Below the pieces are notes generated by a model. That model saw only the letters and a program-made list of their open reading frames with translations, had not been told where the DNA came from and did not search any database. Positions 1-64,000 of a DNA stretch of 64,000 bases are shown piece after piece. Both the position numbers and the translations under genes were made by a program. Source of the DNA: Acidobacteriota bacterium. GTDB taxonomy: Bacteria; Acidobacteriota; Thermoanaerobaculia; Gp7-AA8. Where the stretch lies: positions 340,967-404,966 of the forward strand of contig QHVT01000006.1 in the NCBI GenBank assembly GCA_003223645.1, written 5' to 3'. How positions within the stretch are numbered: position 1 is the first letter of the stretch; each line of letters opens with the position of its first letter.

Positions 1-1
1 C

Positions 2-1171
2 GGCAAGTTTCCTTACGAGATCGGCGGCGTGGGCGTGTGGATGAATCCCACGATCGATGTCGCCAACCGGCAGGTGATCTTCGGCACCGGCAATCCGAAT
101 CCCGACTTCCTCGGCGAGCTGCGCGCCGGCGACAACCTCCACAGCTGTTCCGTGGTGGCGCTCGATACCGATACCGGCAAGCTGCGCTGGGCGTTCCAGC
201 AGGTGCGCCACGACATCTGGGACTACGATCAGGCTTCGCCGCCCGTGCTCTTCACATCCACGATCAGCGGCCGGCCGGTGGAAGCCGTCGGCGCCGCGGG
301 GAAGACCGGCTGGTTCTACATCCTCGACCGCAAGACCGGCAAGCCGCTCATCGACATGATGAACCTCGAAGTGCCGCAGGATCCCAAACAGGCCACGGCC
401 AAAACGCAGCCGGTGCCGAAGAACGTCCCGCCATTCGTGACGCACAAGAACATGTGGGCGCCGCCGACGCTGGACGGCGTGCTCGTGTCGCCGGGGCTCA
501 GCGGCGGATCGGAGTGGAGCCCGCTCTCGTTCAACCCGAAGCTCAACTACGTGTATGTGTCGGCCATCGACAAGGAAGTCGTGTTCTGCCGCGTGCCGAC
601 TACCTTGCAGGAATGGAAGACCAAGCCGCCGACGCCGGAAGGTCAGGAGTGCCGCCGCGTCGCCCAGCTGGCCTACCTCGGCTCGAAAATCTCGAAGCTG
701 GACGTAGGAGGATTCGCCATCATTCCGCCGCCGCCGTTCCCTCAGCCGGTCGGCGCCTTCGTGGCCATCGACGTCAACACCGACAAGGTCGTGTGGCGTC
801 ACCCGACCGATCCGCATCCCATCGGCGGCACCCTGTCCACCGCGGGAGGCTTGGTCTTCGCAGGCGAATCGGACGGCTACTTCAACGCGCTCGACGCCAA
901 AACCGGCGCAATGCTGTGGCGTTTTCAGACCGGCTCCGGCGTCAACGCCGCACCCATGACCTACTCGGTCAAAGGGAAGCAATACATCGCCATCTCGGCA
1001 GGAGGCGTCGCCGGACAGAGCCTGCCGAACGCCGCGCAGCCCAAAGACGCAAAACAGGAGGAGAGCCCGTCGTACGTGCAGAACAAGCGGACCAACGTGC
1101 CGGATGATTGGAAGTACTTCCGGCAGGGAGGAACCGTGTTCGTGTTCGCTCTGCCCGATTTGCCGGATTGA
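2..1171 (+). CDS. PQQ-dependent (quinoprotein) dehydrogenase, C-terminal portion (5' end lies outside window)
   Basis: Open in frame from window start; repeated beta-propeller W-motifs (DTDTGKLRWAFQ, ALDAKTGAMLWRFQTGSGVNAAPMTY) typical of PQQ alcohol/glucose dehydrogenases; stop TGA at 1169-1171. Confidence 0.8.
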   Translation, partial: GKFPYEIGGVGVWMNPTIDVANRQVIFGTGNPNPDFLGELRAGDNLHSCSVVALDTDTGKLRWAFQQVRHDIWDYDQASPPVLFTSTISGRPVEAVGAAGKTGWFYILDRKTGKPLIDMMNLEVPQDPKQATAKTQPVPKNVPPFVTHKNMWAPPTLDGVLVSPGLSGGSEWSPLSFNPKLNYVYVSAIDKEVVFCRVPTTLQEWKTKPPTPEGQECRRVAQLAYLGSKISKLDVGGFAIIPPPPFPQPVGAFVAIDVNTDKVVWRHPTDPHPIGGTLSTAGGLVFAGESDGYFNALDAKTGAMLWRFQTGSGVNAAPMTYSVKGKQYIAISAGGVAGQSLPNAAQPKDAKQEESPSYVQNKRTNVPDDWKYFRQGGTVFVFALPDLPD

Positions 1172-1178
1172 GAATCAT

Positions 1179-1256
1179 TGGTGACCCCGAGAGGATTCGA
1201 ACCTCCGACCAAGAGTTTAGGAAACTCCTGCTCTATCCGTGCTGAGCTACGGGGTC
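1179..1256 (-). tRNA. tRNA-Arg (anticodon CCT)
   Basis: Reverse complement folds as cloverleaf: acceptor GACCCCG/CGGGGTC, D-arm GCTC..GAGC, anticodon stem GGAGT/ACTCT with loop TTCCTAA (anticodon CCT), T-arm GGAGG TTCGAAT CCTCT, encoded CCA. Confidence 0.85.
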
Positions 1257-1384
1257 ACGAATCTACGTTAACACGTCCACTGTTTCGCGCGATTTCAAGT
1301 GGAGCGGCGGGCTTTGCGGATGGGGGTGACGAGTCGTTTTGACGACAGCGGCGAGGACGCCGCCGGGCCTCCTCGCCGCTTCGC

Positions 1385-2884
1385 CTAATCGCGCACTTTC
1401 GCGGTGCCGTCGAAATATGCCTGGTACTTCGGCCAGCTCCACACCGCGATCTCGCGTCCGACTTTCAATCCGACGTTGTTGTCGACGGGGATGTGATAGC
1501 CGCCCATCGCGCGCGAGAGGGCGGCCATGTCGGCGGTCGCGGTCCACGTCGGCAAATCGAGCGTCATCTCTTCACCCGGATTGTCCTCGGTCAGCTCACA
1601 GTGTTTGCGCTTCTCGCAGTAGCCGTACTTGTCCGTGCCGGTGAAGAGCTCGAGGGTCTTCGAGCACGCGCCGCTGACGGTCGCATGTCCGCTCGTGTAG
1701 CCGGGGAACGGCGGCGTGACGAATGACTCCGGTGAATACGGATGCCACTCCTCGGCCGGCATGTCGCGCACGCCGCCCTTCACGCCCGCCCAGCCCTTGA
1801 CCGTCTGGCCTTTGAAGAAATAGTGGACGAGCGTCCACGGCCGCGACGAGTCGTAGTAGCGCTTCGTCTCCCAGCAGGAGATGAACGCGTCGAACGCGAC
1901 GTTCGCGACGGCGAAGTACATCTTCACGTCGGTGTCGAGATCGTGATTGTCGCGGCGCGAGACGTCCTGCGAGAAGCGCAGCCAGTGCCCGCTCTGTCCC
2001 GTCGAGCGCGGGCCGTCGCGCATGAACTCGACGATTGCTTTTTGTTCATGCGTCAGCGAGTTGTTGTACGTCAGGACCTGCGCCGCTTCTTTCTTCAGCG
2101 CGTCGGCGTCGGTCGTCGTCTTCGGCGGAGGCGGCGGGCGGAACTGCGAGCTGCTCTCCATCACGAACGGCTTCACGCGATACCAAAACGGGGTGAGAAA
2201 TCCCGGCGTGATCTGGCGGCCGTCTTTCAGTTTGAACGTGATCGGCTGCCAGCGATCGGGATCGATGATCTTGTCGGGCGGATTCACCGGCACGTAGTAC
2301 GTGTAGTCCGCGTACGGCTTGCCGTTGCCGCCCGCTTCGTCGCCGAGCTGATTTGCGCCGTCGTGCCGGCGGTAGTCGATCACCGCCTGCGCCGCGAGAT
2401 TGCCGATGCCTTCCGGCGTCGCGGGATCGACCGACTCGTTCGCCGGGTCGTATCCCATCTTCTTCATCTCGCCGTCGAGATACGCCTTCGCTTCGGGATA
2501 GACGAACAGCAGCGACTTGTACGACGCGTAGCTGATCGCCTTCTTCTTGTTCTCCAGCGTCCGCTCGTTTTCGGGGCGGCGCAGTTTGCCGCCGAGCCGC
2601 GATCCCACCGCTTTCGCGTCGTATGCGGCCCACGCATCGAACATCGCCGTCGCCCAGATCGCGAGCGTGCGCGAGACGATCGTCGGCCGCGCGCCGTTCG
2701 CATCCACCTCGCGCGCCGTCGCCTCTTCGGCGATGTCGAGCCAGACGTAGGCGAGCGAGACGTGCGATTTGTCCTCGATCGGGAGGAAATGATGCAGCGG
2801 CTTCTCCTGCGCGCACAGCGGCGCGGCGAGGAGAACGACAGCTATCGCGAGAACCAGGGCCCGATGCATGACGAAGCGGATCAA
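1385..2884 (-). CDS. PAP2 superfamily / vanadium-dependent haloperoxidase-like secreted protein
   Basis: N-terminal signal peptide; PAP2/haloperoxidase motifs KRYYDSSRP, GYTSGHAT and SRAMGGYHIPVD (K..RP / PSGH / SR..H..D) in a 499 aa protein. Confidence 0.6.
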   Translation of the reverse strand: MIRFVMHRALVLAIAVVLLAAPLCAQEKPLHHFLPIEDKSHVSLAYVWLDIAEEATAREVDANGARPTIVSRTLAIWATAMFDAWAAYDAKAVGSRLGGKLRRPENERTLENKKKAISYASYKSLLFVYPEAKAYLDGEMKKMGYDPANESVDPATPEGIGNLAAQAVIDYRRHDGANQLGDEAGGNGKPYADYTYYVPVNPPDKIIDPDRWQPITFKLKDGRQITPGFLTPFWYRVKPFVMESSSQFRPPPPPKTTTDADALKKEAAQVLTYNNSLTHEQKAIVEFMRDGPRSTGQSGHWLRFSQDVSRRDNHDLDTDVKMYFAVANVAFDAFISCWETKRYYDSSRPWTLVHYFFKGQTVKGWAGVKGGVRDMPAEEWHPYSPESFVTPPFPGYTSGHATVSGACSKTLELFTGTDKYGYCEKRKHCELTEDNPGEEMTLDLPTWTATADMAALSRAMGGYHIPVDNNVGLKVGREIAVWSWPKYQAYFDGTAKVRD

Positions 2885-2898
2885 GGAAAGTTTAGCAT

Positions 2899-2988
2899 GT
2901 GGCGACCGCTGCCCTCAGCGGTCGCGCGGTGCGAAGCGCCGCCGGCCGGCAAAGCCGGCGGTGCCGCTGAGGGCAGCGGCACCCACAA
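2899..2988. repeat. REP-like double-hairpin palindromic element (GTGGCGACCGCTGCCCTCAGCGGTCGCG ... GTGCCGCTGAGGGCAGCGGCACCCACAA), copy 1
   Basis: Two mutually reverse-complementary arms, each itself a stem-loop; same arms recur at 8380, 17228 and 63342. Confidence 0.8.
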
Positions 2989-3006
2989 AGTCGACGGCGG
3001 CAAGTG

Positions 3007-3507
3007 CTACGCCTTCGGCTTCGGCAACGGGAACTCTTCGCGCGTCGGTCCGAACATGCCGGCCGGTTTTCCGCCCGACTGGCGAATCATCATCGTGAGC
3101 TGGCCGCGGTGATGCGCGCCGTGGAGCACGATGAAGTCCCACAGGTGATCGCGCATCGGCACGTCTCCGCCGAACGTTTTGATCGGGCGGTCGAGATCTT
3201 CGGCCGTGTATCCGCTCAAACGCTCGCGCGCTTCGCGATGCACGCGCTCGTACTCCGGCGCAAGCGCTTCGACAGACTTCGGACGTTGCATTCCCGGCGG
3301 GCGCTCGTCCATCGCGTACGCGCCTTTGGCAGCGAAGAACGAGCCGTACGCCTCCCCTTCCGCGAGGTGCCAGGCCATCTCTCCGATCGACCGTCCCTCG
3401 GGGTCGGGGCGATAGTCGTATTGGTCCTTCGGAATCGTCTGCAGCAGTTTCACGGTCTTCGCGGCCTCACGGTCCCACACGTCGATGAATCGTTCGAGCT
3501 CGTTCAT
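3007..3507 (-). CDS. DinB/YfiT-like (DinB_2) metal-dependent hydrolase family protein
   Basis: 166 aa from MNELERF; HxxxH-type motif HGAHHRGQ; GGAAGGAG RBS 8 nt upstream; ATGA start/stop overlap with upstream gene. Long N-terminal extension of the 480-aa ORF is Arg-rich and rejected. Confidence 0.7.
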   Translation of the reverse strand: MNELERFIDVWDREAAKTVKLLQTIPKDQYDYRPDPEGRSIGEMAWHLAEGEAYGSFFAAKGAYAMDERPPGMQRPKSVEALAPEYERVHREARERLSGYTAEDLDRPIKTFGGDVPMRDHLWDFIVLHGAHHRGQLTMMIRQSGGKPAGMFGPTREEFPLPKPKA

Positions 3508-6479
3508 TTGCCAGCAATCTCCTTCCATGCATTCAGTGCGCGCTCGACTTCCGGCTTCAGTTTCGCGAAGCCTTCGCGCGCGTCGGGGCTCGGTGCTGCA
3601 TCCGCTCCGTCGACCGCGTCGAGCACGTTCTCGATCGCGGCGAGATAGAAGCGGAGGTTTTTCGGCGGCGGTGCGTTCGGCATGCTCGTCGATCCGAACG
3701 TGGCACTGAGACCGGCGACTTCTTCGATCCGTTTCCGCATCGGCTCGCCGGTCGTCTTCTTGTACAGCGACTCGGACTCGGTGACCGCCGCGTCGAGAGC
3801 GAAGCGCAACACGTCGATCTGCTTCGCGAGCGCGAACTGTTCGGCATACGCGGACATCGGCACTTTCACGCGCGGATCGGGATCGATGCGCAGCGGCTGT
3901 TCGAGCTTGCGATCGCCGACCGTGAGGACGACGCGATAGTCGCCCGGCGGCGCCCAGATGCCGGGGCTCCACACGCCGCGGGTTCCGGCGAGACGGATCG
4001 GCCAGACGAAGCGATGCATCCCCGGCGTCGCCGGCAGCATTACCGGCATCGGAAACCACTCCGGCGCGGTGCGCAGCTTCGCGGGATCGATCTCCGGCGG
4101 CGCGTCGGCGCTGCTGTAACGGCGCACGAGCGCGTTCTGCGCGTCGAAGATTTCGAGCGTGACCGGCGTCGCCGCGTCGAGCACATAGTCGATGTACGCG
4201 CCGGCCGGCGGATTCGACGCGAGAGGCTCGTCCTTCGGCATCGGCGTGCCGGTGAATCCCGCGAAACGGAGTCTCACTACGGCCGCCGGCGTGAAAAGGT
4301 ACGGACGTTGACCAACGCGCTGCCGCAGCGGCGTGACGTCGTCCATGATCCAGAAGCCGCGCCCATGCGTCGCGATCACGAGATCGTTGCCGTGCACGTC
4401 GATGTCGCGCACCGACGTCACCGGCAGATTCATCTGCAGCGGCTGCCACGCTTCGCCGTCATCGAACGAGACGAAAATCCCGCGCTCCGTTCCGGCGTAC
4501 AGCAAGCCTTTCACCGCGCTGTCCTCGCGGACGACATTCACCGCGTGATTCGCAGGAATGCCGTTCACGATCAGCTTCCACGACTTGCCGCCGTCGTGCG
4601 TGCGGTAGATGTACGGGTGAAAATCGTCGAGGCGATGGCGGTCGACCGCGGCGTACGCGGTCTCCGCGTCGAAGTGCGACGCGTCGATGATGCCGATCTT
4701 CGACCACGGCGTCAGCGCCGCCGGCGTGACGTTCTGCCAGTGCGCGCCTTCGTCGTGCGTGCGCCAGATCAAACCGTCATCCGTGCCGGCCCAGAGGTCG
4801 TGATCGGCGACGCGCGACGGCGCGATCGCGTAGATCACGCCGCGTCGCGGACCGGTCTGCTGATGCAGCGCCGCCGTCGCCGCGTCGAGATTCGGCGGAA
4901 CGCCGGGATCCTCGCGCGTGAGATCGGGACTGATGATCGTCCACCGATTCCCGCCATCCTCGGTGCGATACAAACGCTGGTTCGCGAAATAGAGCACGCG
5001 CGGATCGCGCACGGAAAAGACGAGAGGCAGCGTCCACGTGCGGCGCTCGTTGCCTTCGAAATGCGCGAGTGTCGGATCGACCGAGCGCGTCTGCTGCGTG
5101 CGCAGGTCGAGACGATCGACGCGGCCGCCGTAGATGATGTGATCGTCTTTCGGATCGGGCGCGATGTTGTCGCTCTCCCCTCCCGCGGTCGTCTCGCGGA
5201 AGTTCATCATCGTGATGCCGTCGATCGTGTTCGTGCGGCTCGGCAGACTCACCGCGCCGGAGTCCTGCTGCGCGCCGTAGACCTTGTACGGGAAGCTCGT
5301 GTCGGTGCTGACGTGATAGAGCTGCGCGGTCGGCTGGTTGTACCAGCTGGTCCACGTTAGGCCGCCGTTGACGGACACGACCGCGCCCTGGTCTACGCCG
5401 AGGATGCGGCGCGCGGGAAACTGCGGATCGATCCAGAGCGTGTGATAGTCGTCGCCTCCCGGCGCGCCTTTCACCGGCACGAACACTTTGCCGCCGTCGT
5501 CCGAGCGAAAGAGATTCACGTTGCACGAGTAGACGACGTCGGCGTTCTCCGGCTCGACGGTGATCTCGCCGAAATACCAGCCGCGGCTCCAAACGCGCGT
5601 GTCGCTCGACGTGCGCGTCCAATGCGCGCCCGCGTCGTCGGAGCGATACATCCCGCCTTCTTTCGCATCGACGATCGCGTACACGCGTTGCGGATTCGAC
5701 TGCGCGACGGCGAGGCCGATGCGGCCTGTATTCTCCGGAAACCCGTTGCCGCGAATCTCCGTCCAGTGGTCGCCGCCGTCCGTCGACTTGAACAAGCCGC
5801 CGTCCGGTCCGTTCGATGGCGGATAGACACTCCACGGCGGGCGGCGCGTTTCCCACAGCGCGGCGTACACCACGTTCGGATTGCCCGGCTCGAACGCGAG
5901 ATCGATCGCGCCGGCGTCGAAGCGGCTGAGGATGCGCGTCCACGTCGCGCCGCCATCGCGCGAGCGAAACACGCCGCGCTCGGTGTTCGAACCGTAGGGG
6001 TGTCCGAGGGCGCAGACGTAGACGAGATTCGGATCGGAGGGATGCACGCGGATGCGCGCGATCTGCTGCGAGTCGGCGAGGCCGATGTGCGACCACGTTT
6101 TGCCGCCGTCGGTCGAGCGATACATCCCGTTGCCCTGCGCGATGTCCGAGCGCATGTCCGATTCGCCGCTGCCGACGTAGATCACTTTCGGATTCGAAGG
6201 CGCCACCGCGATCGCGCCGATGGAACCGATCGGCTGACTGTCGAAGATCGGCTGCCACGTTCGTCCGGCGTCGCGCGTCTCCCACACGCCGCCGTTCACA
6301 CTGCCGAAGTAGAAATGCTCCGGCTCGTTCGGAACGCCGGTGACCGCGAGCACGCGTCCGCCGCGAAACGGACCGATCAAACGCCAGCGCAGATCCTGGA
6401 ACAGCGACGGATCGACGGTCGCCGCGTGGGCGAAGGCGGTGACGATGAGAAGAAGGGAGAGAAGGACTCGCTTCGACAT
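3504..6479 (-). CDS. BNR/Asp-box repeat glycosyl hydrolase-like protein (sortilin/Vps10- or GH74-like), secreted
   Basis: Signal peptide MSKRVLLSLLLIVTAFAHA; many S-x-D-x-G-x-T-W Asp-box repeats (RSTDGGKTW, RSRDGGATW, KSTDGGDHW, RSDDAGAHW, RTEDGGNRW, RTHDGGKSW). Confidence 0.65.
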   Translation of the reverse strand: MSKRVLLSLLLIVTAFAHAATVDPSLFQDLRWRLIGPFRGGRVLAVTGVPNEPEHFYFGSVNGGVWETRDAGRTWQPIFDSQPIGSIGAIAVAPSNPKVIYVGSGESDMRSDIAQGNGMYRSTDGGKTWSHIGLADSQQIARIRVHPSDPNLVYVCALGHPYGSNTERGVFRSRDGGATWTRILSRFDAGAIDLAFEPGNPNVVYAALWETRRPPWSVYPPSNGPDGGLFKSTDGGDHWTEIRGNGFPENTGRIGLAVAQSNPQRVYAIVDAKEGGMYRSDDAGAHWTRTSSDTRVWSRGWYFGEITVEPENADVVYSCNVNLFRSDDGGKVFVPVKGAPGGDDYHTLWIDPQFPARRILGVDQGAVVSVNGGLTWTSWYNQPTAQLYHVSTDTSFPYKVYGAQQDSGAVSLPSRTNTIDGITMMNFRETTAGGESDNIAPDPKDDHIIYGGRVDRLDLRTQQTRSVDPTLAHFEGNERRTWTLPLVFSVRDPRVLYFANQRLYRTEDGGNRWTIISPDLTREDPGVPPNLDAATAALHQQTGPRRGVIYAIAPSRVADHDLWAGTDDGLIWRTHDEGAHWQNVTPAALTPWSKIGIIDASHFDAETAYAAVDRHRLDDFHPYIYRTHDGGKSWKLIVNGIPANHAVNVVREDSAVKGLLYAGTERGIFVSFDDGEAWQPLQMNLPVTSVRDIDVHGNDLVIATHGRGFWIMDDVTPLRQRVGQRPYLFTPAAVVRLRFAGFTGTPMPKDEPLASNPPAGAYIDYVLDAATPVTLEIFDAQNALVRRYSSADAPPEIDPAKLRTAPEWFPMPVMLPATPGMHRFVWPIRLAGTRGVWSPGIWAPPGDYRVVLTVGDRKLEQPLRIDPDPRVKVPMSAYAEQFALAKQIDVLRFALDAAVTESESLYKKTTGEPMRKRIEEVAGLSATFGSTSMPNAPPPKNLRFYLAAIENVLDAVDGADAAPSPDAREGFAKLKPEVERALNAWKEIAGK

Positions 6480-6526
6480 CGCGCGACATCATAGTCGCGC
6501 GATGTCTTCTTCCCGTTACGAATCGG

Positions 6527-7021
6527 TTATGCGGTGACGGGCTCGTGCCGGCGCAGCGCGAGGTTCGCGAAGCCGCCGAGAGCGGCTGCGGTGAGGATCG
6601 CGGCGTTCAACGCAAGCGAAGTGTCGATGCGCAGCAGCGCGTCGAGCGAAAGCGCGCCGGGGCCGGTGAGGCCGATCGCGATCGCCGCGGCGGCGTAGAG
6701 CAGCGGCAGCTCGATGCCGTTGGAGTTCGCGAAGAGGCCGCCTTTCCAATGGACGGTGATCGCGGCGACGATCATCGTCGCGAGGACGAGCGCCGGACCG
6801 ATCGGGCCGAAGAGGCCGATCGCAACGAGCAGGCCGCCCGCGAATTCGCTCGCGCCGGCGGCGAAGGCGAAGAAGCGGCCGGGGCGGAAGCCGAGGGACT
6901 CGAAGTAGCCGCCGGTGCCGTTGAGACCGTATCCGCCGAACCAGCCGAAGAGCTTCTGCGCGCCGTGCGCGGCCATGACGATGCCGAAGATGAGCCGCAG
7001 AACCAGTAATCCTTGTGCCAT
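6527..7021 (-). CDS. DoxX family membrane protein
   Basis: Four hydrophobic segments; MAQGLLVLRLIFGIVMAAHGAQKLFG N-terminus typical of DoxX. Confidence 0.7.
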   Translation of the reverse strand: MAQGLLVLRLIFGIVMAAHGAQKLFGWFGGYGLNGTGGYFESLGFRPGRFFAFAAGASEFAGGLLVAIGLFGPIGPALVLATMIVAAITVHWKGGLFANSNGIELPLLYAAAAIAIGLTGPGALSLDALLRIDTSLALNAAILTAAALGGFANLALRRHEPVTA

Positions 7022-7135
7022 GTGACCTCCTATTTCGTAGTGACTATACTTTAGTTAGCGACTATAAGCCAGTCAGCCGCATTGGAATTCCCAGCGCCTT
7101 ACGGCTATTCTGGAAAGCGCTACGTTGGAAAAACT

Positions 7136-7492
7136 ATGGAAGCGAAAGCCCCCGAGCTCTGCGCGCAGTTCCACCAGGCGATCGAGCTGATCGGCAAGCG
7201 CTGGACCGGCGCGATCGTCTACCTCCTCCTCCGCTCCTCCTGCCGCTTCGCCACGCTCCGGGACGCGATCCCCGACATCACCGACCGCATGCTCAGCGAG
7301 CGGCTGCAGGAGCTCGAGCAGAACGGCATCGTCAGCCGCACGGTCGTGCCGGAGACGCCGGTGCGGGTCGAATACGCGCTCACGAAAAAAGGACGCGCGC
7401 TCGCCGCCGCGCTCGACGCGATCGGCGAATGGGCGCACGCGTGGGGCGCGAAGGGCGCGCGATCGAAGTCACGAAAACGGGCGCGCGCCTGA
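7136..7492 (+). CDS. HxlR-family winged-helix transcriptional regulator
   Basis: CAQFHQAIELIGKRWTGAIVYLL matches HxlR/DUF24 signature (C...IG.KW...I...L); ATG at 7136 preferred over upstream alternative start; divergent from DoxX gene. Confidence 0.75.
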   Translation: MEAKAPELCAQFHQAIELIGKRWTGAIVYLLLRSSCRFATLRDAIPDITDRMLSERLQELEQNGIVSRTVVPETPVRVEYALTKKGRALAAALDAIGEWAHAWGAKGARSKSRKRARA

Positions 7493-7530
7493 CCTGTACT
7501 ATTCTTTCCGTAAGCAGAAAGGTGGGCCCG

Positions 7531-8103
7531 ATGCTCCGTCGAGTCGCTCCCCTCCTCGTCGTCCTCTCGTTTGCGTGCGCCACCAAGCCGCCGCAGCTCG
7601 CGTACTGTCCGCCGGCGCCGTTCGCCAATTGCACCGAGGCGAAGTGCGCGCTGCAATCGGACGGCAATTACACCTGCTGGTGCGTCGAGGACACGCGCTA
7701 CTCGGCGACCTTATGGGCGGGATCGCAAGCGGCGTCCTGCAAGGACGCGACGGCGACGTATCTTCAATCGCGCTACCACCCGACCACTGCCTATCAGGTA
7801 TGCGACTCTACCGCGGCCAATCAAACGTGGGCCTGGTGCCTCGGCGTCAGCTGCAAACCATCCACGAACCCGAACGACCCGAACAGCAAGGAGAACATCG
7901 CCTGCACGTGCATCCCCGTTCCATCGGGCGTGCAGGCGGTTCCGTACATCGTTACGACGAACACCTGGTCCGCGGAGAACTGCGCGTTCAAGTATTGGTC
8001 GTCTGCGACACCCGCCGACGTCGCGCAGGCCACTTCGTTTTTGCAGAAGCAGCCCGGACTCGCCAACCTGAAGCCGCCCACCCTCCTCCAGCCGCCGAAA
8101 TGA
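7531..8103 (+). CDS. Secreted cysteine-rich hypothetical protein (lipoprotein-like signal, about 14 Cys)
   Basis: ATG at 7531 with AAAGGTGGG RBS; MLRRVAPLLVVLSFACAT signal then Cys-rich mature region (CPPAPFANCTEAKCAL, CWCVED, CTCIP); good GC3 codon bias. Confidence 0.55.
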   Translation: MLRRVAPLLVVLSFACATKPPQLAYCPPAPFANCTEAKCALQSDGNYTCWCVEDTRYSATLWAGSQAASCKDATATYLQSRYHPTTAYQVCDSTAANQTWAWCLGVSCKPSTNPNDPNSKENIACTCIPVPSGVQAVPYIVTTNTWSAENCAFKYWSSATPADVAQATSFLQKQPGLANLKPPTLLQPPK

Positions 8104-8119
8104 GCGCGATCACCGAGGC

Positions 8120-8335
8120 GCGAAGACGCCGAAGGATCTCGAAATGTGCGGAGATGTGCGTATTCAAACACATCGCAAGAGCAGTGAACGATGAAGGATG
8201 ATCGATGAAAGATGATCGATGAAGGATCCGAAATGTCATTCATCCTTCATCGTTAACGTACTCGCGGAGATCGTCGGATCTTGGCTTTTGGAATTTCGAG
8301 ATCCTTCGCCGTCTTCGCGGCTCAGGATGACGGTG
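8120..8335. repeat. Degenerate MITE-like element related to the GTCATCCTGAG family, with internal GATGAAGGATGATCGATGAAAG sub-repeats
   Basis: Contains CGAAGGATCTCGAAATG and GAGATCCTTCGCCGTCTTCGCGGCTCAGGATGAC, matching the ends of the compact element at 37639-37732. Confidence 0.5.
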
Positions 8336-8379
8336 ATTTTTTCACATCCTCAGAGGCTGTGAAAATTTCCAAGAGCTTT

Positions 8380-8475
8380 GTGGCGACCGCTGCCCTCAGC
8401 GGTCGCGGCGGCGCTACGCGCCGCTGGCGCCGCCGTGAGGCGGCGCTGTGACCGCTGAGGGCAGCGGTCACCACA
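8380..8475. repeat. REP-like double-hairpin palindromic element, copy 2
   Basis: GTGGCGACCGCTGCCCTCAGCGGTCGCGG ... CTGTGACCGCTGAGGGCAGCGGTCACCACA between convergent genes. Confidence 0.8.
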
Positions 8476-8566
8476 TCCTCATCAGGACGACGGAACTTCT
8501 GTATCGTCGAATTAGCGAATGGAGCACCAATGGAAGCGAGACGCCGGCGTTCCGATGGTCAATGGC

Positions 8567-11500
8567 TCAATGCCGCGCGGAGCGGCGCTTCCCCGTGGGC
8601 GGCGGCGGCTGCCCCGCGTCGCCGGAGAGGATGATCGCCGGCGACTGCGTCCACGTCGTCCGATTGCCGGCGATGTCTTCGATCTCGATCCGCAAGTCGA
8701 CGGAATCCGCGCCCGCGCGGGTGACCGCTGCGAGATCGGTGCGATACATCTCGCCCGCGGGGAAGCGGCGTAACTGCGCGACGTCGCCGAGGTCGGAGCC
8801 TTGATGGACGGCGGTCAGCGGGGTCCAAGTGGCGGATCCGTGTGCGCGATAGAACACCTTGGTCGCCTCGCGTTTCAACTCGCGCGTCGAGCCGAGCTTG
8901 CTGCGCTGGTCGGCGGGCGGATAGAAGTAGTCGCCCGCGGCGAAGAAGAGTGACGCGTTGCTGTTCTTCTCCAGCTTCTCGGCGAGTCGCCCCTGCGCGT
9001 TCAACACGCGCAGCGCGGTGAGCGTGGGCGCGTCGAGGTCGTTCGGATCGCTGCCGAAGCGCACCTCCACCTCGCCGCGCGACGGCTGTCCGGCGATGTT
9101 CATGTCGTCGCGCGCGGCCACGTAGCGGCCGCCCGTCTGCGGCGCGGGACCGGGATCGCATGGACCTTCATCGCAGGTCGTGAGATTCGTGTATGTGCCG
9201 GCGGCGACTTGCGCGTTCGCGGCGTTGTAGCTGACCCACGGCGTGTCCTGCGTGACGTAGCGATACCACTCGCCGAGCGGCCCGACGAACCCCGGGACCA
9301 GTCCGATGTAGCGATTCGGCGCGGTGCCGAAGAACGAGAATGCGTAGAGCGGTGAGGTACCGAGCGTGAGCTCTTCGCCGTCCGAGATGCGATAGGCGGC
9401 GGGCGACGCATACACCCACGGCACGGAAACGATCGCGCCGTCGATGCCGCGCAGCTTTCCGATCGCCGTACTTCCCATGTCGAAGTCGATGCCCGACGTT
9501 CCGACGCCCGACTCCATCGTCGTGAAGTAATCGAGGATCATCTGCGGCCCGAGCTCGACCGGCGAACAATCGCTCAGGCTCTCCGTGACGATGGACGGCG
9601 TTCGCACCCCGGTCGTGAGGCATGCGAACACGGCGTTCGGTCCCTGCTTCGGTTGCGGGAAGCGAACGCGCACATGTTTGTACGTCGCCGGTCCCGCGCT
9701 CATCGTCGCCGACTGCGCGACGCCGGCGAGCGGCGGATACTGCACGTTGTACGCGCGGCCGTGCGTCACATCGAAGTACGCGTCGAACAAATGGAACGTA
9801 AACGTCGGCGAGACCGGAGAGAAAAACAGCTTCGGAACGGTGGCAGGAATTTGAAGCGTGACGGCGACCGCCGGCAGCTTCGCGTAGACGAAGCGAAGCG
9901 TGCGGATGTGATTGATCTGCGCCGGCAATTGATCGAATGCGGTGCCGAATTGGTCGCGCGCGTCGAGGACGACTTCCGCCGATGTGTCGGCGCGATGCAG
10001 CGCCACTTCGCTGTCGCCGGATGCGGTGCGATTTTCCGCGAATGCAATGCGCGCCGCGTACGGCACCGCGCTCGTGTCATACGCCAGCATCAGAAAATCC
10101 CACCGCGTGTCCGGCTGCGTGAAGAGCTCGGCCTTCCCCTCGTCGTAGAGGAACACGACCTTCGCCGTGCTCTCCGAAAGCGCGAGCGCGCTCACCGCGG
10201 GCTGATCGTAGGAGATCGTCACGCGCGCGGCGCGCGCGACGAACCACGGCAGCGCGAACGGCGCGGCGCCGCGAAACTCAATGTTTCCGTCGATGAAGGA
10301 CGCCGCCGGAAACGCAACGGTGCTGTTGTTGATGACGAGCCGCAAATCGACCGACTTCGACTCACCCGCCGCGAGCTGCAGCGTTGCCGGCGTGGCGGTG
10401 AACGTTGCTCCCGCCGGAACATTCGTCGCGACGACGTCGAACGTGCGCGCGTCCGCCGCGCGATTCGTGAGCGTGACGCTGCGCGTCGCCTCGAACGTGC
10501 CGCCCTTCCCGCTGGCGAGTCCGAAGCTGATGCCGGCGCCGTCGACGAACGTCGTCGCCGTGTCCGCGCGTGCGACATCGATGCGTCCCGCTGCGCGCGC
10601 AAGCGCCGCGTCGTCGACAGCCATCGCCGTCGTCACGAGCGCGCTCTTGATCTCCGCCGGCGTCCATGCCGGATGCAGTTTGCGCAGCAGCGCCGCCGCT
10701 CCGGTGACGTGCGGAGCTGCCATCGATGTTCCGTCCATCGCGACAATGAGACCGCTGAGGTAGGTCGATTGAATCGCGACGCCGGGCGCCATCACGTCCG
10801 GCTTGAATCCGAGGAGCGCGGGCGACGGACCGCGCGAGCTGAACGTCGCGACCGTTCCGAACGACGTCACCGCGCCGACGGTGATCGCGGTGCGCGCCGT
10901 GCCCGGGCTGCCGATCGAGTCCGGCCGGCCCGCGTTGCCCGCCGCCACCACGACGATCACGCCCGCGGCCGTTGCGTTGTCGACGGCATGCGACACGAGA
11001 TCGTCGGCGGTGCCGGGACCGCCGAGGCTGAGATTGATCACGTCGAGGTGATCGGAAGGATTGCCGTCCTGATTCGGATCGATGCTGCGCTCGATCGCCG
11101 CGATGACGTTCGACTGCAATCCGCTTCCCTGCGCGCTCAAGACTTTGTACGCGTACAGCGTTGCTCCCGGCGCGACGCCGGCGATCTCGGGCGAGTCGGC
11201 CGCGATGATGCCGGCGACGTGCGTGCCGTGACCGGCGTCGTCTTTCGGATCGCCGTCGTTATTCGCGAAGTCCCATCCGCCCGCGACCTTGTGTCCCGGG
11301 CCGAATGCGCCGCCGAGGGCGGGATGCGTGTAGTCGATGCCGGTGTCGATCACGCCGATGCGGATTCCGTCGCCGCGCGTCGCGAGCGAGCTCGCATTCA
11401 CGCGAGCGGCGGCGTCGATCGCCGCGGCCGTGGGTTTCGCATCGCCGGCCGCATACGCGGTGACCACGCGATCGGGAACCACCGCTTTCACGTACGGAAG

Positions 11501-11800
11501 GCGGCGAATCGCATCGAGCGACTCGCGCGGCACATCGATCGCCGCGCCGAAGATCGCCTGCACGTATTCGTAGCGGATCACCGGCGTCGCCGTTTGTTCG
11601 TGCGGATGCCGCTCGACCGTGCTCATCACGTCGCCGCGAAATCGCGCGAACGTCGCCGCGGCCGTCGTCCCGGGAATCCGCTGAAACTCCACGATGGCCG
11701 CGCCGCTCGGCAGCGGCTGCGCACGCAGCTCGATGTCATTCGATTGGGCGTGGAGTGTGGTCGCGGCAAGCAGAAGGGAGAGGACAAGGATCCGAGGCAT
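8567..11800 (-). CDS. S8 family serine peptidase (subtilisin-like) with long C-terminal extension, secreted
   Basis: Start at [18 protein letters not shown] signal peptide (ATG 11800); catalytic motifs [24 protein letters not shown]. Confidence 0.85.
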
Positions 11801-11996
11801 GCACCGTAGGGTACAGGGCAAATCGAAAGTGGAAGTGACGGAACGGTGGAGGCTTCCGCTCGCACTGTCATGTTCTTGCGTGAAAGCGGCGCGTGCACTC
11901 GATGAATAGGAATTCGCGCAAAAGTGGCCTGGCAGAAAGGTGGTACGACAAGAAGGGACCACGTCAGATCTGCCTCATGAGCCATAAAATAACGGC

Positions 11997-12677
11997 ATGT
12001 CAACGAACGATGCGGCAGATCACGAGACCGCGCAAAAGTGGCTGAAGACACTATCCGGGCAAGTGCTGCGACTGAGAATGGATTACCGCATCTGGGACGA
12101 GACCCAGGCGATCATTCGGGCTAATCCAAAATTACATCGCTCCAGTGAATTCTATCGCTGGATGAGAGAAATGTTTGTGTCCGGCGTCGCAATGTCGGTA
12201 CGCCGCTTAACCGACAGCGACACCCGCGCTATTTCGTTCTTCCGTTTCCTGAAGCTCGTGAAGGGCAATGCATCTCTCGTGTCGCGTCAGCGATACCGTA
12301 AGTTGTATAGAGACGACGACGTCTTTTCGCAGCAGCTTCGGGAATTGGGAATCATGACGGATCACGTGAAGGCGGAATACGAGATGCTGGTTGGACCCGG
12401 GAAGGAGCAGCCGAGTCCTGACGATATTCAGCGCGAACTTGACGCGATGCAGCAGTTAACTTCGAAGATCGTTGCGCTGGCAGACTCCTCGATCGCTCAT
12501 CACGAAGAAAAGAAGCCGGAGGATCTCCCAACCTTTGCCGACGTTGACAAGGCGATCAGCTTTTTCGAAGAGCTTCTAAAACGATATCGGTTGCTGTTCG
12601 ATGCCACGAGCATGTCTACGGATATTACGTTCCAGTACGATTGGAAAGCGATCTTCCGCGTGCCTTGGATTCCTTAG
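11997..12677 (+). CDS. Hypothetical alpha-helical protein (accessory, lower GC)
   Basis: 226 aa ORF with protein-like composition in a lower-GC patch; no family recognised by eye. Confidence 0.45.
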   Translation: MSTNDAADHETAQKWLKTLSGQVLRLRMDYRIWDETQAIIRANPKLHRSSEFYRWMREMFVSGVAMSVRRLTDSDTRAISFFRFLKLVKGNASLVSRQRYRKLYRDDDVFSQQLRELGIMTDHVKAEYEMLVGPGKEQPSPDDIQRELDAMQQLTSKIVALADSSIAHHEEKKPEDLPTFADVDKAISFFEELLKRYRLLFDATSMSTDITFQYDWKAIFRVPWIP

Positions 12678-12847
12678 AGGTCGCCCAACGGCTTGAGCCT
12701 AAGCTGCACGGCCAGGGCCTACGTGCCGAAGCCGACGCGGCACGGCGGCCGCAGCGAATGAGTCGAATCCGACGAGTCGCAAACTGCGGCCGGCGTGCCG
12801 CCGCTCATTCTTGTATGTTGACGAGCAGGCTCGGCCGCACGCAGGAG

Positions 12848-13465
12848 TTAGCCGGCCGATCGTAAGACGCTTTCAATGTAACCTACCGCATCCTCAAAAT
12901 TGACAAGGACCTTGCACTGATAGTGAGCGAGTTCATCGTAGATTGCGGGATTGGCGAAACCCTTTCGATCTTGGCTTACAAAGCATTTCGGCCCGACTGG
13001 TGTTGACTTCGCGTGCGCTATCACACTTGCCAGCACAATGGAATCAGGCGGCGAAAGGGAACATCGACGCTCGAGTTCTACGGCAGCTATGAGAACTTCG
13101 GTAGATAGTGGCTCAATTGTGCCATGTTCTTCGATAACAGCAATTGCCTGCTCAAGGCGGCCGCGCGCTTCTTCGCCGCTTGCGACTATTGCGGCGAGGA
13201 GATCTTTCGACGTCTCAGGGAGTGCTTCGAACTGTTGTGAACGAGAGAGCTGCCGTATGAGCGGCTGAAGCTGATCTCGCAACAGAATATTTCTTTCCGA
13301 AAGGCGGATGTCCCAAGTGCTACGTGCTTCTGCGACGGAAAATGCCGGAATCACGAGAGCCACTGAACGGCGTCTTGCCAGCGCGAGGATCGTTTCACAA
13401 CTCTGGCGGCGCTCCTGAAGGTATGCCACCTCAAGGAGGAAGTTAGTTTCCGCGTAGACAATCAC
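12848..13465 (-). CDS. PIN-like domain protein (tentative)
   Basis: N-terminus MIVYAETNFLLE resembles PIN first strand (x-V-x-D/E-T-N-x-L); acidic residues downstream; 4-nt overlap with upstream ORF. Confidence 0.35.
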   Translation of the reverse strand: MIVYAETNFLLEVAYLQERRQSCETILALARRRSVALVIPAFSVAEARSTWDIRLSERNILLRDQLQPLIRQLSRSQQFEALPETSKDLLAAIVASGEEARGRLEQAIAVIEEHGTIEPLSTEVLIAAVELERRCSLSPPDSIVLASVIAHAKSTPVGPKCFVSQDRKGFANPAIYDELAHYQCKVLVNFEDAVGYIESVLRSAG

Positions 13466-13908
13466 GCAGCTTGGGACCTGATGACACCATCACGAATTGA
13501 TTCAATAAGCCCCGAGTCCCGAAGCCATGCAGGTTGTTCGGCTTCCGGCATTCCTGCAACGACGTCACTCAGCCAAGCGTAGATCAGCGCTTCGAAACTG
13601 CGCTCGCTGAGAGTGTCAAGAGAACCATGGAGACGGAGAAGATATGGCCGAAGAGCAACCGCAGTGTCTCCTTCAAACTCGGGCGGCCCAGCCTCACCGC
13701 TTGGATGACGCCACAGATATAGGTGATCCCGAAGGGCTAGCAGGAAGAATGGAGCAGGCGGTATCTGCGCATGCACGAGCAAGTTGCGCAAGAATCTTCC
13801 TGCCCATTCCGGCGATGGAGCAATGGTGTTGTTCGCCTCGACGACGAGCTGTATGGCTCCACCTGGTTTTTCAACCACGAAGTCGGCGGTCGGTCGTCTC
13901 TCTTCCAT
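13462..13908 (-). CDS. Hypothetical protein co-transcribed with PIN-like gene
   Basis: 148 aa ORF, stop overlaps start of 12848-13465 gene. Confidence 0.4.
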   Translation of the reverse strand: MEERRPTADFVVEKPGGAIQLVVEANNTIAPSPEWAGRFLRNLLVHAQIPPAPFFLLALRDHLYLWRHPSGEAGPPEFEGDTAVALRPYLLRLHGSLDTLSERSFEALIYAWLSDVVAGMPEAEQPAWLRDSGLIESIRDGVIRSQAA

Positions 13909-13957
13909 CGCTCGGGTGATTCTATCCGAAACTTCACCCGGTCAGCCCAACTCCGAC

Positions 13958-14482
13958 TTACCGTGTTGCAACCGCGCGCTCGAGTACTGCAAGACGCACA
14001 TCCCTCGGTCCCGCGATCTCGATGATCGCGCAACCGAGCTCGTACCCGCCGATGATCTCGAGCAGCTGGTCATTCATCGCTTCGCGCAGTGCCGGATCCT
14101 CGGACTCCGGTACATCGATGCGATCGGTGTCATTGAGAGGAAGGACGACGAGCAGGTCGACGTGGCGCATGCCGGTGGCGACGAGCTCCAACGCGGGCTC
14201 GATCAGGTCTCGAGCGTCGAGTGCGCGGAGGTACGCGAGAAAATCGACGGGACTGCGCTCCGCGATCACGCGCGCTCCGCGCTCGTGTGTACTGAGCCGC
14301 TCCACGCAAATCTCGAGTTGGCGATAGAAGTCGTCCGCTGCCGGCGGGTCGCTCATTTGATCGAGCCATTCGTACGGCTCGGGCTCGAACGCATAGTCCG
14401 CGTGAGCGGCGAGGAAGTCTTCGATCAGCGTGGTCTTCCCCGAGGCGTGCGTGCCGGAAACGGCGATTCTCACGCGGATCAC
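13958..14482 (-). CDS. Small P-loop NTPase (AAA_28-like ATPase/kinase fold)
   Basis: Walker A GTHASGKTT at residues 9-17; Walker B-like DLLVVLP; 174 aa. Confidence 0.6.
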   Translation of the reverse strand: MIRVRIAVSGTHASGKTTLIEDFLAAHADYAFEPEPYEWLDQMSDPPAADDFYRQLEICVERLSTHERGARVIAERSPVDFLAYLRALDARDLIEPALELVATGMRHVDLLVVLPLNDTDRIDVPESEDPALREAMNDQLLEIIGGYELGCAIIEIAGPRDVRLAVLERAVATR

Positions 14483-14502
14483 GGTATAACAGCGCGAAAT
14501 CG

Positions 14503-15333
14503 ATGAGCGGGCATGCGCGATTTCCGATTCGCGAGTGGCGCCGGGCGGTTGCCGCCGCGGCGCAACGCGTCGGCAGCGAGGCGATTGCGCCGTTCGGGTT
14601 CGAGCTGACCGGATCGGCGAAGTATCTCTCCTCCCACCTCCGATATCTTTTCATCTATCTCCTGCGCACGCCGTCGCCGTTGGGGAACGAGCCGCTGGTG
14701 CGCGAGATCTGTGATGCGCTCGATGGCGCGCTCGCCGACGTCGCGCGCACGATCGAGATCGTCGACTACGACCGCTTCACCGTGCCGACCGGTTTCGACG
14801 CATCGCGAACGCTGATCATTCGCTCGGTCGACGCGGAGCTGCCGCTGCTGCGGACGTGGGCGCGCTACATCGTCGCCGCGGCGCTCGCCGTCAACCGGCC
14901 GCGCATCACCGCCGTCACCGATTTCCATTCCGATCTGATGGCGCAGCGCTACTGCTGTCAGCTGGCGATCATGCACGACGCGCTGTTCGCTGCGCTGCCG
15001 AACATGCCCGCGCTTTCGCTGCGCGACGCGATCGGACGCCATCTCGGCGGGCTGCAGCGCGTCAGTCTCGCCGACCGCTTTCGCTTCGAGCTCGTGGATG
15101 CCGAAGTCGTGCGCGCGATCGGCATCGCCATCGATCGCTTTTACGCGGACGTGAACGTGAAGTGGAGCGACTCCGCGGCGAACATTCGCGTGCCCGACTT
15201 TCACGGCAAGGCGCTGCTCGATTATCCGCGGAGCGACGAGCTCGACCTGCTCGTGGCGATCGCCATCCAGCGATATGAGGAGTACGCGGACGACGCTACG
15301 CCGCGTGCAGCCAGCGCGCAAATGCTGCAATGA
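14503..15333 (+). CDS. Hypothetical protein
   Basis: 276 aa, strong GC3 bias; preferred over the Arg-rich antisense ORF 14479-15360. Confidence 0.45.
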   Translation: MSGHARFPIREWRRAVAAAAQRVGSEAIAPFGFELTGSAKYLSSHLRYLFIYLLRTPSPLGNEPLVREICDALDGALADVARTIEIVDYDRFTVPTGFDASRTLIIRSVDAELPLLRTWARYIVAAALAVNRPRITAVTDFHSDLMAQRYCCQLAIMHDALFAALPNMPALSLRDAIGRHLGGLQRVSLADRFRFELVDAEVVRAIGIAIDRFYADVNVKWSDSAANIRVPDFHGKALLDYPRSDELDLLVAIAIQRYEEYADDATPRAASAQMLQ

Positions 15334-17521
15334 GCGGGTGGACCGGCGCGGACGCGGCACGGCGATGCATCCACGCGTGCACCGTCTTCAGTTGCCGCGC
15401 GACGCGCAGACCGTTCTCTTCGACGGCGCGGCCGGTCTGATACGTGTCGATCGCGCAGTCGATCGCGCCGGTGCGCAGCCACGCTTCGACGCAGCCGGTG
15501 ACCGGCACCACATCGATTGCCGGATCCATCACGTCTCGCGCGACACTCGGCCACGCGGACGCACACGTGCTGCGTGATTCACCATCGCCGATTTCGACGA
15601 GGCGACAGGGATCGACGCCCAGCGGAAAGAGTGCTTCGATCTGGTCGCCGTCCTCGAGTCGCACGTCCTCGCCGAAGATCGCGTAGCCGGCCCATCCGCG
15701 CCGCAACATCGCCGGCAGATCGCGCGATCGCGCGAAGACGACTTGCAGCGCATGCGACGTGATGTTCCACGTCAGCTCGCCGGACTTGAACGGACCGGCG
15801 GCAATGCCGCCGTCATCGAAGAACGCGCGCAACAGCGAGCGCATCACCGCGCTGTTCGGCGCGGCGACGATCACCGGCGTTCGTTCCGCGGACGCAGCGA
15901 GATCCACAGCGTGCATCGCGCAATCGCGACGCGCGATCGCCGCGGCAGCCGCGAGCAACGCGCGCTGCAACATGACGCGCGCTTCGGCGAGCGCGGTGTC
16001 GCCAAGACGGGTCATGCGCGTGCCGGCGCAATTGAGAACGCGCACCGCGTGACGGTCGAGCCATTCGACGACGCGCGCGGCAACGTCGTCGGCAGGAACG
16101 CCGCGCAACTCGAGTACCGGCCGCCCCAGCCACCTCGCCGCTTTCCTCGTCTCCTCCGACCCCTCGGATTGCGCGTAGTCGAGCAGCAGCGTTCCGTCGC
16201 TCGCGAACACGTTCGCCCATGTGCAGAACCGGTAGCTCGGCGTCGCCAGCTCGAGAATCGTTGCGCCGTCGAGACGATCGGGTCCGCCTTCTCCGAGCTC
16301 GCTGCACTCGGTGCGCTTTCCCTCCGGCATGATTGCGAACGCCGTCACACCGAACGTGCGCGCGGTCTGCAGCGCGAGTTGATCGATTCCCGTTTGTCCG
16401 CAGCTCGTGATCACGAGCCCCGGACTGAGGTGCAATCGCGTCGCGAACGACGCCTCGGTCGTGCTGGAACTGCGCCGCTCGATGTGCGCGGGAAAAATCT
16501 CATTCAGGTCGTCGCTGCGCGGGACGTGCGACGACGGCGACTGCATCGCCGCGCGCGCCTGCGCCTGCGCCATGGCATGCGCATCGTCGACGCTCGCACC
16601 GTCGATGCGGCAGGCGAGAAACGCGCCGGCGTACGCGTCGCCGGCGCCGAGGACGTGCACTGCCGATGGAGCACTCTCGAGCGGCAAATGAATCGCGTCG
16701 CGTGCCCCGCGCTCTTTCCAGACCACGGGGCGCGAGCCGTCGGTGCCGATGCATTCGACGTTCGCGACGACGGATGCGAAGCGCAGCGAGCTCTCGTCCT
16801 GCAATGCCAGCTCCACGAAGTCACGCCGCTGACCGATCAGGAATCGCAGATTTGCAAACTGCTCGAGACGCGCGGGCGATCGCCAATCTGCAATCAACAG
16901 TGCCAGCTGATCGCAGCGATGAATGAAATCGAGCAGCGCATCGTCCGCGGCCAAGGCATCGCACAGCGTCATGACCAACAGATCGCACGGCTGCAAATCG
17001 CGATCGCCCTGCAGTTGCGCATTGTGTTCGTAGATCGCGATCTGCCGCACGTCGCCGGTCGTCTCTTCGATCAGGCAGTAGGCCTCGCGCGTGAATCCCT
17101 TTCGCCACACCGGCTCGAGGGCGACTCCCCACGCGCGCAGATGCGCGAGTCCGGCGTCGCTGAGAATCGCGTCGTCGAATTCGGCGTGGCCGTGCCAGCG
17201 GATCGGACCGGGACGCAGTGCGGCATTGTGGCGACCGCTGCCCTCGGCGGTCGCGGTGCCGCTGCGGGCAGCGGCACCCACAACGCGCGCCGATGCTGCC
17301 GCGCAGAGCGTGTTCGAAACCGTTCCTCCCGGCGTCCATCGCTGCTGCCCTCGCTCCGCCGCGAATCGCCGGTACGCCTCGCGTTCCTCGGAAGAGATCG
17401 CGAGCCGCACGTGGACGTCCGGCGCATGCGTTCGCAGAAACGCGTCGATCTCTCCGGAGGGAGCGATGATGATGTCATCGCGCGTGGCATGCCCGATCCC
17501 CAGTACAACGGCATCAGGCAT
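15296..17521 (-). CDS. Tri-domain fusion: PfkB-family sugar/nucleoside kinase + SLOG (putative molybdenum-carrier-like) domain + HisG-type ATP phosphoribosyltransferase
   Basis: PfkB motifs TPGGTVSNTLCAAASARV and GAGDAYAGAF; SLOG/MoCo-carrier motif ITSCGQTGIDQLALQTA ... SYRFCTWANVFASDGTLLL; HisG motifs DLPAMLRRGWAGYAIFGEDVRLE, LGVDPCRLVE, TGCVEAWLRTGAIDCAIDTYQTGRAVEENGL; ATG overlaps upstream gene stop by 8 nt (ATGCCTGA). Confidence 0.7.
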   Translation of the reverse strand: MPDAVVLGIGHATRDDIIIAPSGEIDAFLRTHAPDVHVRLAISSEEREAYRRFAAERGQQRWTPGGTVSNTLCAAASARVVGAAARSGTATAEGSGRHNAALRPGPIRWHGHAEFDDAILSDAGLAHLRAWGVALEPVWRKGFTREAYCLIEETTGDVRQIAIYEHNAQLQGDRDLQPCDLLVMTLCDALAADDALLDFIHRCDQLALLIADWRSPARLEQFANLRFLIGQRRDFVELALQDESSLRFASVVANVECIGTDGSRPVVWKERGARDAIHLPLESAPSAVHVLGAGDAYAGAFLACRIDGASVDDAHAMAQAQARAAMQSPSSHVPRSDDLNEIFPAHIERRSSSTTEASFATRLHLSPGLVITSCGQTGIDQLALQTARTFGVTAFAIMPEGKRTECSELGEGGPDRLDGATILELATPSYRFCTWANVFASDGTLLLDYAQSEGSEETRKAARWLGRPVLELRGVPADDVAARVVEWLDRHAVRVLNCAGTRMTRLGDTALAEARVMLQRALLAAAAAIARRDCAMHAVDLAASAERTPVIVAAPNSAVMRSLLRAFFDDGGIAAGPFKSGELTWNITSHALQVVFARSRDLPAMLRRGWAGYAIFGEDVRLEDGDQIEALFPLGVDPCRLVEIGDGESRSTCASAWPSVARDVMDPAIDVVPVTGCVEAWLRTGAIDCAIDTYQTGRAVEENGLRVARQLKTVHAWMHRRAASAPVHPLIAAFARWLHAA
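17228..17284. repeat. REP-like double-hairpin element, compact copy 3, inserted in-frame inside the PfkB domain coding region
   Basis: GTGGCGACCGCTGCCCTCGGCGGTCGCGGTGCCGCTGCGGGCAGCGGCACCCACAA; translated on minus strand as VVGAAARSGTATAEGSGRH directly after the PfkB GG..N..A...R motif. Confidence 0.75.
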
Positions 17522-18881
17522 ATTTCGTCACGGCGCCGCCGCAGTCGGTGATCATCTGACTCTCCAACTCTGCGATCTGCGGCGACCTGCGCGACGTCGA
17601 GAATTCGTCGCGCACCCAGGCCTCGAAGTCGGGATCCTGACGCGGCACCATGATGCCGTTCTTGAACTTCAATACGCTCTCTTTGAGCAGACGGATCTTC
17701 GCCTGCGGATGCATCCGGATGTAGCGGTAGGCAGTCACTCGATCGACGACCGCGACATCGCCGGCCGCCGCACTCACGATGCTGAGCGCAGTTCCGATGT
17801 CCGGATTCTGCACCACGATCGTATTGAACGACTCGATGCGGAGCTCGCGCACGGCGTACTCCCAACCGGCCTCCCCTTCCGCGACCGCCCAACGCAGTTG
17901 CATGCCGCGCAGATCGTCGAGCGTCTGGATCTTGCTGTCGTCCGCCACGACGGCGCAGAGGTCGATGCTGTGGAAGTTGCACGTGAAGTCCGCGTAGTCG
18001 CGGCGCTCGGAAGTCTCGAACACCGACAGCACGAGATCGATCGCGCGCGGATCCGCGACCGGCTTCGCGAAGATGTCGCTGGTGAACTCCTGCCATTGAA
18101 TCGGAACGAAGTCCACTTGCAGTCCGGTGCGCGCGGCGACGTCGCGCGCGAGATCGACGTAGTAGCCGCTGAACGTGACTTGCCGGTCATTCGTGAATTG
18201 GTAATCGGCGAGCGGCGGATGTTTCGTGACGCCGCAGCGCAGATGCCGTTTCGACATCACCAGCTCGCGGCGGCTCGGACGAAGGGACGTTGGTGAGAGT
18301 CTCGCGGTCGAGAGCTCCGGCCGCTGGAGCAATTGTCGTAAATGCTGCTCCACCCGTTCAAAGAATCCCTTCTCGCTGCCGCGGACTCCCGAATACGTTC
18401 CGATGATGCCGAGCTTCTCGACTTCCTCGCGAAACTTGAACACGCGCGTCAGCTCTTTCGAGGCCGCGACGGACTTCGGCTGCGGAGGATCATCGTTGAA
18501 ATAGAACAGCATCCACGCCTGCGTCTTCGCGTTCACGTTCTCGAGCGCGTTGCGGAACTCCTTCTCCGTACCCGACGCGCGCTTGCCGCCGCCGCCGAAG
18601 CGGGACGACATGATGCCGAGGTAGATGTCGCAGAGAGGCGTCTGGTCGTCGACGACGTCCTGCGGCGCGAGCCCGAGGCGCGGGATGACGTTGTCCTCCC
18701 ACTTGAACAGCTTGAGCTGACGCCCGGTCAGATTCCCCTCGGTTTCGTTGATGCGCGCGATCACTTCATCGAGGACGTTGCGCTCCGGCTCGCAGTCGCC
18801 GGGCGAAGAGACGAAGATTCGGATGAATGACAATGGAGGCTCCGGCTTTTTGGGATGTCGATGCTTCCCAAAATGATACAC
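17514..18881 (-). CDS. DUF4062-like N-terminal domain fused to cytoplasmic family-3 solute-binding (PBP type II) domain
   Basis: GTG start with GAGG 5 nt upstream; N-terminus FIRIFVSSPGDCEPERNVL matches DUF4062 signature; C-terminal 250 aa match SBP_bac_3 (GYYVDLARDVAARTGLQVDFVPIQWQEF ... LDDLRGMQL ... VDRVTAYRYI); no signal peptide. Confidence 0.65.
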   Translation of the reverse strand: MYHFGKHRHPKKPEPPLSFIRIFVSSPGDCEPERNVLDEVIARINETEGNLTGRQLKLFKWEDNVIPRLGLAPQDVVDDQTPLCDIYLGIMSSRFGGGGKRASGTEKEFRNALENVNAKTQAWMLFYFNDDPPQPKSVAASKELTRVFKFREEVEKLGIIGTYSGVRGSEKGFFERVEQHLRQLLQRPELSTARLSPTSLRPSRRELVMSKRHLRCGVTKHPPLADYQFTNDRQVTFSGYYVDLARDVAARTGLQVDFVPIQWQEFTSDIFAKPVADPRAIDLVLSVFETSERRDYADFTCNFHSIDLCAVVADDSKIQTLDDLRGMQLRWAVAEGEAGWEYAVRELRIESFNTIVVQNPDIGTALSIVSAAAGDVAVVDRVTAYRYIRMHPQAKIRLLKESVLKFKNGIMVPRQDPDFEAWVRDEFSTSRRSPQIAELESQMITDCGGAVTKYA

Positions 18882-19055
18882 GGAGCCTCACTTGCGCGCG
18901 CGGCTCAGCGCGACGCCGAGCGCGAGCATTCCACGGGATCATCCAGTGGTGATTCGTCGCTTCGCCGACTCGTACGCATAGTCGCAGCACTGCGCTGGAC
19001 GTCGTTCTTCTGATTCTTGAGTGATAAATCCCGGCGTGTCGGCGCCGGGGCAATT

Positions 19056-19235
19056 TCACGGAAGCGGTGGTCGCATCCCGTCATCGTCAGGTTGTAGCGT
19101 GAAAACGCTCCTGATAATCCGCGCAATGCGATCGAAGAAGCCGTCATGGCGGTCGCCCGGATCGTTTGAACGCGCGAGTGCGGGTGTGGAGCCAAGAGCA
19201 ATGAGCAGCAAGGCGCCGGAAAAGAGCCTTCGCAT
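19056..19235 (-). CDS. Small secreted peptide (59 aa, signal peptide + about 38 aa)
   Basis: MRRLFSGALLLIALGSTPALARS... ending GMRPPLP; below ORF-track size cutoff; sits between TPR-like genes and DUF4062 gene. Confidence 0.3.
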   Translation of the reverse strand: MRRLFSGALLLIALGSTPALARSNDPGDRHDGFFDRIARIIRSVFTLQPDDDGMRPPLP

Positions 19236-19277
19236 GTGAGACCCCCTTGAACAGGCGGTCCACTCTCGCGGGCGATG

Positions 19278-19931
19278 TTACACGGTCAGCGGTGAGATCG
19301 GCGCCCGGAAGGGGAACGGACGCTGATACGTGATCCGAAAGATGTATCGGCGAACGTCGAATACCACGTCCTCGGTCAGCGCATATTGCTGGGCGAGCTC
19401 GCGCAAGTACGTCATGACTTCAGCAGTGAGCCCGCGCCTGCGCGTCGGCTCATTCCGATCCAACCGGGTCGAGTATTCGGCTAGAGATCGACATATGGAG
19501 ATCGCGGCCTTGTATCGTTCGAGCGCGACCGTTGATGCCACCGCGTCGATTCCCACACGAACGAGCGCATCGTCGTTGTTTAAGAGCTGATACTTCGCCG
19601 TCGCGTCAGCGAACGCATCGAGTGCCGGATCATGTTCGGTCCTCAGCGCAAGGAGCTTTCCACGCAGCCAGTAATCACGCGCGAGGAGAGCGGTTGCGTT
19701 TCGACGCCGGTCATCCACTTCGAGAGCCGCCAGGCATTCATCGATATCGCTGGCGGCGTCTCCATTTTCGATGCGTGCCCACAACAAATTACTGAGCGCA
19801 TCGTGCCAGGCAGCGATGTCGCTCTCAGGAGTTCGAACGAATACCTCATGACAGACCTCAACGGAACGGGGATCGCCGCTCCGATAAAGTAGTAATCCAC
19901 GCGTACTCCGCGCGCGAAGCCATCCACTCAA
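19278..19931 (-). CDS. TPR-like helical repeat protein (possibly C-terminal part of a frameshifted gene)
   Basis: 217 aa, helical repeat character (DYWLRGKLLALRTEHDPALDAFADATAKYQLL); TTG start overlapping upstream ORF stop; lower GC. Confidence 0.45.
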   Translation of the reverse strand: MSGWLRARSTRGLLLYRSGDPRSVEVCHEVFVRTPESDIAAWHDALSNLLWARIENGDAASDIDECLAALEVDDRRRNATALLARDYWLRGKLLALRTEHDPALDAFADATAKYQLLNNDDALVRVGIDAVASTVALERYKAAISICRSLAEYSTRLDRNEPTRRRGLTAEVMTYLRELAQQYALTEDVVFDVRRYIFRITYQRPFPFRAPISPLTV

Positions 19932-20323
19932 TCGCGACGAACATAGATCGGCTCTACGACATCCAAGAGTGCTCTTGCGTCGTCAGGACACCAAATATCG
20001 CGCTCGATGGCCAGCAACGCCCGTGACAATAGAATCGACGCATCTGCCAACTCCACATCCCGAACGTGCATCGCCGCTTCCGTTGCTGCGGCAAGAGCGA
20101 TGCGGCACTCCTCATAGCGTCCCGACTCGCGTAGAAGCGCGGAATGAATCTTCCACGTCTCGAAACGATGAAGGAAGTCGAGCCGACCGCGGGCATGATC
20201 CGCGCCTACACCGCCGCGTGTATCGCAATTACCGATGACGAGACGATCTCGCCGCTCGATCTGTTCGAGCTGCAGCCGGACGCGGAGGAGATCGCGGCGG
20301 CGCGAAGGCGTTACGAGCAGCAT
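19928..20323 (-). CDS. Hypothetical helical protein (possible N-terminal part of the same TPR-like gene)
   Basis: 131 aa; stop overlaps start of 19278-19931 ORF. Confidence 0.4.
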   Translation of the reverse strand: MLLVTPSRRRDLLRVRLQLEQIERRDRLVIGNCDTRGGVGADHARGRLDFLHRFETWKIHSALLRESGRYEECRIALAAATEAAMHVRDVELADASILLSRALLAIERDIWCPDDARALLDVVEPIYVRRD

Positions 20324-20360
20324 CAGAAGGTCGCGAGACGGCGCGCGCGGCGTTGACGCG

Positions 20361-20885
20361 TCATTGAGAACGCGCAGCCGCTGCTTCTGCGCATACGCTC
20401 GTGTCGAATCTGTATCCGTGCCACCAGCGAGCCCACAAGCGCCACAACGGACGAATCAGGCGCCAGTGCCACGCGTGACGGCGTATCTGCCGAAGACGTG
20501 TCTCGCCGAACCTGTCAGACAACTCCGGGGAAAGGCAGCCCTCTAACAGGATTTGTCCGTGCTCGCATCTGGCCTGGACTAAATAGTCTCGTTCCGCAAA
20601 CAAATCACCGCAGGAAGTCTGTACGTGAACGACGATCGATCGCCCGAGCGGTTTGGTGAACCACTGCGTTACCTCGACCGTCGAGACAGGATGGGGGTAA
20701 GGATAACCATCCGTGACCGTCACCTCGCGATTGGTGACATGGCCTGTGAACAGGATCTCGGCACTGAGAAACGTCTGGCGAGCCGGGGGTGGTAGACATT
20801 GGCAGGCGCGGATGCTTCGGGTGCTCGCGAGCGAGAGCGCGATCACGGCGATGCAGACATACCAGCGGTGCTGTGTCACTGGCAT
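20361..20885 (-). CDS. Secreted NTR/TIMP-like (tissue inhibitor of metalloproteinase-like) OB-fold protein
   Basis: Signal peptide MPVTQHRWYVCIAVIALSLAS then mature N-terminus ACQCLPPPARQTFLSAEILFTGHV resembling TIMP N-terminal CxC..P...AF motif; later TSCG. Confidence 0.5.
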   Translation of the reverse strand: MPVTQHRWYVCIAVIALSLASTRSIRACQCLPPPARQTFLSAEILFTGHVTNREVTVTDGYPYPHPVSTVEVTQWFTKPLGRSIVVHVQTSCGDLFAERDYLVQARCEHGQILLEGCLSPELSDRFGETRLRQIRRHAWHWRLIRPLWRLWARWWHGYRFDTSVCAEAAAARSQ

Positions 20886-20895
20886 CGACCAATCG

Positions 20896-21840
20896 TCAGC
20901 GAGCCTTCTTGGCCATTCGATCCAATCCCTCGACGGTGTGCCGCAAGCCCAGTTCCGCTTCGGCGCGAACCGCAATGCTCTTGGTGGCGAGCGCGTCACG
21001 GTAGTAGCTCTGCGCGAACTTGAAGTACTTCACTGCCTCGGTCTCGTCTCCACGCCGCTCTGCTGTCCATGCCTCGTAGCGCCCAGAATCCGCGGCGGCC
21101 TTCAGCAGGTACGGATATGCGGGAGAGGTTTCGAACCTGTCGGCCGCCTCAAGCAGAGCGGGGATAGAATTCCTGTCGCCACGGTGGAGCGCACGAAGCG
21201 CAAGGACATATGGGTAATACCCCGATTCCGGATGGAACTGGCGGATCTCATCGGCGAGCGCCATGCCCGGCTTGGTCGCCTGGAACGAGATGTCTGACCA
21301 CTTGCCATCCGATATGGTCTGCATACGCTTCCAGATTTCCGCGTCGATCCCGACAGGCTCCATAACGGTGATCGCGACCGTTGGCGTGCGGACGGCGCAG
21401 ATCGGGTCAAAAAACTCATCGCCGACGCGCAACTCGAGGGCGATGCCATAGGCTCCGGGACCAGAGAATGACGGATAGATGAACCAACTCGGAATACCGT
21501 GGTCCCAACTCGCCGCCTGCTGCATCGACTGGCCTGGCTGGAGACGGGACGGCAGAAGTGACTGGAGGGTCCACTGATCGTGCGCCTCCGGATCCGGGTT
21601 GTGCATCACCTTCGTTTCACCGCCAGGGAAGGTCACCACCAGGGTGGCCTCGGCCCCGCTGATCGTGACCGGCCGATCCGAAACATTGGTATACGTGACG
21701 ACGATGTCGAACGGGATACCCGGAAGAACGTGATCGTATGGAAGCGTCAGCCTGGCCTCGACCGGCGTCGCTGCCTGGCCCGTCGGCGCCAGGACGGCTG
21801 AGAGGATCACCACCGCGGCTGCAAGCATCGATCTCATCAT
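20896..21840 (-). CDS. Secreted hypothetical protein (Ig-like N-region, TPR-like C-region)
   Basis: Start MMRSMLAAAVVILSAVLAPTGQA at 21840; 314 aa. Confidence 0.55.
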   Translation of the reverse strand: MMRSMLAAAVVILSAVLAPTGQAATPVEARLTLPYDHVLPGIPFDIVVTYTNVSDRPVTISGAEATLVVTFPGGETKVMHNPDPEAHDQWTLQSLLPSRLQPGQSMQQAASWDHGIPSWFIYPSFSGPGAYGIALELRVGDEFFDPICAVRTPTVAITVMEPVGIDAEIWKRMQTISDGKWSDISFQATKPGMALADEIRQFHPESGYYPYVLALRALHRGDRNSIPALLEAADRFETSPAYPYLLKAAADSGRYEAWTAERRGDETEAVKYFKFAQSYYRDALATKSIAVRAEAELGLRHTVEGLDRMAKKAR

Positions 21841-21848
21841 CCCTCCTT

Positions 21849-22793
21849 TTACGGCTCGAACGGGTCGCGCCGCTTGCGAATTTCGAGATATTCCGAGTGG
21901 ATTCCGCCGCCCGGCAAAGTCAGGAAGTGGAAACGAGCGATTCCGTTCATGCGCTGGGAGAAAGTACCGGCGCCCGGATCGGCATATGCAGCGAGCAGGC
22001 AATAGATCTTTGGATCATCCCAGACCTTCGTCGTAGTTGGGCAGTGATCGAACAGATTCCACAGGCCGTTCGTCCTCCATTGGTGAGCAATCTCGTGAGC
22101 TGCCGTTTTCTTGGCCCACAGACTCACGTCGCTCGCATTGTTTCCGCTCAAGGCGTGGTCGATTGTGTCGCAGAATACCCACGACGACGTCCGGGCATCC
22201 ACCTCCGAGATGGTGAGTCCTGCATCGGGTCCAAAGGCGTCGCCCGCGGCTTCATCCGACGCGATGACCAGCAACTGGTGATTCGGCTCGAGCGTACCGG
22301 TCGCGATTGTCGTCCGGCACGCGCTGCGCCTGCGGTACATAGAGCGCGGTGTCTGGAGGATCGGCGACGCGCAGCCAGACGTCCGCTTCCGGACTCGCGG
22401 TATTCGAAGTCACGGCGCCGCGGAATCGGAAGCGCGGCTTCCCTCCGGGCTGGCTCGAAACGATCTGGAACGGCGAGAGATCCGTGTCGCCCGGCTTCGG
22501 GTGAAGAATGAGCTTCTGCGACATCGCCGGCACGAGCACGAACGCGAACTTCCGCGGCTCGGTTCTGAAAATCAGCTCGCCCTTCTCAGCGGAATCCGCA
22601 CCTTCAAGTAGCTCCAGTTCGAGCCCGCGGTGTCCATAAACGCGATGTTTCTCGTTCCCTCGAAGTATCTGCAGCCTTCGGTGCTGATCTGCGGATTCCA
22701 GTCGATGAGGATCGTGTGATCCGTCGCCTGCGCGAAACCTTTGACTGCGAGTAGCAGCGCGAACGCGGCCGCGATGACATTCGACCTTTGCAT
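21849..22793 (-). pseudogene. Secreted zincin-like metallopeptidase (HExxH) disrupted by two frameshifts
   Basis: Signal-peptide ORF 22572-22793 (MQRSNVIAAAFALLLAVKGFAQA) continues in a second frame (22252-22572) and then a third (21849-22340) containing AHEIAHQW zinc-binding motif; the three frames tile without gaps. Confidence 0.45.
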
Positions 22794-23152
22794 TGAAGAC
22801 CTCTCTGCGAGCGAATGTAGGTCGGCCTACTCCCATCCGTCAATATGGAGCAAACATGCGTCACGACGATTGACGGGAGTCTGAAGGGATTGTGCAGCGA
22901 CGACCTTAGGCGCCACCTCACGCGCTTGTGAACAGCGCGTCCACGGGCCGCGATGCCATCGATCTTTGTCATCCCGGGTAATCGCCATCACTGCATACGA
23001 GCGGCACAAGCGAGTGGCGCGGCGGTTGCGGACGACGCGACAACGGGGTTCGCGATGCAAACCGGTGGGCTCGCGAGCTCACGACGTGGGATCGGGTGGG
23101 AGAGACGCGGGTCGCGCGCGCGGACGCGCCGCGCAACCCGCGAAAGGGTTGC

Positions 23153-23485
23153 TTAGAGGTTGCGGTCGATGAAGTTCTGCAGCGCGTTTTTCGGCGCCGC
23201 TCCGACCATGCGGTCGACGAGCTTGCCGTCCTTAAACATCATCAGCGTCGGGATCGAGGTCACGCCGAAACGCTGTGCGATGACGGGGTTGTCGTCGACA
23301 TTCATCTTGCCGATGACGGCCTTGCCGTCGTAGTTCGGCGCGAGCTCTTCGACGACCGGGCCGATCAGCCGGCACGGGCCGCACCACGGCGCCCAGAAGT
23401 CGACGAACACGGGCTTCCCGGCGTTGATGACGCTGTCGAAGTCGCCGTCGGTGAGCTGTTGAATGGATTTGGTTTCAGTCGCCAT
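23153..23485 (-). CDS. trxA: Thioredoxin
   Basis: 110 aa, canonical WCGPC active site ([10 protein letters not shown]). Confidence 0.95.
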
Positions 23486-23655
23486 TTCTGCAAGATCTCC
23501 TAACGATCTCAGTCAAAGCCGAGCCTGTCGCAACATATTCCTAACCGTTTGTGTTTGCGCGTTCGGTGCCGATCCACGTGGGCTTTGCAGCCGATATGCG
23601 GCGGTTTGCCGTCATCGCCCTCGCGCTGTCGCTGCCAGTGCTGCACAGCCATGGC

Positions 23656-23686
23656 GCTGCTGGGTAGTGTCCTAATTTGGACGGCC
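23656..23686. repeat. Left terminal inverted repeat of the 3.3 kb element
   Basis: 18-nt core GGTAGTGTCCTAATTTG identical to right end. Confidence 0.6.
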
Positions 23687-24133
23687 CGGGAAAAAGTACG
23701 CCTCCCGGTATCCCGGCGCAACCTTGTCCATCCGTTCGGCCATCGTTCCGGCGAAGTCAATCAGCTCGCCGTGCAGCGCGGCGTCCAGCGTCATCCGCTG
23801 CTCTCCAGCAACCGTCTCCAGCGCCAGAATGATGAACTCCGGCAGCCGGACGGTGACGGCGCGAAGGGCCAGCAGGGGCGGCAGGACTCGCGCAGCGTCC
23901 GCACCAAGCGCGTCCGCTATCTCCGCAAGCGTCCATCGCTCCATCGCCACGTAAACGGCCTGACGCCACAGGAAGCGCCATCGGCCGCGCACCCTTTCCG
24001 CGTCGCGGTCACCGCCCGCTACCTCCCGCCGCAGCGCGCGGACTGGCGTGTCCGTCAGGCGCGCAACCTCGCCGAGAGTGTACGACTCTGCCGGGTCGAG
24101 AAAGAGCGAACGGATGCGCTGACATCTGTCCAT
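23672..24133 (-). CDS. Helix-turn-helix domain protein (MerR/excisionase-like HTH, tentative)
   Basis: ESYTLGEVARLTDTPVRALRRE HTH-like segment; start at internal M (MDRCQRIRS); C-terminus overlaps left IR. Confidence 0.4.
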   Translation of the reverse strand: MDRCQRIRSLFLDPAESYTLGEVARLTDTPVRALRREVAGGDRDAERVRGRWRFLWRQAVYVAMERWTLAEIADALGADAARVLPPLLALRAVTVRLPEFIILALETVAGEQRMTLDAALHGELIDFAGTMAERMDKVAPGYREAYFFPGRPN

Positions 24134-24195
24134 CGAAGCCTCCCACCTAACTATAGTGGGATGGAGGTTACACCGATCTATGGTTAGGGTAAAGG

Positions 24196-24459
24196 GTGAT
24201 GTCACGTCGGAAGGAACGGAGCCCGGAAGGGCAGCGGTTCGGCGACACGTTGCGCCGACTTCGGAACGAGCGCGACCTGAGTCAGGAACGGCTCGCGGAA
24301 GCGGCGAATCTGACGGCGGATTACGTCGGCTTCGTCGAGCGCGGGGAGAACGTGCCGACGCTGACCGTTCTCCTCAAGCTGGCGAGGGCGCTCAGAGTCG
24401 ATGCGTCGGAGTTACTGAGCGAGTTCACGGTAGCGACGTTGAAGCGCATGAAGTTGTAG
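24196..24459 (+). CDS. XRE-family (Cro/C1-type) HTH transcriptional regulator
   Basis: LRRLRNERDLSQERLAEAANLTADYVGFVERGENVPTLTVLLKLARAL is a classic XRE HTH. Confidence 0.8.
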   Translation: MMSRRKERSPEGQRFGDTLRRLRNERDLSQERLAEAANLTADYVGFVERGENVPTLTVLLKLARALRVDASELLSEFTVATLKRMKL

Positions 24460-24537
24460 GCTACTCCGTCGCTGCCCGCGCAACTGTCGATCCTGGACAA
24501 GTCGAGGGAGGAATTACCCTTGCGGCGGCGTGACAGG

Positions 24538-25536
24538 CTATCGGTATTTCAACTGTGTTTCGTCTGTGTCGTTGTGCTCATTACAGACGTCAAATGTCTT
24601 AAATTGCGGCGACAGGAGATAGCAGAACGTCAGCCAGTGCGGATGGCGGAAAACATCCTTGTACTCTACACGCCCGTGCACCCATACCAACGCGGAACCG
24701 TTGGCAATCTCGTCTATGTAGCTTTGGGTCATGGCGAGCGGGCGGTGCGCTTTGTCCTGAATCGGAAATGTACTGAGGTGATACGGAACCGTAGGCGCGA
24801 TGACGCCGCGACTGTCAAGCACGCCAACAACGATGTCATCGTATTTAAAAGAAGGCTTCTCGGTGGGGCGGGTGACTTCCAGTTTAAAATCAGCATGAAC
24901 GTGCAGTGCTGGAGTCTTGCCTGTATTTCTAATCGATACGTCTGCCTTATACGGCGAACCTACAACCAATTCTCCCTTAATATTATCGACACCAAGCCAC
25001 GCACGTTGATCCAAACGAGAGGCGTTGATACTCGCGTCAAGCGCGGCCCTACCTTGCGCAAGATTGGTTTTCAGCACATTCTGGTTTTCGCCCAGCAGCT
25101 TCGCAAGTTCCTCGCGGTTTTCCTTCAGCGTGTTCTCGATCGCCGCCTTGTTTTGGGCGAGGTTCGTTTTATTGTCGGCAACCATCTGCTTCTGATGGTC
25201 AGAGATGGCGTTAGCGGCGGTAATCAATTTGTCAGTTTGTACGCTCGTGCCGTGCATTTCGGCGAGTTGGGAGCGCATCGTCCACCATTGAAGCGCAGCG
25301 AAAAAAGTGTAGACGGCGGTGACTACCACTACCCCACGCGTCCAGTTAAAGCTACGTCGCTGAATTTCGAGGCCTTGCTGTTGAAGTTTGGCGCTAAGTT
25401 CTTCAAATTTGCTGAGGGCATCGCGTATCTTATCCTCGGGAGTCTTGGGGTTCGTATCGCTGGCTGGAGTTTCGACAGTCGGCGGCATCCTATTAGCGCT
25501 GACTGGAGCCTTCTTGTCGGAGTTCTGACCGTTCAT
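24538..25536 (-). CDS. Hypothetical membrane-anchored protein (AT-rich, likely horizontally acquired)
   Basis: 332 aa, single TM (GVVVVTAVYTFFAALQWW), coiled-coil then beta-rich region; preferred over Arg-rich antisense ORF 24520-25584. Confidence 0.5.
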   Translation of the reverse strand: MNGQNSDKKAPVSANRMPPTVETPASDTNPKTPEDKIRDALSKFEELSAKLQQQGLEIQRRSFNWTRGVVVVTAVYTFFAALQWWTMRSQLAEMHGTSVQTDKLITAANAISDHQKQMVADNKTNLAQNKAAIENTLKENREELAKLLGENQNVLKTNLAQGRAALDASINASRLDQRAWLGVDNIKGELVVGSPYKADVSIRNTGKTPALHVHADFKLEVTRPTEKPSFKYDDIVVGVLDSRGVIAPTVPYHLSTFPIQDKAHRPLAMTQSYIDEIANGSALVWVHGRVEYKDVFRHPHWLTFCYLLSPQFKTFDVCNEHNDTDETQLKYR

Positions 25537-25651
25537 GTCGCGGCTGTCCTACTAGCGTTGAGGGTTGTGGTGCTGTTCGTATGATTCGCTGTTGTTAACT
25601 GTAGCACAAAAACTCTGGACAAACATAGATTGTTGTAATACACTTACTCAT

Positions 25652-26383
25652 ATGGCAAACGTCCTCAACGTCGAGAAGCAAACCGTCATCATCGGCTCAC
25701 TCGCCGAGGGATCAAGCATCCGCTCCATCGAGCGTATGACCGGAGTCCACCGTGACACCATCATGCGTCTCGGTGTGAAGGTCGGAGAGGGATGCGCGAA
25801 GATTCTGGACGCGATCATGCGCGATCTTCCCTGCACGCATTTGCAGATGGATGAGATTTGGGGATACATCGGTAAGAAACAGCGCCACGTTGCGCCGTCT
25901 GATGATCCTTCCATGGGCGATGCGTGGACGTTCTGCGCGATCGATTCCGAAACCAAACTCGTTCCGGCGTTCAAGGTCGGAAAGCGCGATAGCGAGACGG
26001 CAAACGCGTTCGTCGCGGACCTTGCCTCGCGCATGAGCAATCGCGTGCAGCTTTCCTCTGATGGTCTCAAGGCGTACGTTGAAGCCGTGGAGTTGGCGTT
26101 CGGTGCCGACGTCGATTACGCGCAGGTCATTAAGACGTACACGGAAGATCAGTCGAAAACGCCGGAGCGCCGCTACAGCGCCGCGCGCATCCTGACTGTA
26201 GAGAAGCGCGCCGTGCAGGGCGATCCCGACATGAAGGCGGCAAATACCAGTTACGTTGAGCGCCTGAACGCCACGACGCGCCAGCACATGCGCCGACTGA
26301 CCCGGCTCACGCATGCCTTCAGCAAGAAACTGGAGAACTTTGAAGCGGCGGTTGCGCTGCACTTCGCGTATTACAACTCGTGA
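25652..26383 (+). CDS. IS1-family transposase (fused InsA-InsB type)
   Basis: N-terminal HTH (SIRSIERMTGVHRDTIMR) and C-terminal DDE region with YVERLNATTRQHMRRLTRLTHAFSKKLENFEAAVALHFAYYN resembling IS1 InsB IERHNLNLRQHLARL...FSKS motif. Confidence 0.7.
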   Translation: MANVLNVEKQTVIIGSLAEGSSIRSIERMTGVHRDTIMRLGVKVGEGCAKILDAIMRDLPCTHLQMDEIWGYIGKKQRHVAPSDDPSMGDAWTFCAIDSETKLVPAFKVGKRDSETANAFVADLASRMSNRVQLSSDGLKAYVEAVELAFGADVDYAQVIKTYTEDQSKTPERRYSAARILTVEKRAVQGDPDMKAANTSYVERLNATTRQHMRRLTRLTHAFSKKLENFEAAVALHFAYYNS

Positions 26384-26477
26384 AGCGCCACGAAACGATT
26401 CGCTGCACTCCCGCGATGGCTGCCGAGGTTGTATCGTCGCCGTGGACGGTGCGTCAGTTAGTGGAGATCGCGCTCGC

Positions 26478-26774
26478 ATGACCTACCTCGATGAACTGAG
26501 GGACGTGATCCGACGCCTTCACGGCGCGGACGCGGCGCATGTCGAGAGCGTGCCGGTCAAAGAGGTGTTCAAAGGGAAAACGGTTTGGGAGGGAGTCGTG
26601 GAGGTATTCGATCTGCACGGACATCCAACGGCCAGCCGCGTCTACGCATGGGCGCACGATACCGACGATCCCGCAGCGCCACGGCGACACGTCACGGTGT
26701 TGCACAGCCATCCAATCGAATCAGCACGGCAGGCGGTGCGAGCCGCTATCGTGCAGGAGTTCAGAGAACAGTGA
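26478..26774 (+). CDS. Hypothetical protein (first gene of RHH two-gene module)
   Basis: 98 aa from MTYLDELRD; stop overlaps GTG start of next gene (GTGA). Confidence 0.45.
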   Translation: MTYLDELRDVIRRLHGADAAHVESVPVKEVFKGKTVWEGVVEVFDLHGHPTASRVYAWAHDTDDPAAPRRHVTVLHSHPIESARQAVRAAIVQEFREQ

Positions 26775-26953
26775 GTCAACCGAAGCCTAAGAAACCGGGC
26801 CGTCCGAAGTTGGCGAAGGGTCACGCGAAGGCGCACATCGTTCCGGTGCGGTTCAATCCTGACTTGCTCCGACGAGTCGAGAAGGCGGCGAAGGCGAGCG
26901 GTAAGAACGTTTCCGAATGGATCAGGAGCACCCTCGATGCCGCAACGAACTGA
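26771..26953 (+). CDS. Ribbon-helix-helix (CopG-like) DNA-binding protein, antitoxin-like
   Basis: 60 aa; HIVPVRFNPDLLRRVEKAAKASGKNVSEWIRSTLD is a typical RHH fold signature. Confidence 0.55.
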   Translation: MSQPKPKKPGRPKLAKGHAKAHIVPVRFNPDLLRRVEKAAKASGKNVSEWIRSTLDAATN

Positions 26954-26985
26954 GCCGGTCAAATTAGGACACTACCCGCTGCTGC
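26952..26985. repeat. Right terminal inverted repeat of the 3.3 kb element
   Basis: Reverse complement carries core GGGTAGTGTCCTAATTTG. Confidence 0.6.
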
Positions 26986-26997
26986 GAGTGGTTGCTT

Positions 26998-27609
26998 TCA
27001 GGAGGGCGATGGCGTAGCCACCGCCCTTCGGAATTTCCGCACGGCTTCGGTTTGGTCTTCGTAGTCGAGGAAGCCTTCGATGAAGGAAGGCGTGAGCCCG
27101 GGCATCACGACGCTCTTCGAGATTTCGACGTACGCATCACCGCGCAGCTCGTACGCCTTTAGCTTTTCCTTTTTCCAGATCCAAACCTCTCTCACTCCGA
27201 GACCGCGATAGACGTCGAGCTTATCGAGTCCTCCGCGTGTCCAAATCACTTCCACCGCGAGATCAGGATTTTCCTTCTCCGCTCCGACGACGTAACACTC
27301 GTCCGGCTCGATTCCCCGCAACTTGGGAGCGTTGCGCATGGTGAGGGAACCGTAACCATTGAAAAATATCCCGTTCTCCTCCGCATAGGTTTCGAGAAGG
27401 CGACCGATCAACGTCTTGTAAAACTCGTGGCTTCGCGATGGACTCATGATCTCGAGTTGTCCCTCCAGGTAGGTCACCCGTACTCCGGCACGATCGCCGC
27501 GGATTGCGAGGAAGGTTTCGAACTGCCACCAGTCGATGTCCTGCAGAATCACGCGCTGATCGGGGTCTAGCGACCTGTCCGGAGGCGCGAGAACGGGTGC
27601 GGTGGACAT
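26998..27609 (-). CDS. Uma2-family (DUF820) PD-(D/E)xK endonuclease
   Basis: 203 aa from MSTAPVLAP; motifs ILQDIDWWQFE, YLEGQLEIMSP, PDLAVEV typical of Uma2 family. Confidence 0.7.
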   Translation of the reverse strand: MSTAPVLAPPDRSLDPDQRVILQDIDWWQFETFLAIRGDRAGVRVTYLEGQLEIMSPSRSHEFYKTLIGRLLETYAEENGIFFNGYGSLTMRNAPKLRGIEPDECYVVGAEKENPDLAVEVIWTRGGLDKLDVYRGLGVREVWIWKKEKLKAYELRGDAYVEISKSVVMPGLTPSFIEGFLDYEDQTEAVRKFRRAVATPSPS

Positions 27610-27673
27610 GAATCGAATATAACACCATATTCCTGAAAATCTTGGCACGCCGCTCGCGATAGAAACCACCCAG

Positions 27674-28366
27674 ATGCGGCGCGTTTCCGTTAGGCCCGGA
27701 GCGCCGGAGAGGCGGTCGTTTCCTCGTCCCCCGCTCTGGCTGAACCTGCTCGTACTTCTCCTCGGCATTGCAGGATTTCTGTACGCGCGCTACGACCGCG
27801 AGCGCGTGTCGACGAAGTTCGCGGGAGTGCTCGCCGAGGAGGCGCGGACGCCGGCGGATACGGCGCGGATGAAAGACGAGCTCGCGAAGCTCGCTCTCAC
27901 GCGCAACGATCTGCAGCATGAGCTCGAAGGGCGGATGAAGTTCGTCGCGAGTCTGAAGTCGGAAGACTTTTACCTTTCGATCGACTCGCGTTCGCATCGC
28001 CTGCGCTTCTACTACGGCGGCACGATCCTGCGCGAAGACGACGTCGCGATCGGCGAGTCGAAGACGATCAACGCGAACGGACACACGTGGACGTTCATCC
28101 CGCTGAAAGGCGCGTTCCCCGTCGAAGCGAAGATCGTCGACTACGCGTGGCGCGTGCCGGAGTGGCTCGATCCCGCGCGTCCGACGATCGCGGACGGTCT
28201 CGGAAAGTACGTGCTGTTTTTACCGAACGGCTACGTGATTCACACGCCGCCGTCGCAAGCGAGTCCGCTGCACGGGCCGAAGCCGGGCTCGTACATGGTC
28301 TCGGAGGAAGCGCTCGCCGCGATCTGGGAGCGCATTCACAAAGGAACCCCGGTGTACATCTATTGA
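27674..28366 (+). CDS. L,D-transpeptidase (YkuD) domain paralog lacking the catalytic Cys motif
   Basis: N-terminal TM; YkuD-like region NGHTWTFIPLKG ... NGYVIHTPP ... GPKPGSYMV ... GTPVYIY but SHGC(V/I)R motif replaced by GSYMVS. Confidence 0.55.
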   Translation: MRRVSVRPGAPERRSFPRPPLWLNLLVLLLGIAGFLYARYDRERVSTKFAGVLAEEARTPADTARMKDELAKLALTRNDLQHELEGRMKFVASLKSEDFYLSIDSRSHRLRFYYGGTILREDDVAIGESKTINANGHTWTFIPLKGAFPVEAKIVDYAWRVPEWLDPARPTIADGLGKYVLFLPNGYVIHTPPSQASPLHGPKPGSYMVSEEALAAIWERIHKGTPVYIY

Positions 28367-28370
28367 AACG

Positions 28371-28449
28371 GTCGCTCGGTTGCGCAGTCGCGCGGTTACG
28401 CAGCAGATCCTCGCTGCGCAACCGCGTGACCGCGTAACGGCGCAACCGG
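28371..28449. repeat. Tandem-unit palindrome (CGGTTGCGC-type units, then their reverse complements)
   Basis: GGTCGCTCGGTTGCGCAGTCGCGCGGTTACGCAGC ... GCTGCGCAACCGCGTGACCGCGTAACGGCGCAACCG between the two YkuD genes. Confidence 0.7.
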
Positions 28450-28458
28450 AGGACAGAA

Positions 28459-29295
28459 ATGCGAAGGTGGATCGGACTGCTGGGATCGTGGGCGCTCTTG
28501 GTGCTGGCCCTCGGGATCCTCGGATACGCGGCGGCGACGCAGGCGATCACGCTCGCCGACGCGCGCAAGCTGCGGCGCTACGAAGCCGTCGACGAGGCGA
28601 TCGAAGGCGAAGTGAAACGGCAAGTGCAGCAGATGCAGGAGACGATGTCGAAGCGCTCGACGCAGGTCACCGCGCTGCAATCGGAGGTCACGTCGGCCGA
28701 GAAACAGATCGAAGATCTGCGCGACACGAATCTCGTCATCACCGTGTCGACGAAAGAGAACCACGTCTACGCGCGTCGAAACGGACAGCTCGTGTTCGAC
28801 GCCGTCTGTTCGACGGGCAAAGGAACGACGCTGCGCAGCGGCAGCGAGACGATCATCTTCCGCACGCCGGTCGGACGCTTTCGCATTCAATCGAAAGAAG
28901 AGCATCCGATGTGGGTGCCGCCGGACTGGCACTTCATCGAGCAGGCACGCGAGAACGGACTCGACGTCGTGCATCTCTCGCGCGGCCAGCGACTCGGCGA
29001 CTTGTACGTCAGCGACCACGACGTGATGTCGAATGGCTCGCCGCTGCCGGGCGGAGAGTTGATCGTGCGCGGCGGCGCGATCGTGATCCCTCCGGTCGGC
29101 ACGCACCAGCGCGAGTTCCCCGACGTTCTCGGCGACTACCGCCTCAACCTCGGCGACGGCTACGCGCTGCACGGCACGCAAGCCGTCTCGCAGCTCGGCC
29201 GCAGCGTGTCGCACGGCTGCGTGCGACTGAGCAACGAAGACATCGCGCGCCTCTACGCGATCGCGAACGTCGGTGATGAAGTAGTGATCTACTAG
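28459..29295 (+). CDS. L,D-transpeptidase (YkuD family)
   Basis: N-terminal TM and coiled coil; catalytic motif HGTQAVSQLGRSVSHGCVRL. Confidence 0.75.
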   Translation: MRRWIGLLGSWALLVLALGILGYAAATQAITLADARKLRRYEAVDEAIEGEVKRQVQQMQETMSKRSTQVTALQSEVTSAEKQIEDLRDTNLVITVSTKENHVYARRNGQLVFDAVCSTGKGTTLRSGSETIIFRTPVGRFRIQSKEEHPMWVPPDWHFIEQARENGLDVVHLSRGQRLGDLYVSDHDVMSNGSPLPGGELIVRGGAIVIPPVGTHQREFPDVLGDYRLNLGDGYALHGTQAVSQLGRSVSHGCVRLSNEDIARLYAIANVGDEVVIY

Positions 29296-29377
29296 TCGCG
29301 GTTGCGCGGTTGCTCGGTCGCGCAGTTGCTCGGCAACAGCTCAAAGCCGCAAAACCGCGTAACCGCGTAACCGCGGC
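29296..29377. repeat. Tandem-unit palindrome (GCGGTTGC-type)
   Basis: TCGCGGTTGCGCGGTTGCTCGGTCGCGCAGTTGCTCGG ... CCGCAAAACCGCGTAACCGCGTAACCGCGG. Confidence 0.7.
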
Positions 29378-29395
29378 GAGACTACAATCCTCCCC

Positions 29396-29854
29396 ATGAA
29401 GCGTGCCGCGGTCGTGGTCCTAATCATGGGCGGCGCGTTCCTCGCCTATCGCCAGTTCGGATCGCATGGACCGGCAAAGCGCTATCAGCAGTTCGCTGAC
29501 GAGATTCTCAAGCGCAATTACGCTGCTGCCGCGCGCATGAGCGATGGTCTTTCGGAGCAGCAGGTCGCAACGATGGGAACGCAGGAGCGGATCGGCGCGG
29601 GACCGGCGATGTTCCAGACGCTGTTCCCTTCGCGCTACAACGTCGAGTCGGAAGACAAAGCGAGCGACGGAACCGTCACGCTGCACGCGATTCAGACGGT
29701 GCTCTTCAATCCGCCCGGCGTCGAGTCCGCGCTGCGACCCGCGATGTACGCGAAGCTGCGGCAGACCGTGCAGCTGAAGAAGCGCGACGGCGAGTGGAAG
29801 GTCACGTCCTTCGAGAACAAATTTCAGGAAATGGATTCCTTGTCGTCGAAATGA
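29396..29854 (+). CDS. Hypothetical membrane-anchored/secreted protein
   Basis: 152 aa; N-terminal hydrophobic segment MKRAAVVVLIMGGAFLAY; stop overlaps next start (ATGA). Confidence 0.5.
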   Translation: MKRAAVVVLIMGGAFLAYRQFGSHGPAKRYQQFADEILKRNYAAAARMSDGLSEQQVATMGTQERIGAGPAMFQTLFPSRYNVESEDKASDGTVTLHAIQTVLFNPPGVESALRPAMYAKLRQTVQLKKRDGEWKVTSFENKFQEMDSLSSK

Positions 29855-30453
29855 ATCCGTGGCGTGATCGGCTCCATCGCTGGTTCGAGCCGCTCGCGCG
29901 GCACTGTCCGCTCTCGCCCAACGCAATCACGCTGCTCGCGCTGGCGATCAATATCGGCGCGGCGTATTTGCTGTATCGACGATTCTTTCTGCTCGCGATC
30001 GTGCTGGTGTCGATCGGCGGATTCGCGGACGCGTTCGACGGAATGGTCGCGCGCGTGCAGCAGAAGACGTCGCGCTACGGCGATTTTCTCGATCATTTCG
30101 CCGATCGCGTGAGCGACACGGTGCTGCTCAGCGGCTGGCTCCTCGGGAACGAGGTGCGCGTCGAGATCGCGCTTGCCGCGATGATCGCGGTCACGCTCAA
30201 CGGCTACATCGGCACGCAGCTGGAGGCGACGTGGCGCGAGCGCGACTACGGGAGCGTCGGCCGCGGCGAGTTCGTTCTCGGACTGATCGTCTATCCCGCG
30301 GTGTCGACCATCCTGTACGACAACGATTGGTCGGCGATCGCGTTCGGCGGATTGCGCATCGTCGAGTGGATGTCGCTGGCGATCATCATCTTCGCACTCC
30401 TCGGCGTCGCGCAGCGTATTGCCATCGCCAACAAGATGGAGCGCTCGCAGTGA
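29851..30453 (+). CDS. CDP-alcohol phosphatidyltransferase family protein
   Basis: Signature DAFDGMVARVQQKTSRYGDFLDHFADRVSD (D-G-x2-A-R-x8-G-x3-D-x3-D); multiple TM segments. Confidence 0.75.
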   Translation: MNPWRDRLHRWFEPLARHCPLSPNAITLLALAINIGAAYLLYRRFFLLAIVLVSIGGFADAFDGMVARVQQKTSRYGDFLDHFADRVSDTVLLSGWLLGNEVRVEIALAAMIAVTLNGYIGTQLEATWRERDYGSVGRGEFVLGLIVYPAVSTILYDNDWSAIAFGGLRIVEWMSLAIIIFALLGVAQRIAIANKMERSQ

Positions 30454-31247
30454 CGTCGGTGCGGCGCAATCCGTTGACCGGCGATCCGATTTTGTTCGCG
30501 CCGGAGCGCGCCGCGCGTCCGCACGCGTTCGGCGATGAAGAGGACGACGCGCGCTGTCCGTTCTGCGCGGGACACGAAGAAGACACGCCGCCGGAGATTT
30601 TGCGCGTCGGCAATCCGTGGCGCGTGCGGGTCGTGCCGAACAAGTACCCGCCGATCGCAGGCGCGGAAGTCATCATCGAGTCGCCGCGGCATGACGCGCA
30701 GTTCGACAATCCCGAGATTGTGCACGTGTACGCGCAGCGCCATCGCGCGCACGCCGACGCGGCGTACGTCGCGCTGTTCAAGAACGAAGGAGCGCGCGCG
30801 GGATCATCGATCGCGCACGTGCATTCGCAGCTCATCCCGTTGCCGTTCGTGCCGCCACGCATCGAGCATGAGCGCGCGGCGTTTGCGAACGCATGTCCGC
30901 TGTGCGAGGCGCAGCCGAACGTCATCCGCGAGACGCGCGCGTTCACGTGGTTCGCGCCGCATGCGTCGTCGATGGCCTATCAGCAGTGGATCGTGCCGAA
31001 GCGACACGCCGCGTCGATCGGCGAGCTGCACGATGCGGAGCTCGACGAGCTGGCAACGTTGCTGCGTGATGCCTCGCGGGCGATGCGCAGTCTCAGCGAT
31101 GCCTACAACTGGATGTTCGTGAACACGCCGCACTTTTACATCGATCTGTTTCCGCGCATGACGACCCTCGCCGGACTCGAGCTCGGCACCGGCACGTTCG
31201 TCGAGATCATCGATCCCGCCGCGGCCGCGGAGCGCTTTCGCTCATGA
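30450..31247 (+). CDS. Galactose-1-phosphate uridylyltransferase-like HIT-family nucleotidyltransferase
   Basis: GTG start overlapping upstream stop; Zn/active-site motifs CPFCAGHE and IAHVHSQL (GalT-type H-x-H-x-Q). Confidence 0.6.
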   Translation: MTSVRRNPLTGDPILFAPERAARPHAFGDEEDDARCPFCAGHEEDTPPEILRVGNPWRVRVVPNKYPPIAGAEVIIESPRHDAQFDNPEIVHVYAQRHRAHADAAYVALFKNEGARAGSSIAHVHSQLIPLPFVPPRIEHERAAFANACPLCEAQPNVIRETRAFTWFAPHASSMAYQQWIVPKRHAASIGELHDAELDELATLLRDASRAMRSLSDAYNWMFVNTPHFYIDLFPRMTTLAGLELGTGTFVEIIDPAAAAERFRS

Positions 31248-31951
31248 TTCCGCTGCGCGACGACAATCCCCGCCGCACGTTTCCGATCGTCAACTACTTG
31301 CTCATCGCCGCGAACATTCTCGGCTTCCTGTGGGAGCTGCGCCTCGGTCCGTATCTCGACAACGAGATCATGCGCGTCGCATTCATCCCGAAGCGCTTCT
31401 GGGTTCCCGGTTACTGGACCGCCGATGTTTACTCGATCGTGATCTCGATGTTCCTGCACGGCGGCTTCCTGCACATCGCATCGAACATGCTCTACCTCTG
31501 GATCTTCGGCGACAACGTCGAAGACCGCCTCGGCCACTTCCGCTATCTGCTCTTCTATTTCCTCTGCGGCTTCGGCGCGACGTTCGCGCATGCGGTCTTC
31601 AGTCCCGCATCGCAACTCCCCGCGATCGGCGCGTCCGGCGCGATCGCCGGCGTCCTCGGCGCGTATCTGCTGCTCTGGCCGCATGCGCGCGTGCTCACGC
31701 TGATCCCGATCATCTTCTTCATCACGGTTCGCGAGCTGCCGGCCGTGTTCATCCTCGGCCTCTGGTTCGTGCTGCAGTTTTTCAGCGGAATCGGATCGCT
31801 CGGCGTGCCCGACGCGCAGAACGCCGGCGGCGTCGCCTACTTCGCGCACATCGGCGGCTTCGTGTCAGGAATCCTGCTCGTGTTTTTGTTCGGCGGATTT
31901 AGGCGGCCGCGCCGTCGCGAGCCGCCTCTCCCATGGTGGGCGCAGAGTTAG
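31244..31951 (+). CDS. Rhomboid-family intramembrane serine protease
   Basis: Catalytic motifs GASGAIAGV (Ser) and AHIGGFVSG (His); 6-7 TM; ATGA overlap with upstream gene. Confidence 0.8.
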   Translation: MIPLRDDNPRRTFPIVNYLLIAANILGFLWELRLGPYLDNEIMRVAFIPKRFWVPGYWTADVYSIVISMFLHGGFLHIASNMLYLWIFGDNVEDRLGHFRYLLFYFLCGFGATFAHAVFSPASQLPAIGASGAIAGVLGAYLLLWPHARVLTLIPIIFFITVRELPAVFILGLWFVLQFFSGIGSLGVPDAQNAGGVAYFAHIGGFVSGILLVFLFGGFRRPRRREPPLPWWAQS

Positions 31952-31953
31952 GG

Positions 31954-32012
31954 TTTCGCGGTTACGCGGTCTCGCGGTGGGTTCTGCCGCGCAACTGCGC
32001 GACCGCACAACC
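31954..32012. repeat. Short tandem-unit palindrome (GCGGTTAC/GCGGTCTC units)
   Basis: GTTTCGCGGTTACGCGGTCTCGCGGTGGG ... CCGCGCAACTGCGCGACCGCACAACCCC between convergent genes. Confidence 0.55.
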
Positions 32013-32013
32013 C

Positions 32014-32772
32014 CTACGAGACTTTCCCGAAATACTTCTCGAGATGATCGTACGCGTTGCGCACGTTCTCGCTCGGGTTGCGCACCTCGGCGAATGCATC
32101 GCGCCACGTCAGGCCGACGCGCTGGACGTTGCGCTCGCGCAGTCCGAAGAGCACTTCGCGCAGCGCCTCCGACTCGGGCCCGGAGAGGTCGGCGCGCATG
32201 ATCTCTTTCTCGAGCGCGACCTGCGCCGCGAGCAGATGCTGCTCTTCCGTCGGCGTTCCGGGATTCGTCACCGCCGGAACTTTCAGCGTCGTGGGACGCA
32301 CGTTCTCGGAGATCTCGCGCGGCTGGCTGCCGCCGCTCATGTCGACGGCGCCGGGGAGCTCTTTCAGCTGCGGGCTGAACTTGCCCATCATGAAGAAGAG
32401 CTCTTTCTCGTTCGCGAAGTTGCCGACGAGACGCGCCGACTTCGCGAGCTCGAGGTGCTCGGACTCCTGCAGCATGATGAACGCGCGCGCGCGATCTTCG
32501 AGCGTGATCTTCTTCGCGTGCACTTTCCACGCGGTCAGCGTGCCCTGGATGAAGCAGGCCTGCCCCGCGCGGATGCTTACCGCTTCGACCGTCACGTTTT
32601 CTTCGATGCGGATCGATCCGTTCGTCGATTCAATCTCTGAATAGACGCCGGAGTTCTGGATCACCAGGTTTCCCGGCGTTTTGATGGACAGCTGTCCGTG
32701 CGTGTTCACACGGATCTCCGTCCCGCGCGGGATGATCATCGTCGGAAAATTGGCCTCGCCGGCTGTACTCAT
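32014..32772 (-). CDS. Bactofilin-like beta-helical repeat protein (polymer-forming cytoskeletal-like, tentative)
   Basis: N-terminal 85 aa show bactofilin-like G-x-V/I repeats (GTEIRVNTHGQLSIKTPGNLVIQNSGVYSEIESTNGSIRIEENVTVEAVSIRAG); remainder helical; immediately follows M23 peptidase gene with no gap. Confidence 0.35.
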   Translation of the reverse strand: MSTAGEANFPTMIIPRGTEIRVNTHGQLSIKTPGNLVIQNSGVYSEIESTNGSIRIEENVTVEAVSIRAGQACFIQGTLTAWKVHAKKITLEDRARAFIMLQESEHLELAKSARLVGNFANEKELFFMMGKFSPQLKELPGAVDMSGGSQPREISENVRPTTLKVPAVTNPGTPTEEQHLLAAQVALEKEIMRADLSGPESEALREVLFGLRERNVQRVGLTWRDAFAEVRNPSENVRNAYDHLEKYFGKVS

Positions 32773-33807
32773 TCACGACCTCCTCTTCCCAGAGCCGGTA
32801 AACGCTGTCGGTAGCGGATCGAAGTTGCGGTACTCCTTGATGGCACGCGCGCGCATGAGCAGCAGCGCCTCGTTGCTCCATTGATAGTTGAGGATGTAGA
32901 TGCGCGGATCGATCGGATCGAAGCGATCGGCGAGCTCGAGATCGGTGCGCACTTCGTAGTGCAGATGCGAGTTCGTGCTCCAGCCCGTCGAGCCGACGGT
33001 GGCGATCGTGTCGCCCTGCCGCACTTCCTGGCCGGTGCGCACCTTCACGGTGTCGCAGTGGCCGTAGATGGTGATGAAGCGATCGGAGTGTTTGATCGTG
33101 ACGACGTTGCCGAAGCGCCACCAGTTCACGCTCGTGCCGAGGGGGACGCGGCCGGCGAAGGTGACGACGCCGTCGGCGGTGGCGTAAATCGAAGTGCCGG
33201 TCGGCGCGGAGAGATCGAGTCCTTTGTGAAAGTCGGCCGCGCGCGTGAACGGCGAGACGCGATTGCCGAACGGCGATGTGAGCACGAACTGATCGGCGGG
33301 CAGCGGAAGGATCGACGGCGTGTGGCGGACGATGTCGGCGTTCTCGGCTTCGTAGCGCGCGACGACGTCGAGCTGCTGCTGCAGACGGCGCATCGCGGTC
33401 TGCAGTGAGATCTCGCGTCGGCGCCCGTCATCGAGCGGCTCGTCGGCGACGTGCCCGCGCATCGGAGTCGAGAAACCGCCCTGTCCGAGGGAACGGTCGA
33501 GGCCGTAGACCGTCATCAACTTCTCGACGCGGATGCGCTGATCTTCGAGGCTTCGCTCGAGACTCGACATCTGCACGACGTTCTCGCGCAATCGCTCGCG
33601 CTGAATGTCGCGCTCCTCGCGCTGCTCCTTGAGAAAATTCACCTTGTACACGCGGCGGATGACGGTCGGCGCCGCGGCCATCGAGCCGATCAGGCCCGCG
33701 AGCACGATCGAAAGCACGACGATTCCGGTGACGACACGACGGCGGTCGAGGAAGAAGTACCTCACGCGCCGGCGGATGTCGCTCGGGTGGATCTGGATTT
33801 CGATCAT
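32773..33807 (-). CDS. M23 family (LytM) peptidoglycan DD-endopeptidase
   Basis: N-terminal TM and coiled coil; M23 motifs HKGLDLSAP and NSHLHYEV. Confidence 0.8.
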   Translation of the reverse strand: MIEIQIHPSDIRRRVRYFFLDRRRVVTGIVVLSIVLAGLIGSMAAAPTVIRRVYKVNFLKEQREERDIQRERLRENVVQMSSLERSLEDQRIRVEKLMTVYGLDRSLGQGGFSTPMRGHVADEPLDDGRRREISLQTAMRRLQQQLDVVARYEAENADIVRHTPSILPLPADQFVLTSPFGNRVSPFTRAADFHKGLDLSAPTGTSIYATADGVVTFAGRVPLGTSVNWWRFGNVVTIKHSDRFITIYGHCDTVKVRTGQEVRQGDTIATVGSTGWSTNSHLHYEVRTDLELADRFDPIDPRIYILNYQWSNEALLLMRARAIKEYRNFDPLPTAFTGSGKRRS

Positions 33808-33868
33808 GGCGCAATCACGCGCTGGACAACGCGCGGGTCAGTCAGTGTAGCACAGGGGGTTGTGCGGG

Positions 33869-34555
33869 TTACTGCACAAGATCGGATGCAGTGGCGGACC
33901 GCTTCGTGAGCCGCTTCACCAGCATCGGCAACAACATGATCGTCAACATCAACCCGCACACGATTAGCAGTCGCGTCACCACTTCTCCCTCGCTCATCGA
34001 GCCGTTGAAGACGGCGTCGGCGCAGTAGGTGAAGACGAGAAGAGACGGCGTGATGCCGATGAGCGTCGACGGGAGGAAGTCGCGCATGCGCACACCCGCG
34101 ACGCCGGCGCCGTAGTTGAGGACGGCGAACGGGATGCCGGGGATGTTGCGCAGGATGAGGAGCGATTTGAATCCGGCGTGGTCGACCTGTTTCGCGACCA
34201 TGCGTCCGACTCTGCCGAAGCGATCGAGGACGCCCGTGCCGAGGAAGCGGCCGACGTAGAAGGATGCGACGGCGCCGAGCGTGGCGCCGATGATCGAGTA
34301 GATCGTGCCGAAGACCCACCCCCAGATGAAGCCGGCGGCGACGACGAAGAGCGACGCGGGAATCGCGAAGACGCAGCCGACGGCGAACGCGAGGATGAAT
34401 GCGATCGGTCCATACCAGAGTCCGCGCAGATGCTCGACGAAGACGCGGATGTGGTCGCGCGTGAGCTGCGCGCGCAGCGGCGAGAACCAGATCGCGACGA
34501 ACGCGGCGACGAGGAGGACGAGCACTGCGATCCGGAAGATCGTGCGCTTCGTCAT
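33869..34555 (-). CDS. TVP38/TMEM64 (DedA-like, SNARE-associated) family membrane protein
   Basis: 228 aa from MTKRTIF; multi-TM with GFIWGWVFGTIYSIIGATLGAVASFYVGR motif. Confidence 0.7.
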   Translation of the reverse strand: MTKRTIFRIAVLVLLVAAFVAIWFSPLRAQLTRDHIRVFVEHLRGLWYGPIAFILAFAVGCVFAIPASLFVVAAGFIWGWVFGTIYSIIGATLGAVASFYVGRFLGTGVLDRFGRVGRMVAKQVDHAGFKSLLILRNIPGIPFAVLNYGAGVAGVRMRDFLPSTLIGITPSLLVFTYCADAVFNGSMSEGEVVTRLLIVCGLMLTIMLLPMLVKRLTKRSATASDLVQ

Positions 34556-34887
34556 CGCGACGGGCTCACTCTCAGAACGGAGTTCTCGATCGGCGCAGCG
34601 GCGAGGCTGAACGTGTGGAAGACGACTGTGAACGCCGTCTCGCACGGAACGTCGCGCAGATAGAAGGTCGCGGATGATGCGGGGACTTCTTTGTCGATGA
34701 TCATATTTTTGACCGCACACTGCGCTTTCAGCGACTGCAGGACGTCGCGCACGTCGGCGTCTTTGACGTCGAGCGTGACTTTGGACTGCGGCGCCTTCGG
34801 CGCCGCTTTCAAAAGCGGCGGCGCAGCCGCGGCGGTCCAAAGAAGCAAGCCGACCAGAAGAGTTCTCACGAGCGCGAATCTAAACAC
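34552..34887 (-). CDS. Secreted hypothetical protein
   Basis: GTG start; signal peptide FRFALVRTLLVGLLLWTAAAA; 111 aa. Confidence 0.45.
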   Translation of the reverse strand: MFRFALVRTLLVGLLLWTAAAAPPLLKAAPKAPQSKVTLDVKDADVRDVLQSLKAQCAVKNMIIDKEVPASSATFYLRDVPCETAFTVVFHTFSLAAAPIENSVLRVSPSR

Positions 34888-36052
34888 GCTCGACGATCAT
34901 GGCAATCCCCTGCCCCCCGCCGATGCAGGCTGAAGCGAGACCGTAACGCTTTTGCCGGCGACGCAACTCGTACAAAACAGTGAGCAGGAGCCGCGTGCCG
35001 GACGCGCCGAGCGGATGTCCGAGCGCGATCGCGCCGCCGTTGACGTTCAGCTTTTCCTTGTCGATGTCGAGCTCTTTGGCGACGGCGAGGATCTGTCCGG
35101 CGAACGCTTCGTTGATCTCGATGAGATCGATGTCGTCGAGCTTCATCCCGGCGCGCTTGAGCGCGATCTGCGTCGCGGGCACGGGACCGATGCCCATGAT
35201 CTCCGGATCGCAGCCGGCGATGCCCCACGAGACGATGCGTCCGAGGGGCTGCGCGTTTTTCTCTTTCGCTTTGTCTGCAGTCGTGACGACGAGCATCGCT
35301 GCTCCATCGACGATTCCCGATGCGTTGCCGGCCGTGACGAAGCCGTCTTTCGCGAATGCAGGCTTGAGCTTGGCGAGTCCTTCGATCGTCGTGTCAGGGC
35401 GGAGGTGATCGTCGCTCGTGATCGTCTCGCCTTTGCGTCCGACCGGAACCGGCACGATCTCTTCCTGCAGCCGTCCCGCATTCGCGGCTTCGGTCGCGCA
35501 CTTCTGGCTGCGCAGCGCGTACTCGTCCTGCGCTTCGCGCGAGATGTTGTGCTTGCGCGCGAGATTGTCGGACGTCTGCGCCATGTAGAGGCCGGCGTAG
35601 GTGTCGAGGAGCGCGACCATCAGCGAGTCTTCCATAGACGACTGGCCGAACTTCAATCCTTTGCGCGCGCCGCGAATCACGTGCGGCGCCTGGGTCATGT
35701 TCTCCATGCCGCCGGCGAGCACGCTCGTCGCCTCGCCGAGCTCGATCTGCTCGGCCGCGCTGATGACGGACTGGATGCCGGAGCCGCAGAGCCGATTGAG
35801 GGTGAGCGCGGGAACGTGTTTCGGAACTCCCGCTTTCAATCCGACATGGCGCGCGCCGTAGATCGCGTCGCCGGAAGTCTGCAGCGCATTGCCGACGATG
35901 ACGTGGTCCATGTCCTCAGGAGCGAAGCCGCTGCGCGTGAGCGCTTCCTTCGCGGCGATGACGCCGAGATCGATCGCGCTGATGTCGGAGAAGTGTCCGT
36001 TGTATTCGGCCATCGGCGTGCGTGCGCCGTTGACGATGAGAATGTCTTTCAA
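34880..36052 (-). CDS. Acetyl-CoA C-acetyltransferase (thiolase)
   Basis: TTG start at 36052 preceded by GAAGGAG RBS (9 nt spacing); thiolase motifs NRLCGSGIQ (Cys), GGGQGIAMIVE; longer ORF-track version reads through hairpin repeat and is rejected. Confidence 0.85.
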   Translation of the reverse strand: MKDILIVNGARTPMAEYNGHFSDISAIDLGVIAAKEALTRSGFAPEDMDHVIVGNALQTSGDAIYGARHVGLKAGVPKHVPALTLNRLCGSGIQSVISAAEQIELGEATSVLAGGMENMTQAPHVIRGARKGLKFGQSSMEDSLMVALLDTYAGLYMAQTSDNLARKHNISREAQDEYALRSQKCATEAANAGRLQEEIVPVPVGRKGETITSDDHLRPDTTIEGLAKLKPAFAKDGFVTAGNASGIVDGAAMLVVTTADKAKEKNAQPLGRIVSWGIAGCDPEIMGIGPVPATQIALKRAGMKLDDIDLIEINEAFAGQILAVAKELDIDKEKLNVNGGAIALGHPLGASGTRLLLTVLYELRRRQKRYGLASACIGGGQGIAMIVERV

Positions 36053-36080
36053 GTGATGAAGCTCCTTCGAAAACAGATGA

Positions 36081-36177
36081 CTGCAGAATGCAGAATGCAG
36101 AATGCAGAATTGAGAATTCAGAATTTCGCCTACCCCGATTTCTTCATTCTCGATTCTGCATTCGGCATTCTGCATTC
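36081..36177. repeat. Tandem-heptamer hairpin repeat (GCAGAAT units then reverse complements)
   Basis: CTGCAGAATGCAGAATGCAGAATGCAGAATTGAGAATTCAGAAT ... ATTCTCGATTCTGCATTCGGCATTCTGCATTC. Confidence 0.85.
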
Positions 36178-36890
36178 ATCTTCCAAAGCACCACAATCGC
36201 AACGATCTCGACCGCCGTCATCCAGACGCTCCCTTCCATCCCGAACCGCCCGCCCGTCATCCACCACGCGCCGCCGCCGCGCTCGATGAACACGCTCGCC
36301 TCGCCGGTGAAGCCGCTCACTTCGTCTCCGAGAATCGGTCCGCTCGTCAAATTCCACGCGAGGTGGAGGCCGATCGGAAACCAGAGATGTCCGTAACGCT
36401 CGTAGGCGAGGCCGAGGAGGATGCCGCCGAGGAAGACGTTCGTGAGGGCGAGGAGCGTGACGCCGCGGTTGCCGGCGTGCAGCAGGGCGAAGATCAGCGC
36501 GACGAAGATGTACGCGAACGGACGATTCCCGCGCAGCAGTTTCTGAAATGGATAGCCGCGGAAGAGCATCTCTTCATGCAGCACCGCGGGAATGAAGAGC
36601 GTGATGAGCTCGCGCCACGGAAATCCACGCCCCGGCGCGTGCCGTACCTCAGTCGAGAGTGTGATCAGCAGTGCGCCGCCAACGATGAGAAGAACGCCCC
36701 ACGCGATTCCGATCGCGAATTCGCGCGCGGCAGCGCGCGGCGGGATGAACAAGCCGAGGGGCCACTGTCGGCGATCCCAGATCGTGATGGTCAGCGTGGT
36801 CGCGACGGTGACGGCGATGAGACCCGCGAGCTGAAACGCAAGCCACCGGAACAGGAACAATGTGGCAACATAGAAACAAACGAACAACAA
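36144..36890 (-). CDS. CPBP-family (CAAX protease-like) intramembrane metalloprotease
   Basis: Motifs EEMLFRGYPF, FALLH, HLAWN; start uncertain (TTG at 36890 chosen to avoid overlap with DoxX gene); last about 10 codons (KMNAECRMQNRE) are encoded by the hairpin repeat. Confidence 0.55.
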   Translation of the reverse strand: MLFVCFYVATLFLFRWLAFQLAGLIAVTVATTLTITIWDRRQWPLGLFIPPRAAAREFAIGIAWGVLLIVGGALLITLSTEVRHAPGRGFPWRELITLFIPAVLHEEMLFRGYPFQKLLRGNRPFAYIFVALIFALLHAGNRGVTLLALTNVFLGGILLGLAYERYGHLWFPIGLHLAWNLTSGPILGDEVSGFTGEASVFIERGGGAWWMTGGRFGMEGSVWMTAVEIVAIVVLWKMNAECRMQNRE

Positions 36891-36956
36891 GAGCGGACCG
36901 AGATAGCCATCGAGGGCGATCGCCTTTCGACGGACCGCGCCGAGCCCGGAGGTCGC

Positions 36957-37403
36957 ATGAGGAAGTTCGCCCCTGACATCGCGGCGCTGGTCCTGCGGCT
37001 CGCCGCCGGACTGATCTTCATTCCCCACGGCTGGTCGAAGATCAGCGGCAAGGGCGCCGGCGCGTTCGCCGCCGACATCGCCGCCAACTATCACATCCCC
37101 TCGATCCTCGGGCACCTCGCCGCCTGGTCCGAGTTCCTCGGCGCGGTCCTGCTGATCGTCGGACTTCTCACCCGTCTCGATGCCTTCCTCCTCGCCGCGA
37201 CGATGTTCGTGGCCGCATTCATCGTGCAGCTTCCCGATGCGTTGTACGAGGTTCCCCCCGGATCAATCAAGATCTTCGTTGCGCTGCACGGGATCGAGCT
37301 GCCGCTGGCGCTGTTCGCGATCTGCCTCTCGCTGCTCCTCACGGGCGGCGGGAAGTTCTCGCTCGACGCGATCGTGTTCCGCCGATTCCGGCGCAAGTCG
37401 TGA
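36957..37403 (+). CDS. DoxX family membrane protein
   Basis: 148 aa from MRKFAPDIAALVLRLAAGLIFIPHGWSKI; upstream part of the 346-aa ORF is Glu/Arg-rich and rejected. Confidence 0.7.
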   Translation: MRKFAPDIAALVLRLAAGLIFIPHGWSKISGKGAGAFAADIAANYHIPSILGHLAAWSEFLGAVLLIVGLLTRLDAFLLAATMFVAAFIVQLPDALYEVPPGSIKIFVALHGIELPLALFAICLSLLLTGGGKFSLDAIVFRRFRRKS

Positions 37404-37648
37404 TCCGCATCGTCGCGCGCGTCGTCGCGATCGCGCTCGTCGCGCTGCCTGTTACGTTCGTCGTGACGTTTCTGCTGATGCCGCTCTGGTCGTGGATCGA
37501 GTCGCGATTCCACATCGAGTCGGTCGGGCACTCCGGTCCTGCGAACTGGTGCTTCTTCATCGTGTACGCCACGCTGGTCGTGATCGGACTGGCGCTTCAA
37601 TATCGAAGAATGCGCTCCAGCGGCCCTCTATACAAATCGTCATCCTGA
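37400..37648 (+). CDS. Small membrane protein (two TM)
   Basis: GTG start overlapping DoxX stop (GTGA); C-terminal codons lie in MITE-like element so 3' end may be disrupted. Confidence 0.4.
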   Translation: MIRIVARVVAIALVALPVTFVVTFLLMPLWSWIESRFHIESVGHSGPANWCFFIVYATLVVIGLALQYRRMRSSGPLYKSSS

Positions 37649-37732
37649 GTCGGCGAAGCGCAACGAAGGATCTCGAAATGCGAAGAGCCTGCAATTTAGA
37701 GATCCTTCGCCGTCTACGCGGCTCAGGATGAC
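37639..37732. repeat. MITE-like nested palindrome with terminal inverted repeats GTCATCCTGAG...CTCAGGATGAC
   Basis: GTCATCCTGAGTCGGCGAAGCGCAACGAAGGATCTCGAAATGCGAAGAGCCTGCAATTTAGAGATCCTTCGCCGTCTACGCGGCTCAGGATGAC; inner IR CGAAGGATCTC/GAGATCCTTCG; degenerate relative at 8120-8335. Confidence 0.75.
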
Positions 37733-37797
37733 GAGCAACACAACGCTCAGAGCGGTCCTGGTTGCTTTGGACCTTGGTAACTTGTTACCATGGTCCC

Positions 37798-38055
37798 ATG
37801 GCAACAAAAACAATCGAGCGCCAGCAGATCGGCGTCCGCATCGAAAAGCGGCTCATGAAGGTGCTCAAGGGACTGGCCGAGTATCACGACATCTCTCTGG
37901 GTGACCTTCTCGAAGGAATCGTGTTGCACACCTTCGAAGGGAAGGCGCCGTTCGGGAAGGAATCGATCCGCAAGATCGGAGAGCTGAAGAAGGTCTACGG
38001 ACTCGATCTCACCAGCGCGGACGCGCACAAGCTCGTGGAGAAGAAGCAGCGATGA
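37798..38055 (+). CDS. Small DNA-binding-like protein (RHH/Arc-like, antitoxin-like), first gene of two-gene module
   Basis: 85 aa from MATKTIERQQIGVRIEKRLMKVLKGLAEYHDISLGDLLEGIV; stop overlaps next start (ATGA). Confidence 0.45.
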   Translation: MATKTIERQQIGVRIEKRLMKVLKGLAEYHDISLGDLLEGIVLHTFEGKAPFGKESIRKIGELKKVYGLDLTSADAHKLVEKKQR

Positions 38056-38450
38056 ATGAGCTCGTCACGCGTTTCGAGGACCTCACCCTCCCCGCCTCCG
38101 AGTTCCATCACCCGCAGCACGTGCAGGTGGCGTGGGAGTATCTGCGCGAGGAGGCGTCGCCGGCGGACGCGCTGCGCCGCTTCGTCGACAACCTTCGCCG
38201 CTTCGCGTCGCACAACGGATCGCCGCAGCTCTATCACGAGACCATCACCTGGGCGTACCTCGTGCTGATCCGCGAGCGGATGGCGCTCGCGTCGCACGAT
38301 GATTGGGCGTCGTTCGCGCGCGACAACGCGGATCTGCTGACGTGGAAGCCGTCGATTCTGGAGCGGTACTACACGAGCGAGGTGCTGTATTCGGATCTGG
38401 CGCGGCGGGTGTTCGTGTTGCCGGATCTTTCCAATTTATCCCGCGCGTAG
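38052..38450 (+). CDS. Hypothetical protein, second gene of module
   Basis: 132 aa; last 5 codons and TAG stop lie in the TTTATCCCGCGCG hairpin element. Confidence 0.45.
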   Translation: MNELVTRFEDLTLPASEFHHPQHVQVAWEYLREEASPADALRRFVDNLRRFASHNGSPQLYHETITWAYLVLIRERMALASHDDWASFARDNADLLTWKPSILERYYTSEVLYSDLARRVFVLPDLSNLSRA

Positions 38451-38462
38451 ACGCGGGATCTC
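38435..38462. repeat. Hairpin element TTTATCCCGCGCGTAGACGCGGGATCT (single copy of a family also at 42898 and 60141)
   Basis: Perfect stem ATCCCGCGCG/CGCGGGAT with 4-nt loop. Confidence 0.7.
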
Positions 38463-38604
38463 CGGCTGTCCCGCGCTGAATGAAACCGACGCGCGGCGAC
38501 TTGTGGAGCGGCGCCCGCCCTCGGGCGCCGACTCTCGCGAGAATCCGGCGGCCGAGGGCGGCCGCCGCTCCACAGGAACGTTGCGAGTGGCATCGTTCGC
38601 GGCC

Positions 38605-38640
38605 GGACAAAAACAAAACGGCGGGCTGAAAGCCCGCCGC
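38605..38640 (-). terminator. Rho-independent terminator for the exbD-containing operon
   Basis: On minus strand GGCGGGCTTTCAGCCCGCC hairpin followed by GTTTTGTTTTTGT, 25 nt downstream of exbD stop. Confidence 0.7.
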
Positions 38641-38663
38641 TCACTTTCAAACTGAAATATGCG

Positions 38664-39092
38664 CTATTGCGGAATCGTCGCTGAGGCCGTCGGGTCCTCG
38701 ACGATGATACCGATGTTCTTCGCGCCGGATTGACGGGCGAGGTCGAGGAACTTCAACGTGCTGTCGTAGTCGACGTCGCGCGCGCCGGAGAAAAACACCA
38801 TCTTGGCCGGGTTCCCGCGCATGATCTCGCGGATCCGGTTCGGGAACTGGTCGATGCCCATCTCTTCCTTGTTGATCAGAACGCGGTTGTTTTGGCCGAG
38901 CCGGAGAACGATCTGGTCCTGCACCGCGGACGGAGGGAGGTTCGCGGGTGCTTTGGGCGGGACCTTGACCAGATAGCCCATCTGCACGACCGGCGTGAGA
39001 ACCATGAAGATGATCAGAAGCACGAGCACAACGTCCACGAGAGGCGTGACGTTGATGTCCGACTTTACGTTACCGCTGCCGCCGACTTGCAT
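38664..39092 (-). CDS. exbD: ExbD/TolR biopolymer transport protein
   Basis: INVTPLVDVVLVLLIIFMV N-terminal TM motif. Confidence 0.85.
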   Translation of the reverse strand: MQVGGSGNVKSDINVTPLVDVVLVLLIIFMVLTPVVQMGYLVKVPPKAPANLPPSAVQDQIVLRLGQNNRVLINKEEMGIDQFPNRIREIMRGNPAKMVFFSGARDVDYDSTLKFLDLARQSGAKNIGIIVEDPTASATIPQ

Positions 39093-39093
39093 G

Positions 39094-39546
39094 TTAAGTA
39101 GCTCCTCCGGCAGAAACGGAGTCCTTCGGTTGCGCGATCAGACCGACGTCATTGAAACCGACCTCGCGGCAGGCCTTCAACACGTCGAGCACGTCGCCGT
39201 ACTTCACCAGCTTGTCGCCCTTCACCGCGATCTCGCGATCGGGCGTATGCTGATAAATCTCCTTGAGCGACGACTCCACTTCGTCCTTCCGGATGACGTT
39301 CGGTCCCAGATAGACCGAGCCGTCCGCCTTCACGGAAATCTGCAGCTGCTTTTCCGTATCCGGAGTCTTCTCCGGTTGCGTAGTGACCGGAAGATTCACG
39401 GCTACACCCTTTTGCAGCATGGGAGTGACGACCATGAAGATGATCAGCAGCACCAGACAGACGTCGACCAGCGGCGTGACGTTGATGTCGGCGTTCAGAT
39501 TGGTCTTCTGAAACTTGCCGACCGAGCTATGCCACCGATTTTTCAT
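39094..39546 (-). CDS. exbD: ExbD/TolR biopolymer transport protein (second copy)
   Basis: INVTPLVDVCLVLLIIFMV motif. Confidence 0.85.
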   Translation of the reverse strand: MKNRWHSSVGKFQKTNLNADINVTPLVDVCLVLLIIFMVVTPMLQKGVAVNLPVTTQPEKTPDTEKQLQISVKADGSVYLGPNVIRKDEVESSLKEIYQHTPDREIAVKGDKLVKYGDVLDVLKACREVGFNDVGLIAQPKDSVSAGGAT

Positions 39547-40216
39547 TTCCGCCAGTTTCCTTCAGGAAGTAGATCGCCATCTCCGAGCCGGAATTCGACA
39601 TCTCGACGGTGAAGCGATCGATGCGGTTCTGGAAGTAGTTGTAGGCCCACACCGCGGGAATGGCAACGCCGAGTCCGAACGCGGTAGTGATGAGGGCCTC
39701 GGCGATACCGGCCGAAACCGACGCGATACCACCGCCCGAGGTGGCCATCTTCTCGAAGGCGTGGATGATGCCGATGACGGTGCCGAGCAGGCCGACGAAC
39801 GGCGCGGTCGCGCCGATGGTGGCGAGCACGCCGAGGTTCTCTTTCAGCTCGGCGACGGTGATCATGGCGGTGCGGTCCATGCCCTGGCGCGCGGCTTCCA
39901 CGGCGACTTCCGTGTCGGCGGTGCGCTTGTCGCGGCGCGAGGCCTCGAACTCCAGCAGGCCGGCGGCGATGACCTTGGCCAGGTGCGAGTTCTTGTACTT
40001 CTTGGTCACCTCGATGGCCTGACCGTACTCGCTGCGAGTGAGCAGGTTCGTGAGCGCGCCGAGCAGCTTGAGCGACTGGGTCTTCGCTTTCTGGAAGACG
40101 ATGAAGCGCTCGATCATGACCCACAGGGAGTAGATCGACATGATAGCCATGATGATGACGATGCCCTTGGCGATGGGCGACATCGAAACCCAGAGCGAGC
40201 TGAGACTCATATCCAT
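39527..40216 (-). CDS. exbB: MotA/TolQ/ExbB proton channel
   Basis: Three TM; LGVLATIGATAPFVGLLGTVIGIIHAF signature. Confidence 0.85.
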   Translation of the reverse strand: MDMSLSSLWVSMSPIAKGIVIIMAIMSIYSLWVMIERFIVFQKAKTQSLKLLGALTNLLTRSEYGQAIEVTKKYKNSHLAKVIAAGLLEFEASRRDKRTADTEVAVEAARQGMDRTAMITVAELKENLGVLATIGATAPFVGLLGTVIGIIHAFEKMATSGGGIASVSAGIAEALITTAFGLGVAIPAVWAYNYFQNRIDRFTVEMSNSGSEMAIYFLKETGGNEKSVA

Positions 40217-40273
40217 AAAGCAGTTCCCTCCGTTACGCGTCCGGCACCTCGACGAGGTGCCGGATCGAAATTT

Positions 40274-41017
40274 TTAGTTCAGTTTGAAGTTGACGGTGAG
40301 GTTGAAGATGACGTCGACCGGCTGTCCGTTGAGCGTGCCCGGTTTGAATTTCCACTTCTCCACGGCTTCGGCCGCGGCCTGATCGAGACCGAACGGCAGC
40401 GGCTTGAGTACTTTCACGTCGCGCACGTTGCCGTTCTTGTCGATGACACACTCGACGATCACGATGCCGGAGATGCGCGCCTTGCGCGCGACTTCCGGAT
40501 AGTGCGGCTCGACGCGGTTGATGACGACCGGCGCCTTGACGTCGCCGCCGACGCGCAACGGTGCGGTCTGCACCGGTGGCGGCGCGGTATCGGTCACGAT
40601 GCCGCCGACGACTCCGCCGACCACACCACCGACGACGCCGCCTTCGACGCCGCCTTCGACACCACCTTCAACACCTGCTTCGGTCGATGCCGTCTCGACC
40701 GGCTTCACTGCATCAGGGACGACTGTGGGTGCGAGGTTCTGGAGATCTCTCGGGATTTCGACCGGCTTCACTTCGACCGGCTTCACCGACGCAGCTTTGG
40801 GCGGCGGCGGTGGAGGAGGCGGAGGCGGAGGCGCGGCCGCGACGGAGTACTGCGCGACCTGCGCGGGAGAGTTCGTCGGGAACTCGACGTTCCAGACCGC
40901 GCCGAAAATCAATCCGGCGACGACGACGACGTGCAGCCCCAGCGACACCGGAAGAGTCAGATACTTTTGAATTCCGACTTTCTGTTTTTTCGATTCGACG
41001 ACTGTAGATTCGAACAT
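40274..41017 (-). CDS. tonB: TonB family energy transducer
   Basis: N-terminal TM, proline-rich spacer (PPPPPPPPPPPP), C-terminal TonB domain (PHYPEVARKARISGIVIVECVIDKNGNV). Confidence 0.8.
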   Translation of the reverse strand: MFESTVVESKKQKVGIQKYLTLPVSLGLHVVVVAGLIFGAVWNVEFPTNSPAQVAQYSVAAAPPPPPPPPPPPKAASVKPVEVKPVEIPRDLQNLAPTVVPDAVKPVETASTEAGVEGGVEGGVEGGVVGGVVGGVVGGIVTDTAPPPVQTAPLRVGGDVKAPVVINRVEPHYPEVARKARISGIVIVECVIDKNGNVRDVKVLKPLPFGLDQAAAEAVEKWKFKPGTLNGQPVDVIFNLTVNFKLN

Positions 41018-41038
41018 GTTCGTCTCTCGCTTGGGTAC

Positions 41039-41869
41039 TTAACCCTGTTTGCCTGCGGCCGCGGTGGCCTCGGCTTTCTTCTTGCGGACGATCGCGATGG
41101 CCTCGTCGCGAATGCGGTTCGCTTCGGCGACGAGCTGCTGCTGTTTCACCGGATCGGTCTCGAGCGGAGCCTGCTGACGGAACAGCAGACTGTAATAGAC
41201 CATCGCCTCGAAGTAGTCCGCCTTGAGTTGAATCGCGCGTTGCAGCGCGACCTTGCCTTTTTCGATGATGGCCAGCCGCTCGCCGATGTCGGCGGGCGGA
41301 TTCTTGGCGACTTTCTCGTAGCAAACGACGCCGTAGGTGTAGAACGCCTCGGGATTCTTGGCGTCGAGCATCGTGATCTTCGCGTACCAGTTCAGCGACT
41401 GGTTGAAGTCACCCTGCTTCGCATAGAGCGTCGCGACCGAGCGCACGGCTTCGAGATCGTTGGGGTGGGTCTTGATCCACTCCTGGAAGTAACCGATCGC
41501 ATCGGTGATGCGGTCGGCGTTGAGATAGAGATTGATGAGCGCCTCGCGCGCGATGCGATCCTCGGGTTGTTTCGCGAGGTACTGCCGCAGTTTGACGACC
41601 GCCGCGTCGGCGTTCTTCACGTTCGCCGCCGACTTGTCTTCCGGAACGTACAAACCGATCAGGGAGTAGCCGATCATGCGATCGAGCTCGGGGAAGCTGT
41701 TGTCCAGCTCTTCCGCCTTGCGGTAGTGCTGGAGAGCCGTCGCCCATTCTTCGCGCGTGTACGCGTCGTTGGCGTCGCGGATCTCCATCCGGGCTTGGAC
41801 CTTCCGGCATCCGCCCAGAGTTAATAGGGAAAGAGAAAGTGCCATCAAAAGGCACAGCTTCTTTTTCAT
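41039..41869 (-). CDS. TPR-repeat lipoprotein (first gene of the TonB-ExbB-ExbD operon)
   Basis: Lipoprotein signal LLTLGGC; TPR-like repeats. Confidence 0.7.
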   Translation of the reverse strand: MKKKLCLLMALSLSLLTLGGCRKVQARMEIRDANDAYTREEWATALQHYRKAEELDNSFPELDRMIGYSLIGLYVPEDKSAANVKNADAAVVKLRQYLAKQPEDRIAREALINLYLNADRITDAIGYFQEWIKTHPNDLEAVRSVATLYAKQGDFNQSLNWYAKITMLDAKNPEAFYTYGVVCYEKVAKNPPADIGERLAIIEKGKVALQRAIQLKADYFEAMVYYSLLFRQQAPLETDPVKQQQLVAEANRIRDEAIAIVRKKKAEATAAAGKQG

Positions 41870-42173
41870 TTGATTCCGAACTCCCTGATAGGTGATCGCA
41901 GACTTCTGCAGGGGGCGCTGTCAGGCTGCTTCCCGGCCTGCGCCAGGCAATGGTGAGCGAATATACAGATCGACCTGTTCACCGTCAACCCAATTGGTAA
42001 TACCTGAAACCGAAAGTTTTAGCCAAGAAACGTCACTCCCAAAAACACATTTTTTATGGCGGCCTGACCGTGCGCACAACGTCCCCCTCGAACGTTCGAC
42101 ACACGGTCATCGAGAAAGGAAACCATGCGTGATACGGACCAGACTGTGCGACCGGATTCAGGCGACGGCGTCA

Positions 42174-42875
42174 TCAGTAACTCGGCTTGTGCTCCATCGT
42201 CAGCTCGCTGATCGCGGACCACAACTCCGGGAACTGCGGCTCGCGCGTGCCCGCGTCGAGCTGCGCGGCAGGAACGCCTTTCAACGAAAGGACCCTGTCG
42301 CCGATGATCCGGAACGCGAGGCGCATGTGCGAGAAGCGCCATTTGATGAAGGACTCGTCGTAGTCCATCATCGCCTGCAGCAACCGGAACGCCGCGTAGT
42401 GTTTGCGCGGCTCGCGCTCGATCTCGATCACGCTGATCGATCTGCGCGCGATCGCCTCGCGAAAGCGCGGCCAGATCCGCTTGCCGACATCGAGCAGGCG
42501 ATTGAATCCCGGCGACTCCTGACCGCTTCCGCGTCCCAGGGATGTCGTGCGGATCTGGTGATAGTCGACCGGCGCCATCGTCTCGAGGATGAGGATCTGT
42601 TCGCGAAGCAGATCGACGATCAACCGGCAGCGGTTCAACAGATCGGCGGCGAGCTCGATCTCATCCGCATCGATCGCCGCCGCCGCGCGATTCACTTCGT
42701 AGTCGATGTGATGCAGCCAGAGCTCCGCGGTTTGATGCGTGACCTGGAAGAGGCGCTCTTCCGGATTCGACAGTTTGTCGATCGGTTTCTGCAGGTCGAG
42801 CAGCTCGGGGACGCGGACGTATCGCTCGTAGTCGGAGTCGCCGCGGCCTTCTAAAATCGGACCGGTGTGGGACAT
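42174..42875 (-). CDS. kynA: Tryptophan 2,3-dioxygenase
   Basis: 233 aa; YERYVRVPELLDLQ, QTAELWLH, RIWPRFREA motifs typical of bacterial TDO. Confidence 0.75.
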   Translation of the reverse strand: MSHTGPILEGRGDSDYERYVRVPELLDLQKPIDKLSNPEERLFQVTHQTAELWLHHIDYEVNRAAAAIDADEIELAADLLNRCRLIVDLLREQILILETMAPVDYHQIRTTSLGRGSGQESPGFNRLLDVGKRIWPRFREAIARRSISVIEIEREPRKHYAAFRLLQAMMDYDESFIKWRFSHMRLAFRIIGDRVLSLKGVPAAQLDAGTREPQFPELWSAISELTMEHKPSY

Positions 42876-42897
42876 GCGGCGCGGATCATACCCTCAG

Positions 42898-43005
42898 TTT
42901 ATCCCGCGCGAAGACGCGGGATCTTCGGTGGCACCGCGCGGCTCGCTTTGTTCGGATTGATCGTACCGGTATGACGAGAGATCCCGCATCTGCGCGCGGG
43001 ATAAA
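42898..43005. repeat. Paired inverted copies of the TTTATCCCGCGCG hairpin element flanking a 50-nt spacer
   Basis: TTTATCCCGCGCGAAGACGCGGGATCTT ... GAGATCCCGCATCTGCGCGCGGGATAAACT. Confidence 0.75.
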
Positions 43006-43007
43006 CT

Positions 43008-44210
43008 TCAGACCAGTTCGAGAATGTGGCCCAGCTTCTTCTTCTTCGCTTCGAGATACTTTCGCGTCGTCTGCGACGGCGCGATCTCGAGCGGCACGCG
43101 CTCGACGATCTCGAGGCCAAAGCCTTCGATGGCGACGAACTTCGCGGGGTTGTTCGTCATCAGGCGAATCTTGCGAACGCCGAGGTCGCGGAGAATTTGC
43201 GAGCCGGTGCCGTAGTCGCGGATGTCGGGGGCGAAGCCGAGCTTCGCGTTCGCCTCGATCGTGTCGGCGCCCTGGTCCTGCAGCTCGTACGCGCGCAGCT
43301 TGTTCACGAGTCCGATGCCGCGCCCTTCCTGCAAGAGGTAAAGGACGACGCCTTTGCCTTCCTTCTCGATGAGCGCGAACGCGCGGTCGAGCTGATCGCC
43401 GCAGTCGCAGCGCGTCGAATGAAAGACGTCGCCGGTGAGGCACGACGAGTGGACGCGCACCAGCACGTCGTCGTCTTCCCTGATCTCGCCTTTCACCAGC
43501 GCGACATGCTCTTCGCCGGTGATGTCGCTCTTGTACGCGTACACGCGGAAGTCGCCGTAATCGGTCGGCAGCGTCGGCGACGCGAGGCAGTGGACGTGCC
43601 GCTCCGTCTGCATCCGATATTTGATGATGTCGGCAACGGAGATGATCTTGAGGCCATGCTGAATCGCGAACTCGCGGAGGTCCGGGAGCCGCGCCATCGT
43701 GCCGTCTTCATTCATGATCTCGCAGATCACCGCGGCCGGATTCATGCCCGCGATTTCCGCGAGGTCGACCGACGCCTCGGTCTGCCCTGCCCGTTTGAGC
43801 ACGCCGCCTTTGCGCGCGCGCAGGGGGAACACGTGACCGGGACGCGCGAGATCGTGCGGACGCGTCTTCGCATCGATCGCCACGCGCACCGTCTCCGAAC
43901 GATCGGCCGCGGAGATGCCGGTGGTCACGCGTCCGCGCGCTTCGATCGAGACCGTGAACGCCGTGCCGAAGTTGGTCGTGTTGTTCTCGACCATCAGCGG
44001 CAGATCCAGCTCGTTGCAACGCTCCTCGGTCAACGCGAGGCAAATCAGTCCGCGGCCGTTCTTGGCCATGAAGTTGATCGCCGCGGGCGTGACCTTCTCC
44101 GCGGCTATGCAGAGATCTCCCTCGTTCTCGCGGTCTTCGTCATCGACGATGATGACGAACTCTCCGCGGCGGTAGATCTCGGCGGCTTCCTGGACGTTGG
44201 CAAAGGGCAT
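43008..44210 (-). CDS. ribBA: Bifunctional 3,4-dihydroxy-2-butanone-4-phosphate synthase / GTP cyclohydrolase II
   Basis: N-terminal DHBP synthase ([15 protein letters not shown]) and C-terminal GCHII (CDCG, EGRGIGL) motifs. Confidence 0.9.
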
Positions 44211-44224
44211 CGGACGATTGTACG

Positions 44225-45733
44225 TTACTGGACTACTTTGAACGTCTCCTTGAGGGAGTACGAGCTCTTCTTCACCGTGTCGATGACCTTGACGGTGAAC
44301 GTGTAGTCGCCGGGCTTGAACGTCTGCAGCGGAATCGCGCTGCCGATCGCGAAGTGATTCGGCACGCCCTTCACCGGTGTCGCCGCGACTTCCGACGGCG
44401 GCGCCGTCATCTTCGTTTTCTTACCCGTCGCGTCGGTGCCTTCGACGTCGAGCTTCACCTGCACCTTCGGTTCCGTCTCGCCTTCGGCGATGCCGGGATT
44501 GCGCAGCTCGACGAAGTACCAGAGGTCATCCGTGGGACGGAACGTGCGGTCGCCCTTCGGCACGACTTTCAGTCCGCCGAACGCATACGGATCGGTCGGC
44601 GCCTGCGCGGCGCTGAGCGGATAAATATTGTTGGCGAGGATGAGCTGCGACGACGACGTCGCGTCCTTCGCGAGTCCGGTCAGCTCCATGTCGGCCGCGA
44701 CGAGCGAGACCTTGCCGGCGTCGGAGACGCCGAAGTAGCCGCGATATTTTCCGGGAGGAAGCGTGAGCGACTTGTCGAGGAAGAAGTCGTCCTTCGTCGC
44801 GACCGGCTTCGCCGGCTCTTCGAAGGCGGCGACGTTCTTGCCGCTCGCGTCTTCGACGACGCCGAAGAACGTCGCGCCTGTTGCAGGCGCGGACCCTTGC
44901 GGGATGTAGAGGAGCACCGGCGCAAAGTCGATGCCTTCGCCGGTCAGATATTCGCCGGTCGTCGCGTAGATCGGCTTTGCACTCTTGCCGCTCTTTTTAA
45001 ATTCGGCGACGGCGGTTTTCAACGCGTCCGTCGTCAGCTCCGTCGGCGCGGGAGGATTCGGAACGACCTGCGCGATCGGCACAGGTGCCGGCTGCGCTGT
45101 CGGGGCCGCGAACGTCGGGACTTCGGTGAGGTTCGGCTGCTTGATCGCCGCCGCGATCGCGCGCTGCTGCGAGCCGCCGATGTCGAGCGAGCGCTCGATG
45201 CGAAACTCGTGACGTCCGAGGCGGTCGATGAAGCGGAGCTGCGTGCGCGGCGCGGTGAAGATCGACTTGGTCGCGTCGCCTTCATAGGTCCAGATGTACA
45301 TCTCCGCGCCCTGCTTCTCGTCCTCGACATCGCTCGCGGTCGTGCCGGTGTGCGGCGCGACGAGATTGGCGCCGCTGTGCTCGAGCTTCGACGGCTGGCC
45401 GTAGAGGATCAGCGCCTTGCCGCGGTCGGTCAGCGACCCTTTGGTTTTTCCTTCCGTGAAATTCGCGTCCGCAGCCGCGACGCGCGCGTCGAAGTCTTCA
45501 TGAAATTCGTTGCGCGGCGTGGACGGCGTCGGATCGCGGCGCGCCCAGAACAGCGCGATGAACTTCTCCGCGGCGTCGTCCGTCGAGACCGCCTTCCACT
45601 GCGCGATCTCTTCCTTCGTCATCAGCACCGCCGCCGGTCCCTTGCCGAATGCGGCGTGCTCGGGTGTGAGCGCGGAGGCGCTGACTGCTACGGCCGCGGC
45701 CGCCGCCGCGAGAACGATGTTGCGGATGTTCAT
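44225..45733 (-). CDS. GWxTD-domain secreted protein
   Basis: Signal peptide; FIALFWARRDP ... GSLTDRGKALILYGQP matches GWxTD-type motif (W replaced by S). Confidence 0.55.
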   Translation of the reverse strand: MNIRNIVLAAAAAAVAVSASALTPEHAAFGKGPAAVLMTKEEIAQWKAVSTDDAAEKFIALFWARRDPTPSTPRNEFHEDFDARVAAADANFTEGKTKGSLTDRGKALILYGQPSKLEHSGANLVAPHTGTTASDVEDEKQGAEMYIWTYEGDATKSIFTAPRTQLRFIDRLGRHEFRIERSLDIGGSQQRAIAAAIKQPNLTEVPTFAAPTAQPAPVPIAQVVPNPPAPTELTTDALKTAVAEFKKSGKSAKPIYATTGEYLTGEGIDFAPVLLYIPQGSAPATGATFFGVVEDASGKNVAAFEEPAKPVATKDDFFLDKSLTLPPGKYRGYFGVSDAGKVSLVAADMELTGLAKDATSSSQLILANNIYPLSAAQAPTDPYAFGGLKVVPKGDRTFRPTDDLWYFVELRNPGIAEGETEPKVQVKLDVEGTDATGKKTKMTAPPSEVAATPVKGVPNHFAIGSAIPLQTFKPGDYTFTVKVIDTVKKSSYSLKETFKVVQ

Positions 45734-45770
45734 TCGGTCTCCAGTACGTGCTAGTCGCGAGCGGAAACGG

Positions 45771-45965
45771 TCACTGCTGCTCGAAATCTTCCATCTCGTC
45801 GTAGAGGCGGTCCATCTCGGCGTCGATCTCTTCCTGCTTGAGAATGCCTTTGCGGACGAGAAGCGCGGCGAGGCTGTGCAGCAGGATGCCGTTCTCGATG
45901 ATCATCTGCTCGATCTGTTCGTCTTCATCTTCAAAGTCGCCGTCGGTGCGTTCGATATCGTCCAT
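45771..45965 (-). CDS. Small acidic hypothetical protein (64 aa)
   Basis: AAGGAGAG RBS 6 nt upstream of ATG; highly acidic. Confidence 0.45.
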   Translation of the reverse strand: MDDIERTDGDFEDEDEQIEQMIIENGILLHSLAALLVRKGILKQEEIDAEMDRLYDEMEDFEQQ

Positions 45966-46000
45966 GGCCTTCTCTCCTTGGGCGAGCGGTGTATCACAGG

Positions 46001-46100
46001 AAAGCAGAAAGCAGAAAGCAGAAGGCAGAAAGCAAAAACGGTGGCTTTGACAGGCATTGGCGGTGTTCTTTCTGCTTTCTGCTTTTTGCTTTCTGCTTTC
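46001..46100. repeat. Tandem-heptamer hairpin repeat (GCAGAAA/GCAGAAG units)
   Basis: AAAGCAGAAAGCAGAAAGCAGAAGGCAGAAAGC ... GTTCTTTCTGCTTTCTGCTTTTTGCTTTCTGCTTTC in divergent intergenic region. Confidence 0.85.
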
Positions 46101-46116
46101 AATACAATCCGCCGCG

Positions 46117-47112
46117 ATGAAACGAACTCTTCTTGTTTGTGTCTTGTTTGCAGTTTTCTCCTGTCAGCAGCGGGAGACCGCGGCTCCTTCTGCCGCTGCG
46201 CCGGCTCCCGCTGCGAAGCCGTTCAAAGCGGGCCTCCTCACGCCGGGATCGATCAACGACGGCGGATGGAACGCGATCGCATACGAAGGTTTGCAGCGCA
46301 TCAAAAACGAGCTCGGCGCCGAGGTCTCGAATCAGGAGACGAAGACGCCGCCGGAGATGCTCGACGGCTTCCGCTCCTACGGTGCGAAGGGTTTCGACAT
46401 CGCGTTCGGCCACGGCTTCGAGTACCAGGAGCCGGCGAAGCAGGCCGCCGCCGAGTATCCGAACACGATCTTCATCACCAGCTCCGGCAACACGGTGACG
46501 AACAACGTCTCACCGATGCGCTTTCAAATCGAAGAATCGACCTATCTCCTCGGCGTGATCGCCGCGCGCGAGTCGAAGACTGGCAAGGCCGGACTCGTCG
46601 GCGGCATCAATCTCCCGTCGATCGACTCCAGCTTCGTCGCCTTCAAAGCGGGCGCGCAGTCGGTGAATCCGAAATTCGAGGTGAAGACGATCTACACCGG
46701 CAACTTCGACGACGTCGGCGCGGCGAAAGTCGCGACGCTGTCGCTCATCAACGCCGGATGCGATTTCATTTTCCATCAGGCCAACGAAGCGGGGCGCGGC
46801 GTGTTCCAGGCTTGCACCGAGCGCAAAGTGCGCTGCTTCGGATCCAACAAAAACCAGACCGACATGGCGCCCGACTACGTCGTCGCCTCGGCAGTCGTCG
46901 ACGTGCCCGCGGCGTTCGTGGAGATGGCGAAGATCGTGAAGGAAAAGCGATTCAAGCCCGGCGAGCAGCACTTCGGCTTCAACAACAACATCGTGCGGCT
47001 GGAGTGGAACGACAAACTGAAAGCGTCGATCTCGCCGCAGACGATCGCCGAAGTAGATCGGCTGACGAACGAGATCAAAGCCGGGACGCTGAAACCGCCG
47101 GCTGGTTTTTGA
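46117..47112 (+). CDS. BMP-family (PnrA/Med-like) ABC transporter substrate-binding lipoprotein
   Basis: Lipoprotein signal LFAVFSC; BMP motifs GFDIAFGHGF, GGINLPS. Confidence 0.8.
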   Translation: MKRTLLVCVLFAVFSCQQRETAAPSAAAPAPAAKPFKAGLLTPGSINDGGWNAIAYEGLQRIKNELGAEVSNQETKTPPEMLDGFRSYGAKGFDIAFGHGFEYQEPAKQAAAEYPNTIFITSSGNTVTNNVSPMRFQIEESTYLLGVIAARESKTGKAGLVGGINLPSIDSSFVAFKAGAQSVNPKFEVKTIYTGNFDDVGAAKVATLSLINAGCDFIFHQANEAGRGVFQACTERKVRCFGSNKNQTDMAPDYVVASAVVDVPAAFVEMAKIVKEKRFKPGEQHFGFNNNIVRLEWNDKLKASISPQTIAEVDRLTNEIKAGTLKPPAGF

Positions 47113-47184
47113 TGGCAGATGGCTGACGGCAGATGGCGGAAACGCGCCGATCGCCTGCCATCCGCCATCTGCCATCTGCCATCC
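47113..47184. repeat. Tandem-heptamer hairpin repeat (GGCAGAT units / GCCATCT)
   Basis: TGGCAGATGGCTGACGGCAGATGGCGG ... CCTGCCATCCGCCATCTGCCATCTGCCATCC fills the whole gap between SBP and ATPase genes. Confidence 0.85.
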
Positions 47185-47186
47185 AC

Positions 47187-48440
47187 ATGATCCACCTCTC
47201 CCACATCACCAAAACATTGGGCGCCACGCGCGCCGTCGATGATGTTTCGCTCGACGTGCGCAACGGAGAGATCGTCGCGCTGGCCGGCGAGAACGGCGCG
47301 GGCAAGACGACGCTGATGCGCATCGCCGCGGGCGAGATCGACGCCGACGGCGGCAGCGTGAATCGCGAAGGACGCGCGGAGCTCGTGCATCAGCACTTCC
47401 TCCTCGTCGACGCGCTGTCGATCGCGGAAAACCTCGCGCTCACCCATCGCGGCTTTCGTTTCACCACGCGGCGGATCATCGAGCGTGAAGCGTCGGCGAT
47501 CATCGAGAGCACAGGCATCGAGTTGCGCGATGGATCGCGACTCGTCGCGGAGCTTTCGGTCGGCGAGCGATCGAAGCTCGAGCTGATCAAAGCGATTGCA
47601 CGCAAGCCTTCGACGCTGATCCTCGATGAGCCGACGTCTGTCCTCACGCCAAACGAGACCACGGAATTGTTTCGCGTCATGCGACGCATCGCAGCCGAAG
47701 GCGCGGCGGTCGTGTTCATCAGCCACAAACTTCCCGAAGTTCTCGAAGTGGCGGACCGGATCGTCGTGATGCGCGGCGGGCGGGTGATTGCGGAGAGCGC
47801 GGCACGCGACACGAACGTGCGGGACCTCGCCAACGCGATGGTCGGCCGCATAACCGAGCAACCGAGCGACCGCGCAACCGCGGGAAGGATCACAGCGATT
47901 GTCGGAGTCGCAGGAAACGGACAAGCCGAGCTCGCGGCGAAGTTGCGCGATGAGGAACGCGACGCCGGGCACATTCCGGAAGATCGCACGCGCGACGGGA
48001 TCGTCGCGGAGATGACGATCGCGGAGAACCTGGCGTTGAAAGCGAAGCGCTGGAACGCGCGCGAAGCGGCGAGGCACGCGGAGCGGATGATCGCGCTATA
48101 TTCGATTCGCGCGAGCGGTCCGCTGCAGCGCGCCGGCGATCTGTCGGGCGGCAATCAACAGAAGGTGATCCTCGCGCGCGAGCTCGATCGCAAGCCGAAG
48201 CGCATCGTCGCCGCGGAGCCGACGCGCGGACTCGACATCGAGGCGACGCGCTTCGTGCACGAGCAGCTTCGCTCCGCGGCAGTCGAAGGCGCGTCCATTC
48301 TCCTCATCACGTCCGACCTCGACGAGGCGTTCGCACTCGCCGACACGATCCAGGTGATCTATCGCGGACGTCTCTCCGATCCGCTCACGCCGTCGGAAGC
48401 CGCGACGCGCGTGGCCTCACTCATGGCGGGAGTCGCGTGA
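47187..48440 (+). CDS. ABC transporter ATP-binding protein (two ABC domains, second degenerate)
   Basis: Walker A GENGAGKTT, signature LSVGERSKL, Walker B ILDEPT; second half LSGGNQQKV. Confidence 0.8.
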   Translation: MIHLSHITKTLGATRAVDDVSLDVRNGEIVALAGENGAGKTTLMRIAAGEIDADGGSVNREGRAELVHQHFLLVDALSIAENLALTHRGFRFTTRRIIEREASAIIESTGIELRDGSRLVAELSVGERSKLELIKAIARKPSTLILDEPTSVLTPNETTELFRVMRRIAAEGAAVVFISHKLPEVLEVADRIVVMRGGRVIAESAARDTNVRDLANAMVGRITEQPSDRATAGRITAIVGVAGNGQAELAAKLRDEERDAGHIPEDRTRDGIVAEMTIAENLALKAKRWNAREAARHAERMIALYSIRASGPLQRAGDLSGGNQQKVILARELDRKPKRIVAAEPTRGLDIEATRFVHEQLRSAAVEGASILLITSDLDEAFALADTIQVIYRGRLSDPLTPSEAATRVASLMAGVA

Positions 48441-49399
48441 GGCGCTTCGCGGTCGCCGTCATCGCTGCGGCCGCGGCGATCGTGCTCCTCGCCTTCTCCG
48501 GCGCGCTGTTCGGCCACTCGCCGTGGTCGCTGCTCTCGATCGTCGCGAGCGGCTCGGTCGGATCGCGCTTCGCGCTCGCCAGTACGCTGCTGAAGTCCGT
48601 TCCGCTTCTCTTGACGGGACTCAGCGTCGCGATCGCCTTTCGCGCCGGCGTGTGGAACATCGGCGGCGAAGGACAGTTCATCGTCGGCGGACTCGCGGCG
48701 CTCGTCGCCTCACGCTTCGGCATCGTCGCATCGCTCGCGGCGGCGATGCTCGCCGGCGCGGCGTGGGCATCGATCGCATCCGCGATGCGTCTCTGGCGCA
48801 ACGCGCCGGAAGTGCTGACAACGATCCTGCTGAACTTCACCGCGATTCATTTGCTCGGATGGAGCGTGAACGGACCGCTGCGCGAGCACGCGGGGCAATA
48901 TCCGCAAACCGATCTCGCGCACGTCGCGCTGCCGGAAATCGGCGGCGTGCACTTCGGCATCGTCATCGCGCTCGCCGCAAGTGTGTTCGCATGGTGGCTG
49001 CTGTATCGCACCGCGGCAGGACTGCGATTGCGCGCGACGGGACTCAATCCCAACGCCGCGCGATGGGCGGGCATCCGGGTCGGTGCGCAACTCGCACGCG
49101 CGATGGCCATCTCCGGCGCCGCCGCCGGTCTCGCCGGCGGCATCGAGCTCCTCGGCGTCACGCACCGTCTCTTCGAGCGCTTCGCCGCCGGCTACGGCTA
49201 CTCCGGAATCGCCGTCGCGCTGCTCGCGCAGTTGCATCCGCTCGCGACGATCGCGTCGTCGCTCTTCTTCGGCGCGCTCGTCACCGGCGCGGGCGAGCTG
49301 CAACGCGCCGCCGGCATCTCCGCCGGCGTCGCGACATTCGGACAGGCCGTCGTCATTCTCACGCTGATTGTTTTCGAACATGTACGAGCTGATCGCTAA
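48437..49399 (+). CDS. ABC transporter permease (BMP family)
   Basis: GTG start overlapping ATPase stop; about 8 TM. Confidence 0.75.
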   Translation: MRRFAVAVIAAAAAIVLLAFSGALFGHSPWSLLSIVASGSVGSRFALASTLLKSVPLLLTGLSVAIAFRAGVWNIGGEGQFIVGGLAALVASRFGIVASLAAAMLAGAAWASIASAMRLWRNAPEVLTTILLNFTAIHLLGWSVNGPLREHAGQYPQTDLAHVALPEIGGVHFGIVIALAASVFAWWLLYRTAAGLRLRATGLNPNAARWAGIRVGAQLARAMAISGAAAGLAGGIELLGVTHRLFERFAAGYGYSGIAVALLAQLHPLATIASSLFFGALVTGAGELQRAAGISAGVATFGQAVVILTLIVFEHVRADR

Positions 49400-50225
49400 C
49401 TCGATTCCGATCGCGATCGTCGCGTCGATCCCGCTGCTGCTCGCGGTCGAAGGCGAGCTCCTCGTCCAACGCGGCGGCATCATCAACCTCGGCATCGAAG
49501 GAATGATGCTCACCGCCGCGATGACCGCGGCATTCGCGGCGCAGACGACCGGCAGCGTGACGATCGGATTCCTCGGCGGCATCGCCGGCGCGATGGTCAT
49601 CACCGCGATCTTCGGCGTCTTCGCGATCGCGCTGCGCGCCGATCAAATCGTGACCGGCACCGCCATCAATCTCCTCGCCCTCGGCGGCACGAGCTTCGTC
49701 TACCGCGAAGTCGCCGCATTCCAGCGACCGATCCCGCAACTCCACACCGACATCGTCTCCGCGCTGTCATGGATCGTCGCTCCGCTCATCCTCGGCGCGA
49801 TTCTCTGGAACACATCCTTCGGCCTGCGCCTCCGCGCATGCGGCGAAAATCCCGAAGCGCTTGCCGCGACCGGCCGCTCCGTCCGTATGCATCGATGGGC
49901 CGCGCTGATGATCGAAGCACTCCTCGTCGGCATCGGCGGCGCATACCTGTCGCTCGCGCTCTCCAGCGGCTTCGCCGAAAACATGACCGCCGGCCGCGGT
50001 TTCATCGCACTCTCGATCGTGATCTTTGGACGCTGGAAGATAAAAGGCGCCCTCCTCGGCACCGCCATCTTCGGCCTCGCCGCCGCCTTGCAGTACGCGC
50101 TGCAGGCCGCGAACCGCGGCATCCCGTTCCACATCCTGCTCGCCGTCCCGTACGTCGTCACGCTGCTGATTCTGTGCGGGGTGGCGGGGCGGGTGCGTTC
50201 GCCGGAGAGTCTCGGACGTCCCTAG
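49380..50225 (+). CDS. ABC transporter permease (BMP family, second)
   Basis: Start at MYELIANS (49380) overlapping upstream permease; multi-TM. Confidence 0.7.
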   Translation: MYELIANSIPIAIVASIPLLLAVEGELLVQRGGIINLGIEGMMLTAAMTAAFAAQTTGSVTIGFLGGIAGAMVITAIFGVFAIALRADQIVTGTAINLLALGGTSFVYREVAAFQRPIPQLHTDIVSALSWIVAPLILGAILWNTSFGLRLRACGENPEALAATGRSVRMHRWAALMIEALLVGIGGAYLSLALSSGFAENMTAGRGFIALSIVIFGRWKIKGALLGTAIFGLAAALQYALQAANRGIPFHILLAVPYVVTLLILCGVAGRVRSPESLGRP

Positions 50226-50341
50226 CCGCCACGGGCGGCTGCGTGGATTGCTCCGCCTTGCGGCCTGCTTGCCGCCACGTCACGAATGCGGCTTCGAGCG
50301 GCGCAACGCGCCTGAGATCGTCGTTTCTGGCGCGCAAATTC

Positions 50342-51550
50342 CTAACCCGAGCAACGAAATGCAGCGACGTCCGTCCGCGACTGGAACTGTGCTCCGTGCG
50401 CGTTCGAGATCGTCCGCTCCGCGCCGGTCTGCATGTCGCGGATTTGCAGTGACGCTCCGAGCTCCGTCAGGCCGGAGCTGAAGAGCCAGTACGATCCGTT
50501 GGCTGCACATCCATCGAGCACCTTGACGAACAGTTCGGGGTTGCTGCTCGAGAAGAAAGAAAACGCGCCGCCTTCGAAGCTCAGGAGACGCGCCTTCGGC
50601 GTTCCGAATCGAGCGAGCAGCGCCTGCTCTTCGAGCGAGGCGCGTACGCGAAATCTGCCGCCGCGCAAACAGAGCGTGTCGGAGTCCGGTACACAAATTT
50701 CTGCCGGCGGATCGGTTCGCGGATTGACCGTGAACTCCACCTCGCCGTCGAGCGTGCCCGCGTTTTCCACGGCGCGTGCTTTGTACGCGCCGGCGGGCAA
50801 TGCGCCGAGGGGTACGCGCGCGGTGAACGCGGCGGGCGCATCGAAACATTCGGTGGGACGAACGACGGTCGCGGCTCCGGCGGCAAGCTCCGCGGCCGAG
50901 TACGAGGCCCGGCACGCTTCGCCGGAGACGATCATCGTGAGGTTTTCACCTGCTGCAGCAGGCTGCGGCTCAACGCGAACGTCGAACGGCAACGTCGTCG
51001 TGATGGTGCCGGTGACCTGGAACACTCCCGTCGGCTGCGCCGGCGGATAGGGATCGAACGTCACCGAGATCACGCCCGTGCCGCGCGTCTGCGAAAGCAC
51101 TTCGGTGTGAAACGGATGACCGGTCGCGCTGTTGAGATGCTCGCGGGAGCGCGACTGCGCCCGGTTGGTGACGACGTTGCCCGTCGAGATCCAGGAAGCG
51201 TCCGACGTATGCGCGATCAGACCTCCGTTCACGAAGAATTCGCTGGTGTGAGACACGCCCGGATCGGGAGCAAGCACCACCACGAAGTCGCCCGCCTGCG
51301 GATTGAAATTCATGCTGGCCGTTCTCACGTGGAACTTGAACGTGAACATCGACGGAGCGATCCCCTGCAGCGACGTGAAGCCGGTGATGCCGGTCGCGGT
51401 CCCGACGCCATCGATGACGTGAAAAATGCCTTGCGCGTCCACGGCCGACGCCGTGAGAGTCGCGACGAAGCGGATCTGTCCGGCGTGGATGTTCCAGGAC
51501 AGCAGACAAGCGACGACGAGCAACGAAAGACGAACGCGCACACGCGACAT
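50342..51550 (-). CDS. Secreted hypothetical protein with Ig-like beta-rich domains
   Basis: Signal peptide MSRVRVRLSLLVVACLLSWNIHAG from ATG 51550; 402 aa. Confidence 0.5.
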   Translation of the reverse strand: MSRVRVRLSLLVVACLLSWNIHAGQIRFVATLTASAVDAQGIFHVIDGVGTATGITGFTSLQGIAPSMFTFKFHVRTASMNFNPQAGDFVVVLAPDPGVSHTSEFFVNGGLIAHTSDASWISTGNVVTNRAQSRSREHLNSATGHPFHTEVLSQTRGTGVISVTFDPYPPAQPTGVFQVTGTITTTLPFDVRVEPQPAAAGENLTMIVSGEACRASYSAAELAAGAATVVRPTECFDAPAAFTARVPLGALPAGAYKARAVENAGTLDGEVEFTVNPRTDPPAEICVPDSDTLCLRGGRFRVRASLEEQALLARFGTPKARLLSFEGGAFSFFSSSNPELFVKVLDGCAANGSYWLFSSGLTELGASLQIRDMQTGAERTISNAHGAQFQSRTDVAAFRCSG

Positions 51551-51608
51551 AAGTAAGAACCTCCCTCTTGCCATATATAGTAAGCAAAACGGAAGCCGGA
51601 GAAAACGC

Positions 51609-53063
51609 TCAGCGTCCCCACGCGCCGACCGTGTTCCACACGTCGCTCACGCGGCGCTGCGCGCCGGTTGCGATCGCGCGCGGCGCGCTCGCGATGGCGG
51701 CGGCGATGAGCGGCGCGGCCTCGCTCGCCTGCGGCTGGAGCGAGTCGCCGTGTTCTTCGAAGAAGCGCGTGCTCACGAGGCCTTCGCGGAAAGCGGGATG
51801 CGTGACGACGCGGCGAAGCCAGGAGACGTTTGTCTTCGTGCCGAGGATCGTGTACTCCCGGAGGGCGCGGGCGATGCGGTCGATGCAGGCGTCGCGGGTT
51901 TCGGCGAAGCAGATGAGTTTTGCGAGCATGGGATCGAAGCGGAGTCCGATCTCGCTGCCGCGGGTGACGCCGGCGTCGACGCGCACGCCGGGGCCGGACG
52001 GCTCGCTGTAGTACGCGATGGTGCCGCTTTGCGGGAGGAAGCGATCGTCGGGGTCTTCGGCGTAGACGCGCACCTCGATCGCGTGTCCGCGCTGTTGCAG
52101 GTCGCTCTGCTTCCACGGCAGCGGTTGGCCGGATGCGACTGCAAGTTGCGCGCGCACGAGATCGACGTCGGTGACGAGCTCCGTGATCGGATGCTCGACC
52201 TGCAGGCGCGTGTTCATTTCGAGGAAGTAGAAGTCGTTGTCCGGCGTGACGATGAATTCGACGGTGCCGGCGTTGCGATAGTCGACGCCTGCGGCTGCCG
52301 CGATCGCGGCCTTCGCCATCCGCTGGCGCAGCTCGTCGCTGTAGCGCGGCGCGGGTGTTTCTTCGACGACCTTCTGATGCCTGCGCTGCAGCGAGCAGTC
52401 GCGCTCGAAGAGATGGACGATGTTGCCGTGCGCGTCGCCGAAGATCTGGAACTCGACGTGGCGCGGCTCTTCGATGTAGCGCTCGAGCAGCAGGCGATCG
52501 TCGCCGAAGGCCTTCATTGCCTCACGCTGCGCGGACTCGATCGCGGCGCGCAGCTCATTTGACGCGCGTACGATCTTCATCCCCTTCCCGCCCCCGCCCG
52601 CCGATGCTTTCACGAGCAGCGGAAATCCGACGCTCTCTCCTTCGCGCAGGAGCGCGTCCATCGACTGCTCGTCTCCGTCGTAGCCCGGCACGACGGGGAC
52701 GCCAAGCTTTTGCATGAGATGACGCGACTGCGCCTTCGATCCCATCGCGGCGATCGACGTCGCCTTCGGTCCGACGAACACGATGCCGGCGTCCTCGCAC
52801 GCGGCGGCGAGCTCCGCGCGCTCGGAGAGAAACCCGTAGCCGGGATGAAGCGCGTCCGCGCCGCACGCACGCGCGGCGTCGATGACGCGGTTCACGTCGA
52901 GATAAGAGTTGCCGAGGGAGACGGCGTCGTCGAAGAAACGCTGCGTGAAGCGGATGTCATCACCTTCGGCGTAGCCGAGAACGGAGGCGATGCCGAGCTC
53001 GCGGCAGGCGCGCGCGATGCGCACGGCGATCTCGCCGCGATTGGGGACGATGAGCTTAATCAT
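51609..53063 (-). CDS. Biotin carboxylase (AccC-like; no biotin-carrier domain)
   Basis: ATP-grasp biotin carboxylase motifs EGDDIRF, GYGFLSE, FPLLVKASAGGGGKGM, EMNTRLQVEH. Confidence 0.8.
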   Translation of the reverse strand: MIKLIVPNRGEIAVRIARACRELGIASVLGYAEGDDIRFTQRFFDDAVSLGNSYLDVNRVIDAARACGADALHPGYGFLSERAELAAACEDAGIVFVGPKATSIAAMGSKAQSRHLMQKLGVPVVPGYDGDEQSMDALLREGESVGFPLLVKASAGGGGKGMKIVRASNELRAAIESAQREAMKAFGDDRLLLERYIEEPRHVEFQIFGDAHGNIVHLFERDCSLQRRHQKVVEETPAPRYSDELRQRMAKAAIAAAAGVDYRNAGTVEFIVTPDNDFYFLEMNTRLQVEHPITELVTDVDLVRAQLAVASGQPLPWKQSDLQQRGHAIEVRVYAEDPDDRFLPQSGTIAYYSEPSGPGVRVDAGVTRGSEIGLRFDPMLAKLICFAETRDACIDRIARALREYTILGTKTNVSWLRRVVTHPAFREGLVSTRFFEEHGDSLQPQASEAAPLIAAAIASAPRAIATGAQRRVSDVWNTVGAWGR

Positions 53064-53065
53064 GG

Positions 53066-53187
53066 TTGCTCGGTTACTCGGTCGCGCGGTTGCGCTGCTT
53101 TCGGTTGCGCGGTTGCTCGGTCACGCGGTTGCGCGGCGGGTGGGTGGCAATTTGCCGCGCAACCGAGCGACCGAGTGACCGCGCAAC
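53066..53187. repeat. Large tandem-unit palindrome (CGGTTGC/CGGTTAC units)
   Basis: GGTTGCTCGGTTACTCGGTCGCGCGGTTGCGCTGC ... GCCGCGCAACCGAGCGACCGAGTGACCGCGCAACC fills entire 122-nt gap between two co-directional genes. Confidence 0.8.
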
Positions 53188-54000
53188 CTAATTCACGATC
53201 CACGACGCCAGCCTCTTTTCGAGAAACGCCTTCATGCCTTCCTGTCCTTCTTCCGACACGCGCCGCTCGGCGATCGCCTCGATCGTGTACGGAATTGCAT
53301 CGACGAGCTCGTGCGATACGACGTGTGCGATCAGCTTCTTGCACTCGCGCACGGCTTCCGGTCCCGCGGTCTTGAGCTGCGTGACCGTTTCGTAGACCGC
53401 AGCGTCGAGCTCTTCGATCGTGTCGACGGTGCGATGCACGAGTCCGATGCGCAGCGCGCGCTCCGCTTCGAAGCGCTCGCCGGTGAGGAAGAGCGCGCGC
53501 GCGTGCGTCTCGCCGATCTTCGCGATCACGTACGGTGAGATCAGCGCGGGGAGGATGCCGAGCTTCACTTCGGAGAGTCCGAACTTCGCGTCGCTCATCG
53601 CGATCGCGATGTCGCAGACCGCGGCGAGTCCGACGCCTCCGCCGATCGCGGCGCCCTGAATACGTCCGACGATCGGCAGCGGACAGGAATTCATCAGCGC
53701 GAACAGCTTCGCGACGTGCGAGGAGTCGCGCACGTTTTCGTCGCGCGTGTACGCGACCATGCGCGACATCCAATTCAGGTCCGCGCCCGCGCAGAACGTT
53801 TTGCCCGCGCCCTTGATCACGATCGCGCGAGCCGCATCGGTGTCGACATGTTCGAACAAGTCGACCGCCTCCGCGATCAGTTCATCGTTGAACGCGTTGT
53901 GCACCTCGGGGCGGTTGAGAGTGACGGTGAGAACTCCGTCGGCAAGCTCGACGAGGAGTGTGTTGTACGCCATACGACGCGGATTGTAGTGGAGCTGCAT
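53188..54000 (-). CDS. Enoyl-CoA hydratase/isomerase family (methylglutaconyl-CoA hydratase-like)
   Basis: Crotonase fold motifs KTFCAGADL, GAAIGGGVGLAAVCD; start may be the second Met (53973). Confidence 0.75.
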   Translation of the reverse strand: MQLHYNPRRMAYNTLLVELADGVLTVTLNRPEVHNAFNDELIAEAVDLFEHVDTDAARAIVIKGAGKTFCAGADLNWMSRMVAYTRDENVRDSSHVAKLFALMNSCPLPIVGRIQGAAIGGGVGLAAVCDIAIAMSDAKFGLSEVKLGILPALISPYVIAKIGETHARALFLTGERFEAERALRIGLVHRTVDTIEELDAAVYETVTQLKTAGPEAVRECKKLIAHVVSHELVDAIPYTIEAIAERRVSEEGQEGMKAFLEKRLASWIVN

Positions 54001-54038
54001 GTGGTGACCGCTGCCTCAGCGGTCATCACATGAGCAAT

Positions 54039-56261
54039 CTAATGTCGCACGCTGCGAGCGCGCGGCGGAGTTGCCTGTCCGAAGAATGCCTGGAACCAGT
54101 AGTCGGGCTCGACGCCCAGTGTCCCGTTGGGCTCGATCTTCAACGTGATCGTCGTTCCCGGCACTTTGCTTCCGAGCGGAACCGCGCCCGTCGAGTACGG
54201 CGGCACGTCGACGATGGCGAACTGACCGCCGCCCGTGAGCGTTGCGCGCAGAGGCGTGTCGCCGGTGTTGTGGATGTCGACGAGCGTCGTGCTGTTCAAC
54301 GTCAACTGGAACTTGTAGAAGTCGACGTCGCCGGCCGTGCAGAAGCCGCCGTAGATCTTCGCGTTGTCGACGATGTTGCCCCATGCGGTCGCGCTCGTGT
54401 CGTTCGGCTCCTGCACGTCGGCGCACGGACGCGCGCCGCGCGCGGTCGTGACGATCGTCGCGCTCTGCGGTCCCTGTGGAACATTCGTGCCGGTGACGAC
54501 GATGCGATACGCGCCGGGAGCGGCGTTCGCGATCTCGACCATCTCGGTGTTGTCGATGGTGTTCACGCCGCGTGTGGCGACGGCGTCGACGTGATTCTTG
54601 TCGAGGACGTACGGCAAGTACGTGGTGCCGGTCGGTCCGATGATCTTGAGATCGAGATCATTCACCAGCGCCGGTGCAGTCGAGACCTGATTTTCAGGAA
54701 GAAACTTCGGCGGATCGGGCCACTGCAACACGACGCGCAGGTTCTGCGTCGATTGCACGACCACCGGCATCTCGAATTGCTGTTTGTCCGCGAGCGTGAT
54801 CGAGCGGATGCGATTGTGAGCGCCGTGATCGGCGACGATGAGATCGACCGAGTCCTTCGCGTTCACCATGCCGAAGCCGTAGGTGTAATCGGGACCGGGA
54901 TTGCCGAGGTCATTGGTGCCGGCGATGATCAGCGCCTTCAGCTCTTCCGGCTTCGGATTGGTCGCAAACGTGCGGCGCCACTGCTCGGTCACGAGCGCAG
55001 CCACTCCCGTGACCACCGGCGCTGCCATCGAAGTACCAGACAGACTGCCATAGGAATTGGTAGGAAAACTGGAAAAGACGCTGGCACCGCGCGCCACGAC
55101 TTCCGGCTTGATGCGTCCGTCTTTCGCTGGACCGCGCGAGCTGAGGCCGAGGATCTCGACGTTTGTGCTGACGGCACCGACGGTGAGGACGTTCTTGGCG
55201 GAACCGGAAACCGAGATCGTGTCGAACGGCTGCGCCGCGTGATGCTTCGTCGTCTCGCAGCTCGTGCACGGCAACGGGCAGTCGCTGCCGCTGCTGTTCT
55301 TCGAGTAGCAGAAGACCTGATCGGTGATCACGGCGTTGGTTGACGCGTTGCGATGACGATGCTCGTTCCATGTTCCGCCGGGGCCGTCATCCGCTTCGTT
55401 GCCGGATGAATGAACGAAAAGCACTCCCTTGTCGCGCGAGATCTGATCGAGCGGCGCGGAGTATTCATAGTCGTACGCACCGAAGTACTCGGAGTTGTTG
55501 TCCCACACCGGATAGCCGCCGACGGGCGCGCTCCAGCCGATGACGAATCCCCAGGAGTTGTTGTCGGCGACGACGCCGCGCGACGCGAGCTCGTTGGTCT
55601 TCGTCGCGTTGTAGAGCGCCTCGCCGTTCGGTCCGAGCTCCGCCTTGAACTGATAGATCGTCGCGTTCGGCGCCATTCCTTTCGCGGAGGGATTCAAGCC
55701 CGACGCGGCGATCGTGCCGGCGACGTGCGTCGCGTGCGCCTGATCGCCCGTCGCGCCGCCCGTCGTCATCACGTTGAAGCGTCCGCCGAACTCGATGTGC
55801 GACGACTGCCCTGCCGCGAGCTCGAACTGCGAGACGACGACACCCGCGCCCGACAATCCATACGGCGCGGCCTGCAACTCCGTCACGTGTGCGAGCGACG
55901 CGGACACGGCGTTGTGAGTTTTCAACTGGAAGTGACGCGAGCCGCCGATCATCCGCACGCGCTCATCGTTCGCGAGCGCGTTCAAGGACGGCGGCGCGAT
56001 CTTCGCCGTGATCTCGCGCGTCGATCCGAAGTCGGTCGCGAAGATGTCGTCGAGCGCGCCGCCGGCGGCGAGAATCGCCGCGCGCGCGTCGTCGAACGAC
56101 ACATTGTCCTTGAAGTAGACGTTGACGCGCGCGAATGCTTCGGCGCGCGCGGCCGCGCGGTACGCGGAGGGCTGGATCTTGTCCTCAGTGAAGCGGTCGG
56201 CGGCCGGAGCGGCCGCCGCTCCACTGAGGGAGACGACTAACGCGAAAACGAGGACGCGCAT
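54039..56261 (-). CDS. S8-like subtilase with C-terminal pre-peptidase-type domain, secreted; catalytic Asp position non-canonical
   Basis: Signal peptide; His motif HATHVAGTIAA, oxyanion SSGNEADDG, Ser motif GTSMAAPVVTG; expected V-x-V-I-D-T/S-G replaced by VVVSQFE. Confidence 0.7.
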   Translation of the reverse strand: MRVLVFALVVSLSGAAAAPAADRFTEDKIQPSAYRAAARAEAFARVNVYFKDNVSFDDARAAILAAGGALDDIFATDFGSTREITAKIAPPSLNALANDERVRMIGGSRHFQLKTHNAVSASLAHVTELQAAPYGLSGAGVVVSQFELAAGQSSHIEFGGRFNVMTTGGATGDQAHATHVAGTIAASGLNPSAKGMAPNATIYQFKAELGPNGEALYNATKTNELASRGVVADNNSWGFVIGWSAPVGGYPVWDNNSEYFGAYDYEYSAPLDQISRDKGVLFVHSSGNEADDGPGGTWNEHRHRNASTNAVITDQVFCYSKNSSGSDCPLPCTSCETTKHHAAQPFDTISVSGSAKNVLTVGAVSTNVEILGLSSRGPAKDGRIKPEVVARGASVFSSFPTNSYGSLSGTSMAAPVVTGVAALVTEQWRRTFATNPKPEELKALIIAGTNDLGNPGPDYTYGFGMVNAKDSVDLIVADHGAHNRIRSITLADKQQFEMPVVVQSTQNLRVVLQWPDPPKFLPENQVSTAPALVNDLDLKIIGPTGTTYLPYVLDKNHVDAVATRGVNTIDNTEMVEIANAAPGAYRIVVTGTNVPQGPQSATIVTTARGARPCADVQEPNDTSATAWGNIVDNAKIYGGFCTAGDVDFYKFQLTLNSTTLVDIHNTGDTPLRATLTGGGQFAIVDVPPYSTGAVPLGSKVPGTTITLKIEPNGTLGVEPDYWFQAFFGQATPPRARSVRH

Positions 56262-56265
56262 GTCG

Positions 56266-58695
56266 TTAGTGATGGCTCGCGCGATGCTTCGTTCCTGCGA
56301 ACTGGCCGAATGCGAGCGTCAGCTTGTACGTCGGGTTCGAGCCGATCGCCGCCGTGGCCTCGATCTTCAGCGTCACGTTGAATGCCGGCGCCTGCGCGCT
56401 GCCGCTGCCGTACTGCAGGCTGACCGTCTTCGTCTGTCCCGCCGGAATGTCGACGCTGGAGGTCGAGCCGTCCTGTCCGGACAGCGTCGCTTTCAGCGGC
56501 GTGTCGCCGGCCTGAATCGTCGCGGTGATCGGACCGAACTTCGTCGCCTGGAACTTGAAGAAGTCGACGTCGCCCGCGCTGCAGATTGCGCCGCTGAGCG
56601 TTCCCGGCGGCACGTTGCCCCACGCGCTCTCGGCCGAATTGTTCGGCTCCTGCAGGTCGCTGCACGGCGTGACGGAAGCGGCTTTCGCGTTCGTGATCAC
56701 GACCGCGGTCTGCGGACCCTGATTCACTCTCGAGCCGGTGACGATGACGCGGTAGACGCCGGGAGTCGCATTCGCGATCTCGACCAGCTCCGTGTTGTCG
56801 GTGTTGTTCACGCCCTTCGTCGCGGGATTCTCGTAGTTCACTTTGTCGAGCACGTACGGCAGGTAGGTCGTGCCGTCCGGTCCGATGACCTGCACGTCGA
56901 GATCGTTCACAAGGGCCTTGGCCTGGAACGAATCGTTGCCGAGAAGCACGACCGTCGGATCGGCCCACGTCACGAGCACTTTCAACTTCTGCGTCGCGGT
57001 GACGGTGACGGCGCGCTCGACGCGCGTGCCCTGCGAGATGTTCACGTTCGCGATCTGGCCGCGCGTGCCGCCGTCGCCGATGATGAGGTCCGCCGACGCC
57101 TTCGCGTTGATGAGACCGAAGCCGTAGATGTAATCGGGACCGGTGTTGCCGAGGTCGTCGGCGCCGGCGAGGATGACGCCGCGGAGCTCCGCGACTGTCG
57201 CCTTGCCGTTGAATGTCTTCTGCCACTGCTCGCCGAGAAGCGCGGAGATGCCGGTGACGACCGGCGAGGCCATCGATGTGCCGCTCAGCGTCTGGTACGT
57301 GCTGCCCGGCCACGTCGACAGGAGATTGCGTCCGCGCGCGGTAATGTCGGGCTTCACGCGTCCGTCTTTCGCCGGACCGCGCGAGCTGAACGATGCGATC
57401 GACGGCGGATTGGTCGTCGTCTGCAGCGCTCCGACGGCGAGCACGTTCTTCGCGGCGCCGGTGACCGTCATCGTGTCCCACGGCGTCTGGTTGTGATGCA
57501 TCACCAGCTCGCATCCGGCATTGCACGGGACGGCCGGGCAATCGGTGCCGCTGCCGTTGAGCGTCACGCAGAATTCCTTCGTCGTATCGGCGTCGCCATT
57601 GTCGTCGGCGTGATAGTGCTCGCGCCATCCGCTCTGAAATTGTGGGAACTGTCCGTCATTGCCGGCGGAGAAAACGAGCAGCGTTCCGTACGTCGCGGTG
57701 ATGTCGTCGTACACGAGCGTCGCGCCCGGATCGTACGCACCGTAGTACACATCTTGATCGAGCCACAGCGGGATGTCGGTGTCGCACTGGTCGCACCAGC
57801 CGAGTGGGAATCCGAGGGAGGTGTTGTTGGCGACGGGATGGAGCGCGGCCAGGTTCGTATTGAGCGCGTGGAGATGGCTGCCGATCGATCCGCCGACGTT
57901 GAACTCGCGGATCTGAACGTTCGGCGCCATTCCCTTCGCCAGGGGATTCACGCCCGACGCGCCGATCGTGCCGGAGACGTGCGTCGAGTGTTGTCCGTTT
58001 TGCGCGGTTCCGCCTGCGACGAGGCGTCCGCCGAATTCGGGGTGCGTGCTCTGTGCGTCGCTGAGCTCCGACACCATGACGATCTGTCCCGCTCCGCTGA
58101 GGTTGTACGGCGCCGCATAAACGTCGGTCACATGCGACAGCTGCGCGGCGATCGCGTTGTCTTCGACGAAGTGCGAGCGAATGCGTCCGGAGATCGCGAG
58201 CACGTTCTCATCGGCGGCGAGCGCGTTGAGCGACGACGGCGCGATGCGCGCGTTGACGACGTGCGACGGCCCGTAGTTCGACGTGAAGAAGTCGTCGAGC
58301 GTGGCGCCGGCGGCGAGCACCGACTTGCGAGCGTCGTCGAGTGCGACGTCCTGATGGAAGATGACGGTGACGTCGCCCGCGCGGCGCGCGGAGCCGTAAA
58401 TCTTGTGCTCCGCCGTCATTGGTTCGACGGACGCAATCCGCGCATCCTCAGCGAATCGAGCCGAAGGCGCGACGCGCGCGATGTAGCGCCCGCCGGTGAG
58501 CGGCCGCTGGATCTCGATTCCTTCCGCGAGCAGATCGGCGCGGTCCTGTTCGGTCAGCGGTGCGGCGGGACTGAGGATCATGTGCCGCGCGCGATCGAAG
58601 TCGCGGTTCAGCTGCGGATCCGTTTCATTTTTCGTCGCCGCGAACGCGGTGGTGGCGATGAGGGAGGCGAACAGCAGAGTCGAGAGTCGGCGCAT
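56266..58695 (-). CDS. S8-like subtilase paralog (tandem duplicate), secreted
   Basis: Start MRRLSTLLFASLIATTAFA (ATG 58695); HSTHVSGTIGA, SAGNDG, GTSMASPVVTG; Asp region reads IVMVSELSD. Confidence 0.7.
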   Translation of the reverse strand: MRRLSTLLFASLIATTAFAATKNETDPQLNRDFDRARHMILSPAAPLTEQDRADLLAEGIEIQRPLTGGRYIARVAPSARFAEDARIASVEPMTAEHKIYGSARRAGDVTVIFHQDVALDDARKSVLAAGATLDDFFTSNYGPSHVVNARIAPSSLNALAADENVLAISGRIRSHFVEDNAIAAQLSHVTDVYAAPYNLSGAGQIVMVSELSDAQSTHPEFGGRLVAGGTAQNGQHSTHVSGTIGASGVNPLAKGMAPNVQIREFNVGGSIGSHLHALNTNLAALHPVANNTSLGFPLGWCDQCDTDIPLWLDQDVYYGAYDPGATLVYDDITATYGTLLVFSAGNDGQFPQFQSGWREHYHADDNGDADTTKEFCVTLNGSGTDCPAVPCNAGCELVMHHNQTPWDTMTVTGAAKNVLAVGALQTTTNPPSIASFSSRGPAKDGRVKPDITARGRNLLSTWPGSTYQTLSGTSMASPVVTGISALLGEQWQKTFNGKATVAELRGVILAGADDLGNTGPDYIYGFGLINAKASADLIIGDGGTRGQIANVNISQGTRVERAVTVTATQKLKVLVTWADPTVVLLGNDSFQAKALVNDLDVQVIGPDGTTYLPYVLDKVNYENPATKGVNNTDNTELVEIANATPGVYRVIVTGSRVNQGPQTAVVITNAKAASVTPCSDLQEPNNSAESAWGNVPPGTLSGAICSAGDVDFFKFQATKFGPITATIQAGDTPLKATLSGQDGSTSSVDIPAGQTKTVSLQYGSGSAQAPAFNVTLKIEATAAIGSNPTYKLTLAFGQFAGTKHRASHH

Positions 58696-58724
58696 AGTTG
58701 TTTTGTCGATCGATCGAGAATTCG

Positions 58725-58810
58725 TGGTGCCCGAGGCCGGACTCGAACCGGCACGGCCTTGCAACCGGAGGTTTTTGAGACCTCTGCGTCTACCATTCCG
58801 CCACTCGGGC
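58725..58810 (-). tRNA. tRNA-Leu (anticodon CAA), type II with long variable arm
   Basis: Reverse complement GCCCGAGTGGCGGAATGGTAGACGCAGAGGTCTCAAAAACCTCCGGTTGCAAGGCCGTGCCGGTTCGAGTCCGGCCTCGGGCACCA; anticodon stem GAGGT/ACCTC, loop CTCAAAA. Confidence 0.85.
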
Positions 58811-58816
58811 ATTGTT

Positions 58817-58895
58817 GGATGGCGGATGGCGGATGGCGGATGGCAAGTCTTACGACTCGCTTTTCGCCATCTGCCATCTGCCATCTGCCATCTGC
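58817..58895. repeat. Tandem-heptamer hairpin repeat (GGATGGC x4 ... GCCATCT x4)
   Basis: GGATGGCGGATGGCGGATGGCGGATGGCAAGTCTTACGACTCGCTTTTCGCCATCTGCCATCTGCCATCTGCCATCTGC; right arm encodes last 14 codons (QMADGRWQMAKSES) and stop of upstream gene. Confidence 0.85.
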
Positions 58896-60133
58896 TTCTC
58901 CTTCCATCGCTCCGCGGTCGAGCGGATCTCATCATCCGTCAATACGCGGTTCGTGGACTTTGCAAGTTGGAAAATATCCTTTGCGAGCTCTTCTTCCTGC
59001 GGGTAACCGTGCGCGGCCAGCCAATAGATCACGTTGGAGAGCCCACACATGGGCCCGACTTCGATGACCTGCTGCAGACCGAACATTCCCGCCGGAACTC
59101 CGCTGTAAACACGGTCGGCGAGCCACTCGCTTCCCTTCTTTTTCGCTTTGATGATCGCCGCGGCGTGAACGCCGGTCCCTGTGCGGAACGCATCGCGCCC
59201 AAATACCGGATAACGATCGTCCAACGGCACGCGCGTCACCTGTGACACGAAGTTCACGTATTCGGGCAATGCGGTGAGATCGTTGTCGATCCACCCCATC
59301 AGTTTGAGGTTGACCATCAGGAGATCGATCGGCGTGTTGCCGACGCGCTCGCCAATGCCGGCCGCGCATCCGTGCACGCGGTCCGCGCCGGCCTCGAGCG
59401 CAGCGATGCAGTTGATGATGCCCATCGCGCGATCCTGATGTCCGTGCCAGTCGACTTTCACGTTCGGGTTCAAGCGGTCCACTAATTGACGAACGAAACG
59501 TACGACGTTGCGCGTGCCCCACGGCGTCGCGTGACCGACGGTGTCGGCGATGCAGATGCGCACCGCGCCCGCGTCGATCGCGGCGCTGTAAAGCTTCTCG
59601 ATCGCTTCCGGTGTCGCACGCGTCGTGTCTTCTGTTACGTACATCACCGGGATGCCGTTGTCGGTCGCGAAGCGGACGGCCTTCGCCGACTGCGCGATGA
59701 TCCAGTCGAGGTCCCACTCTTCCGCGAACTGGCGGATCGGTGACGAGCCGATGAAAAGATCGGCCTCGATGGCGATGCCGACGCGCTGCGAGATGTCGAT
59801 GATCGGCTTGATGTCGTTCTCGTGCGTGCGGCCGGCGGCGCTCGGATAGACGGAGAGTTTCTGATCGACGATCTCGCGCGCGATCCGCTCGACCGTGCGC
59901 TGCACGTGCGGTCCCGCGCCGGGCAGACCGATGTCGGCGTTGTCGACGCCGATCGCGTGCATGAAGTGGATGATGCGGAGCTTGTCCTCGATCGACGGAT
60001 CGGTGACGGACGGCGACTGCAGCCCGTCGCGCAGGGTCTCGTCGTCAAACTCGACCTTGCGCGCAGGCTTCGCGGGTTGCTCGCCTTGCACGTTCCAGTC
60101 GTAGATCAGGTGCTCGAGGGTTTCCATCGTCAC
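58850..60133 (-). CDS. LeuA/NifV/CimA-family DRE-TIM metallolyase (2-isopropylmalate / homocitrate / citramalate synthase-like)
   Basis: LRDGLQ, HFHND-like HGHQD, DTVG motifs; GTG start at 60133 (ATG 2 codons later). Confidence 0.7.
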   Translation of the reverse strand: MTMETLEHLIYDWNVQGEQPAKPARKVEFDDETLRDGLQSPSVTDPSIEDKLRIIHFMHAIGVDNADIGLPGAGPHVQRTVERIAREIVDQKLSVYPSAAGRTHENDIKPIIDISQRVGIAIEADLFIGSSPIRQFAEEWDLDWIIAQSAKAVRFATDNGIPVMYVTEDTTRATPEAIEKLYSAAIDAGAVRICIADTVGHATPWGTRNVVRFVRQLVDRLNPNVKVDWHGHQDRAMGIINCIAALEAGADRVHGCAAGIGERVGNTPIDLLMVNLKLMGWIDNDLTALPEYVNFVSQVTRVPLDDRYPVFGRDAFRTGTGVHAAAIIKAKKKGSEWLADRVYSGVPAGMFGLQQVIEVGPMCGLSNVIYWLAAHGYPQEEELAKDIFQLAKSTNRVLTDDEIRSTAERWKEKQMADGRWQMAKSES

Positions 60134-60140
60134 TCTTCAC

Positions 60141-60236
60141 AGTTTATCCCGCGCGCAGGCGCGGGATCTCGAGATCAACCCGACAGGCGAGTGTCGCGCG
60201 GTGCTACCGGAGATCCCGCGTCTGCGCGCGGGATCA
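60141..60236. repeat. Paired inverted copies of the TTTATCCCGCGCG hairpin element
   Basis: AGTTTATCCCGCGCGCAGGCGCGGGATCTCGAG ... GAGATCCCGCGTCTGCGCGCGGGATCAAGTAAAC. Confidence 0.75.
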
Positions 60237-60243
60237 AGTAAAC

Positions 60244-61020
60244 CTACGCGCCTTTGAACTGCGCCGCCCGCTTCTCGATGAACGCCTTCATCCCTTCTTT
60301 CGTGTCTTCTGTCGCGCAGAGCAACCCAAACAGTGTCGCTTCAAGGAACTGTCCCTCTTCAAACGGCATTTCACTGCCGCTCATGACGGCCTCGATCGCG
60401 GCGGTGACGGCGAGCGGTCCCCGAGACATGATTCGACGCGCCAGCTCCTCGCACGTTTGCATCAGCTGATCGAGCGGGACGACTTTGTTCACCAGTCCGA
60501 TGCGCTCCGCTTCGCTCGCATCGATGCGGTCGCCGCTCAGAATCAACTCCAGCGCTTTCCCTTTTCCGAGAAGCCGCGCCATCCGCTGCGTTCCGCCGTA
60601 TCCCGGAATGATCCCGAGCGTGACTTCCGGCAGCCCGAGCTTCGCGTTCTCCGACGCGATGCGAATGTGACACGCGAGCGCGAGCTCGCATCCCCCGCCG
60701 AGAGCGAAGCCGTTGACGGCGGCGATGACCGGCTTCGGGAAGCGCTCGATCGCGATGAAAATGCGCTGCCCTTTTTCGGCTGTCGTCTTTCCGGTGATCG
60801 CGTTGCACTGCGCGAGCTCGTTGATGTCCGCGCCGGCGACGAAGGCTTTTTCCCCGGCGCCGGTGAGGATGACGGCCTTGACCGCTTCATCAAAACGCGC
60901 CACATGAAACGCCTCCCCGATTTCAGCGATTGTCTGCGCATTGAGCGCGTTGAGAACTTTGGGGCGATCAACTGTGATGATCAGGATGCCGTCTTTGTTT
61001 TCTGTTTTTATGTTTTCCAT
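60244..61020 (-). CDS. Enoyl-CoA hydratase (crotonase family; crt-like)
   Basis: 258 aa from MENIKTENKDG; KAFVAGADI, GFALGGGCELALACHIRIAS motifs. Confidence 0.8.
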   Translation of the reverse strand: MENIKTENKDGILIITVDRPKVLNALNAQTIAEIGEAFHVARFDEAVKAVILTGAGEKAFVAGADINELAQCNAITGKTTAEKGQRIFIAIERFPKPVIAAVNGFALGGGCELALACHIRIASENAKLGLPEVTLGIIPGYGGTQRMARLLGKGKALELILSGDRIDASEAERIGLVNKVVPLDQLMQTCEELARRIMSRGPLAVTAAIEAVMSGSEMPFEEGQFLEATLFGLLCATEDTKEGMKAFIEKRAAQFKGA

Positions 61021-61037
61021 TTGCTGTGCACTCTCTT

Positions 61038-61143
61038 CCCGTGCCCGCGCCCGTGCCCGCTCCCGCGCCCGGGGCGGGTGGCGAGCGAAGCGACTTCGTG
61101 CCCCCACCCCGAGCGCGGAAGCGGGCACGGGCTCGGGCGCGGG
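61038..61143. repeat. GC-rich tandem-unit palindrome (CCCGTGCCCGCGC-type units and reverse complements)
   Basis: CCCGTGCCCGCGCCCGTGCCCGCTCCCGCGCCCGGGGCGGG ... CCCCGAGCGCGGAAGCGGGCACGGGCTCGGGCGCGGGAG between hbd and crt genes. Confidence 0.75.
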
Positions 61144-61147
61144 AGAA

Positions 61148-62032
61148 TCAAAGACCTGAGAAAGAACCGATTACTTTTCCGTCCGCGTAGTCATAAAAAC
61201 CCGCATTGGTTTTGCGGCCGTAGCGGCCGGCCAGAACCATGCGTTTGAGCAGCGGCGGCGACGCGAAGCGCTTTTCCTGATACTCCTCGTACATCACGTG
61301 GGTGATGTAGTACGTCGTGTCGAGGCCGACGAAGTCGAGGAGTTGGAAGGGGCCCATCGGGTAGTTGCAGCCGAGGACCATGGCCTTGTCGATGTCTTCG
61401 ATCGAGCCGACGCCTTCTTCGTACGCGCGGATGGCGTCGAGGATGTAGGGAACGAGCAGGCGATTGACGATGAAGCCGGAGTTGTCGCGGCACGAGACCG
61501 GGTCTTTGCCGAGGCTCTTCGCAAATTCGTAGGCGGTGTTGAAGGATTCGTCGGTCGTGAGAATCGTGCGCACGACTTCGACGAGTTTCATGAGCGGCAC
61601 GGGATTGAAGAAATGCAGGCCGACGAACTGCTTCGGACGCGCGGTCGCCATGGAGAGCTCGGTGATCGTCAGCGACGACGTGTTGGACGCGAAGATCGCC
61701 TCCGGCTTCACGATCTTGTCGAGCTCCGCGTACGTCTCGCGTTTGAGCTTCGCGTTCTCGATGATCGCCTCGATCACGATGTCGCAGTCGGCGAGCGCCT
61801 CGAGGCTCGTGCTTCCCTGGAGGCGCAACAGCGTCGCGTCCATGTCGGCCTGCGCCATCTTCCCCTTCTCGACGAACTTGCCGAGGGATTTCTGGATGCC
61901 GCCGAGTCCCTTGTCGATGAACTTCTGCTCCACTTCGCGGACGACGACGTCATATCCCGCCTGCGCCGCGACTTGAGCGATGCCCGAGCCCATGAGGCCG
62001 CAGCCGAGCACGCCCACCTTTTTGATTGCCAT
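61148..62032 (-). CDS. hbd: 3-hydroxybutyryl-CoA dehydrogenase
   Basis: NAD-binding VGVLGCGLMGSGIAQV; 3-hydroxyacyl-CoA DH motifs FFNPVPLMKLVEV, GFIVNRLL. Confidence 0.85.
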   Translation of the reverse strand: MAIKKVGVLGCGLMGSGIAQVAAQAGYDVVVREVEQKFIDKGLGGIQKSLGKFVEKGKMAQADMDATLLRLQGSTSLEALADCDIVIEAIIENAKLKRETYAELDKIVKPEAIFASNTSSLTITELSMATARPKQFVGLHFFNPVPLMKLVEVVRTILTTDESFNTAYEFAKSLGKDPVSCRDNSGFIVNRLLVPYILDAIRAYEEGVGSIEDIDKAMVLGCNYPMGPFQLLDFVGLDTTYYITHVMYEEYQEKRFASPPLLKRMVLAGRYGRKTNAGFYDYADGKVIGSFSGL

Positions 62033-62080
62033 GTCAGAACTCCTGTTCGGAAAGTCGGGCGCATTCTAAGCGAAGGATGA

Positions 62081-62162
62081 AAGCAGAAGGCAGAAGGCAG
62101 AAGTGAGAAGTTAGCCGTTCTCATTTCTTACTTCTGCCTTCTGCCCTCTGCCTTCTGCCTTC
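62081..62162. repeat. Tandem-heptamer hairpin repeat (GCAGAAG units)
   Basis: AAGCAGAAGGCAGAAGGCAGAAGTGAGAAGTTAGCCGTTCTCATTTCTTACTTCTGCCTTCTGCCCTCTGCCTTCTGCCTTC in divergent intergenic region. Confidence 0.85.
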
Positions 62163-62181
62163 ATTCGCTATCCTTGCACCC

Positions 62182-63336
62182 GTGTCGCAACGGAAGTTAA
62201 AACCCCAGGTCCTCCTCTTCGGCCTCGTCTCGCTCCTCAACGACTCCGCGAGCGAGATGATTTATCCGCTCCTCCCCGTCTTCCTCACGTCGACCCTCGG
62301 CGCGTCGCCGGCGGTCATCGGGCTGATCGAGGGCGCAGCCGACGGGCTCGCGTCGATTCTCAAATACTTCGCCGGCTCGTGGTCGGATCGACTGCAGCGC
62401 CGCAAGCCGCTCGTCGTGTGGGGATACGCGCTCGCGGCGGCGTCGCGCGCGCTCATCGCGGCGGCGACGATGTGGCCGGTGGTGTTGACCGCGCGTCTCA
62501 TCGATCGCACGGGCAAAGGCATCCGCTCTGCTCCGCGCGACGCGATGATCTCGGACGTCACGCCGCGCGAAGAGCGCGGACGTGCGTTCGGATTTCAGCG
62601 CGCGCTCGACCACACCGGCGCGGTCATCGGTCCGCTGATGGCCATGCTGGTGATGAGCGGAATCGGCTTGTCGCTGCGCACGACGATCTATCTCGCGGTG
62701 ATTCCGGGCGCGATCGGGGTGCTGTTGCTGCTCGTGTTCCTGCGCGAAGAGCCGCGCGAGCCGCGCACGACGCCGAGCAGCGAATCGTCAACGCGTTTAC
62801 CTTCGACGTTCACGCACGCCATCTTCGCAATCGCGCTCTTCTCCCTCGCGAACTCGAGCGACGCGTTCCTGCTGCTGCAGGCGCACGCGATGGGCGTCAC
62901 GACCGCGCTGCTGCCGCTGCTGTGGGCCGCGCATCACGTGATCAAGTCGCTCTTCACCACCGCCGCGGGCGGACTCTCCGATCGCGTCGACCGCCGCTGG
63001 CTGCTCGTCGCGGGATGGACGTCGTACGCGATCATCTACGCCGCGTTTCCCTACGCGCGCACGCTCACCGCGTTCTTCGTCCTCTTCATCGTCTACGCGA
63101 TCCCATTCACGCTCGCCGAAGGCGCGGAGCGCGCGTGGATCGCCGATCTCGTTCCCGCCGACGCGCGCGGAAAATCCTTCGGCATCTACTACCTCGCCAA
63201 CGGAATGTGCGTCCTCGCGGGAACGGCGATCTTCGGCGTGATGTATCAGGAGATCTCGCCGCGCGCGGCGTTCTCCACGGGAGCTGCGCTGGCGATCGCG
63301 GCAGTCGTCGCGGTGCTGGCCACGCGTCGTCGCTGA
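62182..63336 (+). CDS. MFS transporter
   Basis: GTG start; 12 predicted TM; DRLQRRKP motif after TM2. Confidence 0.75.
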   Translation: MSQRKLKPQVLLFGLVSLLNDSASEMIYPLLPVFLTSTLGASPAVIGLIEGAADGLASILKYFAGSWSDRLQRRKPLVVWGYALAAASRALIAAATMWPVVLTARLIDRTGKGIRSAPRDAMISDVTPREERGRAFGFQRALDHTGAVIGPLMAMLVMSGIGLSLRTTIYLAVIPGAIGVLLLLVFLREEPREPRTTPSSESSTRLPSTFTHAIFAIALFSLANSSDAFLLLQAHAMGVTTALLPLLWAAHHVIKSLFTTAAGGLSDRVDRRWLLVAGWTSYAIIYAAFPYARTLTAFFVLFIVYAIPFTLAEGAERAWIADLVPADARGKSFGIYYLANGMCVLAGTAIFGVMYQEISPRAAFSTGAALAIAAVVAVLATRRR

Positions 63337-63341
63337 ACTAT

Positions 63342-63438
63342 GTGGCGACCGCTGCCCTCAGCGGTCGCGGCGGCGCACCGCGCCGCTGGGCGCCGCCATT
63401 CGGCGGCGCTGTGACCGCTGAGGGCACGGTCACCACAA
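63342..63438. repeat. REP-like double-hairpin palindromic element, copy 4
   Basis: GTGGCGACCGCTGCCCTCAGCGGTCGCGG ... CTGTGACCGCTGAGGGCACGGTCACCACAA between convergent genes. Confidence 0.8.
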
Positions 63439-63465
63439 CCCAAAGCCTGAGAATGCCGTGCCGGG

Positions 63466-64000
63466 CTAAGCGGTTTCCATCATCTCCGCGGGGATGTCGA
63501 AGTTTGACCAGACGTTCTGGGTGTCGTCGTGGTCGTCGAGCATCTCCAGGAGACGCATGACCGACTTCGATTTCGCTTCGTCGAGCGAGACGTAATTCGC
63601 GGGGATCATTCCGAGCTTCGCTTCGACGGTCGGGATCTTGTTCGTCTCGAGCGCCAGGCGCACCGGCTCGAAGTTGTCGGGCGTCGTGTAGATCTCGAAC
63701 ACCTCGGCGTCTTCGCTCTGCAGGTCGTCGGCGCCCGCTTCGAGCGCGACTTCCATCAGCTTGTCTTCGCTGGCGGCGCTCTTCTCGACGGCGAAGTAGC
63801 CCTTCTTCTCGAACTGAAACTTCACCGAGCCCGGTGTGCCGAGGTTGCCGCCGTGTTTCTCGAACATGTGGCGGATCTCGGGGGTGGTGCGATTGGTGTT
63901 GTCGGTCAGCGCCTCGACGATGATCGCGACGCCGCCCGGACCATAACCCTCGTACGTGATCTCCTCGTACGTCGCGCCTTCGAGCTCGCCGGTGCCGCGT
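63466..64000 (-). CDS. YebC/PmpR-family transcriptional regulator (N-terminus beyond window end)
   Basis: Open in frame to window end (…YEGYGPGGVAIIVEALTDNTNRTTPEIRHMFEKHGG…); C-terminal region matches YebC family. Confidence 0.75.
   Translation of the reverse strand, partial: RGTGELEGATYEEITYEGYGPGGVAIIVEALTDNTNRTTPEIRHMFEKHGGNLGTPGSVKFQFEKKGYFAVEKSAASEDKLMEVALEAGADDLQSEDAEVFEIYTTPDNFEPVRLALETNKIPTVEAKLGMIPANYVSLDEAKSKSVMRLLEMLDDHDDTQNVWSNFDIPAEMMETA

Follow-up and report, generated by a model that had tools for sequence, protein, structure and literature searches.

Gene content of the low-GC patch

Our study concerns a window of 64,000 nucleotides from an Acidobacteriota bacterium (contig QHVT01000006.1, positions 340,967 to 404,966), in which an earlier sequence-only reading had pointed to a low-GC patch of four genes as a candidate defence or toxin-antitoxin (TA) cassette. 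All four open reading frames are present where that reading had placed them: a 226-aa gene on the plus strand (11997-12677) and, on the minus strand, a PIN-domain gene of 205 aa (12848-13465) whose product has the N-terminus MIVYAETNFLLE, a 148-aa gene that we call the partner (13462-13908), and a 174-aa P-loop gene (13958-14482) whose product does carry the Walker A motif GTHASGKTT. The dip in composition is real, with a GC of 0.53-0.58 over about 11.8-13.9 kb against about 0.65-0.69 in the flanks, and it takes in the 226-aa, PIN and partner genes; the ATPase gene has a host-like GC (0.61-0.65) and therefore lies outside the patch, so that the dip does not extend to all four genes as had been claimed. 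A repeat search around the patch found no att-like direct repeats or flanking integrase genes, and no tRNA gene was found near it. The convergent PIN and 226-aa genes are separated by a GC-rich hairpin (12737-12801) with 18-bp arms that are 94% complementary and a 29-nt loop (RNA fold of -46.8 kcal/mol, z = -2.56), which is probably a bidirectional terminator. Conservation across loci is absent beyond the PIN stop codon, and the hairpin is specific to the window locus and stands outside the conserved cassette.

The 226-aa protein, previously taken for a helical hypothetical, is identifiable by Pfam as a member of the HEPN_AbiU2 family (33.9 bits, cut-off 26.8, profile positions 4-180 of 193), and its AbiU2-like family contains 20 clusters. 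In this subfamily, H168 is invariant and the HEPN motif Rx4-6H is not formed: positions -4 to -6 are taken by K/S, D and A, without a conserved Arg, and R69 (invariant) and R70 (nearly invariant) are found elsewhere in the protein. Its relatives adjoin TIR, restriction-modification, HicAB, ParE and integrase genes, and none was seen beside the PIN pair in any other locus. Their contexts mark the 226-aa gene as a separate, solitary HEPN/AbiU2-family gene with relatives in other defence or TA islands; with the gene regarded as an independent accessory element, the low-GC patch is best described as a small TA/defence islet. The 174-aa protein matches AAA_28 (33.6 bits, cut-off 27), dNK (E 1.3e-3) and a PHROG thymidylate kinase (E 1.5e-8); its gene looks nucleotide-kinase-like and appears to be part of the neighbouring host-GC locus. 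Profile searches, which had been named as a check, matched the PIN, HEPN_AbiU2 and AAA_28 proteins and left the partner without any family.

A conserved unit of two genes

Comparison across loci delimits the conserved unit as two genes on the minus strand, partner then PIN (13462-13924 and 12848-13465). Its left boundary is a -10-like box, TAGAAT (13919-13924, minus strand), 10 nt 5' of the partner ATG. Similarity between loci is lost upstream of this box and beyond the PIN stop codon; on the upstream side, it ends within the 49-nt spacer that separates the stop codon of the ATPase gene from the partner ATG. An AAA_28 or HEPN gene accompanies the pair in 0 of 21 close loci, and likewise in none of 80 distant loci and 8 plasmid records. 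The four-gene "ATPase plus nuclease" cassette of the sequence-only reading must therefore be given up, since these genes stand beside the pair in no other locus; what survives of the proposed defence or TA cassette is the PIN/partner pair, the flanking HEPN and P-loop genes being unrelated to it.

The TAGAAT box was recognised only through alignment across loci; a full -35/-10 promoter did not emerge from a generic sigma-70 scan. Nearly every locus of the window's clade keeps the box, and of 70 distinct upstream regions 27 have a TAGAAT-like box at 6-11 nt from the ATG, compared with 2.4% at random positions. A distance of only 10 nt to the ATG implies that the 5' leader would be very short or absent. 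A perfect 7-bp inverted repeat, CGGGTGA/TCACCCG, straddles the box (13913-13940, minus strand), and we suggest it as a candidate operator for autoregulation; similar short repeats across the -10 box can be made out by eye in loci L108 and L109. We rejected the repeat as a conserved operator, as it is clear only in the window and a few relatives.

At the other end of the partner gene, the two reading frames share four nucleotides, GTGA (13462-13465, minus strand), as had been claimed, in which the GTG start of PIN overlaps the TGA stop of the partner. A GTGA or ATGA junction is found in almost all related loci, and the overlap implies translational coupling. The description of the two genes as a tight, overlapping, TA-like pair is borne out.

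The PIN protein

The proposal that the 205-aa protein is a PIN nuclease is supported. Its best Pfam match is PIN_12 (PF16289; E 8.7e-7, 29.9 bits, profile positions 2-172 of 172), followed by PIN (E 3.6e-4), and its AlphaFold2 (AF2) model, with a pLDDT of 92.1, resembles VapC toxins. The model has the three-layer alpha/beta/alpha arrangement of the PIN fold, and the top 30 PDB matches found with Foldseek are all VapC or PIN toxins, with a probability of 1.00, E-values down to 3.7e-4 and a target TM of 0.55-0.68. A profile search against PDB sequences returned nothing significant. The 29.9 bits fall below the Pfam gathering threshold for PIN_12, which is 32, but most homologues carry a precomputed PF16289 match, and we therefore place the protein as a peripheral member of that family or as a sister clade. 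A two-helix hairpin of about 70 residues is inserted after strand 2.

In 47 of 47 cassettes, E6, N8, E12, E46, R75 and D141 are invariant, and the fourth acidic residue is supplied by D166 (17/47) and/or D169 (34/47), so the family possesses the four acidic residues of a PIN active site. On the evidence of sequence and model, the protein is a VapC-like PIN ribonuclease, its activity being predicted.

The partner protein

No Pfam, NCBIfam, PADLOC or PHROG match was obtained for the 148-aa partner, the proposed antitoxin or neutraliser. Its family, with 101 close clusters and 1,044 cluster representatives at E<=1e-3, is undescribed and has no Pfam model. The AF2 model (pLDDT 87.6) is globular and confidently folded throughout. 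All 47 partners share two acidic residues, D9 and E24; position 26 is occupied by K in 39 of them and by R in 4, and some of the other copies have T or E there. The resulting D...E-x-K motif lies on a beta-hairpin that is followed by a helix and a strand. The window's own partner carries N26 instead of the motif lysine, and the signature is therefore incomplete in this particular protein.

Weak resemblances of the partner fall in the same region. HSDR_N_2 is matched by 12 of 60 distant members, always over residues about 3-40 and in alignments of only some 30 residues, and no member reaches its threshold (best 19.3 bits, cut-off 25). A weak match to a TnsA-like endonuclease, in one family member, covers the same core segment. 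Foldseek returned nothing significant for the model (best E 0.08 in the PDB and 0.023 in a viral library), and the weak top matches are enriched in PD-(D/E)XK nucleases, namely Hjc, BpuSI, DrdV and Cas4. Profile searches against the PDB were equally without a significant result. RHH, AbrB, Phd/YefM and HTH domains are absent from the window partner and from 96 family members, as searched with Pfam and NCBIfam at E<=10. The globular fold, an evolutionary rate as slow as that of the toxin, the D...ExK motif in 43 of 47 copies and the lack of an antitoxin domain are unusual for an antitoxin and suggest a role beyond simple sequestration. As a speculation that we hold to be rather unlikely, the partner could be a minimal restriction-endonuclease-fold sensor or nuclease that gates a VapC-like RNase, and the cassette a split prokaryotic counterpart of DUF1308/C7orf25.

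Distribution and mobility of the pair

More than 100 loci, whose flanks are unrelated, contain the pair; they belong to Acidobacteriota, Nitrospirota, and cyanobacterial and Hymenobacter plasmids. The pairing is strict: partner then PIN on the same strand is the order in 21 of 21 closely related loci, which have no further neighbour in common, and among the 57 loci of distant members with enough downstream sequence, from a collection scan that was run with a 5-sequence alignment subset, the PIN gene is intact in 41 and recognisable but broken in 9 more. The two proteins co-evolve, the identities of partner and PIN being correlated over 47 distinct cassettes (r = 0.83), with mean identities over 1,081 locus pairs of 39.4% for the partner and 41.1% for PIN. 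In close relatives, the partner seems to be the better conserved of the two, an impression that disappears over these 1,081 pairs.

The cassette is flanked by unrelated housekeeping genes that differ in every lineage, and its GC lies under that of both flanks in nearly every host; low GC is thus a property of the cassette and not only of this patch. On a mobilizable Tolypothrix plasmid of 29.6 kb, it adjoins ParA-like/CopG partition genes. No copies were found in viral contigs, phage genomes or PHROGs, and in PADLOC-DB v2 both PIN and partner had chance-level matches only (E about 0.05). One peptide pattern, which detects close relatives only, matched 13 of 185,579 species genomes. The variable flanks, the plasmid copies and the lower GC agree with the accessory nature that had been ascribed to the patch. 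In the neighbourhoods of homologues, which had been proposed as a further check, homologous pairs occur on plasmids, and housekeeping genes rather than defence islands make up most of the contexts. From these comparisons, the cassette is judged to be an autonomous, horizontally mobile two-gene unit. Adjacent, co-oriented and coupled genes that are inherited as a unit, with an accessory, mobile distribution that includes plasmids, are what is expected of a TA module, and all of these were found.

Decay of the PIN gene and retention of the partner

The PIN gene decays in many loci in which the partner is kept. Deletion has cut it down to an N-terminal stub in L028, L030, L042 and L072; IS630, IS200/605 tnpA-tnpB or ISH3 elements interrupt it or take its place in L056, a Chroococcidiopsis plasmid and Nostoc CP151101; and it is frameshifted or half-replaced in L010, L036, L051, L057/L067, L071, L077/L080 and L102. 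In all of these loci, the partner reading frame is intact. It is important to consider that some of the frameshifts may be assembly errors; the contigs of L013 and L021, to go by their names, are presumably long-read MAG assemblies. Several losses stand beside close relatives that keep the gene, for example L028/L030 compared with L029, L042 with L040/L043, and L072 with L069/L070. In about 10 independent contexts that were selected through PIN, the partner is present and intact in every one, and no intact PIN without a partner was seen in this small sample. This asymmetry, which is biased by a choice of loci that went mostly via the partner and by the small size of the sample selected through PIN, suggests that PIN is the harmful or dispensable member of the pair.

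Two further comparisons were discarded. In L109/L110, which had looked like a truncated PIN without partner, both genes are intact, and the gene caller had missed the GTG start and the partner. L023, considered as an empty site or natural knockout, belongs to the same population as the window (99-100% identity) and has a 10-N scaffold gap inside the partner gene, for which two reasons it is uninformative.

Proposed function and alternative explanations

The reading that we favour, and consider reasonably probable, is that the cassette is a type II-like TA module, serving addiction or abortive infection, with a new class of antitoxin. A promoter with its -10 box 10 nt from the first ATG would drive a bicistronic, leaderless or nearly leaderless mRNA; translation would begin with the 148-aa partner, and the 205-aa PIN would follow through termination-reinitiation at the GTGA overlap. 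Through this dependence on reinitiation, PIN would never be produced without its partner. The PIN protein would be a VapC-type, Mg2+-dependent endoribonuclease with E6, E46, D141 and D166 as predicted catalytic residues, its RNA substrate likely chosen with the help of the long helical hairpin, and it would be the harmful component. The partner, which is compact and globular, has a D...ExK hairpin like that of restriction endonucleases and lacks the DNA-binding domain of classical antitoxins, would neutralise PIN through direct binding.

We see a smaller but appreciable chance that both proteins are catalytic or sensing parts of a two-nuclease defence, in which the partner, as an active PD-(D/E)XK-type nuclease or as a sensor of invading, modified or damaged nucleic acid, would release or activate the PIN RNase and so cause abortive infection. 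The invariance of D9 and E24 and the K/R at position 26 in 43 of 47 partners are consistent with such a role, as are the weak HSDR_N_2 (12/60) and TnsA-like matches, which always fall on the motif-bearing hairpin, the enrichment of Hjc, BpuSI, DrdV and Cas4 among the weak structural matches, and a conservation of the partner that equals that of PIN; in addition, an AbiU2-family gene adjoins the cassette in the window, and the single-gene PIN_12 protein Cosus/Brc24 is experimentally anti-phage (bioRxiv 10.1101/2024.07.02.601719). However, the structural matches are insignificant (best E 0.08 and 0.023), the Pfam threshold is unreached (19.3 against 25 bits), PADLOC and PHROG gave no match, and the contexts are mostly housekeeping genes rather than defence islands. 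The Asn that replaces the motif lysine in the window copy, and the T or E in others, indicate that catalysis is not required universally, and the orphan partners that persist without PIN are hard to square with an obligate two-part effector.

The housekeeping flanks could also be taken, together with the good conservation and co-evolution of both proteins, as signs of a non-toxic, lineage-specific complex for RNA processing or repair, in which the coupling reflects stoichiometric assembly only. Among the weaker structural matches of PIN (ranks 31-34) are HARPs, the minimal protein-only RNase P enzymes, which are themselves PIN proteins that contain helical inserts. The distribution argues against such a complex: occurrence is patchy from phylum to phylum, the flanks change with every lineage, copies are carried on plasmids, GC is consistently atypical, PIN is frequently lost in close relatives of PIN-keeping genomes, and the one peptide pattern for close relatives matched 13 of 185,579 species genomes. 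We regard the complex as improbable. Least credible of all is a single abortive-infection system of the ATPase-plus-nuclease kind made up of the HEPN-like, PIN, partner and P-loop proteins. The four genes lie side by side, the ATPase gene points the same way as the pair and has its stop codon 49 nt before the partner ATG, and the layout recurs in L023, though within the same population. Comparison across loci contradicts this system: neither AAA_28 nor AbiU2-like genes recur with the pair, the cassette has its own promoter box just upstream of which similarity ends, the ATPase gene has host GC and looks kinase-like, and other islands contain AbiU2-like relatives on their own.

Among prokaryotic toxins, the PIN/VapC class is the largest; to our knowledge, each of its known antitoxins is a small protein that combines a DNA-binding domain with a partly disordered tail. 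In the cassette, PIN is obligately coupled to a different type of partner, conserved, globular and bearing a nuclease-like catalytic signature, from a large, unannotated family spread over several phyla and plasmids. If the partner were confirmed as the neutraliser of the TA module that we favour, its family would be a new class of antitoxins, and more than 1,000 clusters of "hypothetical proteins" would gain a name; if it were also enzymatically active, the cassette would exemplify a TA or defence module under the control of a nuclease-fold sensor. The two-nuclease alternative, if true, would mean a previously unrecognised immune or addiction system whose "antitoxin" is an enzyme.

Comparison with known systems

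HEPN_AbiU2 (PF18734) is named for the lactococcal AbiU abortive-infection system. The 226-aa neighbour of the cassette scores above the Pfam threshold for it and has relatives in defence and TA islands; unlike a typical member, its subfamily conserves only the His of Rx4-6H, without the Arg, and it is unlinked to the PIN pair. Resemblance of the partner family to HSDR_N_2 (PF13588) and other PD-(D/E)XK proteins lies in the D...E-x-K on a beta-hairpin, after which come a helix and then a strand, whereas the partner lacks the canonical N-terminal helix and strand, the window copy has no lysine, the scores are sub-threshold and there is no significant Foldseek neighbour.

DUF1308 proteins (PF07000; human C7orf25) combine an N-terminal PD-(D/E)XK-like with a C-terminal PIN-like domain; they are mostly eukaryotic, their PIN domain often lacks the acidic residues, and their function is not known (Matelska et al. 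2017, PMC5499597). The cassette likewise has a nuclease-fold-like module first and PIN second, split over two coupled genes. Neither PIN nor partner matches DUF1308 at a Pfam E<=1, and the resemblance is architectural only.

For the cassette PIN, the best Pfam match is PIN_12/DUF4935 (PF16289), a family placed in the VapC group whose described long helical insert after strand 2 fits our protein (Matelska et al. 2017, PMC5499597). DUF4935 proteins are about 350 aa long, usually monocistronic and of a function that is not known (Matelska et al. 2017, PMC5499597), whereas the cassette PIN has 205 aa, always comes with a specific upstream partner and scores 29.9 against 32 bits. One PIN_12 protein, Cosus/Brc24, is a single-gene phage defence with catalytic T12, D14 and D96 (bioRxiv 10.1101/2024.07.02.601719).

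Compared with VapBC, the cassette's upstream protein is not VapB-like, having no RHH, AbrB, Phd or HTH domain, and it is a fully globular protein of 148 aa with a D...ExK motif. The cassette PIN, at 205 aa, contains the inserted helical hairpin (about 70 residues) and has an invariant Glu as first catalytic residue in place of the Asp of VapC, and the promoter lies almost directly on the start codon. The features shared with VapBC are two small co-oriented genes, in which the upstream protector overlaps the downstream PIN by 4 nt, a PIN fold that in the window matches VapC structures with a Foldseek probability of 1.0, four acidic residues kept, a patchy and plasmid-borne distribution, and a toxin gene that decays while the gene upstream is retained.

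Gene content of the low-GC patch

The PIN gene and the partner gene that overlaps it are best filed as a PIN toxin-antitoxin-type pair with an undescribed nuclease-fold-like partner family, widespread but unannotated. The pair belongs to a group of four open reading frames, whose positions match exactly those of the sequence-only reading: a 226-aa HEPN_AbiU2-family gene (11997-12677, plus strand), the 205-aa PIN gene (12848-13465, minus strand; N-terminus MIVYAETNFLLE), the 148-aa partner gene (13462-13908, minus strand) and a 174-aa P-loop gene containing GTHASGKTT (13958-14482, minus strand). The overlap proposed for the pair is also present: the GTG start of the PIN gene and the TGA stop of the partner gene share GTGA. 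The fall in GC content that had been ascribed to all four genes is found from ~11.8 to 13.9 kb (0.53-0.58 vs ~0.65-0.69), whereas the P-loop gene lies outside it, at 0.61-0.65. No tRNA, Rfam RNA or att-like repeat was found at the borders of the patch. Among the profile searches suggested for the four proteins, those for HEPN_AbiU2 and AAA_28 gave matches above threshold and PIN_12 fell just below it, while the partner was left without a match.

The PIN protein and its partner

The resemblance of the 205-aa protein to PIN nucleases was borne out by profile and structure comparisons. Its Pfam matches are PIN_12 (E 8.7e-7, 29.9 bits, threshold 32) and PIN (E 3.6e-4), and the best PDB neighbours of its AF2 model (pLDDT 92.1) consist entirely of VapC-type toxins and archaeal PIN proteins (E down to 3.7e-4, probability 1.00). 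After strand 2, the model has an inserted hairpin of two ~33-residue helices (41-73 and 82-114), in agreement with the published description of DUF4935/PIN_12 (PMC5499597). All 47 cassettes have E6, N8, E12, E46, R75 and D141, and the fourth acidic residue stands at position 166 (QDxKGF) or 169 (NSKDF); this conservation of the acidic residues indicates that the active site is under selection. At the first catalytic position, an invariant Glu is a hallmark of the cassette family, in contrast to the Asp of VapC. Two cysteines are nearly invariant as well (C23 in 44/47, C184 in at least 93%), a pattern that could reflect a disulfide, metal binding or redox sensing.

The partner has no match in Pfam, NCBIfam, PADLOC or PHROGs, with 96 family members scanned at E<=10. 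An exhaustive profile search collected 1,044 cluster representatives of its family at E<=1e-3 (560 at E<=1e-10), and among the best 150 nearly all are stand-alone proteins of ~150 aa. In its AF2 model (pLDDT 87.6, pTM 0.85), a beta-hairpin (10-13, 19-26) is followed by a helix (33-46) and additional strands, and the C-terminal half is helical. In 47 distinct cassettes D9 and E24 are invariant, and position 26 holds K in 39 of them, R in 4, T in 2, and E and N once each, the lone N being the window copy (codon 26, 13831-13833); as a motif, this reads as the D...ExK signature of PD-(D/E)XK nucleases. Weak HSDR_N_2 (PF13588) matches were obtained for 12 of 60 distant members (best E 0.0013, 19.3 bits vs threshold 25) and a match to a TnsA-like endonuclease for one, all of them on partner residues ~3-40 and the same central part of the profile. 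The weak top PDB matches of the model lean to PD-(D/E)XK nucleases (Hjc, BpuSI, DrdV, Cas4). Because Foldseek found no significant neighbour of the model in PDB (best E 0.08) or in the viral library (best E 0.023), and PDB profile searches with the family were empty, we take "restriction-endonuclease-like" to be a supported lead, short of a family assignment.

Extent, predicted promoter and distribution of the two-gene unit

In cross-locus DNA alignments, similarity runs from a TAGAAT box, placed 10-13 nt before the partner ATG, to the PIN stop codon. Of 70 distinct upstream regions, 27 have a TAGAAT-like box at a distance of 6-11 nt from the ATG, compared with 2.4% at random positions; in the window it is read at 13919-13924 on the minus strand. 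A box so near the ATG predicts, for the clade of the window, an mRNA with little or no leader; in the window its predicted 5' end is ~7 nt past the box, near 13909-13912. A perfect 7-bp inverted repeat spans the box, with arms at 13934-13940 and 13913-13919, and is a possible operator.

Close homologues of the PIN protein form 58 clusters, all of ~205 aa, and those of the partner 101 clusters of ~150 aa. In all PIN-retrieved contexts, the PIN gene is preceded by a gene of 145-150 aa that has no Pfam match and overlaps it by 4 nt; on either side of the pair lie unrelated housekeeping genes. The scan of species-representative genomes gave 13 loci, mostly in Thermoanaerobaculia, and also one in Holophagales, one in Nitrospiraceae and one weak match in a Planctomycete. 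The GC content of the cassette is below that of both flanks in nearly every host (0.54-0.63 vs 0.63-0.71), so the dip is a property of the cassette and not peculiar to this genome. The partner and PIN proteins are co-inherited and evolve at similar rates: among 47 distinct intact cassettes their identities correlate with r = 0.83, with means of 39% and 41%, respectively. Plasmid-borne cassettes occur in Nostoc, Tolypothrix/Microchaete, Chroococcidiopsis, Gloeothece and Hymenobacter; on the mobilizable Tolypothrix plasmid (29.6 kb) the cassette comes just after ParA-like/CopG partition genes. The cassette was not found in viral contigs, phage genomes or PHROGs.

Two features are confined to particular loci. 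In the lineage of three related loci (L006-L008), a divergently oriented 76-aa gene of the HTH_3 (Xre-like) type stands just 3 nt before the start of the partner gene (L006, 9321-9551), and could be a lineage-specific regulator that makes the cassette a three-component variant. A large secreted S8 peptidase gene (8567-11962) adjoins the patch in the window, and two S8 peptidase genes stand beside the cassette, in a different orientation, in an unrelated genome (L015, 354-5868), which is probably a coincidence.

Loss of the PIN gene with retention of its partner

We fetched 80 metagenome loci with distant partner members, most at 32-55% identity. In the 57 with enough downstream sequence, the PIN gene is intact and immediately downstream in 41, recognisable but disrupted in 9 and absent in 7. 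It is deleted to a 45-codon stub in L028 and wholly lost in L030, while the close relative L029 is whole; 5-13 codons remain in L042 and L072, with L040/L043 and L069/L070 intact; and in L056 the PIN gene gives way to an IS630-type transposase after its first codons. On plasmids, the PIN gene of Chroococcidiopsis pCHRO.01 is cut in two by an IS200/IS605 tnpA-tnpB element (L112, 5586-7222), and an ISH3 transposase occupies the PIN position on the Nostoc plasmid CP151101 (L113, 2036-3211), whose sister plasmid CP151100 carries an intact pair. The 5' end of the PIN gene may be a site of repeated insertion, or these two cases may be no more than knock-outs under selection. Several further loci have a PIN gene that is frameshifted or half-replaced. 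Some of the frameshifts may be assembly errors; two related loci (L013 and L021) presumably come from long-read assemblies, as their contig names suggest.

It is important to note that the partner reading frame is intact in all of these damaged loci, in a sample in which most loci were chosen via the partner; in ~10 independent contexts selected via the PIN gene, the partner is always present. The loss of the PIN gene while the partner is kept argues against the partner being the toxin, and the pattern of decay is as expected if PIN is harmful without its partner and the partner harmless alone.

Neighbouring genes

The 226-aa reading frame is as described from the sequence; its product is not a hypothetical protein, however, as it matches HEPN_AbiU2 at 33.9 bits (threshold 26.8). 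Its family has ~20 homologue clusters, an invariant H168 and no Arg at the Rx4-6H spacing. Relatives occur as solitary genes in other settings: in L024 next to restriction-modification genes and a CAP12/PCTIR TIR gene, in L026 surrounded by HicAB, ParE and integrase genes. The window gene is accessory in its own right, independent of the cassette although both lie in the low-GC islet, and a strong hairpin (12737-12801, -46.8 kcal/mol, z = -2.56) lies between them. L023 was rejected as an independent comparison: this 11.5-kb contig, whose genes are ordered as in the window, comes from the same population (99-100% identity), and its partner gene is interrupted by a scaffold gap. A 14-nt perfect direct repeat, CGCGCAAAAGTGGC (11915-11928 and 12029-12042), flanks the start of the HEPN gene in the window; its second copy lies inside a 21-nt indel (12025-12045) relative to L023, and the S8 peptidase genes of the two differ by a 15-nt indel (10445). 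These indels are within-population microheterogeneity.

The 174-aa protein has an above-threshold AAA_28 match, weaker similarity to deoxynucleoside kinases and also a match to a PHROG thymidylate kinase (E 1.5e-8); its gene belongs with the adjoining genes of host GC. On the minus strand in the region 15296-18881, a 741-aa protein combines PfkB kinase, circularly permuted YpsA SLOG and HisG (ATP phosphoribosyltransferase) domains. Its gene shares 8 nt with that of a 455-aa DUF4062 + SBP_bac_3 protein, for which PADLOC gives a match to the candidate system PDC-S60 (E 2.6e-28). Taken with their neighbours, the kinase-like AAA_28 gene and ORF276 (13958-15333), these two genes look like a nucleotide-centred conflict or signalling locus, which may be more unusual than the PIN cassette. 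A second low-GC patch at ~24000-26000 (0.54-0.57 vs ~0.64) is possibly another accessory insertion.

Interpretation and comparison with known systems

We consider a type II-like toxin-antitoxin or addiction module with a new class of antitoxin the likeliest reading, with some confidence, on the observed -10 box, coupling, VapC-like PIN protein with a conserved active site, co-inheritance, mobility (plasmids included) and asymmetric PIN decay. The cassette is self-contained and bicistronic, with a promoter-proximal -10 box and translational coupling, and its transcript is presumably leaderless; PIN would act as an endoribonuclease toxin, the partner would neutralise it through binding, and the inverted repeat would serve as operator.

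A two-nuclease or sensor-gated defence system with a functional D...ExK site in the partner is a less likely reading that draws on the invariant D9 and E24; if the site is catalytic, the window copy with N26 is probably inactive, though paired with an intact PIN. Housekeeping RNA processing, set beside the housekeeping flanks on the one hand and the plasmid copies and PIN decay on the other, is improbable. The single ATPase and nuclease system of four genes, which the compact arrangement had suggested, is the least credible: in 21 related loci (L001-L021) the PIN gene directly follows the partner in every case, and no homologues of the AbiU2-like, AAA_28, ORF276, SLOG-fusion or DUF4062 genes of the window accompany them. 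The sequence-only observation is real and mostly accurate, and its interpretation partly right.

PADLOC has no model for PIN or the partner, and full-text literature searches returned no paper tying HSDR_N_2/PF13588 or PD-(D/E)XK proteins to PIN antitoxins. As a toxin-antitoxin pair, the cassette would work like VapBC, but without a VapB-type DNA-binding antitoxin, a defining VapBC feature. Its gene order recalls the DUF1308 fusion, in which a nuclease-fold domain is followed by PIN, but DUF1308 has no detectable sequence relationship to the cassette proteins. Its proposed toxin is a peripheral relative of PIN_12/DUF4935, a family published as of unknown function and usually monocistronic (PMC5499597), one member of which, Cosus/Brc24, has been shown to be a single-gene phage defence (bioRxiv 10.1101/2024.07.02.601719).

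Follow-up and report, generated by a model that had tools for sequence, protein, structure and literature searches.

The 64,000-nucleotide stretch of DNA analyzed here (the window) carries a three-gene module in which a cytoplasmic solute-binding protein with a predicted NAD+-destroying N-terminal domain (gene A) is conserved together with a PfkB-SLOG-HisG fusion protein (gene B) and an orphan protein (gene C). We tentatively favor, at a little less than even confidence, the reading that this is a conflict-type module in which B, together with C, makes or processes a ligand derived from adenine nucleotides, and in which the solute-binding domain of A reads that ligand and brings about NAD+ depletion.

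Three conserved genes and their surroundings

An earlier note on this DNA had described a two-gene operon. Both of its open reading frames are present, and all of the peptide strings it quoted occur in their translations. The longest frame of gene A in the list of open reading frames spans 17514-18881 on the minus strand (455 aa), and gene B spans 15296-17521 on the same strand (741 aa; an adenosine-kinase-like PfkB domain fused to a cpYpsA SLOG domain and a short-form HisG domain). The stop of A overlaps the ATG of B by 8 nt (ATGCCTGA), as had been described. The GTG at 18881 had been taken as the start of gene A, but this is probably not the case. Because a GGAG lies 6 nt upstream of the TTG at 18833, and because the gene callers and the N-termini of homologs favor that codon, we place gene A at 17514-18833 on the minus strand (439 aa). 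The two-gene description must also be extended, since gene C (14503-15333, plus strand, 276 aa; an alpha/beta plus helical protein) is linked as tightly as A. Genes B and C are convergent, with an overlap of 38 nt at the 3′ end of B.

Comparison of homologous loci bears out the claim that A and B are co-conserved across genomes. The A-B-C trio was found at 12 distinct loci, which come from Acidobacteriota, Actinomycetota, and other sources and have unrelated flanks, and its usual form elsewhere is a co-directional, overlapping C-A-B operon; gene C is an obligate partner of A and B. The family is small, and a set of 5.8 billion proteins holds only about 15-25 clusters of it; its distribution is extremely patchy. 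Genes A and B are real genes and not chance open reading frames of 65% GC sequence, an explanation that is ruled out by homolog synteny, Pfam scores, and confident models; their architecture and synteny are kept among homologs in many unrelated contigs. Long antisense frames (e.g., 15743-17551 on the plus strand and 14479-15360 on the minus strand) are GC-driven shadows; their recurrence from locus to locus is due only to their overlap with the real genes.

In the window, the module is flanked by HEPN_AbiU2, a PIN-like frame, Uma2, IS1, and low-GC patches. The neighbors named earlier were a P-loop ATPase, a PIN-like gene, and TPR-like genes. The first is an AAA_28 protein in Pfam and stands, the second scores 29.9 bits with PIN_12, just under the 32-bit cut-off, and the third has to be dropped, as neither 19278-19931 nor 19928-20323 has a Pfam match. 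HEPN_AbiU2, the PIN-like frame, and Uma2 are found near the window locus and at none of ten others, in a sample that is small at about 11 loci. A survey of neighborhoods for defense enrichment, as suggested in the earlier note, gave no defense genes near the ten loci outside the window, where the Pfam contexts are housekeeping, and PADLOC gave 0 matches in 42 neighbor frames of four loci. The 445-nt gap upstream of gene A gave no Rfam match at E≤1, and neither a promoter nor a terminator consensus was found there. A riboswitch or other regulatory RNA at this position was rejected on the empty Rfam search and the lack of conservation of the gap, which is 45 nt long in locus L001.

A predicted NADase on a cytoplasmic solute-binding domain

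Gene A is composed of an N-terminal NIR (DUF4062) domain, a linker, and a family-3 solute-binding (PBP-II) domain. These two assignments and the three made earlier for gene B (PfkB, SLOG/PF12694, and HisG) all score above the Pfam curated cut-offs. For DUF4062 (PF13271), the score is 28.0 bits against a cut-off of 24.7 over residues 21-112. The N-terminal region of PDC-S60, a candidate-defense profile of PADLOC, matches residues 19-185 with an E of 2.6e-28, and together the two matches place the domain at 18327-18827 on the minus strand (residues 19-185 in the 455-aa numbering). The PDC-S60 match covers the NIR domain, with only profile positions 4-171 of 906 aligned, and is not full-length; we found no mention of PDC-S60 in the literature.

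DUF4062 had been treated as an uncharacterized domain, and that description is now out of date. It has been characterized in 2026 preprints, under the name "NIR," as a TIR-like NAD+ hydrolase whose catalytic Glu is essential for NADase activity and for defense in Swarozyc, Evangelion, Avs2, Vulcan, and Vesta. The DUF4062 proteins characterized to date are all NADases, acting in immunity or vaults, and their NIR domains release plain ADPR and nicotinamide and no dedicated messenger. DUF4062 has been reported to adjoin known defense genes in 20% versus 3.9% of cases. Gene A contains the motifs RIFVSSPGDCEPER, SGTEKEF, and QAW, in agreement with the published DUF4062 motifs, and RIFVSS, SGTE(K/I/V)EF, and Q(A/P)W are kept in all four NIR-SBP proteins. 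The putative catalytic Glu is E106 or E108 (E90 or E92 in the 439-aa numbering); no solved DUF4062 relative for a residue-level alignment of this Glu was detectable by sequence. From these motifs, we predict that the NIR domain of gene A destroys NAD+.

The SBP_bac_3/PBP-II domain lies at 17517-18278 on the minus strand (residues ~202-455, delimited by Pfam, PDB relatives, and alignment), and its Pfam score is 45.6 bits against a cut-off of 26.4 over residues 224-442. It is the conserved core of the A family, with the signatures KHPPL, DLVLSVFET-x2-R, GEAGWE, and KNxIMVP, and T290, R293, and D380 are invariant in the 12-locus alignment. The closest solved relatives are the cyclohexadienyl dehydratase 5jos (E 1.6e-15) and amino-acid-binding proteins, and all NCBIfam SBP equivalogs are far under their cut-offs. 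Because gene A has no signal peptide and no TM segment, its SBP domain is cytoplasmic, in line with the intracellular location proposed earlier. No ABC permease or ATPase genes were found adjoining the type-1 loci.

The N-terminus attached to this constant SBP domain differs among loci. It is NIR at four loci (the window, L001, L003, and L023, which share the NIR-SBP architecture), TIR_2 at one (L005), and a single TM helix in most members. The helix of the TM-SBP members has an acidic N-flank and a basic C-flank, and the SBP domain is therefore predicted to be cytoplasmic in the membrane-anchored relatives as well. Since most sister SBP proteins are TM-only and carry no NADase, NIR appears to be a swappable output and not a signal source. 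Ligand-gated effectors such as Cam1 and Cat1 likewise combine a constant sensor with interchangeable outputs.

The gene B fusion and gene C

The structure prediction and fold search proposed for gene B gave a confident AlphaFold2 model (pLDDT 87.8, pTM 0.89) whose folds match adenosine kinases and HisG_S, both of them enzymes of adenine nucleotides. Full-length homologs of B form 15 clusters. PADLOC and PHROG gave no matches for B or C. Carriage of B by plasmids or phages was considered and rejected, as the fusion was not found in plasmid or phage collections; plasmids gave only single-domain hisG or "molybdenum carrier" matches, and phages gave none.

The PfkB domain (16487-17521, minus strand; residues ~1-345 from Pfam, invariant columns, and the fold match) scores 47.4 bits in Pfam against a cut-off of 25.8, and in Foldseek its model has a TM of 0.75 to the adenosine kinases 3ubo, 4e3a, and 1lii over ~360 columns. 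Residues D15, G65-G66, N70, and G292-A-G-D295 (LGAGD295) are invariant in the B family, and residues 89-121 form a low-confidence insert in the pLDDT profile. In place of the NxxE motif there is G-x3-[DE], and PfkB kinase activity is therefore only putative.

The cpYpsA SLOG domain (16007-16411, minus strand; residues 371-505 from Pfam and invariant columns) gives the strongest Pfam match of the three (PF12694, formerly MoCo_carrier; 70.2 bits against 26.2). It contains the motifs GQTGIDQ, SYRxxTW, SDGT, EGSxETR, and AGxR, and GQTGIDQ, SDGT, AGxR, and about 20 polar SLOG residues are invariant. This is the most conserved part of B, with 38-75% identity across loci versus 22-66% in the flanking domains, and it has Gly-rich nucleotide loops and may bind or cleave a ligand. 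The cpYpsA family is said to have been defined by Burroughs et al. in 2015.

The short-form HisG domain (15296-15880, minus strand; residues ~548-741 from Pfam, PDB alignments, and the fold match) scores 48.3 bits against 25.5, and its model has a TM of 0.80 to P. arcticus HisG_S in Foldseek. With the TIGR00070 hisG equivalog it scores 52.8 bits, under the cut-off of 75.75. In the PRPP loop, D692-T693-x-x-T696-G697, which aligns to a DVVDTGNTL loop in the PDB alignments, D692, T693, and G697 are invariant and T696 is nearly so. With the caveat that the loop alignment is uncertain, Gly581 of the window protein is aligned to the leaving-group Arg56 of HisG_S, and R or K stands at the equivalent position in homologs P0006, P0011, P0013, and P0014. 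Because of this Gly, HisG catalysis is only putative. The observation that no his genes adjoin the locus holds more widely: neither a his nor a purine operon context was seen at the type-1 loci inspected, nor were HisZ or HisRS-like genes.

Gene C belongs to a family of about 74 clusters with no annotation, for which neither sequence nor fold relatives were found. F31, G32, E34, and Q153 are invariant, and the family shares the motifs PFGFE and DFHG. In one case, translational coupling links a remote C homolog to an NLR-type protein of caspase-like-STAND-WD40 architecture. Methyltransferases adjoin C or are fused to it, including a SAM-methyltransferase (MT-C) fusion.

Candidate functions and comparison with known systems

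In the conflict reading, the locus would be a self-contained three-gene module of the anti-phage type that is triggered by a small molecule. Gene A would be a ligand-gated effector in which the SBP domain gates the NADase, and in sister systems the same sensor would drive a TIR_2 NADase or a single membrane helix. Gene B would be a rigid tri-enzyme that makes or processes the ligand from ATP, PRPP, or nucleosides, and gene C would most likely sense the trigger or else regulate or activate B, perhaps taking a HisZ-like role for the short-form HisG. The domain scores above threshold, the NIR motifs, the PDC-S60 match, the co-occurrence of the trio, the N-terminus swap, the invariant residues and model of B, the caspase-STAND coupling, and the window flanks argue for this reading. 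The failure to see defense enrichment outside the window, the lack of PADLOC or PHROG matches for B and C, the metabolic neighbors of type-2 loci, the HisG Gly, and the lack of precedent argue against it. If it is true, a PBP-fold intracellular trigger receptor would be new to NAD-depleting conflict systems, as would a HisG, kinase, and SLOG fusion serving as ligand factory and an orphan-fold partner also used by NLR-like systems, and gene A would provide the first small-molecule-gated context for a NIR/DUF4062 NADase.

A bolder version of the conflict reading, which we consider unlikely, is that the module represents a new class of small-molecule immune signaling. The messenger made by B, with HisG, kinase, and SLOG in one polypeptide, would be an N-phosphoribosylated or otherwise ribosyl-modified adenine nucleotide, a cytoplasmic PBP-fold receptor would gate NIR, TIR, or membrane outputs, and C, with an orphan fold shared with NLR-like STAND systems, would be the infection sensor. 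We know of no precedent for a PBP-fold receptor of an immune messenger or for a HisG-type signal synthase, and the earlier proposal that the system produces or senses a phosphoribosylated nucleotide as a signal is pure inference.

A serious rival, though somewhat improbable in our estimate, is specialized nucleotide or nucleoside metabolism. B would then be trifunctional (nucleoside 5′-kinase, SLOG N-glycosidase, and phosphoribosyltransferase) and would build or interconvert a modified purine base, riboside, or nucleotide, or else a nucleoside natural product; A would be a binding or catalytic subunit linked to a membrane or a NADase, and C a pathway enzyme. Type-2 loci, which carry a divergent clade of B and neither A nor C, have thymidylate-synthase-like, dCMP-deaminase-like, methyltransferase, and ABC-ATPase genes; these neighbors look like small-molecule metabolism, as do the recurrent methyltransferases beside or fused to C and the HAD hydrolases found at three loci. 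At L005, cdd, PNP, PYNP, and a phosphopentomutase-like gene lie directly upstream. The housekeeping flanks without PADLOC matches and the relation of A to an enzyme, cyclohexadienyl dehydratase, also fit. Adenine/cytokinin interconversion uses three activities: a kinase, LOG, and a phosphoribosyltransferase. Against this stand the swap of NIR, TIR_2, and TM on one SBP domain, which is usual for effectors but not for pathway enzymes, the roles of the characterized DUF4062 proteins in immunity or vaults, the coupling of one C homolog to a caspase-STAND-WD40 protein, the lack of conserved metabolic neighbors at the 12 type-1 loci, and the extremely patchy distribution.

The HisG homolog PenA, which serves pentostatin biosynthesis in Actinomycetota, lends the metabolic reading a precedent: like B, it is a HisG-type enzyme outside histidine biosynthesis, there with an adenine-nucleotide-derived product. 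B differs from it in its fusion architecture and its association with NADase, TIR, or TM-SBP proteins, and a pentostatin-type cluster is ruled out because PenB (SDR) and PenC (SAICAR-synthetase-like) are absent. If the metabolic rival is true, B would be an unprecedented trifunctional purine-nucleotide enzyme and the second recruitment of HisG outside histidine biosynthesis. Either outcome would give a first function to two unannotated families, gene C and the cytoplasmic SBP clade, with general impact limited by the rarity of the family.

Less likely still is a Thoeris-like direction of signaling, in which the SBP domain of A senses a cue, NIR or TIR makes ADP-ribose or a derivative, the SLOG domain of B senses it, and the kinase and HisG drain ATP and PRPP. 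This reading draws on the sensing of cADPR-type ligands by SLOG domains of the YpsA-like clade, on the SLOG domain being far better conserved than the rest of B, on the ADPR-type products of NIR and TIR enzymes, and on the consumption of ATP by both HisG and PfkB. However, most sister systems have TM-SBP without NADase and thus would have no signal source, and the characterized NIR product is plain ADPR. The likeness to Thoeris drawn in the earlier note holds at the level of the SLOG superfamily and is otherwise loose: whereas ThsA has SLOG/STALD or Macro fused to SIR2 or TM, the SLOG of B is cpYpsA and sits between PfkB and HisG, and PADLOC gave no Thoeris or ThsB profile match at the locus. 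Thoeris (ThsB TIR plus ThsA SLOG/Macro) and this module do share a TIR-superfamily NAD-cleaving domain with a SLOG-superfamily partner protein, and both would fall under an NAD/ADPR-centered conflict logic, but ThsB is an obligatory TIR signal producer while the TIR-like domain is dispensable here, being a TM helix in most members, and Thoeris has no counterpart of gene C.

Ordinary histidine or purine biosynthesis, with B as a fused metabolic HisG and A as a transporter binding protein, has the HisG and SBP_bac_3 Pfam matches and the conserved PRPP loop in its favor, but context and scores effectively refute it: beside the type-1 loci there are neither his or pur genes nor HisZ, an ABC permease, or an ATPase, the equivalog scores of HisG and SBP fall under the cut-offs, A lacks a signal peptide and is fused to a NADase domain, and the family has so few clusters. 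B shares with HisG_S-HisZ the complete HisG_S fold and the conserved PRPP loop, but its HisG lies behind a kinase and SLOG, and the Arg56-equivalent is Gly in the window clade. Because the HisG of B has no C-terminal regulatory domain, its activation is probably partner-dependent. The earlier note had named outcomes that would count against its proposal, and none of them was seen.

The literature yielded no published system with the domain combination of A, B, and C, as the earlier note had supposed, and no link between HisG and SLOG, between ATP-PRT and anti-phage systems with TIR, or between SBP_bac_3 and TIR in defense. The closest relatives of gene A in the conflict reading are the NIR defense proteins (Swarozyc KpSwz, Evangelion Eva01, PsAvs2, Vulcan, and Vesta), which likewise have an N-terminal DUF4062 with aromatic, S-x-T-E-x-E, and Q/W motifs and an auxiliary C-terminal domain, in the position of the gene A SBP, with a presumed role in controlling activation. 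In the NIR systems known so far, phage proteins are sensed directly. The auxiliary domain of gene A is instead a family-3 PBP-II fold, suggesting that a small molecule acts as trigger rather than a phage protein, and A is obligately linked to the PfkB-SLOG-HisG fusion and an orphan protein; the three preprints on these NIR proteins mention no SBP, SLOG, PfkB, or HisG partners. A signal synthase of known class (CD-NTase, cyclase, TIR, or Cas10) was not recognized in the module, but the sensor with swappable output that characterizes signal-synthase plus effector systems (CBASS, Pycsar, type III CRISPR, and Thoeris) is present in the A family. The CARF effectors of type III CRISPR, Cam1 (TM-CARF) and Cat1 (TIR-CARF), show the same swap of TM or TIR outputs on one sensor; here the sensor is PBP-II in place of CARF, Cas10 and a cyclic-oligoadenylate synthase are absent, and the putative source of the ligand is the HisG/PfkB/SLOG enzyme.

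A conserved three-gene unit

Both overlapping minus-strand ORFs proposed in the earlier note were confirmed in an ORF scan, gene A at 17514–18881 (455 aa) and gene B at 15296–17521 (741 aa), and we likewise found the overlap of the gene A stop by the ATG start of gene B (ATGCCTGA) and, in the translations, all of the peptides that had been quoted. The GC content around the pair is about 62–67%. The GTG at 18881 is not the preferred gene A start, since a TTG at 18833 has a GGAG 6 nt upstream, gene callers report a 439-aa protein, and homologs begin MSIVRIFVSS; judged from sequence, this TTG is most likely the start. The domains assigned to gene A pass Pfam curated cut-offs (DUF4062, 28.0 vs 24.7 bits; SBP_bac_3, 45.6 vs 26.4), as do those assigned to gene B (PfkB, 47.4 vs 25.8 bits; cpYpsA, PF12694, 70.2 vs 26.2; HisG, 48.3 vs 25.5).

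Gene B has very few homologs: 15 clusters were recovered from 5.8 billion proteins, each with the same three-domain architecture. A protein identical to B from an Acidobacteria MAG is annotated as hypothetical. On the contigs that carry a B homolog, an A-type gene adjoins B together with a gene of 268–296 aa that has no Pfam match. The window counterpart of the latter is gene C (14503–15333, plus strand, 276 aa), which is convergent with B, shares 21–64% identity with the other members, and keeps the PFGFE and DFHG motifs that are invariant in the alignment. The A–B pair and its co-conservation therefore stand, but the unit is not limited to the two genes first described, because gene C is conserved with them. 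HMM scans of all fetched loci place the trio in 12 distinct loci (the window and L001, L003, L023, L004, L005, L006, L007, L012, L013, L015, and L024), usually as a co-directional C-A-B operon with genes that often overlap; C is inverted only in the Acidobacteriota clade. Flanking genes are different in every locus, so we regard the trio as a self-contained unit. Its hosts include Candidatus Protofrankia (one member) and Cellulomonas and other Actinomycetota MAGs.

Proposed output and sensor domains of gene A

Three 2026 preprints describe DUF4062 ("NIR") as a TIR-like NAD+ hydrolase whose conserved Glu is needed for NAD+ depletion and abortive-infection defence in Swarozyc, Evangelion, PsAvs2, Vulcan, and Vesta, with auxiliary C-terminal domains acting as sensors; SBP, SLOG, PfkB, or HisG partners are mentioned in none of the three. 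Gene A and its three NIR-SBP orthologs keep the published NIR motifs (RIFVSS, SGTEKEF, and QAW in gene A), and the N-terminal 170 residues of gene A match the PADLOC candidate PDC-S60 (E 2.6e-28). The C-terminal 250 residues form a PBP-II/SBP_bac_3 domain that is closest, among PDB sequences, to cyclohexadienyl dehydratase and amino-acid-binding proteins. In alignments this domain keeps the TxxR Arg (R293) and an Asp (D380), the residues that hold the ligand carboxylate and ammonium groups in GlnBP and HisJ.

The SBP domain is constant across the A family, while the N-terminus is one of three kinds. Four loci of the Acidobacteriota/Thermoanaerobaculia clade carry NIR and locus L005 carries TIR_2, but the commonest form is an acidic stretch, a single TM helix, and a basic stretch. 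Because the helix has an acidic N-flank and a basic C-flank, the positive-inside rule predicts that the SBP domain of the TM members is cytoplasmic. By analogy, a sensor domain that is combined with either a NADase or a membrane output is what ligand-gated effectors show, with Cam1 (TM-CARF) and Cat1 (TIR-CARF) as direct precedents for the TM/NADase swap. The best individual clue is this exchange of NIR, TIR, and TM outputs while the cytoplasmic sensor stays constant, and it favours A as a ligand-gated effector. The SBP domain of A would then read a ligand and trigger the effector output, which in the window system would be NAD+ depletion, while B, together with C, would supply or process that ligand. 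We hold this reading tentatively, as a real possibility rather than a probable one, and the chemistry of the ligand, the role of C, and any anti-phage function are inferred. The locus would work like known signal-plus-effector conflict systems while being a member of none.

Genes B and C and the competing readings

In a 15-sequence alignment of gene B, the invariant columns include D15, G65-G66, N70, and LGAGD295 in the PfkB domain, about 20 polar residues in the SLOG domain, and the HisG PRPP loop D692-T693-x-x-T696-G697, where T696 is nearly so. In distant members, conservation of the SLOG domain is roughly double that of its flanking domains (38–55% vs 22–31% identity). The AlphaFold2 model (pLDDT 87.8) has a pTM of 0.89, which predicts a defined packing of the three domains. 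In Foldseek, adenosine kinases match the first ~360 residues (TM 0.75) and short-form HisG_S matches the last ~205 (TM 0.80). Activation of HisG_S needs HisZ, and its Arg56 and Arg32 stabilise the leaving pyrophosphate. In the alignment the Arg56 equivalent is Gly581 in the window protein, yet Arg or Lys is kept in some distant members, so catalysis by the HisG domain of B is plausible but unproven, and this domain may need a partner protein. The typical substrates of the PfkB, SLOG, and HisG families are adenine nucleosides or nucleotides. For SLOG/LOG proteins there is published precedent for acting on them.

A confident model of gene C (pLDDT 89.5, pTM 0.87) predicts an N-terminal part of alpha/beta type along with a helical bundle and a beta-hairpin. 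No convincing relative turned up in BFVD, among PDB sequences, or, for 39 diverse members, in Pfam. An exhaustive profile search of 1.84 billion proteins gave no more than 74 clusters (50% identity), almost all close to 280 aa in length. SAM-dependent methyltransferases recur beside the system, between B and remote C members in loci L028 (2342–4073) and L029, after B, or fused to C as in L025 (2177–3934), where B is followed by P0046, a 585-aa protein with the methyltransferase at the N-terminus of C; others are at L024 4587–5315 and L027 567–1373. In L026 (505–7404) the remote C homolog P0070 starts one base past the stop of an 1831-aa protein whose sequence reads as having HG...DTC motifs of caspase-like type and which also has a weak match to STAND NTPases and WD40 repeats, an NLR-like architecture typical of conflict systems. 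A convergent MafB19-like deaminase adjoins after P0070, and neither a B nor an SBP gene is present within 6 kb.

Specialised nucleotide metabolism, to which we give an appreciable but minor chance, draws on several neighbourhoods. The most divergent B proteins (L008/L016, L009, L010, and L019) lack A and C and have operonic thymidylate-synthase-like and dCMP-deaminase-like genes, an unknown 185–257-aa family, and a methyltransferase-containing protein; this clade has the look of another type of system, one that would modify nucleotides. Three loci have HAD hydrolases. In L005 (4424–7899) the B homolog has a nucleoside-salvage cluster immediately upstream, made up of genes for cytidine deaminase and PNP_UDP_1 phosphorylase, a phosphopentomutase-like gene, and a PYNP_C fragment, and HisG homologs such as PenA occur in nucleoside-antibiotic clusters. 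The L005 locus is flanked by transposase genes. Outside the window the neighbourhoods also carry no defence signal, as PADLOC matched 0 of 42 flanking ORFs (four loci) and Pfam matches of flanking genes are housekeeping, in agreement with the gene-called loci. With about 11 loci in all, the comparison has little power either way.

That the locus represents new signalling chemistry we consider unlikely. As claimed earlier for A and B, no characterised system with this domain combination is described in the full-text literature searched (the work defining cpYpsA lies outside that coverage). A Thoeris-like wiring, in which the NADase of A makes a signal for the SLOG domain of B, is also unlikely, and most systems have no NADase, which argues against this direction. 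Housekeeping histidine metabolism is highly improbable: NCBIfam equivalogs match only below threshold (hisG TIGR00070, 52.8 vs 75.75 for B; amino-acid-binding proteins far under cut-off for A), which makes A and B diverged family members rather than housekeeping enzymes.

Genomic setting of the window

Neither B nor C occurs in the plasmid, phage, and PHROG collections searched. The window itself looks island-like on account of HEPN_AbiU2, a PIN_12-like ORF, Uma2, IS1, an XRE-type control protein, and patches of 55% GC. The ORF that matches HEPN_AbiU2, the abortive-infection protein AbiU2 (11997–12677, plus, 226 aa; Pfam 33.9 vs 26.8 bits), lies in a low-GC patch ~1.8 kb beyond gene C. Of the low-GC surroundings with PIN-like, P-loop, and TPR-like genes described earlier, the 55% GC patch and the P-loop gene hold; the PIN_12-like ORF in that patch (12848–13465, minus) scores 29.9 bits, just under the cut-off of 32, and the TPR-like assignment was not confirmed, with no family match. 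A 148-aa ORF of no family (13462–13908, minus) overlaps the PIN_12-like ORF by 4 nt from upstream, and the two could be a toxin-antitoxin pair; neither is in public gene calls. The P-loop gene, AAA_28 (13958–14482, minus), weakly resembles deoxynucleoside kinases and phage thymidylate kinases (PHROG E 1.5e-8) and is divergent from gene C, with 20 bp between start codons; it occurs at the window locus and in no other trio.

The gap upstream of gene A (18834–19278) is unusually long (~445 nt), has no Rfam, promoter, or terminator match, and lacks conservation across orthologous loci. No family matches the ORFs past it (19278–19931 and 19928–20323), and public gene calls favour small opposite-strand genes there. 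In L004 B is directly followed by a MOSC-domain gene (10506–11165), and in L030 another (7393–7818) lies downstream of a remote C homolog. This is curious given the former name of the cpYpsA family, "molybdenum cofactor carrier", and may be coincidence. The window also encodes an 1131-aa S8 subtilase (8567–11962, minus; PADLOC "subtilase" E 1.4e-39), the XRE-type "control protein" HTH (24199–24459, plus), the Uma2 putative endonuclease (26998–27768, minus) beside an IS1-like transposase, and tRNA-Arg(CCT) and tRNA-Leu(CAA) (1179–1256 and 58725–58810).

Follow-up and report, generated by a model that had tools for sequence, protein, structure and literature searches.

A palindromic repeat element of 54 nt is inserted in frame within the PfkB domain of a 741-aa fusion protein encoded in the acidobacterial DNA studied here (a stretch of 64,000 nucleotides, hereafter the window). 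We consider it likely that this element is a non-autonomous, compact REP dimer of the GTGG variant, comparable to the REPINs, with in-frame insertion in the PfkB region, mobilisation of the RAYT type and selection on the reading phase. In-frame insertion of palindromes is already known from Rickettsia and Opitutus, and the element constitutes a further case of the published intragenic REP dimers; the GTGG repeat family of soil Acidobacteriota has apparently not been described previously. The positions of all features are given in Table 1.

Table 1. Host gene, inserted element with its parts, and further copies of the element in the window.
Feature	Position	Strand	Description
Host gene	15296..17521	minus	741-aa fusion of PfkB kinase, cpYpsA (SLOG) and HisG-like domains
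Inserted palindromic element proper	17228..17281		54 nt, GTGG...CCAC; minus-strand codons 81-98 = VGAAARSGTATAEGSGRH
Conserved 56-nt block	17227..17282		TGTGG...CCACA; sequence TGTGGCGACCGCTGCCCTCGGCGGTCGCGGTGCCGCTGCGGGCAGCGGCACCCACA
REP-like unit A	17228..17254	+	GTGG head, 10-bp stem, 4-nt loop; GTGGCGACCGCTGCCCTCGGCGGTCGC
REP-like unit B, inverted	17255..17281	-	reverse complement GTGGGTGCCGCTGCCCGCAGCGGCACC
Long-form copy	2898..2987		same ends, central GC-rich hairpin; intergenic, between stop of DinB-family gene and start of PAP2/VCPO gene
Long-form copy	8379..8475		central GC-rich hairpin; intergenic, about 90 nt past stop of subtilase gene
Single-hairpin copy	54000..54030		TGTGGTGACCGCTGCCTCAGCGGTCATCACA
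Long-form copy	63341..63437		central GC-rich hairpin; between convergent MFS transporter and YebC-like genes

The host ORF is intact. As claimed in the first-pass annotation of this DNA, the palindrome lies inside the coding region of the tri-domain gene, and the minus-strand ORF reads through it with the frame kept and without a stop. A start codon behind the element can be excluded: residues 1-79 already align with the orthologs, among them the ortholog-invariant D15, V38, G65, G66 and N70. Concerning the kinase domain, the protein exhibits the N-terminal GG and the C-terminal GAGD motif as well as a ribokinase-like fold, and G65, G66, N70 and L291-G292-A293-G294-D295 are invariant in 15 aligned sequences (the host protein and 14 orthologs). 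The Pfam match to PF00294 (PfkB; E = 2.2e-12) covers residues 125-332 and thus starts only downstream of the insert. In the AlphaFold model (mean pLDDT 87.8, pTM 0.89), matches to PfkB kinases and to HisG were found with Foldseek, among them the sugar/adenosine kinases 4e3a and 3ubo (TM-score 0.75, normalised to target); the N-terminal domain of the model can be superposed on complete PfkB kinases over about 360 columns (target-normalised TM-score 0.75).

The inserted segment is absent from all 14 orthologs, which share the domain architecture and are 29-64% identical to the host protein. Both conditions by which the first-pass annotation would have been refuted, orthologs that carry the segment and a start codon behind it, were thus checked, and the two outcomes favour the reading as an in-frame insertion. 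DNA was compared for two of these orthologs, P0002 and P0004, both situated in a conserved gene neighbourhood; in both, the stretch from WTPGG to W.G.AE is exactly 18 codons (54 nt) shorter than in the host gene, and this difference equals the length of the element. The net insertion therefore comprises 18 codons and not the roughly 19 aa assumed in the earlier annotation, the boundaries (54 vs 57 nt) being deduced from lengths compared in a variable loop, since no insertion-free ortholog comes closer than 62-64% identity. An empty-site allele of high identity was not found in the databases, and joining the flanks of each copy and comparing them by BLAST with all fetched loci gave no match of high identity. 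Two other rulers were discarded: the locus pair L033/L136 is too diverged (around 69% identity) to define the boundaries, and for a copper ATPase host (L046) the count of inserted residues is ambiguous, the closest homologs (76-78%) having lost a helix at this place. The insertion point in the PfkB region is situated at a codon boundary, GTT|AAT (T|A), and the flanking sequence, joined as a synthetic empty site, reads ...GCGCGCGTT|AATGCCGCA....

In the predicted structure of the insertion-free P0002, a helix (66-80) is followed by a confident loop of 7 residues and a strand (88-95), whereas the model of the host protein contains a helix at 67-87 and a loop at 88-106, with pLDDT <50 at residues 89-102. 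According to these models, the insert falls into the loop behind the helix that comes next after the N-terminal GG..N motif, which agrees with the loop position proposed at first reading. The insert is predicted to lengthen one helix and to add a disordered surface loop of low confidence, the rest of the PfkB fold being unchanged.

Host residues 80-98 are VVGAAARSGTATAEGSGRH; the frame is preserved and stop-free. Both halves of the element are close to the family consensus: unit A exhibits a single A-to-G difference, by which a T-A pair of the stem becomes T-G, and unit B a single substitution in the loop. Two perfect inner hairpins (17231-17238/17247-17254 and 17255-17265/17268-17278) are enclosed by outer arms of 28 nt with 79% complementarity (17223-17250/17259-17286). 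Folded as DNA, the element forms two hairpins closed by a TGTGG/CCACA stem (-32 kcal/mol, z = -3.25), and the minimum-energy fold as RNA is one long hairpin (-53.1 kcal/mol, z = -4.36). Among the unit variants, all 70 pair cells (100%) are standard-paired vs 87% in shuffles, with compensatory double changes at three stem pairs. The 27-nt units lie within the range described for REP stem-loops (20-40 nt, stem 5-13 bp, loop 2-20 nt), and the two inverted units can be folded as one hairpin, as in REPINs. Two of the three reading phases are open on each strand, and the phase used in the host gene encodes a peptide rich in Gly, Ala, Ser and Thr.

The window holds five copies of the element, the one in the host gene and four intergenic ones. 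The left 16-mer (up to 3 mismatches) has nine matches vs 1.83 expected, a number reached in 0 of 100 shuffles, and the right 18-mer four matches vs 0.08 expected. All four other copies are situated between Pfam-supported genes. Three ORFs considered as hosts of window copies, 1742-3112(+), 53958-55343(+) and 62379-63560(+), were rejected: none is supported by Pfam, and all of them overlap a supported gene, either on the opposite strand or in another frame. In the single-hairpin copy, the first T doubles as the last base of the ATG of an enoyl-CoA hydratase gene on the minus strand (53188-54000).

At least 101 unique compact copies were collected from the Acidobacteriota MAGs CAVTGG01 (at least 11 loci) and DATFHJ01 and from JGI soil metagenome contigs, among the matches listed in scans that needed exact 20-mers; they average around 1 edit from the consensus. 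The 5' end is TGTGG in 99 of the 101 copies (first T in all 101) and the 3' end CCACA in 91; the GTGG head, a conserved terminal tetranucleotide as in REPs, is found in 99. The bases just outside the 56-nt block are A or T in 88 (5') and 95 (3') of the 101 copies. The T and A at the edges of this block might belong to the element as its ends or else represent a strict T|A target.

What is new is this collection of compact copies from relatives, in which at least 34 of 87 classifiable copies lie in frame in coding sequence and 53 do not, as assigned by a codon-usage classifier and with some orthologous, thus not independent, copies in the count. The earlier statement that the other copies are intergenic therefore holds for the window and fails for the relatives. 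Family matches were obtained for 17 of 18 Pfam-scanned host ORFs from the classifier-positive set, among which are a copper ATPase, TonB receptors, sensor kinases, a secretin and a TPR protein; in most of the matched ORFs, though not in all, the domains flank or span the insert. The host proteins are unrelated to each other, and the inserts are placed variously, some in linkers and others inside domains. The length of 56 nt is kept in 33 of the 34 in-frame copies vs 39 of the 53 copies elsewhere (Fisher p = 0.004), and the near absence of length changes in coding copies would be the signature of selection for readable host genes. Insertions at orthologous sites in diverged genomes are present in the secretin (L076/L078) and in the TPR protein (L028/L131).

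Almost all copies in genes are read in one phase, rich in Gly, Ala, Ser and Thr, and encode V[GA][AT]AALSG[TR][AG][TA]AEGSG[RT]H, a conserved peptide read in frame as in the palindromic elements of Rickettsia (RPEs). The supply of TA targets was rejected as cause of this phase bias: verified coding sequence contains 74 xTA (T at codon position 2) and 48 boundary TA (position 3), such that target supply would favour a phase that is almost never seen. No Rfam family matches the element. A 40-aa concatenation of the peptides of both orientations yielded no protein candidate, and a 30-aa peptide of the window yielded, among 1.84 billion representatives, a single match (P0138), both routes being too insensitive for a module of 18 aa; P0138 is a 110-aa ORF across a tandem array of the element and probably not a real protein.

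The organization of the element is similar to that reported for the REPs of Opitutus terrae, where a GTGG variant occurs among the GTAG-type REPs (Di Nocera et al. 2013, PMC3733652). Both are built from short, GC-rich stem-loops, bear a conserved tetranucleotide at the end and are paired in inverted orientation. The REP dimers of O. terrae, with spacers down to 1-2 bp, are mostly intergenic, and many lie in genes; the intragenic ones are found in frame in genes of known proteins and encode 20-30 aa (PMC3733652). Despite this similarity, there are differences: the stem and loop sequences and the phylum are others, the acidobacterial dimer is spacerless and comprises exactly 18 codons, and around 39% of the compact copies sampled are found in coding sequence, where one phase is used nearly throughout. 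None of the published REP-encoded peptides (PMC3733652) matches the peptide of the element.

As in the REPINs (Bertels and Rainey 2011, PMC3116915; PMC3337134), an inverted REP pair forms a hairpin; REPINs occur in high copy number and are better conserved as doublets (PMC3116915; PMC3337134). Those of Pseudomonas measure 71-110 bp, contain a spacer and were analysed in extragenic space, whereas the acidobacterial element measures 54-56 bp and is often situated inside genes. For REPIN-type elements, vertical persistence is described in a preprint (bioRxiv 10.1101/2021.07.10.451892), and the insertions at orthologous sites fit this description. The RPEs of Rickettsia are found in frame in many unrelated genes, encode a conserved peptide and are thought to be compatible with the fold (PMC10969869, PMC3733652). 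The likeness to Rickettsia drawn in the first-pass annotation is apt in that the palindrome described here likewise occurs in frame in unrelated protein genes with a conserved peptide, in around 40% of the compact copies of related genomes. RPE-1, with around 100-150 bp, belongs to AT-rich, obligate intracellular alphaproteobacteria, whereas the present element is GC-rich, has 54 bp and is hosted by free-living soil bacteria; given this contrast in size, composition and hosts, only an analogy to the RPEs is proposed. Finally, MITEs (Correia, ERIC, Nezha) are small non-autonomous elements with inverted ends and occasional in-frame fusions (PMC10969869). They possess terminal repeats of 15-30 bp and target-site duplications made by DDE transposases, whereas here the halves are self-contained hairpins and a duplication is missing: at five boundary definitions, no consistent direct repeats of 1-5 nt were found around 95 copies, the AT...AT around the 54-nt core in 40 of the 95 being the palindrome itself.

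Under the preferred reading, two inverted 27-nt REP-like units constitute an element abundant in a soil lineage of Acidobacteriota, of which one copy has entered the PfkB coding sequence at GTT|AAT and added exactly 18 codons. The number of codons, the open Gly/Ala/Ser/Thr-rich phase and the loop position together would explain why the gene stays open and why the predicted fold differs in no more than the helix and the loop. The hairpin DNA would be moved in single-stranded form by a RAYT or an IS200-type tyrosine (HUH) transposase whose gene lies at another place in the genome; a REPIN mechanism would go with a single-copy RAYT gene flanked by GTGGCGACCGCTG units. Selection would remove the copies that shift the frame and those in phases that contain stops or are rich in Trp and Pro, and the host protein would remain functional. 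Movement by a RAYT-type transposase is what we infer from this organization. REPINs have RAYTs, whereas scans of six-frame translations for HUH and Tyr motifs found no RAYT/Y1 transposase in the 64-kb window, nor in the acidobacterial and soil-metagenome DNA among around 200 fetched loci. The sole motif match among these loci is a weak Y1_Tnp-like ORF (21.8 bits vs a cut-off of 23) of a Bacteroidales MAG (L036), flanked by REPs that share with the acidobacterial element a short, GC-rich hairpin identical over 20 nt.

A further-reaching proposal, which we regard as tentative and rather doubtful, is that this GTGG REP-dimer family is adapted to life inside genes by its length of 18 codons, its insertion without duplication and its two stop-free phases per strand. 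If true, a phylum of free-living soil bacteria would possess its own equivalent of the Rickettsia elements, comparable in scale, and with it a natural generator of loops and linkers in proteins such as the copper ATPase, TonB receptors, sensor kinases and secretins.

A loss of function of the host gene, or at least of the PfkB domain, with the open frame as a recent accident in a GC-rich genome where long open frames are common, is unlikely. The insertion alleles are all identical in DNA, such that they hold no record of purifying selection after the insertion, and the PfkB match of Pfam begins only behind the insert (125-332). Against this stand a frame exactly kept over 741 codons, intact ortholog-invariant residues on both sides of the insert (D15, G65, G66 and N70; LGAGD 291-295), the confidence of the model elsewhere in the protein (mean pLDDT 87.8, pTM 0.89) and the rarity of length changes in coding copies of relatives.

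A classical MITE, i.e., a deletion derivative of an IS moved in trans by a DDE transposase that recognises TGTGG...CCACA terminal inverted repeats, is still less probable. The ends of the element are indeed inverted repeats, the TG...CA termini are reminiscent of several IS families, the immediate flanks are A/T-rich as in TA-targeting elements, and a faint match to DDE_Tnp_IS1 is situated around 8 kb from the host gene in one locus (L001). An origin of this kind would go with an insertion sequence that bears TGTGGCGACC terminal repeats. Yet no boundary definition reveals a consistent target-site duplication, and a duplication of 2 nt together with a core of 54 nt would make an in-frame insertion impossible. 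Moreover, both halves form hairpins of their own, with compensatory changes, and 54-56 nt is below the typical size of MITEs. A GTGG head is also present on both halves, as in the REPs associated with RAYTs (PMC3733652).

We assign a similarly low probability to the view that the copy in the gene is kept for a role as nucleic acid, either as an mRNA hairpin (stability, translation pausing, co-translational folding) or as a protein-binding site in the DNA. The great stability of the RNA hairpin and the retention at orthologous sites in the secretin and the TPR protein are in line with it, as is the finding that coding copies are as near to the consensus as intergenic ones (mean 1.00 vs 1.04 edits). 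This similarity, however, is explained equally well by recent bursts of copying, and it comes from scans for exact 20-mers, in which decayed copies are not sampled. The unrelated host proteins and the variable insert positions point instead to neutrality, as has been argued for intragenic REPs (PMC3733652). Finally, although palindromic repeats of small size can confuse assembly programs and the window derives from a metagenome-assembled genome, a repeat-induced chimeric join inside the gene by misassembly or misbinning is extremely improbable. An identical product of 741 aa is on record for 16 contigs, and gene and element are identical in DNA in six loci from separate assembly or run records (L001-L006), which over their full lengths are 99.2-100% identical to the window. 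In addition, the sequence on either side of the element is homologous to one and the same ortholog, with the gene order conserved.

The established picture of intragenic REPs and of the Rickettsia elements is not changed by these findings. Annotation is concerned in that gene callers and domain models may mis-handle genes that bear the insert, the PfkB match that begins behind it being an example, and the shared peptide SGTATAEGSGR provides a practical marker for metaproteomes of soil. The host gene offers a clean, datable case of a protein that gains a loop of 18 residues from a selfish palindromic repeat, and the same 54-nt module in dozens of unrelated proteins of abundant, uncultured soil Acidobacteriota constitutes a natural test of loop tolerance.

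The minus-strand gene at 15296-17521 encodes a 741-aa protein (NCBI PYQ30054.1, a hypothetical protein of an Acidobacteria MAG) with PfkB (Pfam, E = 2.2e-12), circularly permuted YpsA/SLOG (2e-19) and HisG (1.3e-12) domains, an architecture shared by 14 further proteins at 29-64% identity. The palindromic element at 17227-17282 (TGTGGCGACCGCTGCCCTCGGCGGTCGCGGTGCCGCTGCGGGCAGCGGCACCCACA; host residues 80-98, VVGAAARSGTATAEGSGRH) lies within this gene and keeps its frame, as the first-pass annotation had claimed: in the protein alignment the segment is absent from all 14 orthologs, and residues 1-79 align with these throughout, with D15, V38, G65, G66 and N70 invariant, which rules out a start codon downstream of the element. 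At the DNA level, the interval between the conserved motifs WTPGG and W.G.AE comprises 35 codons in P0002 and P0004, which are among the closest orthologs, versus 53 in the window gene; the excess is exactly 18 codons, i.e., the 54 nt of GTGG...CCAC (17228-17281), whose removal leaves the junction GTT|AAT. Thus, the insertion stands, but its size, originally put at roughly 19 aa, is 18 codons by this comparison; since the two orthologs are only 62-64% identical and the loop is variable, 54 nt is the probable length of the insert and 57 nt a much less likely one.

The identical product is recorded on 16 contigs, gene and element are DNA-identical in six loci (L001-L006, full-length identity to the window 99.2-100%), each from a different assembly or run record, and the insert is also present in both other members of the protein's 90% cluster. 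The intragenic copy is not an assembly artefact. No empty-site allele was found in the collections searched.

The AlphaFold model of the host protein (mean pLDDT 87.8, pTM 0.89) contains one long low-confidence stretch only, residues 89-102, with a helix at 67-87, a loop at 88-106 and a strand at 107-114. In the model of the insertion-free P0002, helix 66-80 is followed by a confident 7-residue loop and strand 88-95, past which the secondary-structure elements occur in the same order as in the host protein. Foldseek matched the N-terminal domain to complete PfkB kinases of the sugar and adenosine types (4e3a and 3ubo; target-normalised TM-score 0.75, ~360 columns) and the C-terminal domain to short-form HisG (~0.8). 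Judged from this placement and from the models with and without the insert, the insertion is predicted to enlarge the loop after the helix following the GG..N motif of the putative kinase domain, in agreement with the loop position proposed earlier.

P0002 and P0004 share the three-gene arrangement of the window gene. A DUF4062/SBP_bac_3 gene overlaps the start of the fusion gene by 8 nt (window 13958-18881; also loci L210 and L212), and a convergent ORF of ~275 aa, without known family, overlaps its end in a conserved arrangement. The neighbourhood could be a candidate nucleotide-signalling or conflict system. Near the fusion gene, the source genome also encodes an AAA_28 and a HEPN AbiU2-like protein.

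Concerning the element itself, a repeat finder detected two perfect inner hairpins (17231-17238/17247-17254 and 17255-17265/17268-17278), one in each of the inverted units A and B, with outer arms of 28 nt (79% complementarity) around both. As single-stranded DNA it folds into two hairpins closed by a TGTGG/CCACA stem (-32 kcal/mol, z = -3.25), and as mRNA a single long hairpin is possible (-53.1 kcal/mol, z = -4.36). Unit variants differ by compensatory changes at three stem pairs (C-G/G-C/T-A, G-C/T-A, A-T/G-C), and 70 of 70 pair cells hold standard pairs versus 87% in shuffles, which indicates, for a small, hand-picked sample of variants, that each unit is maintained as a separate hairpin.

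In the window, the left 16-mer occurs nine times with up to 3 mismatches (1.83 expected; nine reached in 0 of 100 shuffles) and the right 18-mer four times (0.08 expected), such that the element recurs well above chance. The four other copies are all intergenic and flanked by Pfam-supported genes; long alternative ORFs spanning them were rejected, as they have no Pfam support. Copies often adjoin start codons, as does the single-hairpin copy of the window and those in L037, L064, L148, L192 and L201, and at several related loci the element end ...CCACATG is followed by a long well-scoring ORF. A hairpin abutting a start codon would occupy exactly the expected position of the ribosome-binding site.

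Copies of the element in the window and host genes of copies at other loci
Feature	Position or locus	Remark
Long-form copy	2898-2987	same ends, additional central GC-rich hairpin
Long-form copy	8379-8475	same ends, additional central GC-rich hairpin
Long-form copy	63341-63437	same ends, additional central GC-rich hairpin
Single-hairpin copy	54000-54030 (region 53998-54030)	first T is last base of enoyl-CoA hydratase ATG (minus strand)
TPR protein	L028, L131	
Patatin	L054	insert inside domain
Copper P-type ATPase	L046	inside HAD/N-domain; 9e-133 to Legionella CopA
TonB-dependent receptors	L055, L106	
PAS/HAMP histidine kinases	L100, L207	
Ser/Thr kinases	L130, L153	
Transaldolase-PGI fusion	L142	insert in linker
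Secretin	L076, L078	
YfhO-like and TMEM260-like membrane proteins	L129, L190	

Beyond the window, species-representative genomes were scanned for exact patterns and metagenome contigs for the 20-mer joining the units; both scans required exact 20-mers, so that decayed copies are unsampled. Among the matches listed, the commonest form in species representatives is the compact ATGTGGCGACCGCTGCCCTCAGCGGTCGCGGTGCCGCTGAGGGCAGCGGCACCCACAT, and the metagenome matches are mostly JGI soil contigs. Many contigs of two Acidobacteriota MAGs carry the element, CAVTGG01 and the Thermoanaerobaculia-labelled DATFHJ01. Flank-based removal of duplicates left at least 101 compact copies. Among those listed, 80 of 101 are exactly 56 nt long, the first T is invariant (101/101), the 3' end is CCACA in 91, the mean distance to the consensus is ~1 edit, and the flanking bases are A/T in 88 and 95 copies, in genomes of ~64% G+C. 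Elements at orthologous sites were seen in diverged contigs (L116/L192, L076/L078, L028/L131, L150/L058; flank identity ~81-89%, corrected for the 56-nt gap), and the L116 and L192 elements have the same sequence, down to a variant base; such sites are consistent with the vertical persistence of some copies. The 110-aa database protein P0138 is a tandem array of elements with repeated spacers of ~30 aa, probably a non-coding cluster miscalled as a gene.

To count as intragenic, a copy had to have the same stop-free frame scoring best on both flanks in a codon-usage score trained on Pfam-supported window genes. By this classifier, 34 of the 87 listed copies with sufficient flank are in frame within coding sequence, such that the earlier statement that the other copies are intergenic applies to the window but not elsewhere. 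The classifier is conservative: it recovered neither the window gene nor L037, a genuine protein that carries the insert within a GH43_C2-like domain; some intragenic copies are orthologous and not independent (e.g., L028/L131, L076/L078). Pfam families were matched in 17 of 18 scanned classifier-positive host ORFs, in most of them with domains on either side of the insert or spanning it; one-sided matches only were found in the secretins, L129, L139, L153 and L190. In L046 (2979-4196, DATFHJ01), the closest homologs (76-78% identity) already lack a ~25-residue helix of other CopA proteins; by this comparison, the insert occupies a degenerate, shortened segment and is not a simple addition to a native loop. 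Given an intragenic share of 39% against a coding density near 90%, genes are under-represented as insertion sites.

Among the matches listed, a length of 56 nt is found in 33 of 34 in-frame copies versus 39 of 53 elsewhere (Fisher p = 0.004), and all 34, in either orientation, are read in one phase, V[GA][AT]AALSG[TR][AG][TA]AEGSG[RT]H. The third phase holds a TGA. The second open phase (WRPLPSAVAVPLRAAAPT) was seen once, recognised by homology in L189, a metagenome contig syntenic to window ~46.6-59.8 kb (76-83% nucleotide identity): its subtilase gene (3610-6075), ortholog of the window gene 54039-56261, encodes an N-terminal extension of ~70 residues behind a homologous signal peptide, with the element, reading MWRPLPSAVAVPLRAAAP, ~45 residues past the latter, whereas the window subtilase possesses neither extension nor element. 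Availability of TA dinucleotides was rejected as the cause of the phase bias, for which it does not account; the simplest reading is putative selection against a Trp/Pro-rich peptide.

The element matches the anatomy of the published GTAG-type REP class: it has a GTGG head and a short GC-rich hairpin, its units are paired in inverted orientation, and it lacks a target duplication. Di Nocera et al. describe REPs with degenerate heads, GTGG in Opitutus terrae among them, REP dimers with only 1-2 bp between units, and intragenic dimers coding for 20-30 aa in known proteins (PMC3733652); inverted REP doublets forming hairpins are the REPINs of Bertels and Rainey (PMC3116915). The main rival, a MITE moved by a DDE transposase, is opposed by the lack of target duplications at the element; among the compact copies listed, no consistent duplication was found at any boundary definition. 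The match to published REP/REPIN anatomy leads us to propose that a RAYT-like enzyme would mobilise the element in the form of single-stranded hairpin DNA, RAYT tyrosine transposases being hypothesised to mobilise REPs (PMC3733652). Neither the window nor the acidobacterial and soil-metagenome loci yielded a RAYT-like gene in motif scans. An abundant, otherwise unrelated Bacteroidales/Prevotellaceae repeat, CTGGGAGGGCCGCTGCCCTCAGCGGCC, has the 20-nt hairpin TGCCGCTGCCCTCAGCGGCA in common with unit B (L036; Prevotellaceae loci within L007-L087), and in the Bacteroidales MAG JAJPXC01 (L036, 4990-5900) its copies flank a Y1_Tnp-like ORF with an MPNHIHLL motif (weak Pfam match, 21.8 bits, below the cut-off of 23). 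This arrangement resembles a REP-plus-RAYT gene unit and may offer a lead for the mobilising enzyme.

A second palindromic dimer at window 38497-38575 has TGTGG...CCACA ends and different stems (TGTGGAGCGGCGCCCGCC...GGCGGCCGCCGCTCCACA), with relatives in L189 (~6080-6150) and, at 88-93% identity, in L150, L152 and L178; these sequences suggest that several GTGG-headed REP families coexist in these genomes. Three further palindromic repeats (37637-37735, 61036-61144, 62072-62172), each shared with unrelated loci at 82-92% identity, comprise a ~97-nt element with GTCATCCTGAG...CTCAGGATGAC ends, a CCCGTGCCCGCG-rich palindrome and a palindrome of GAAGGCA repeats.

No Rfam family matches the element, literature searches found no description of it in Acidobacteria, and its peptide has no match among those tabulated for REPs in PMC3733652. 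In-frame palindromic repeats in protein genes are known from Rickettsia elements and from REPs of O. terrae, Thauera and others (PMC3733652, PMC10969869). The first-pass reading of the element is thus correct, the phenomenon being established and the element itself undescribed in the literature searched. New beyond it is the frequency: among the matches listed, insertion in frame within genes is both widespread and common across the family.
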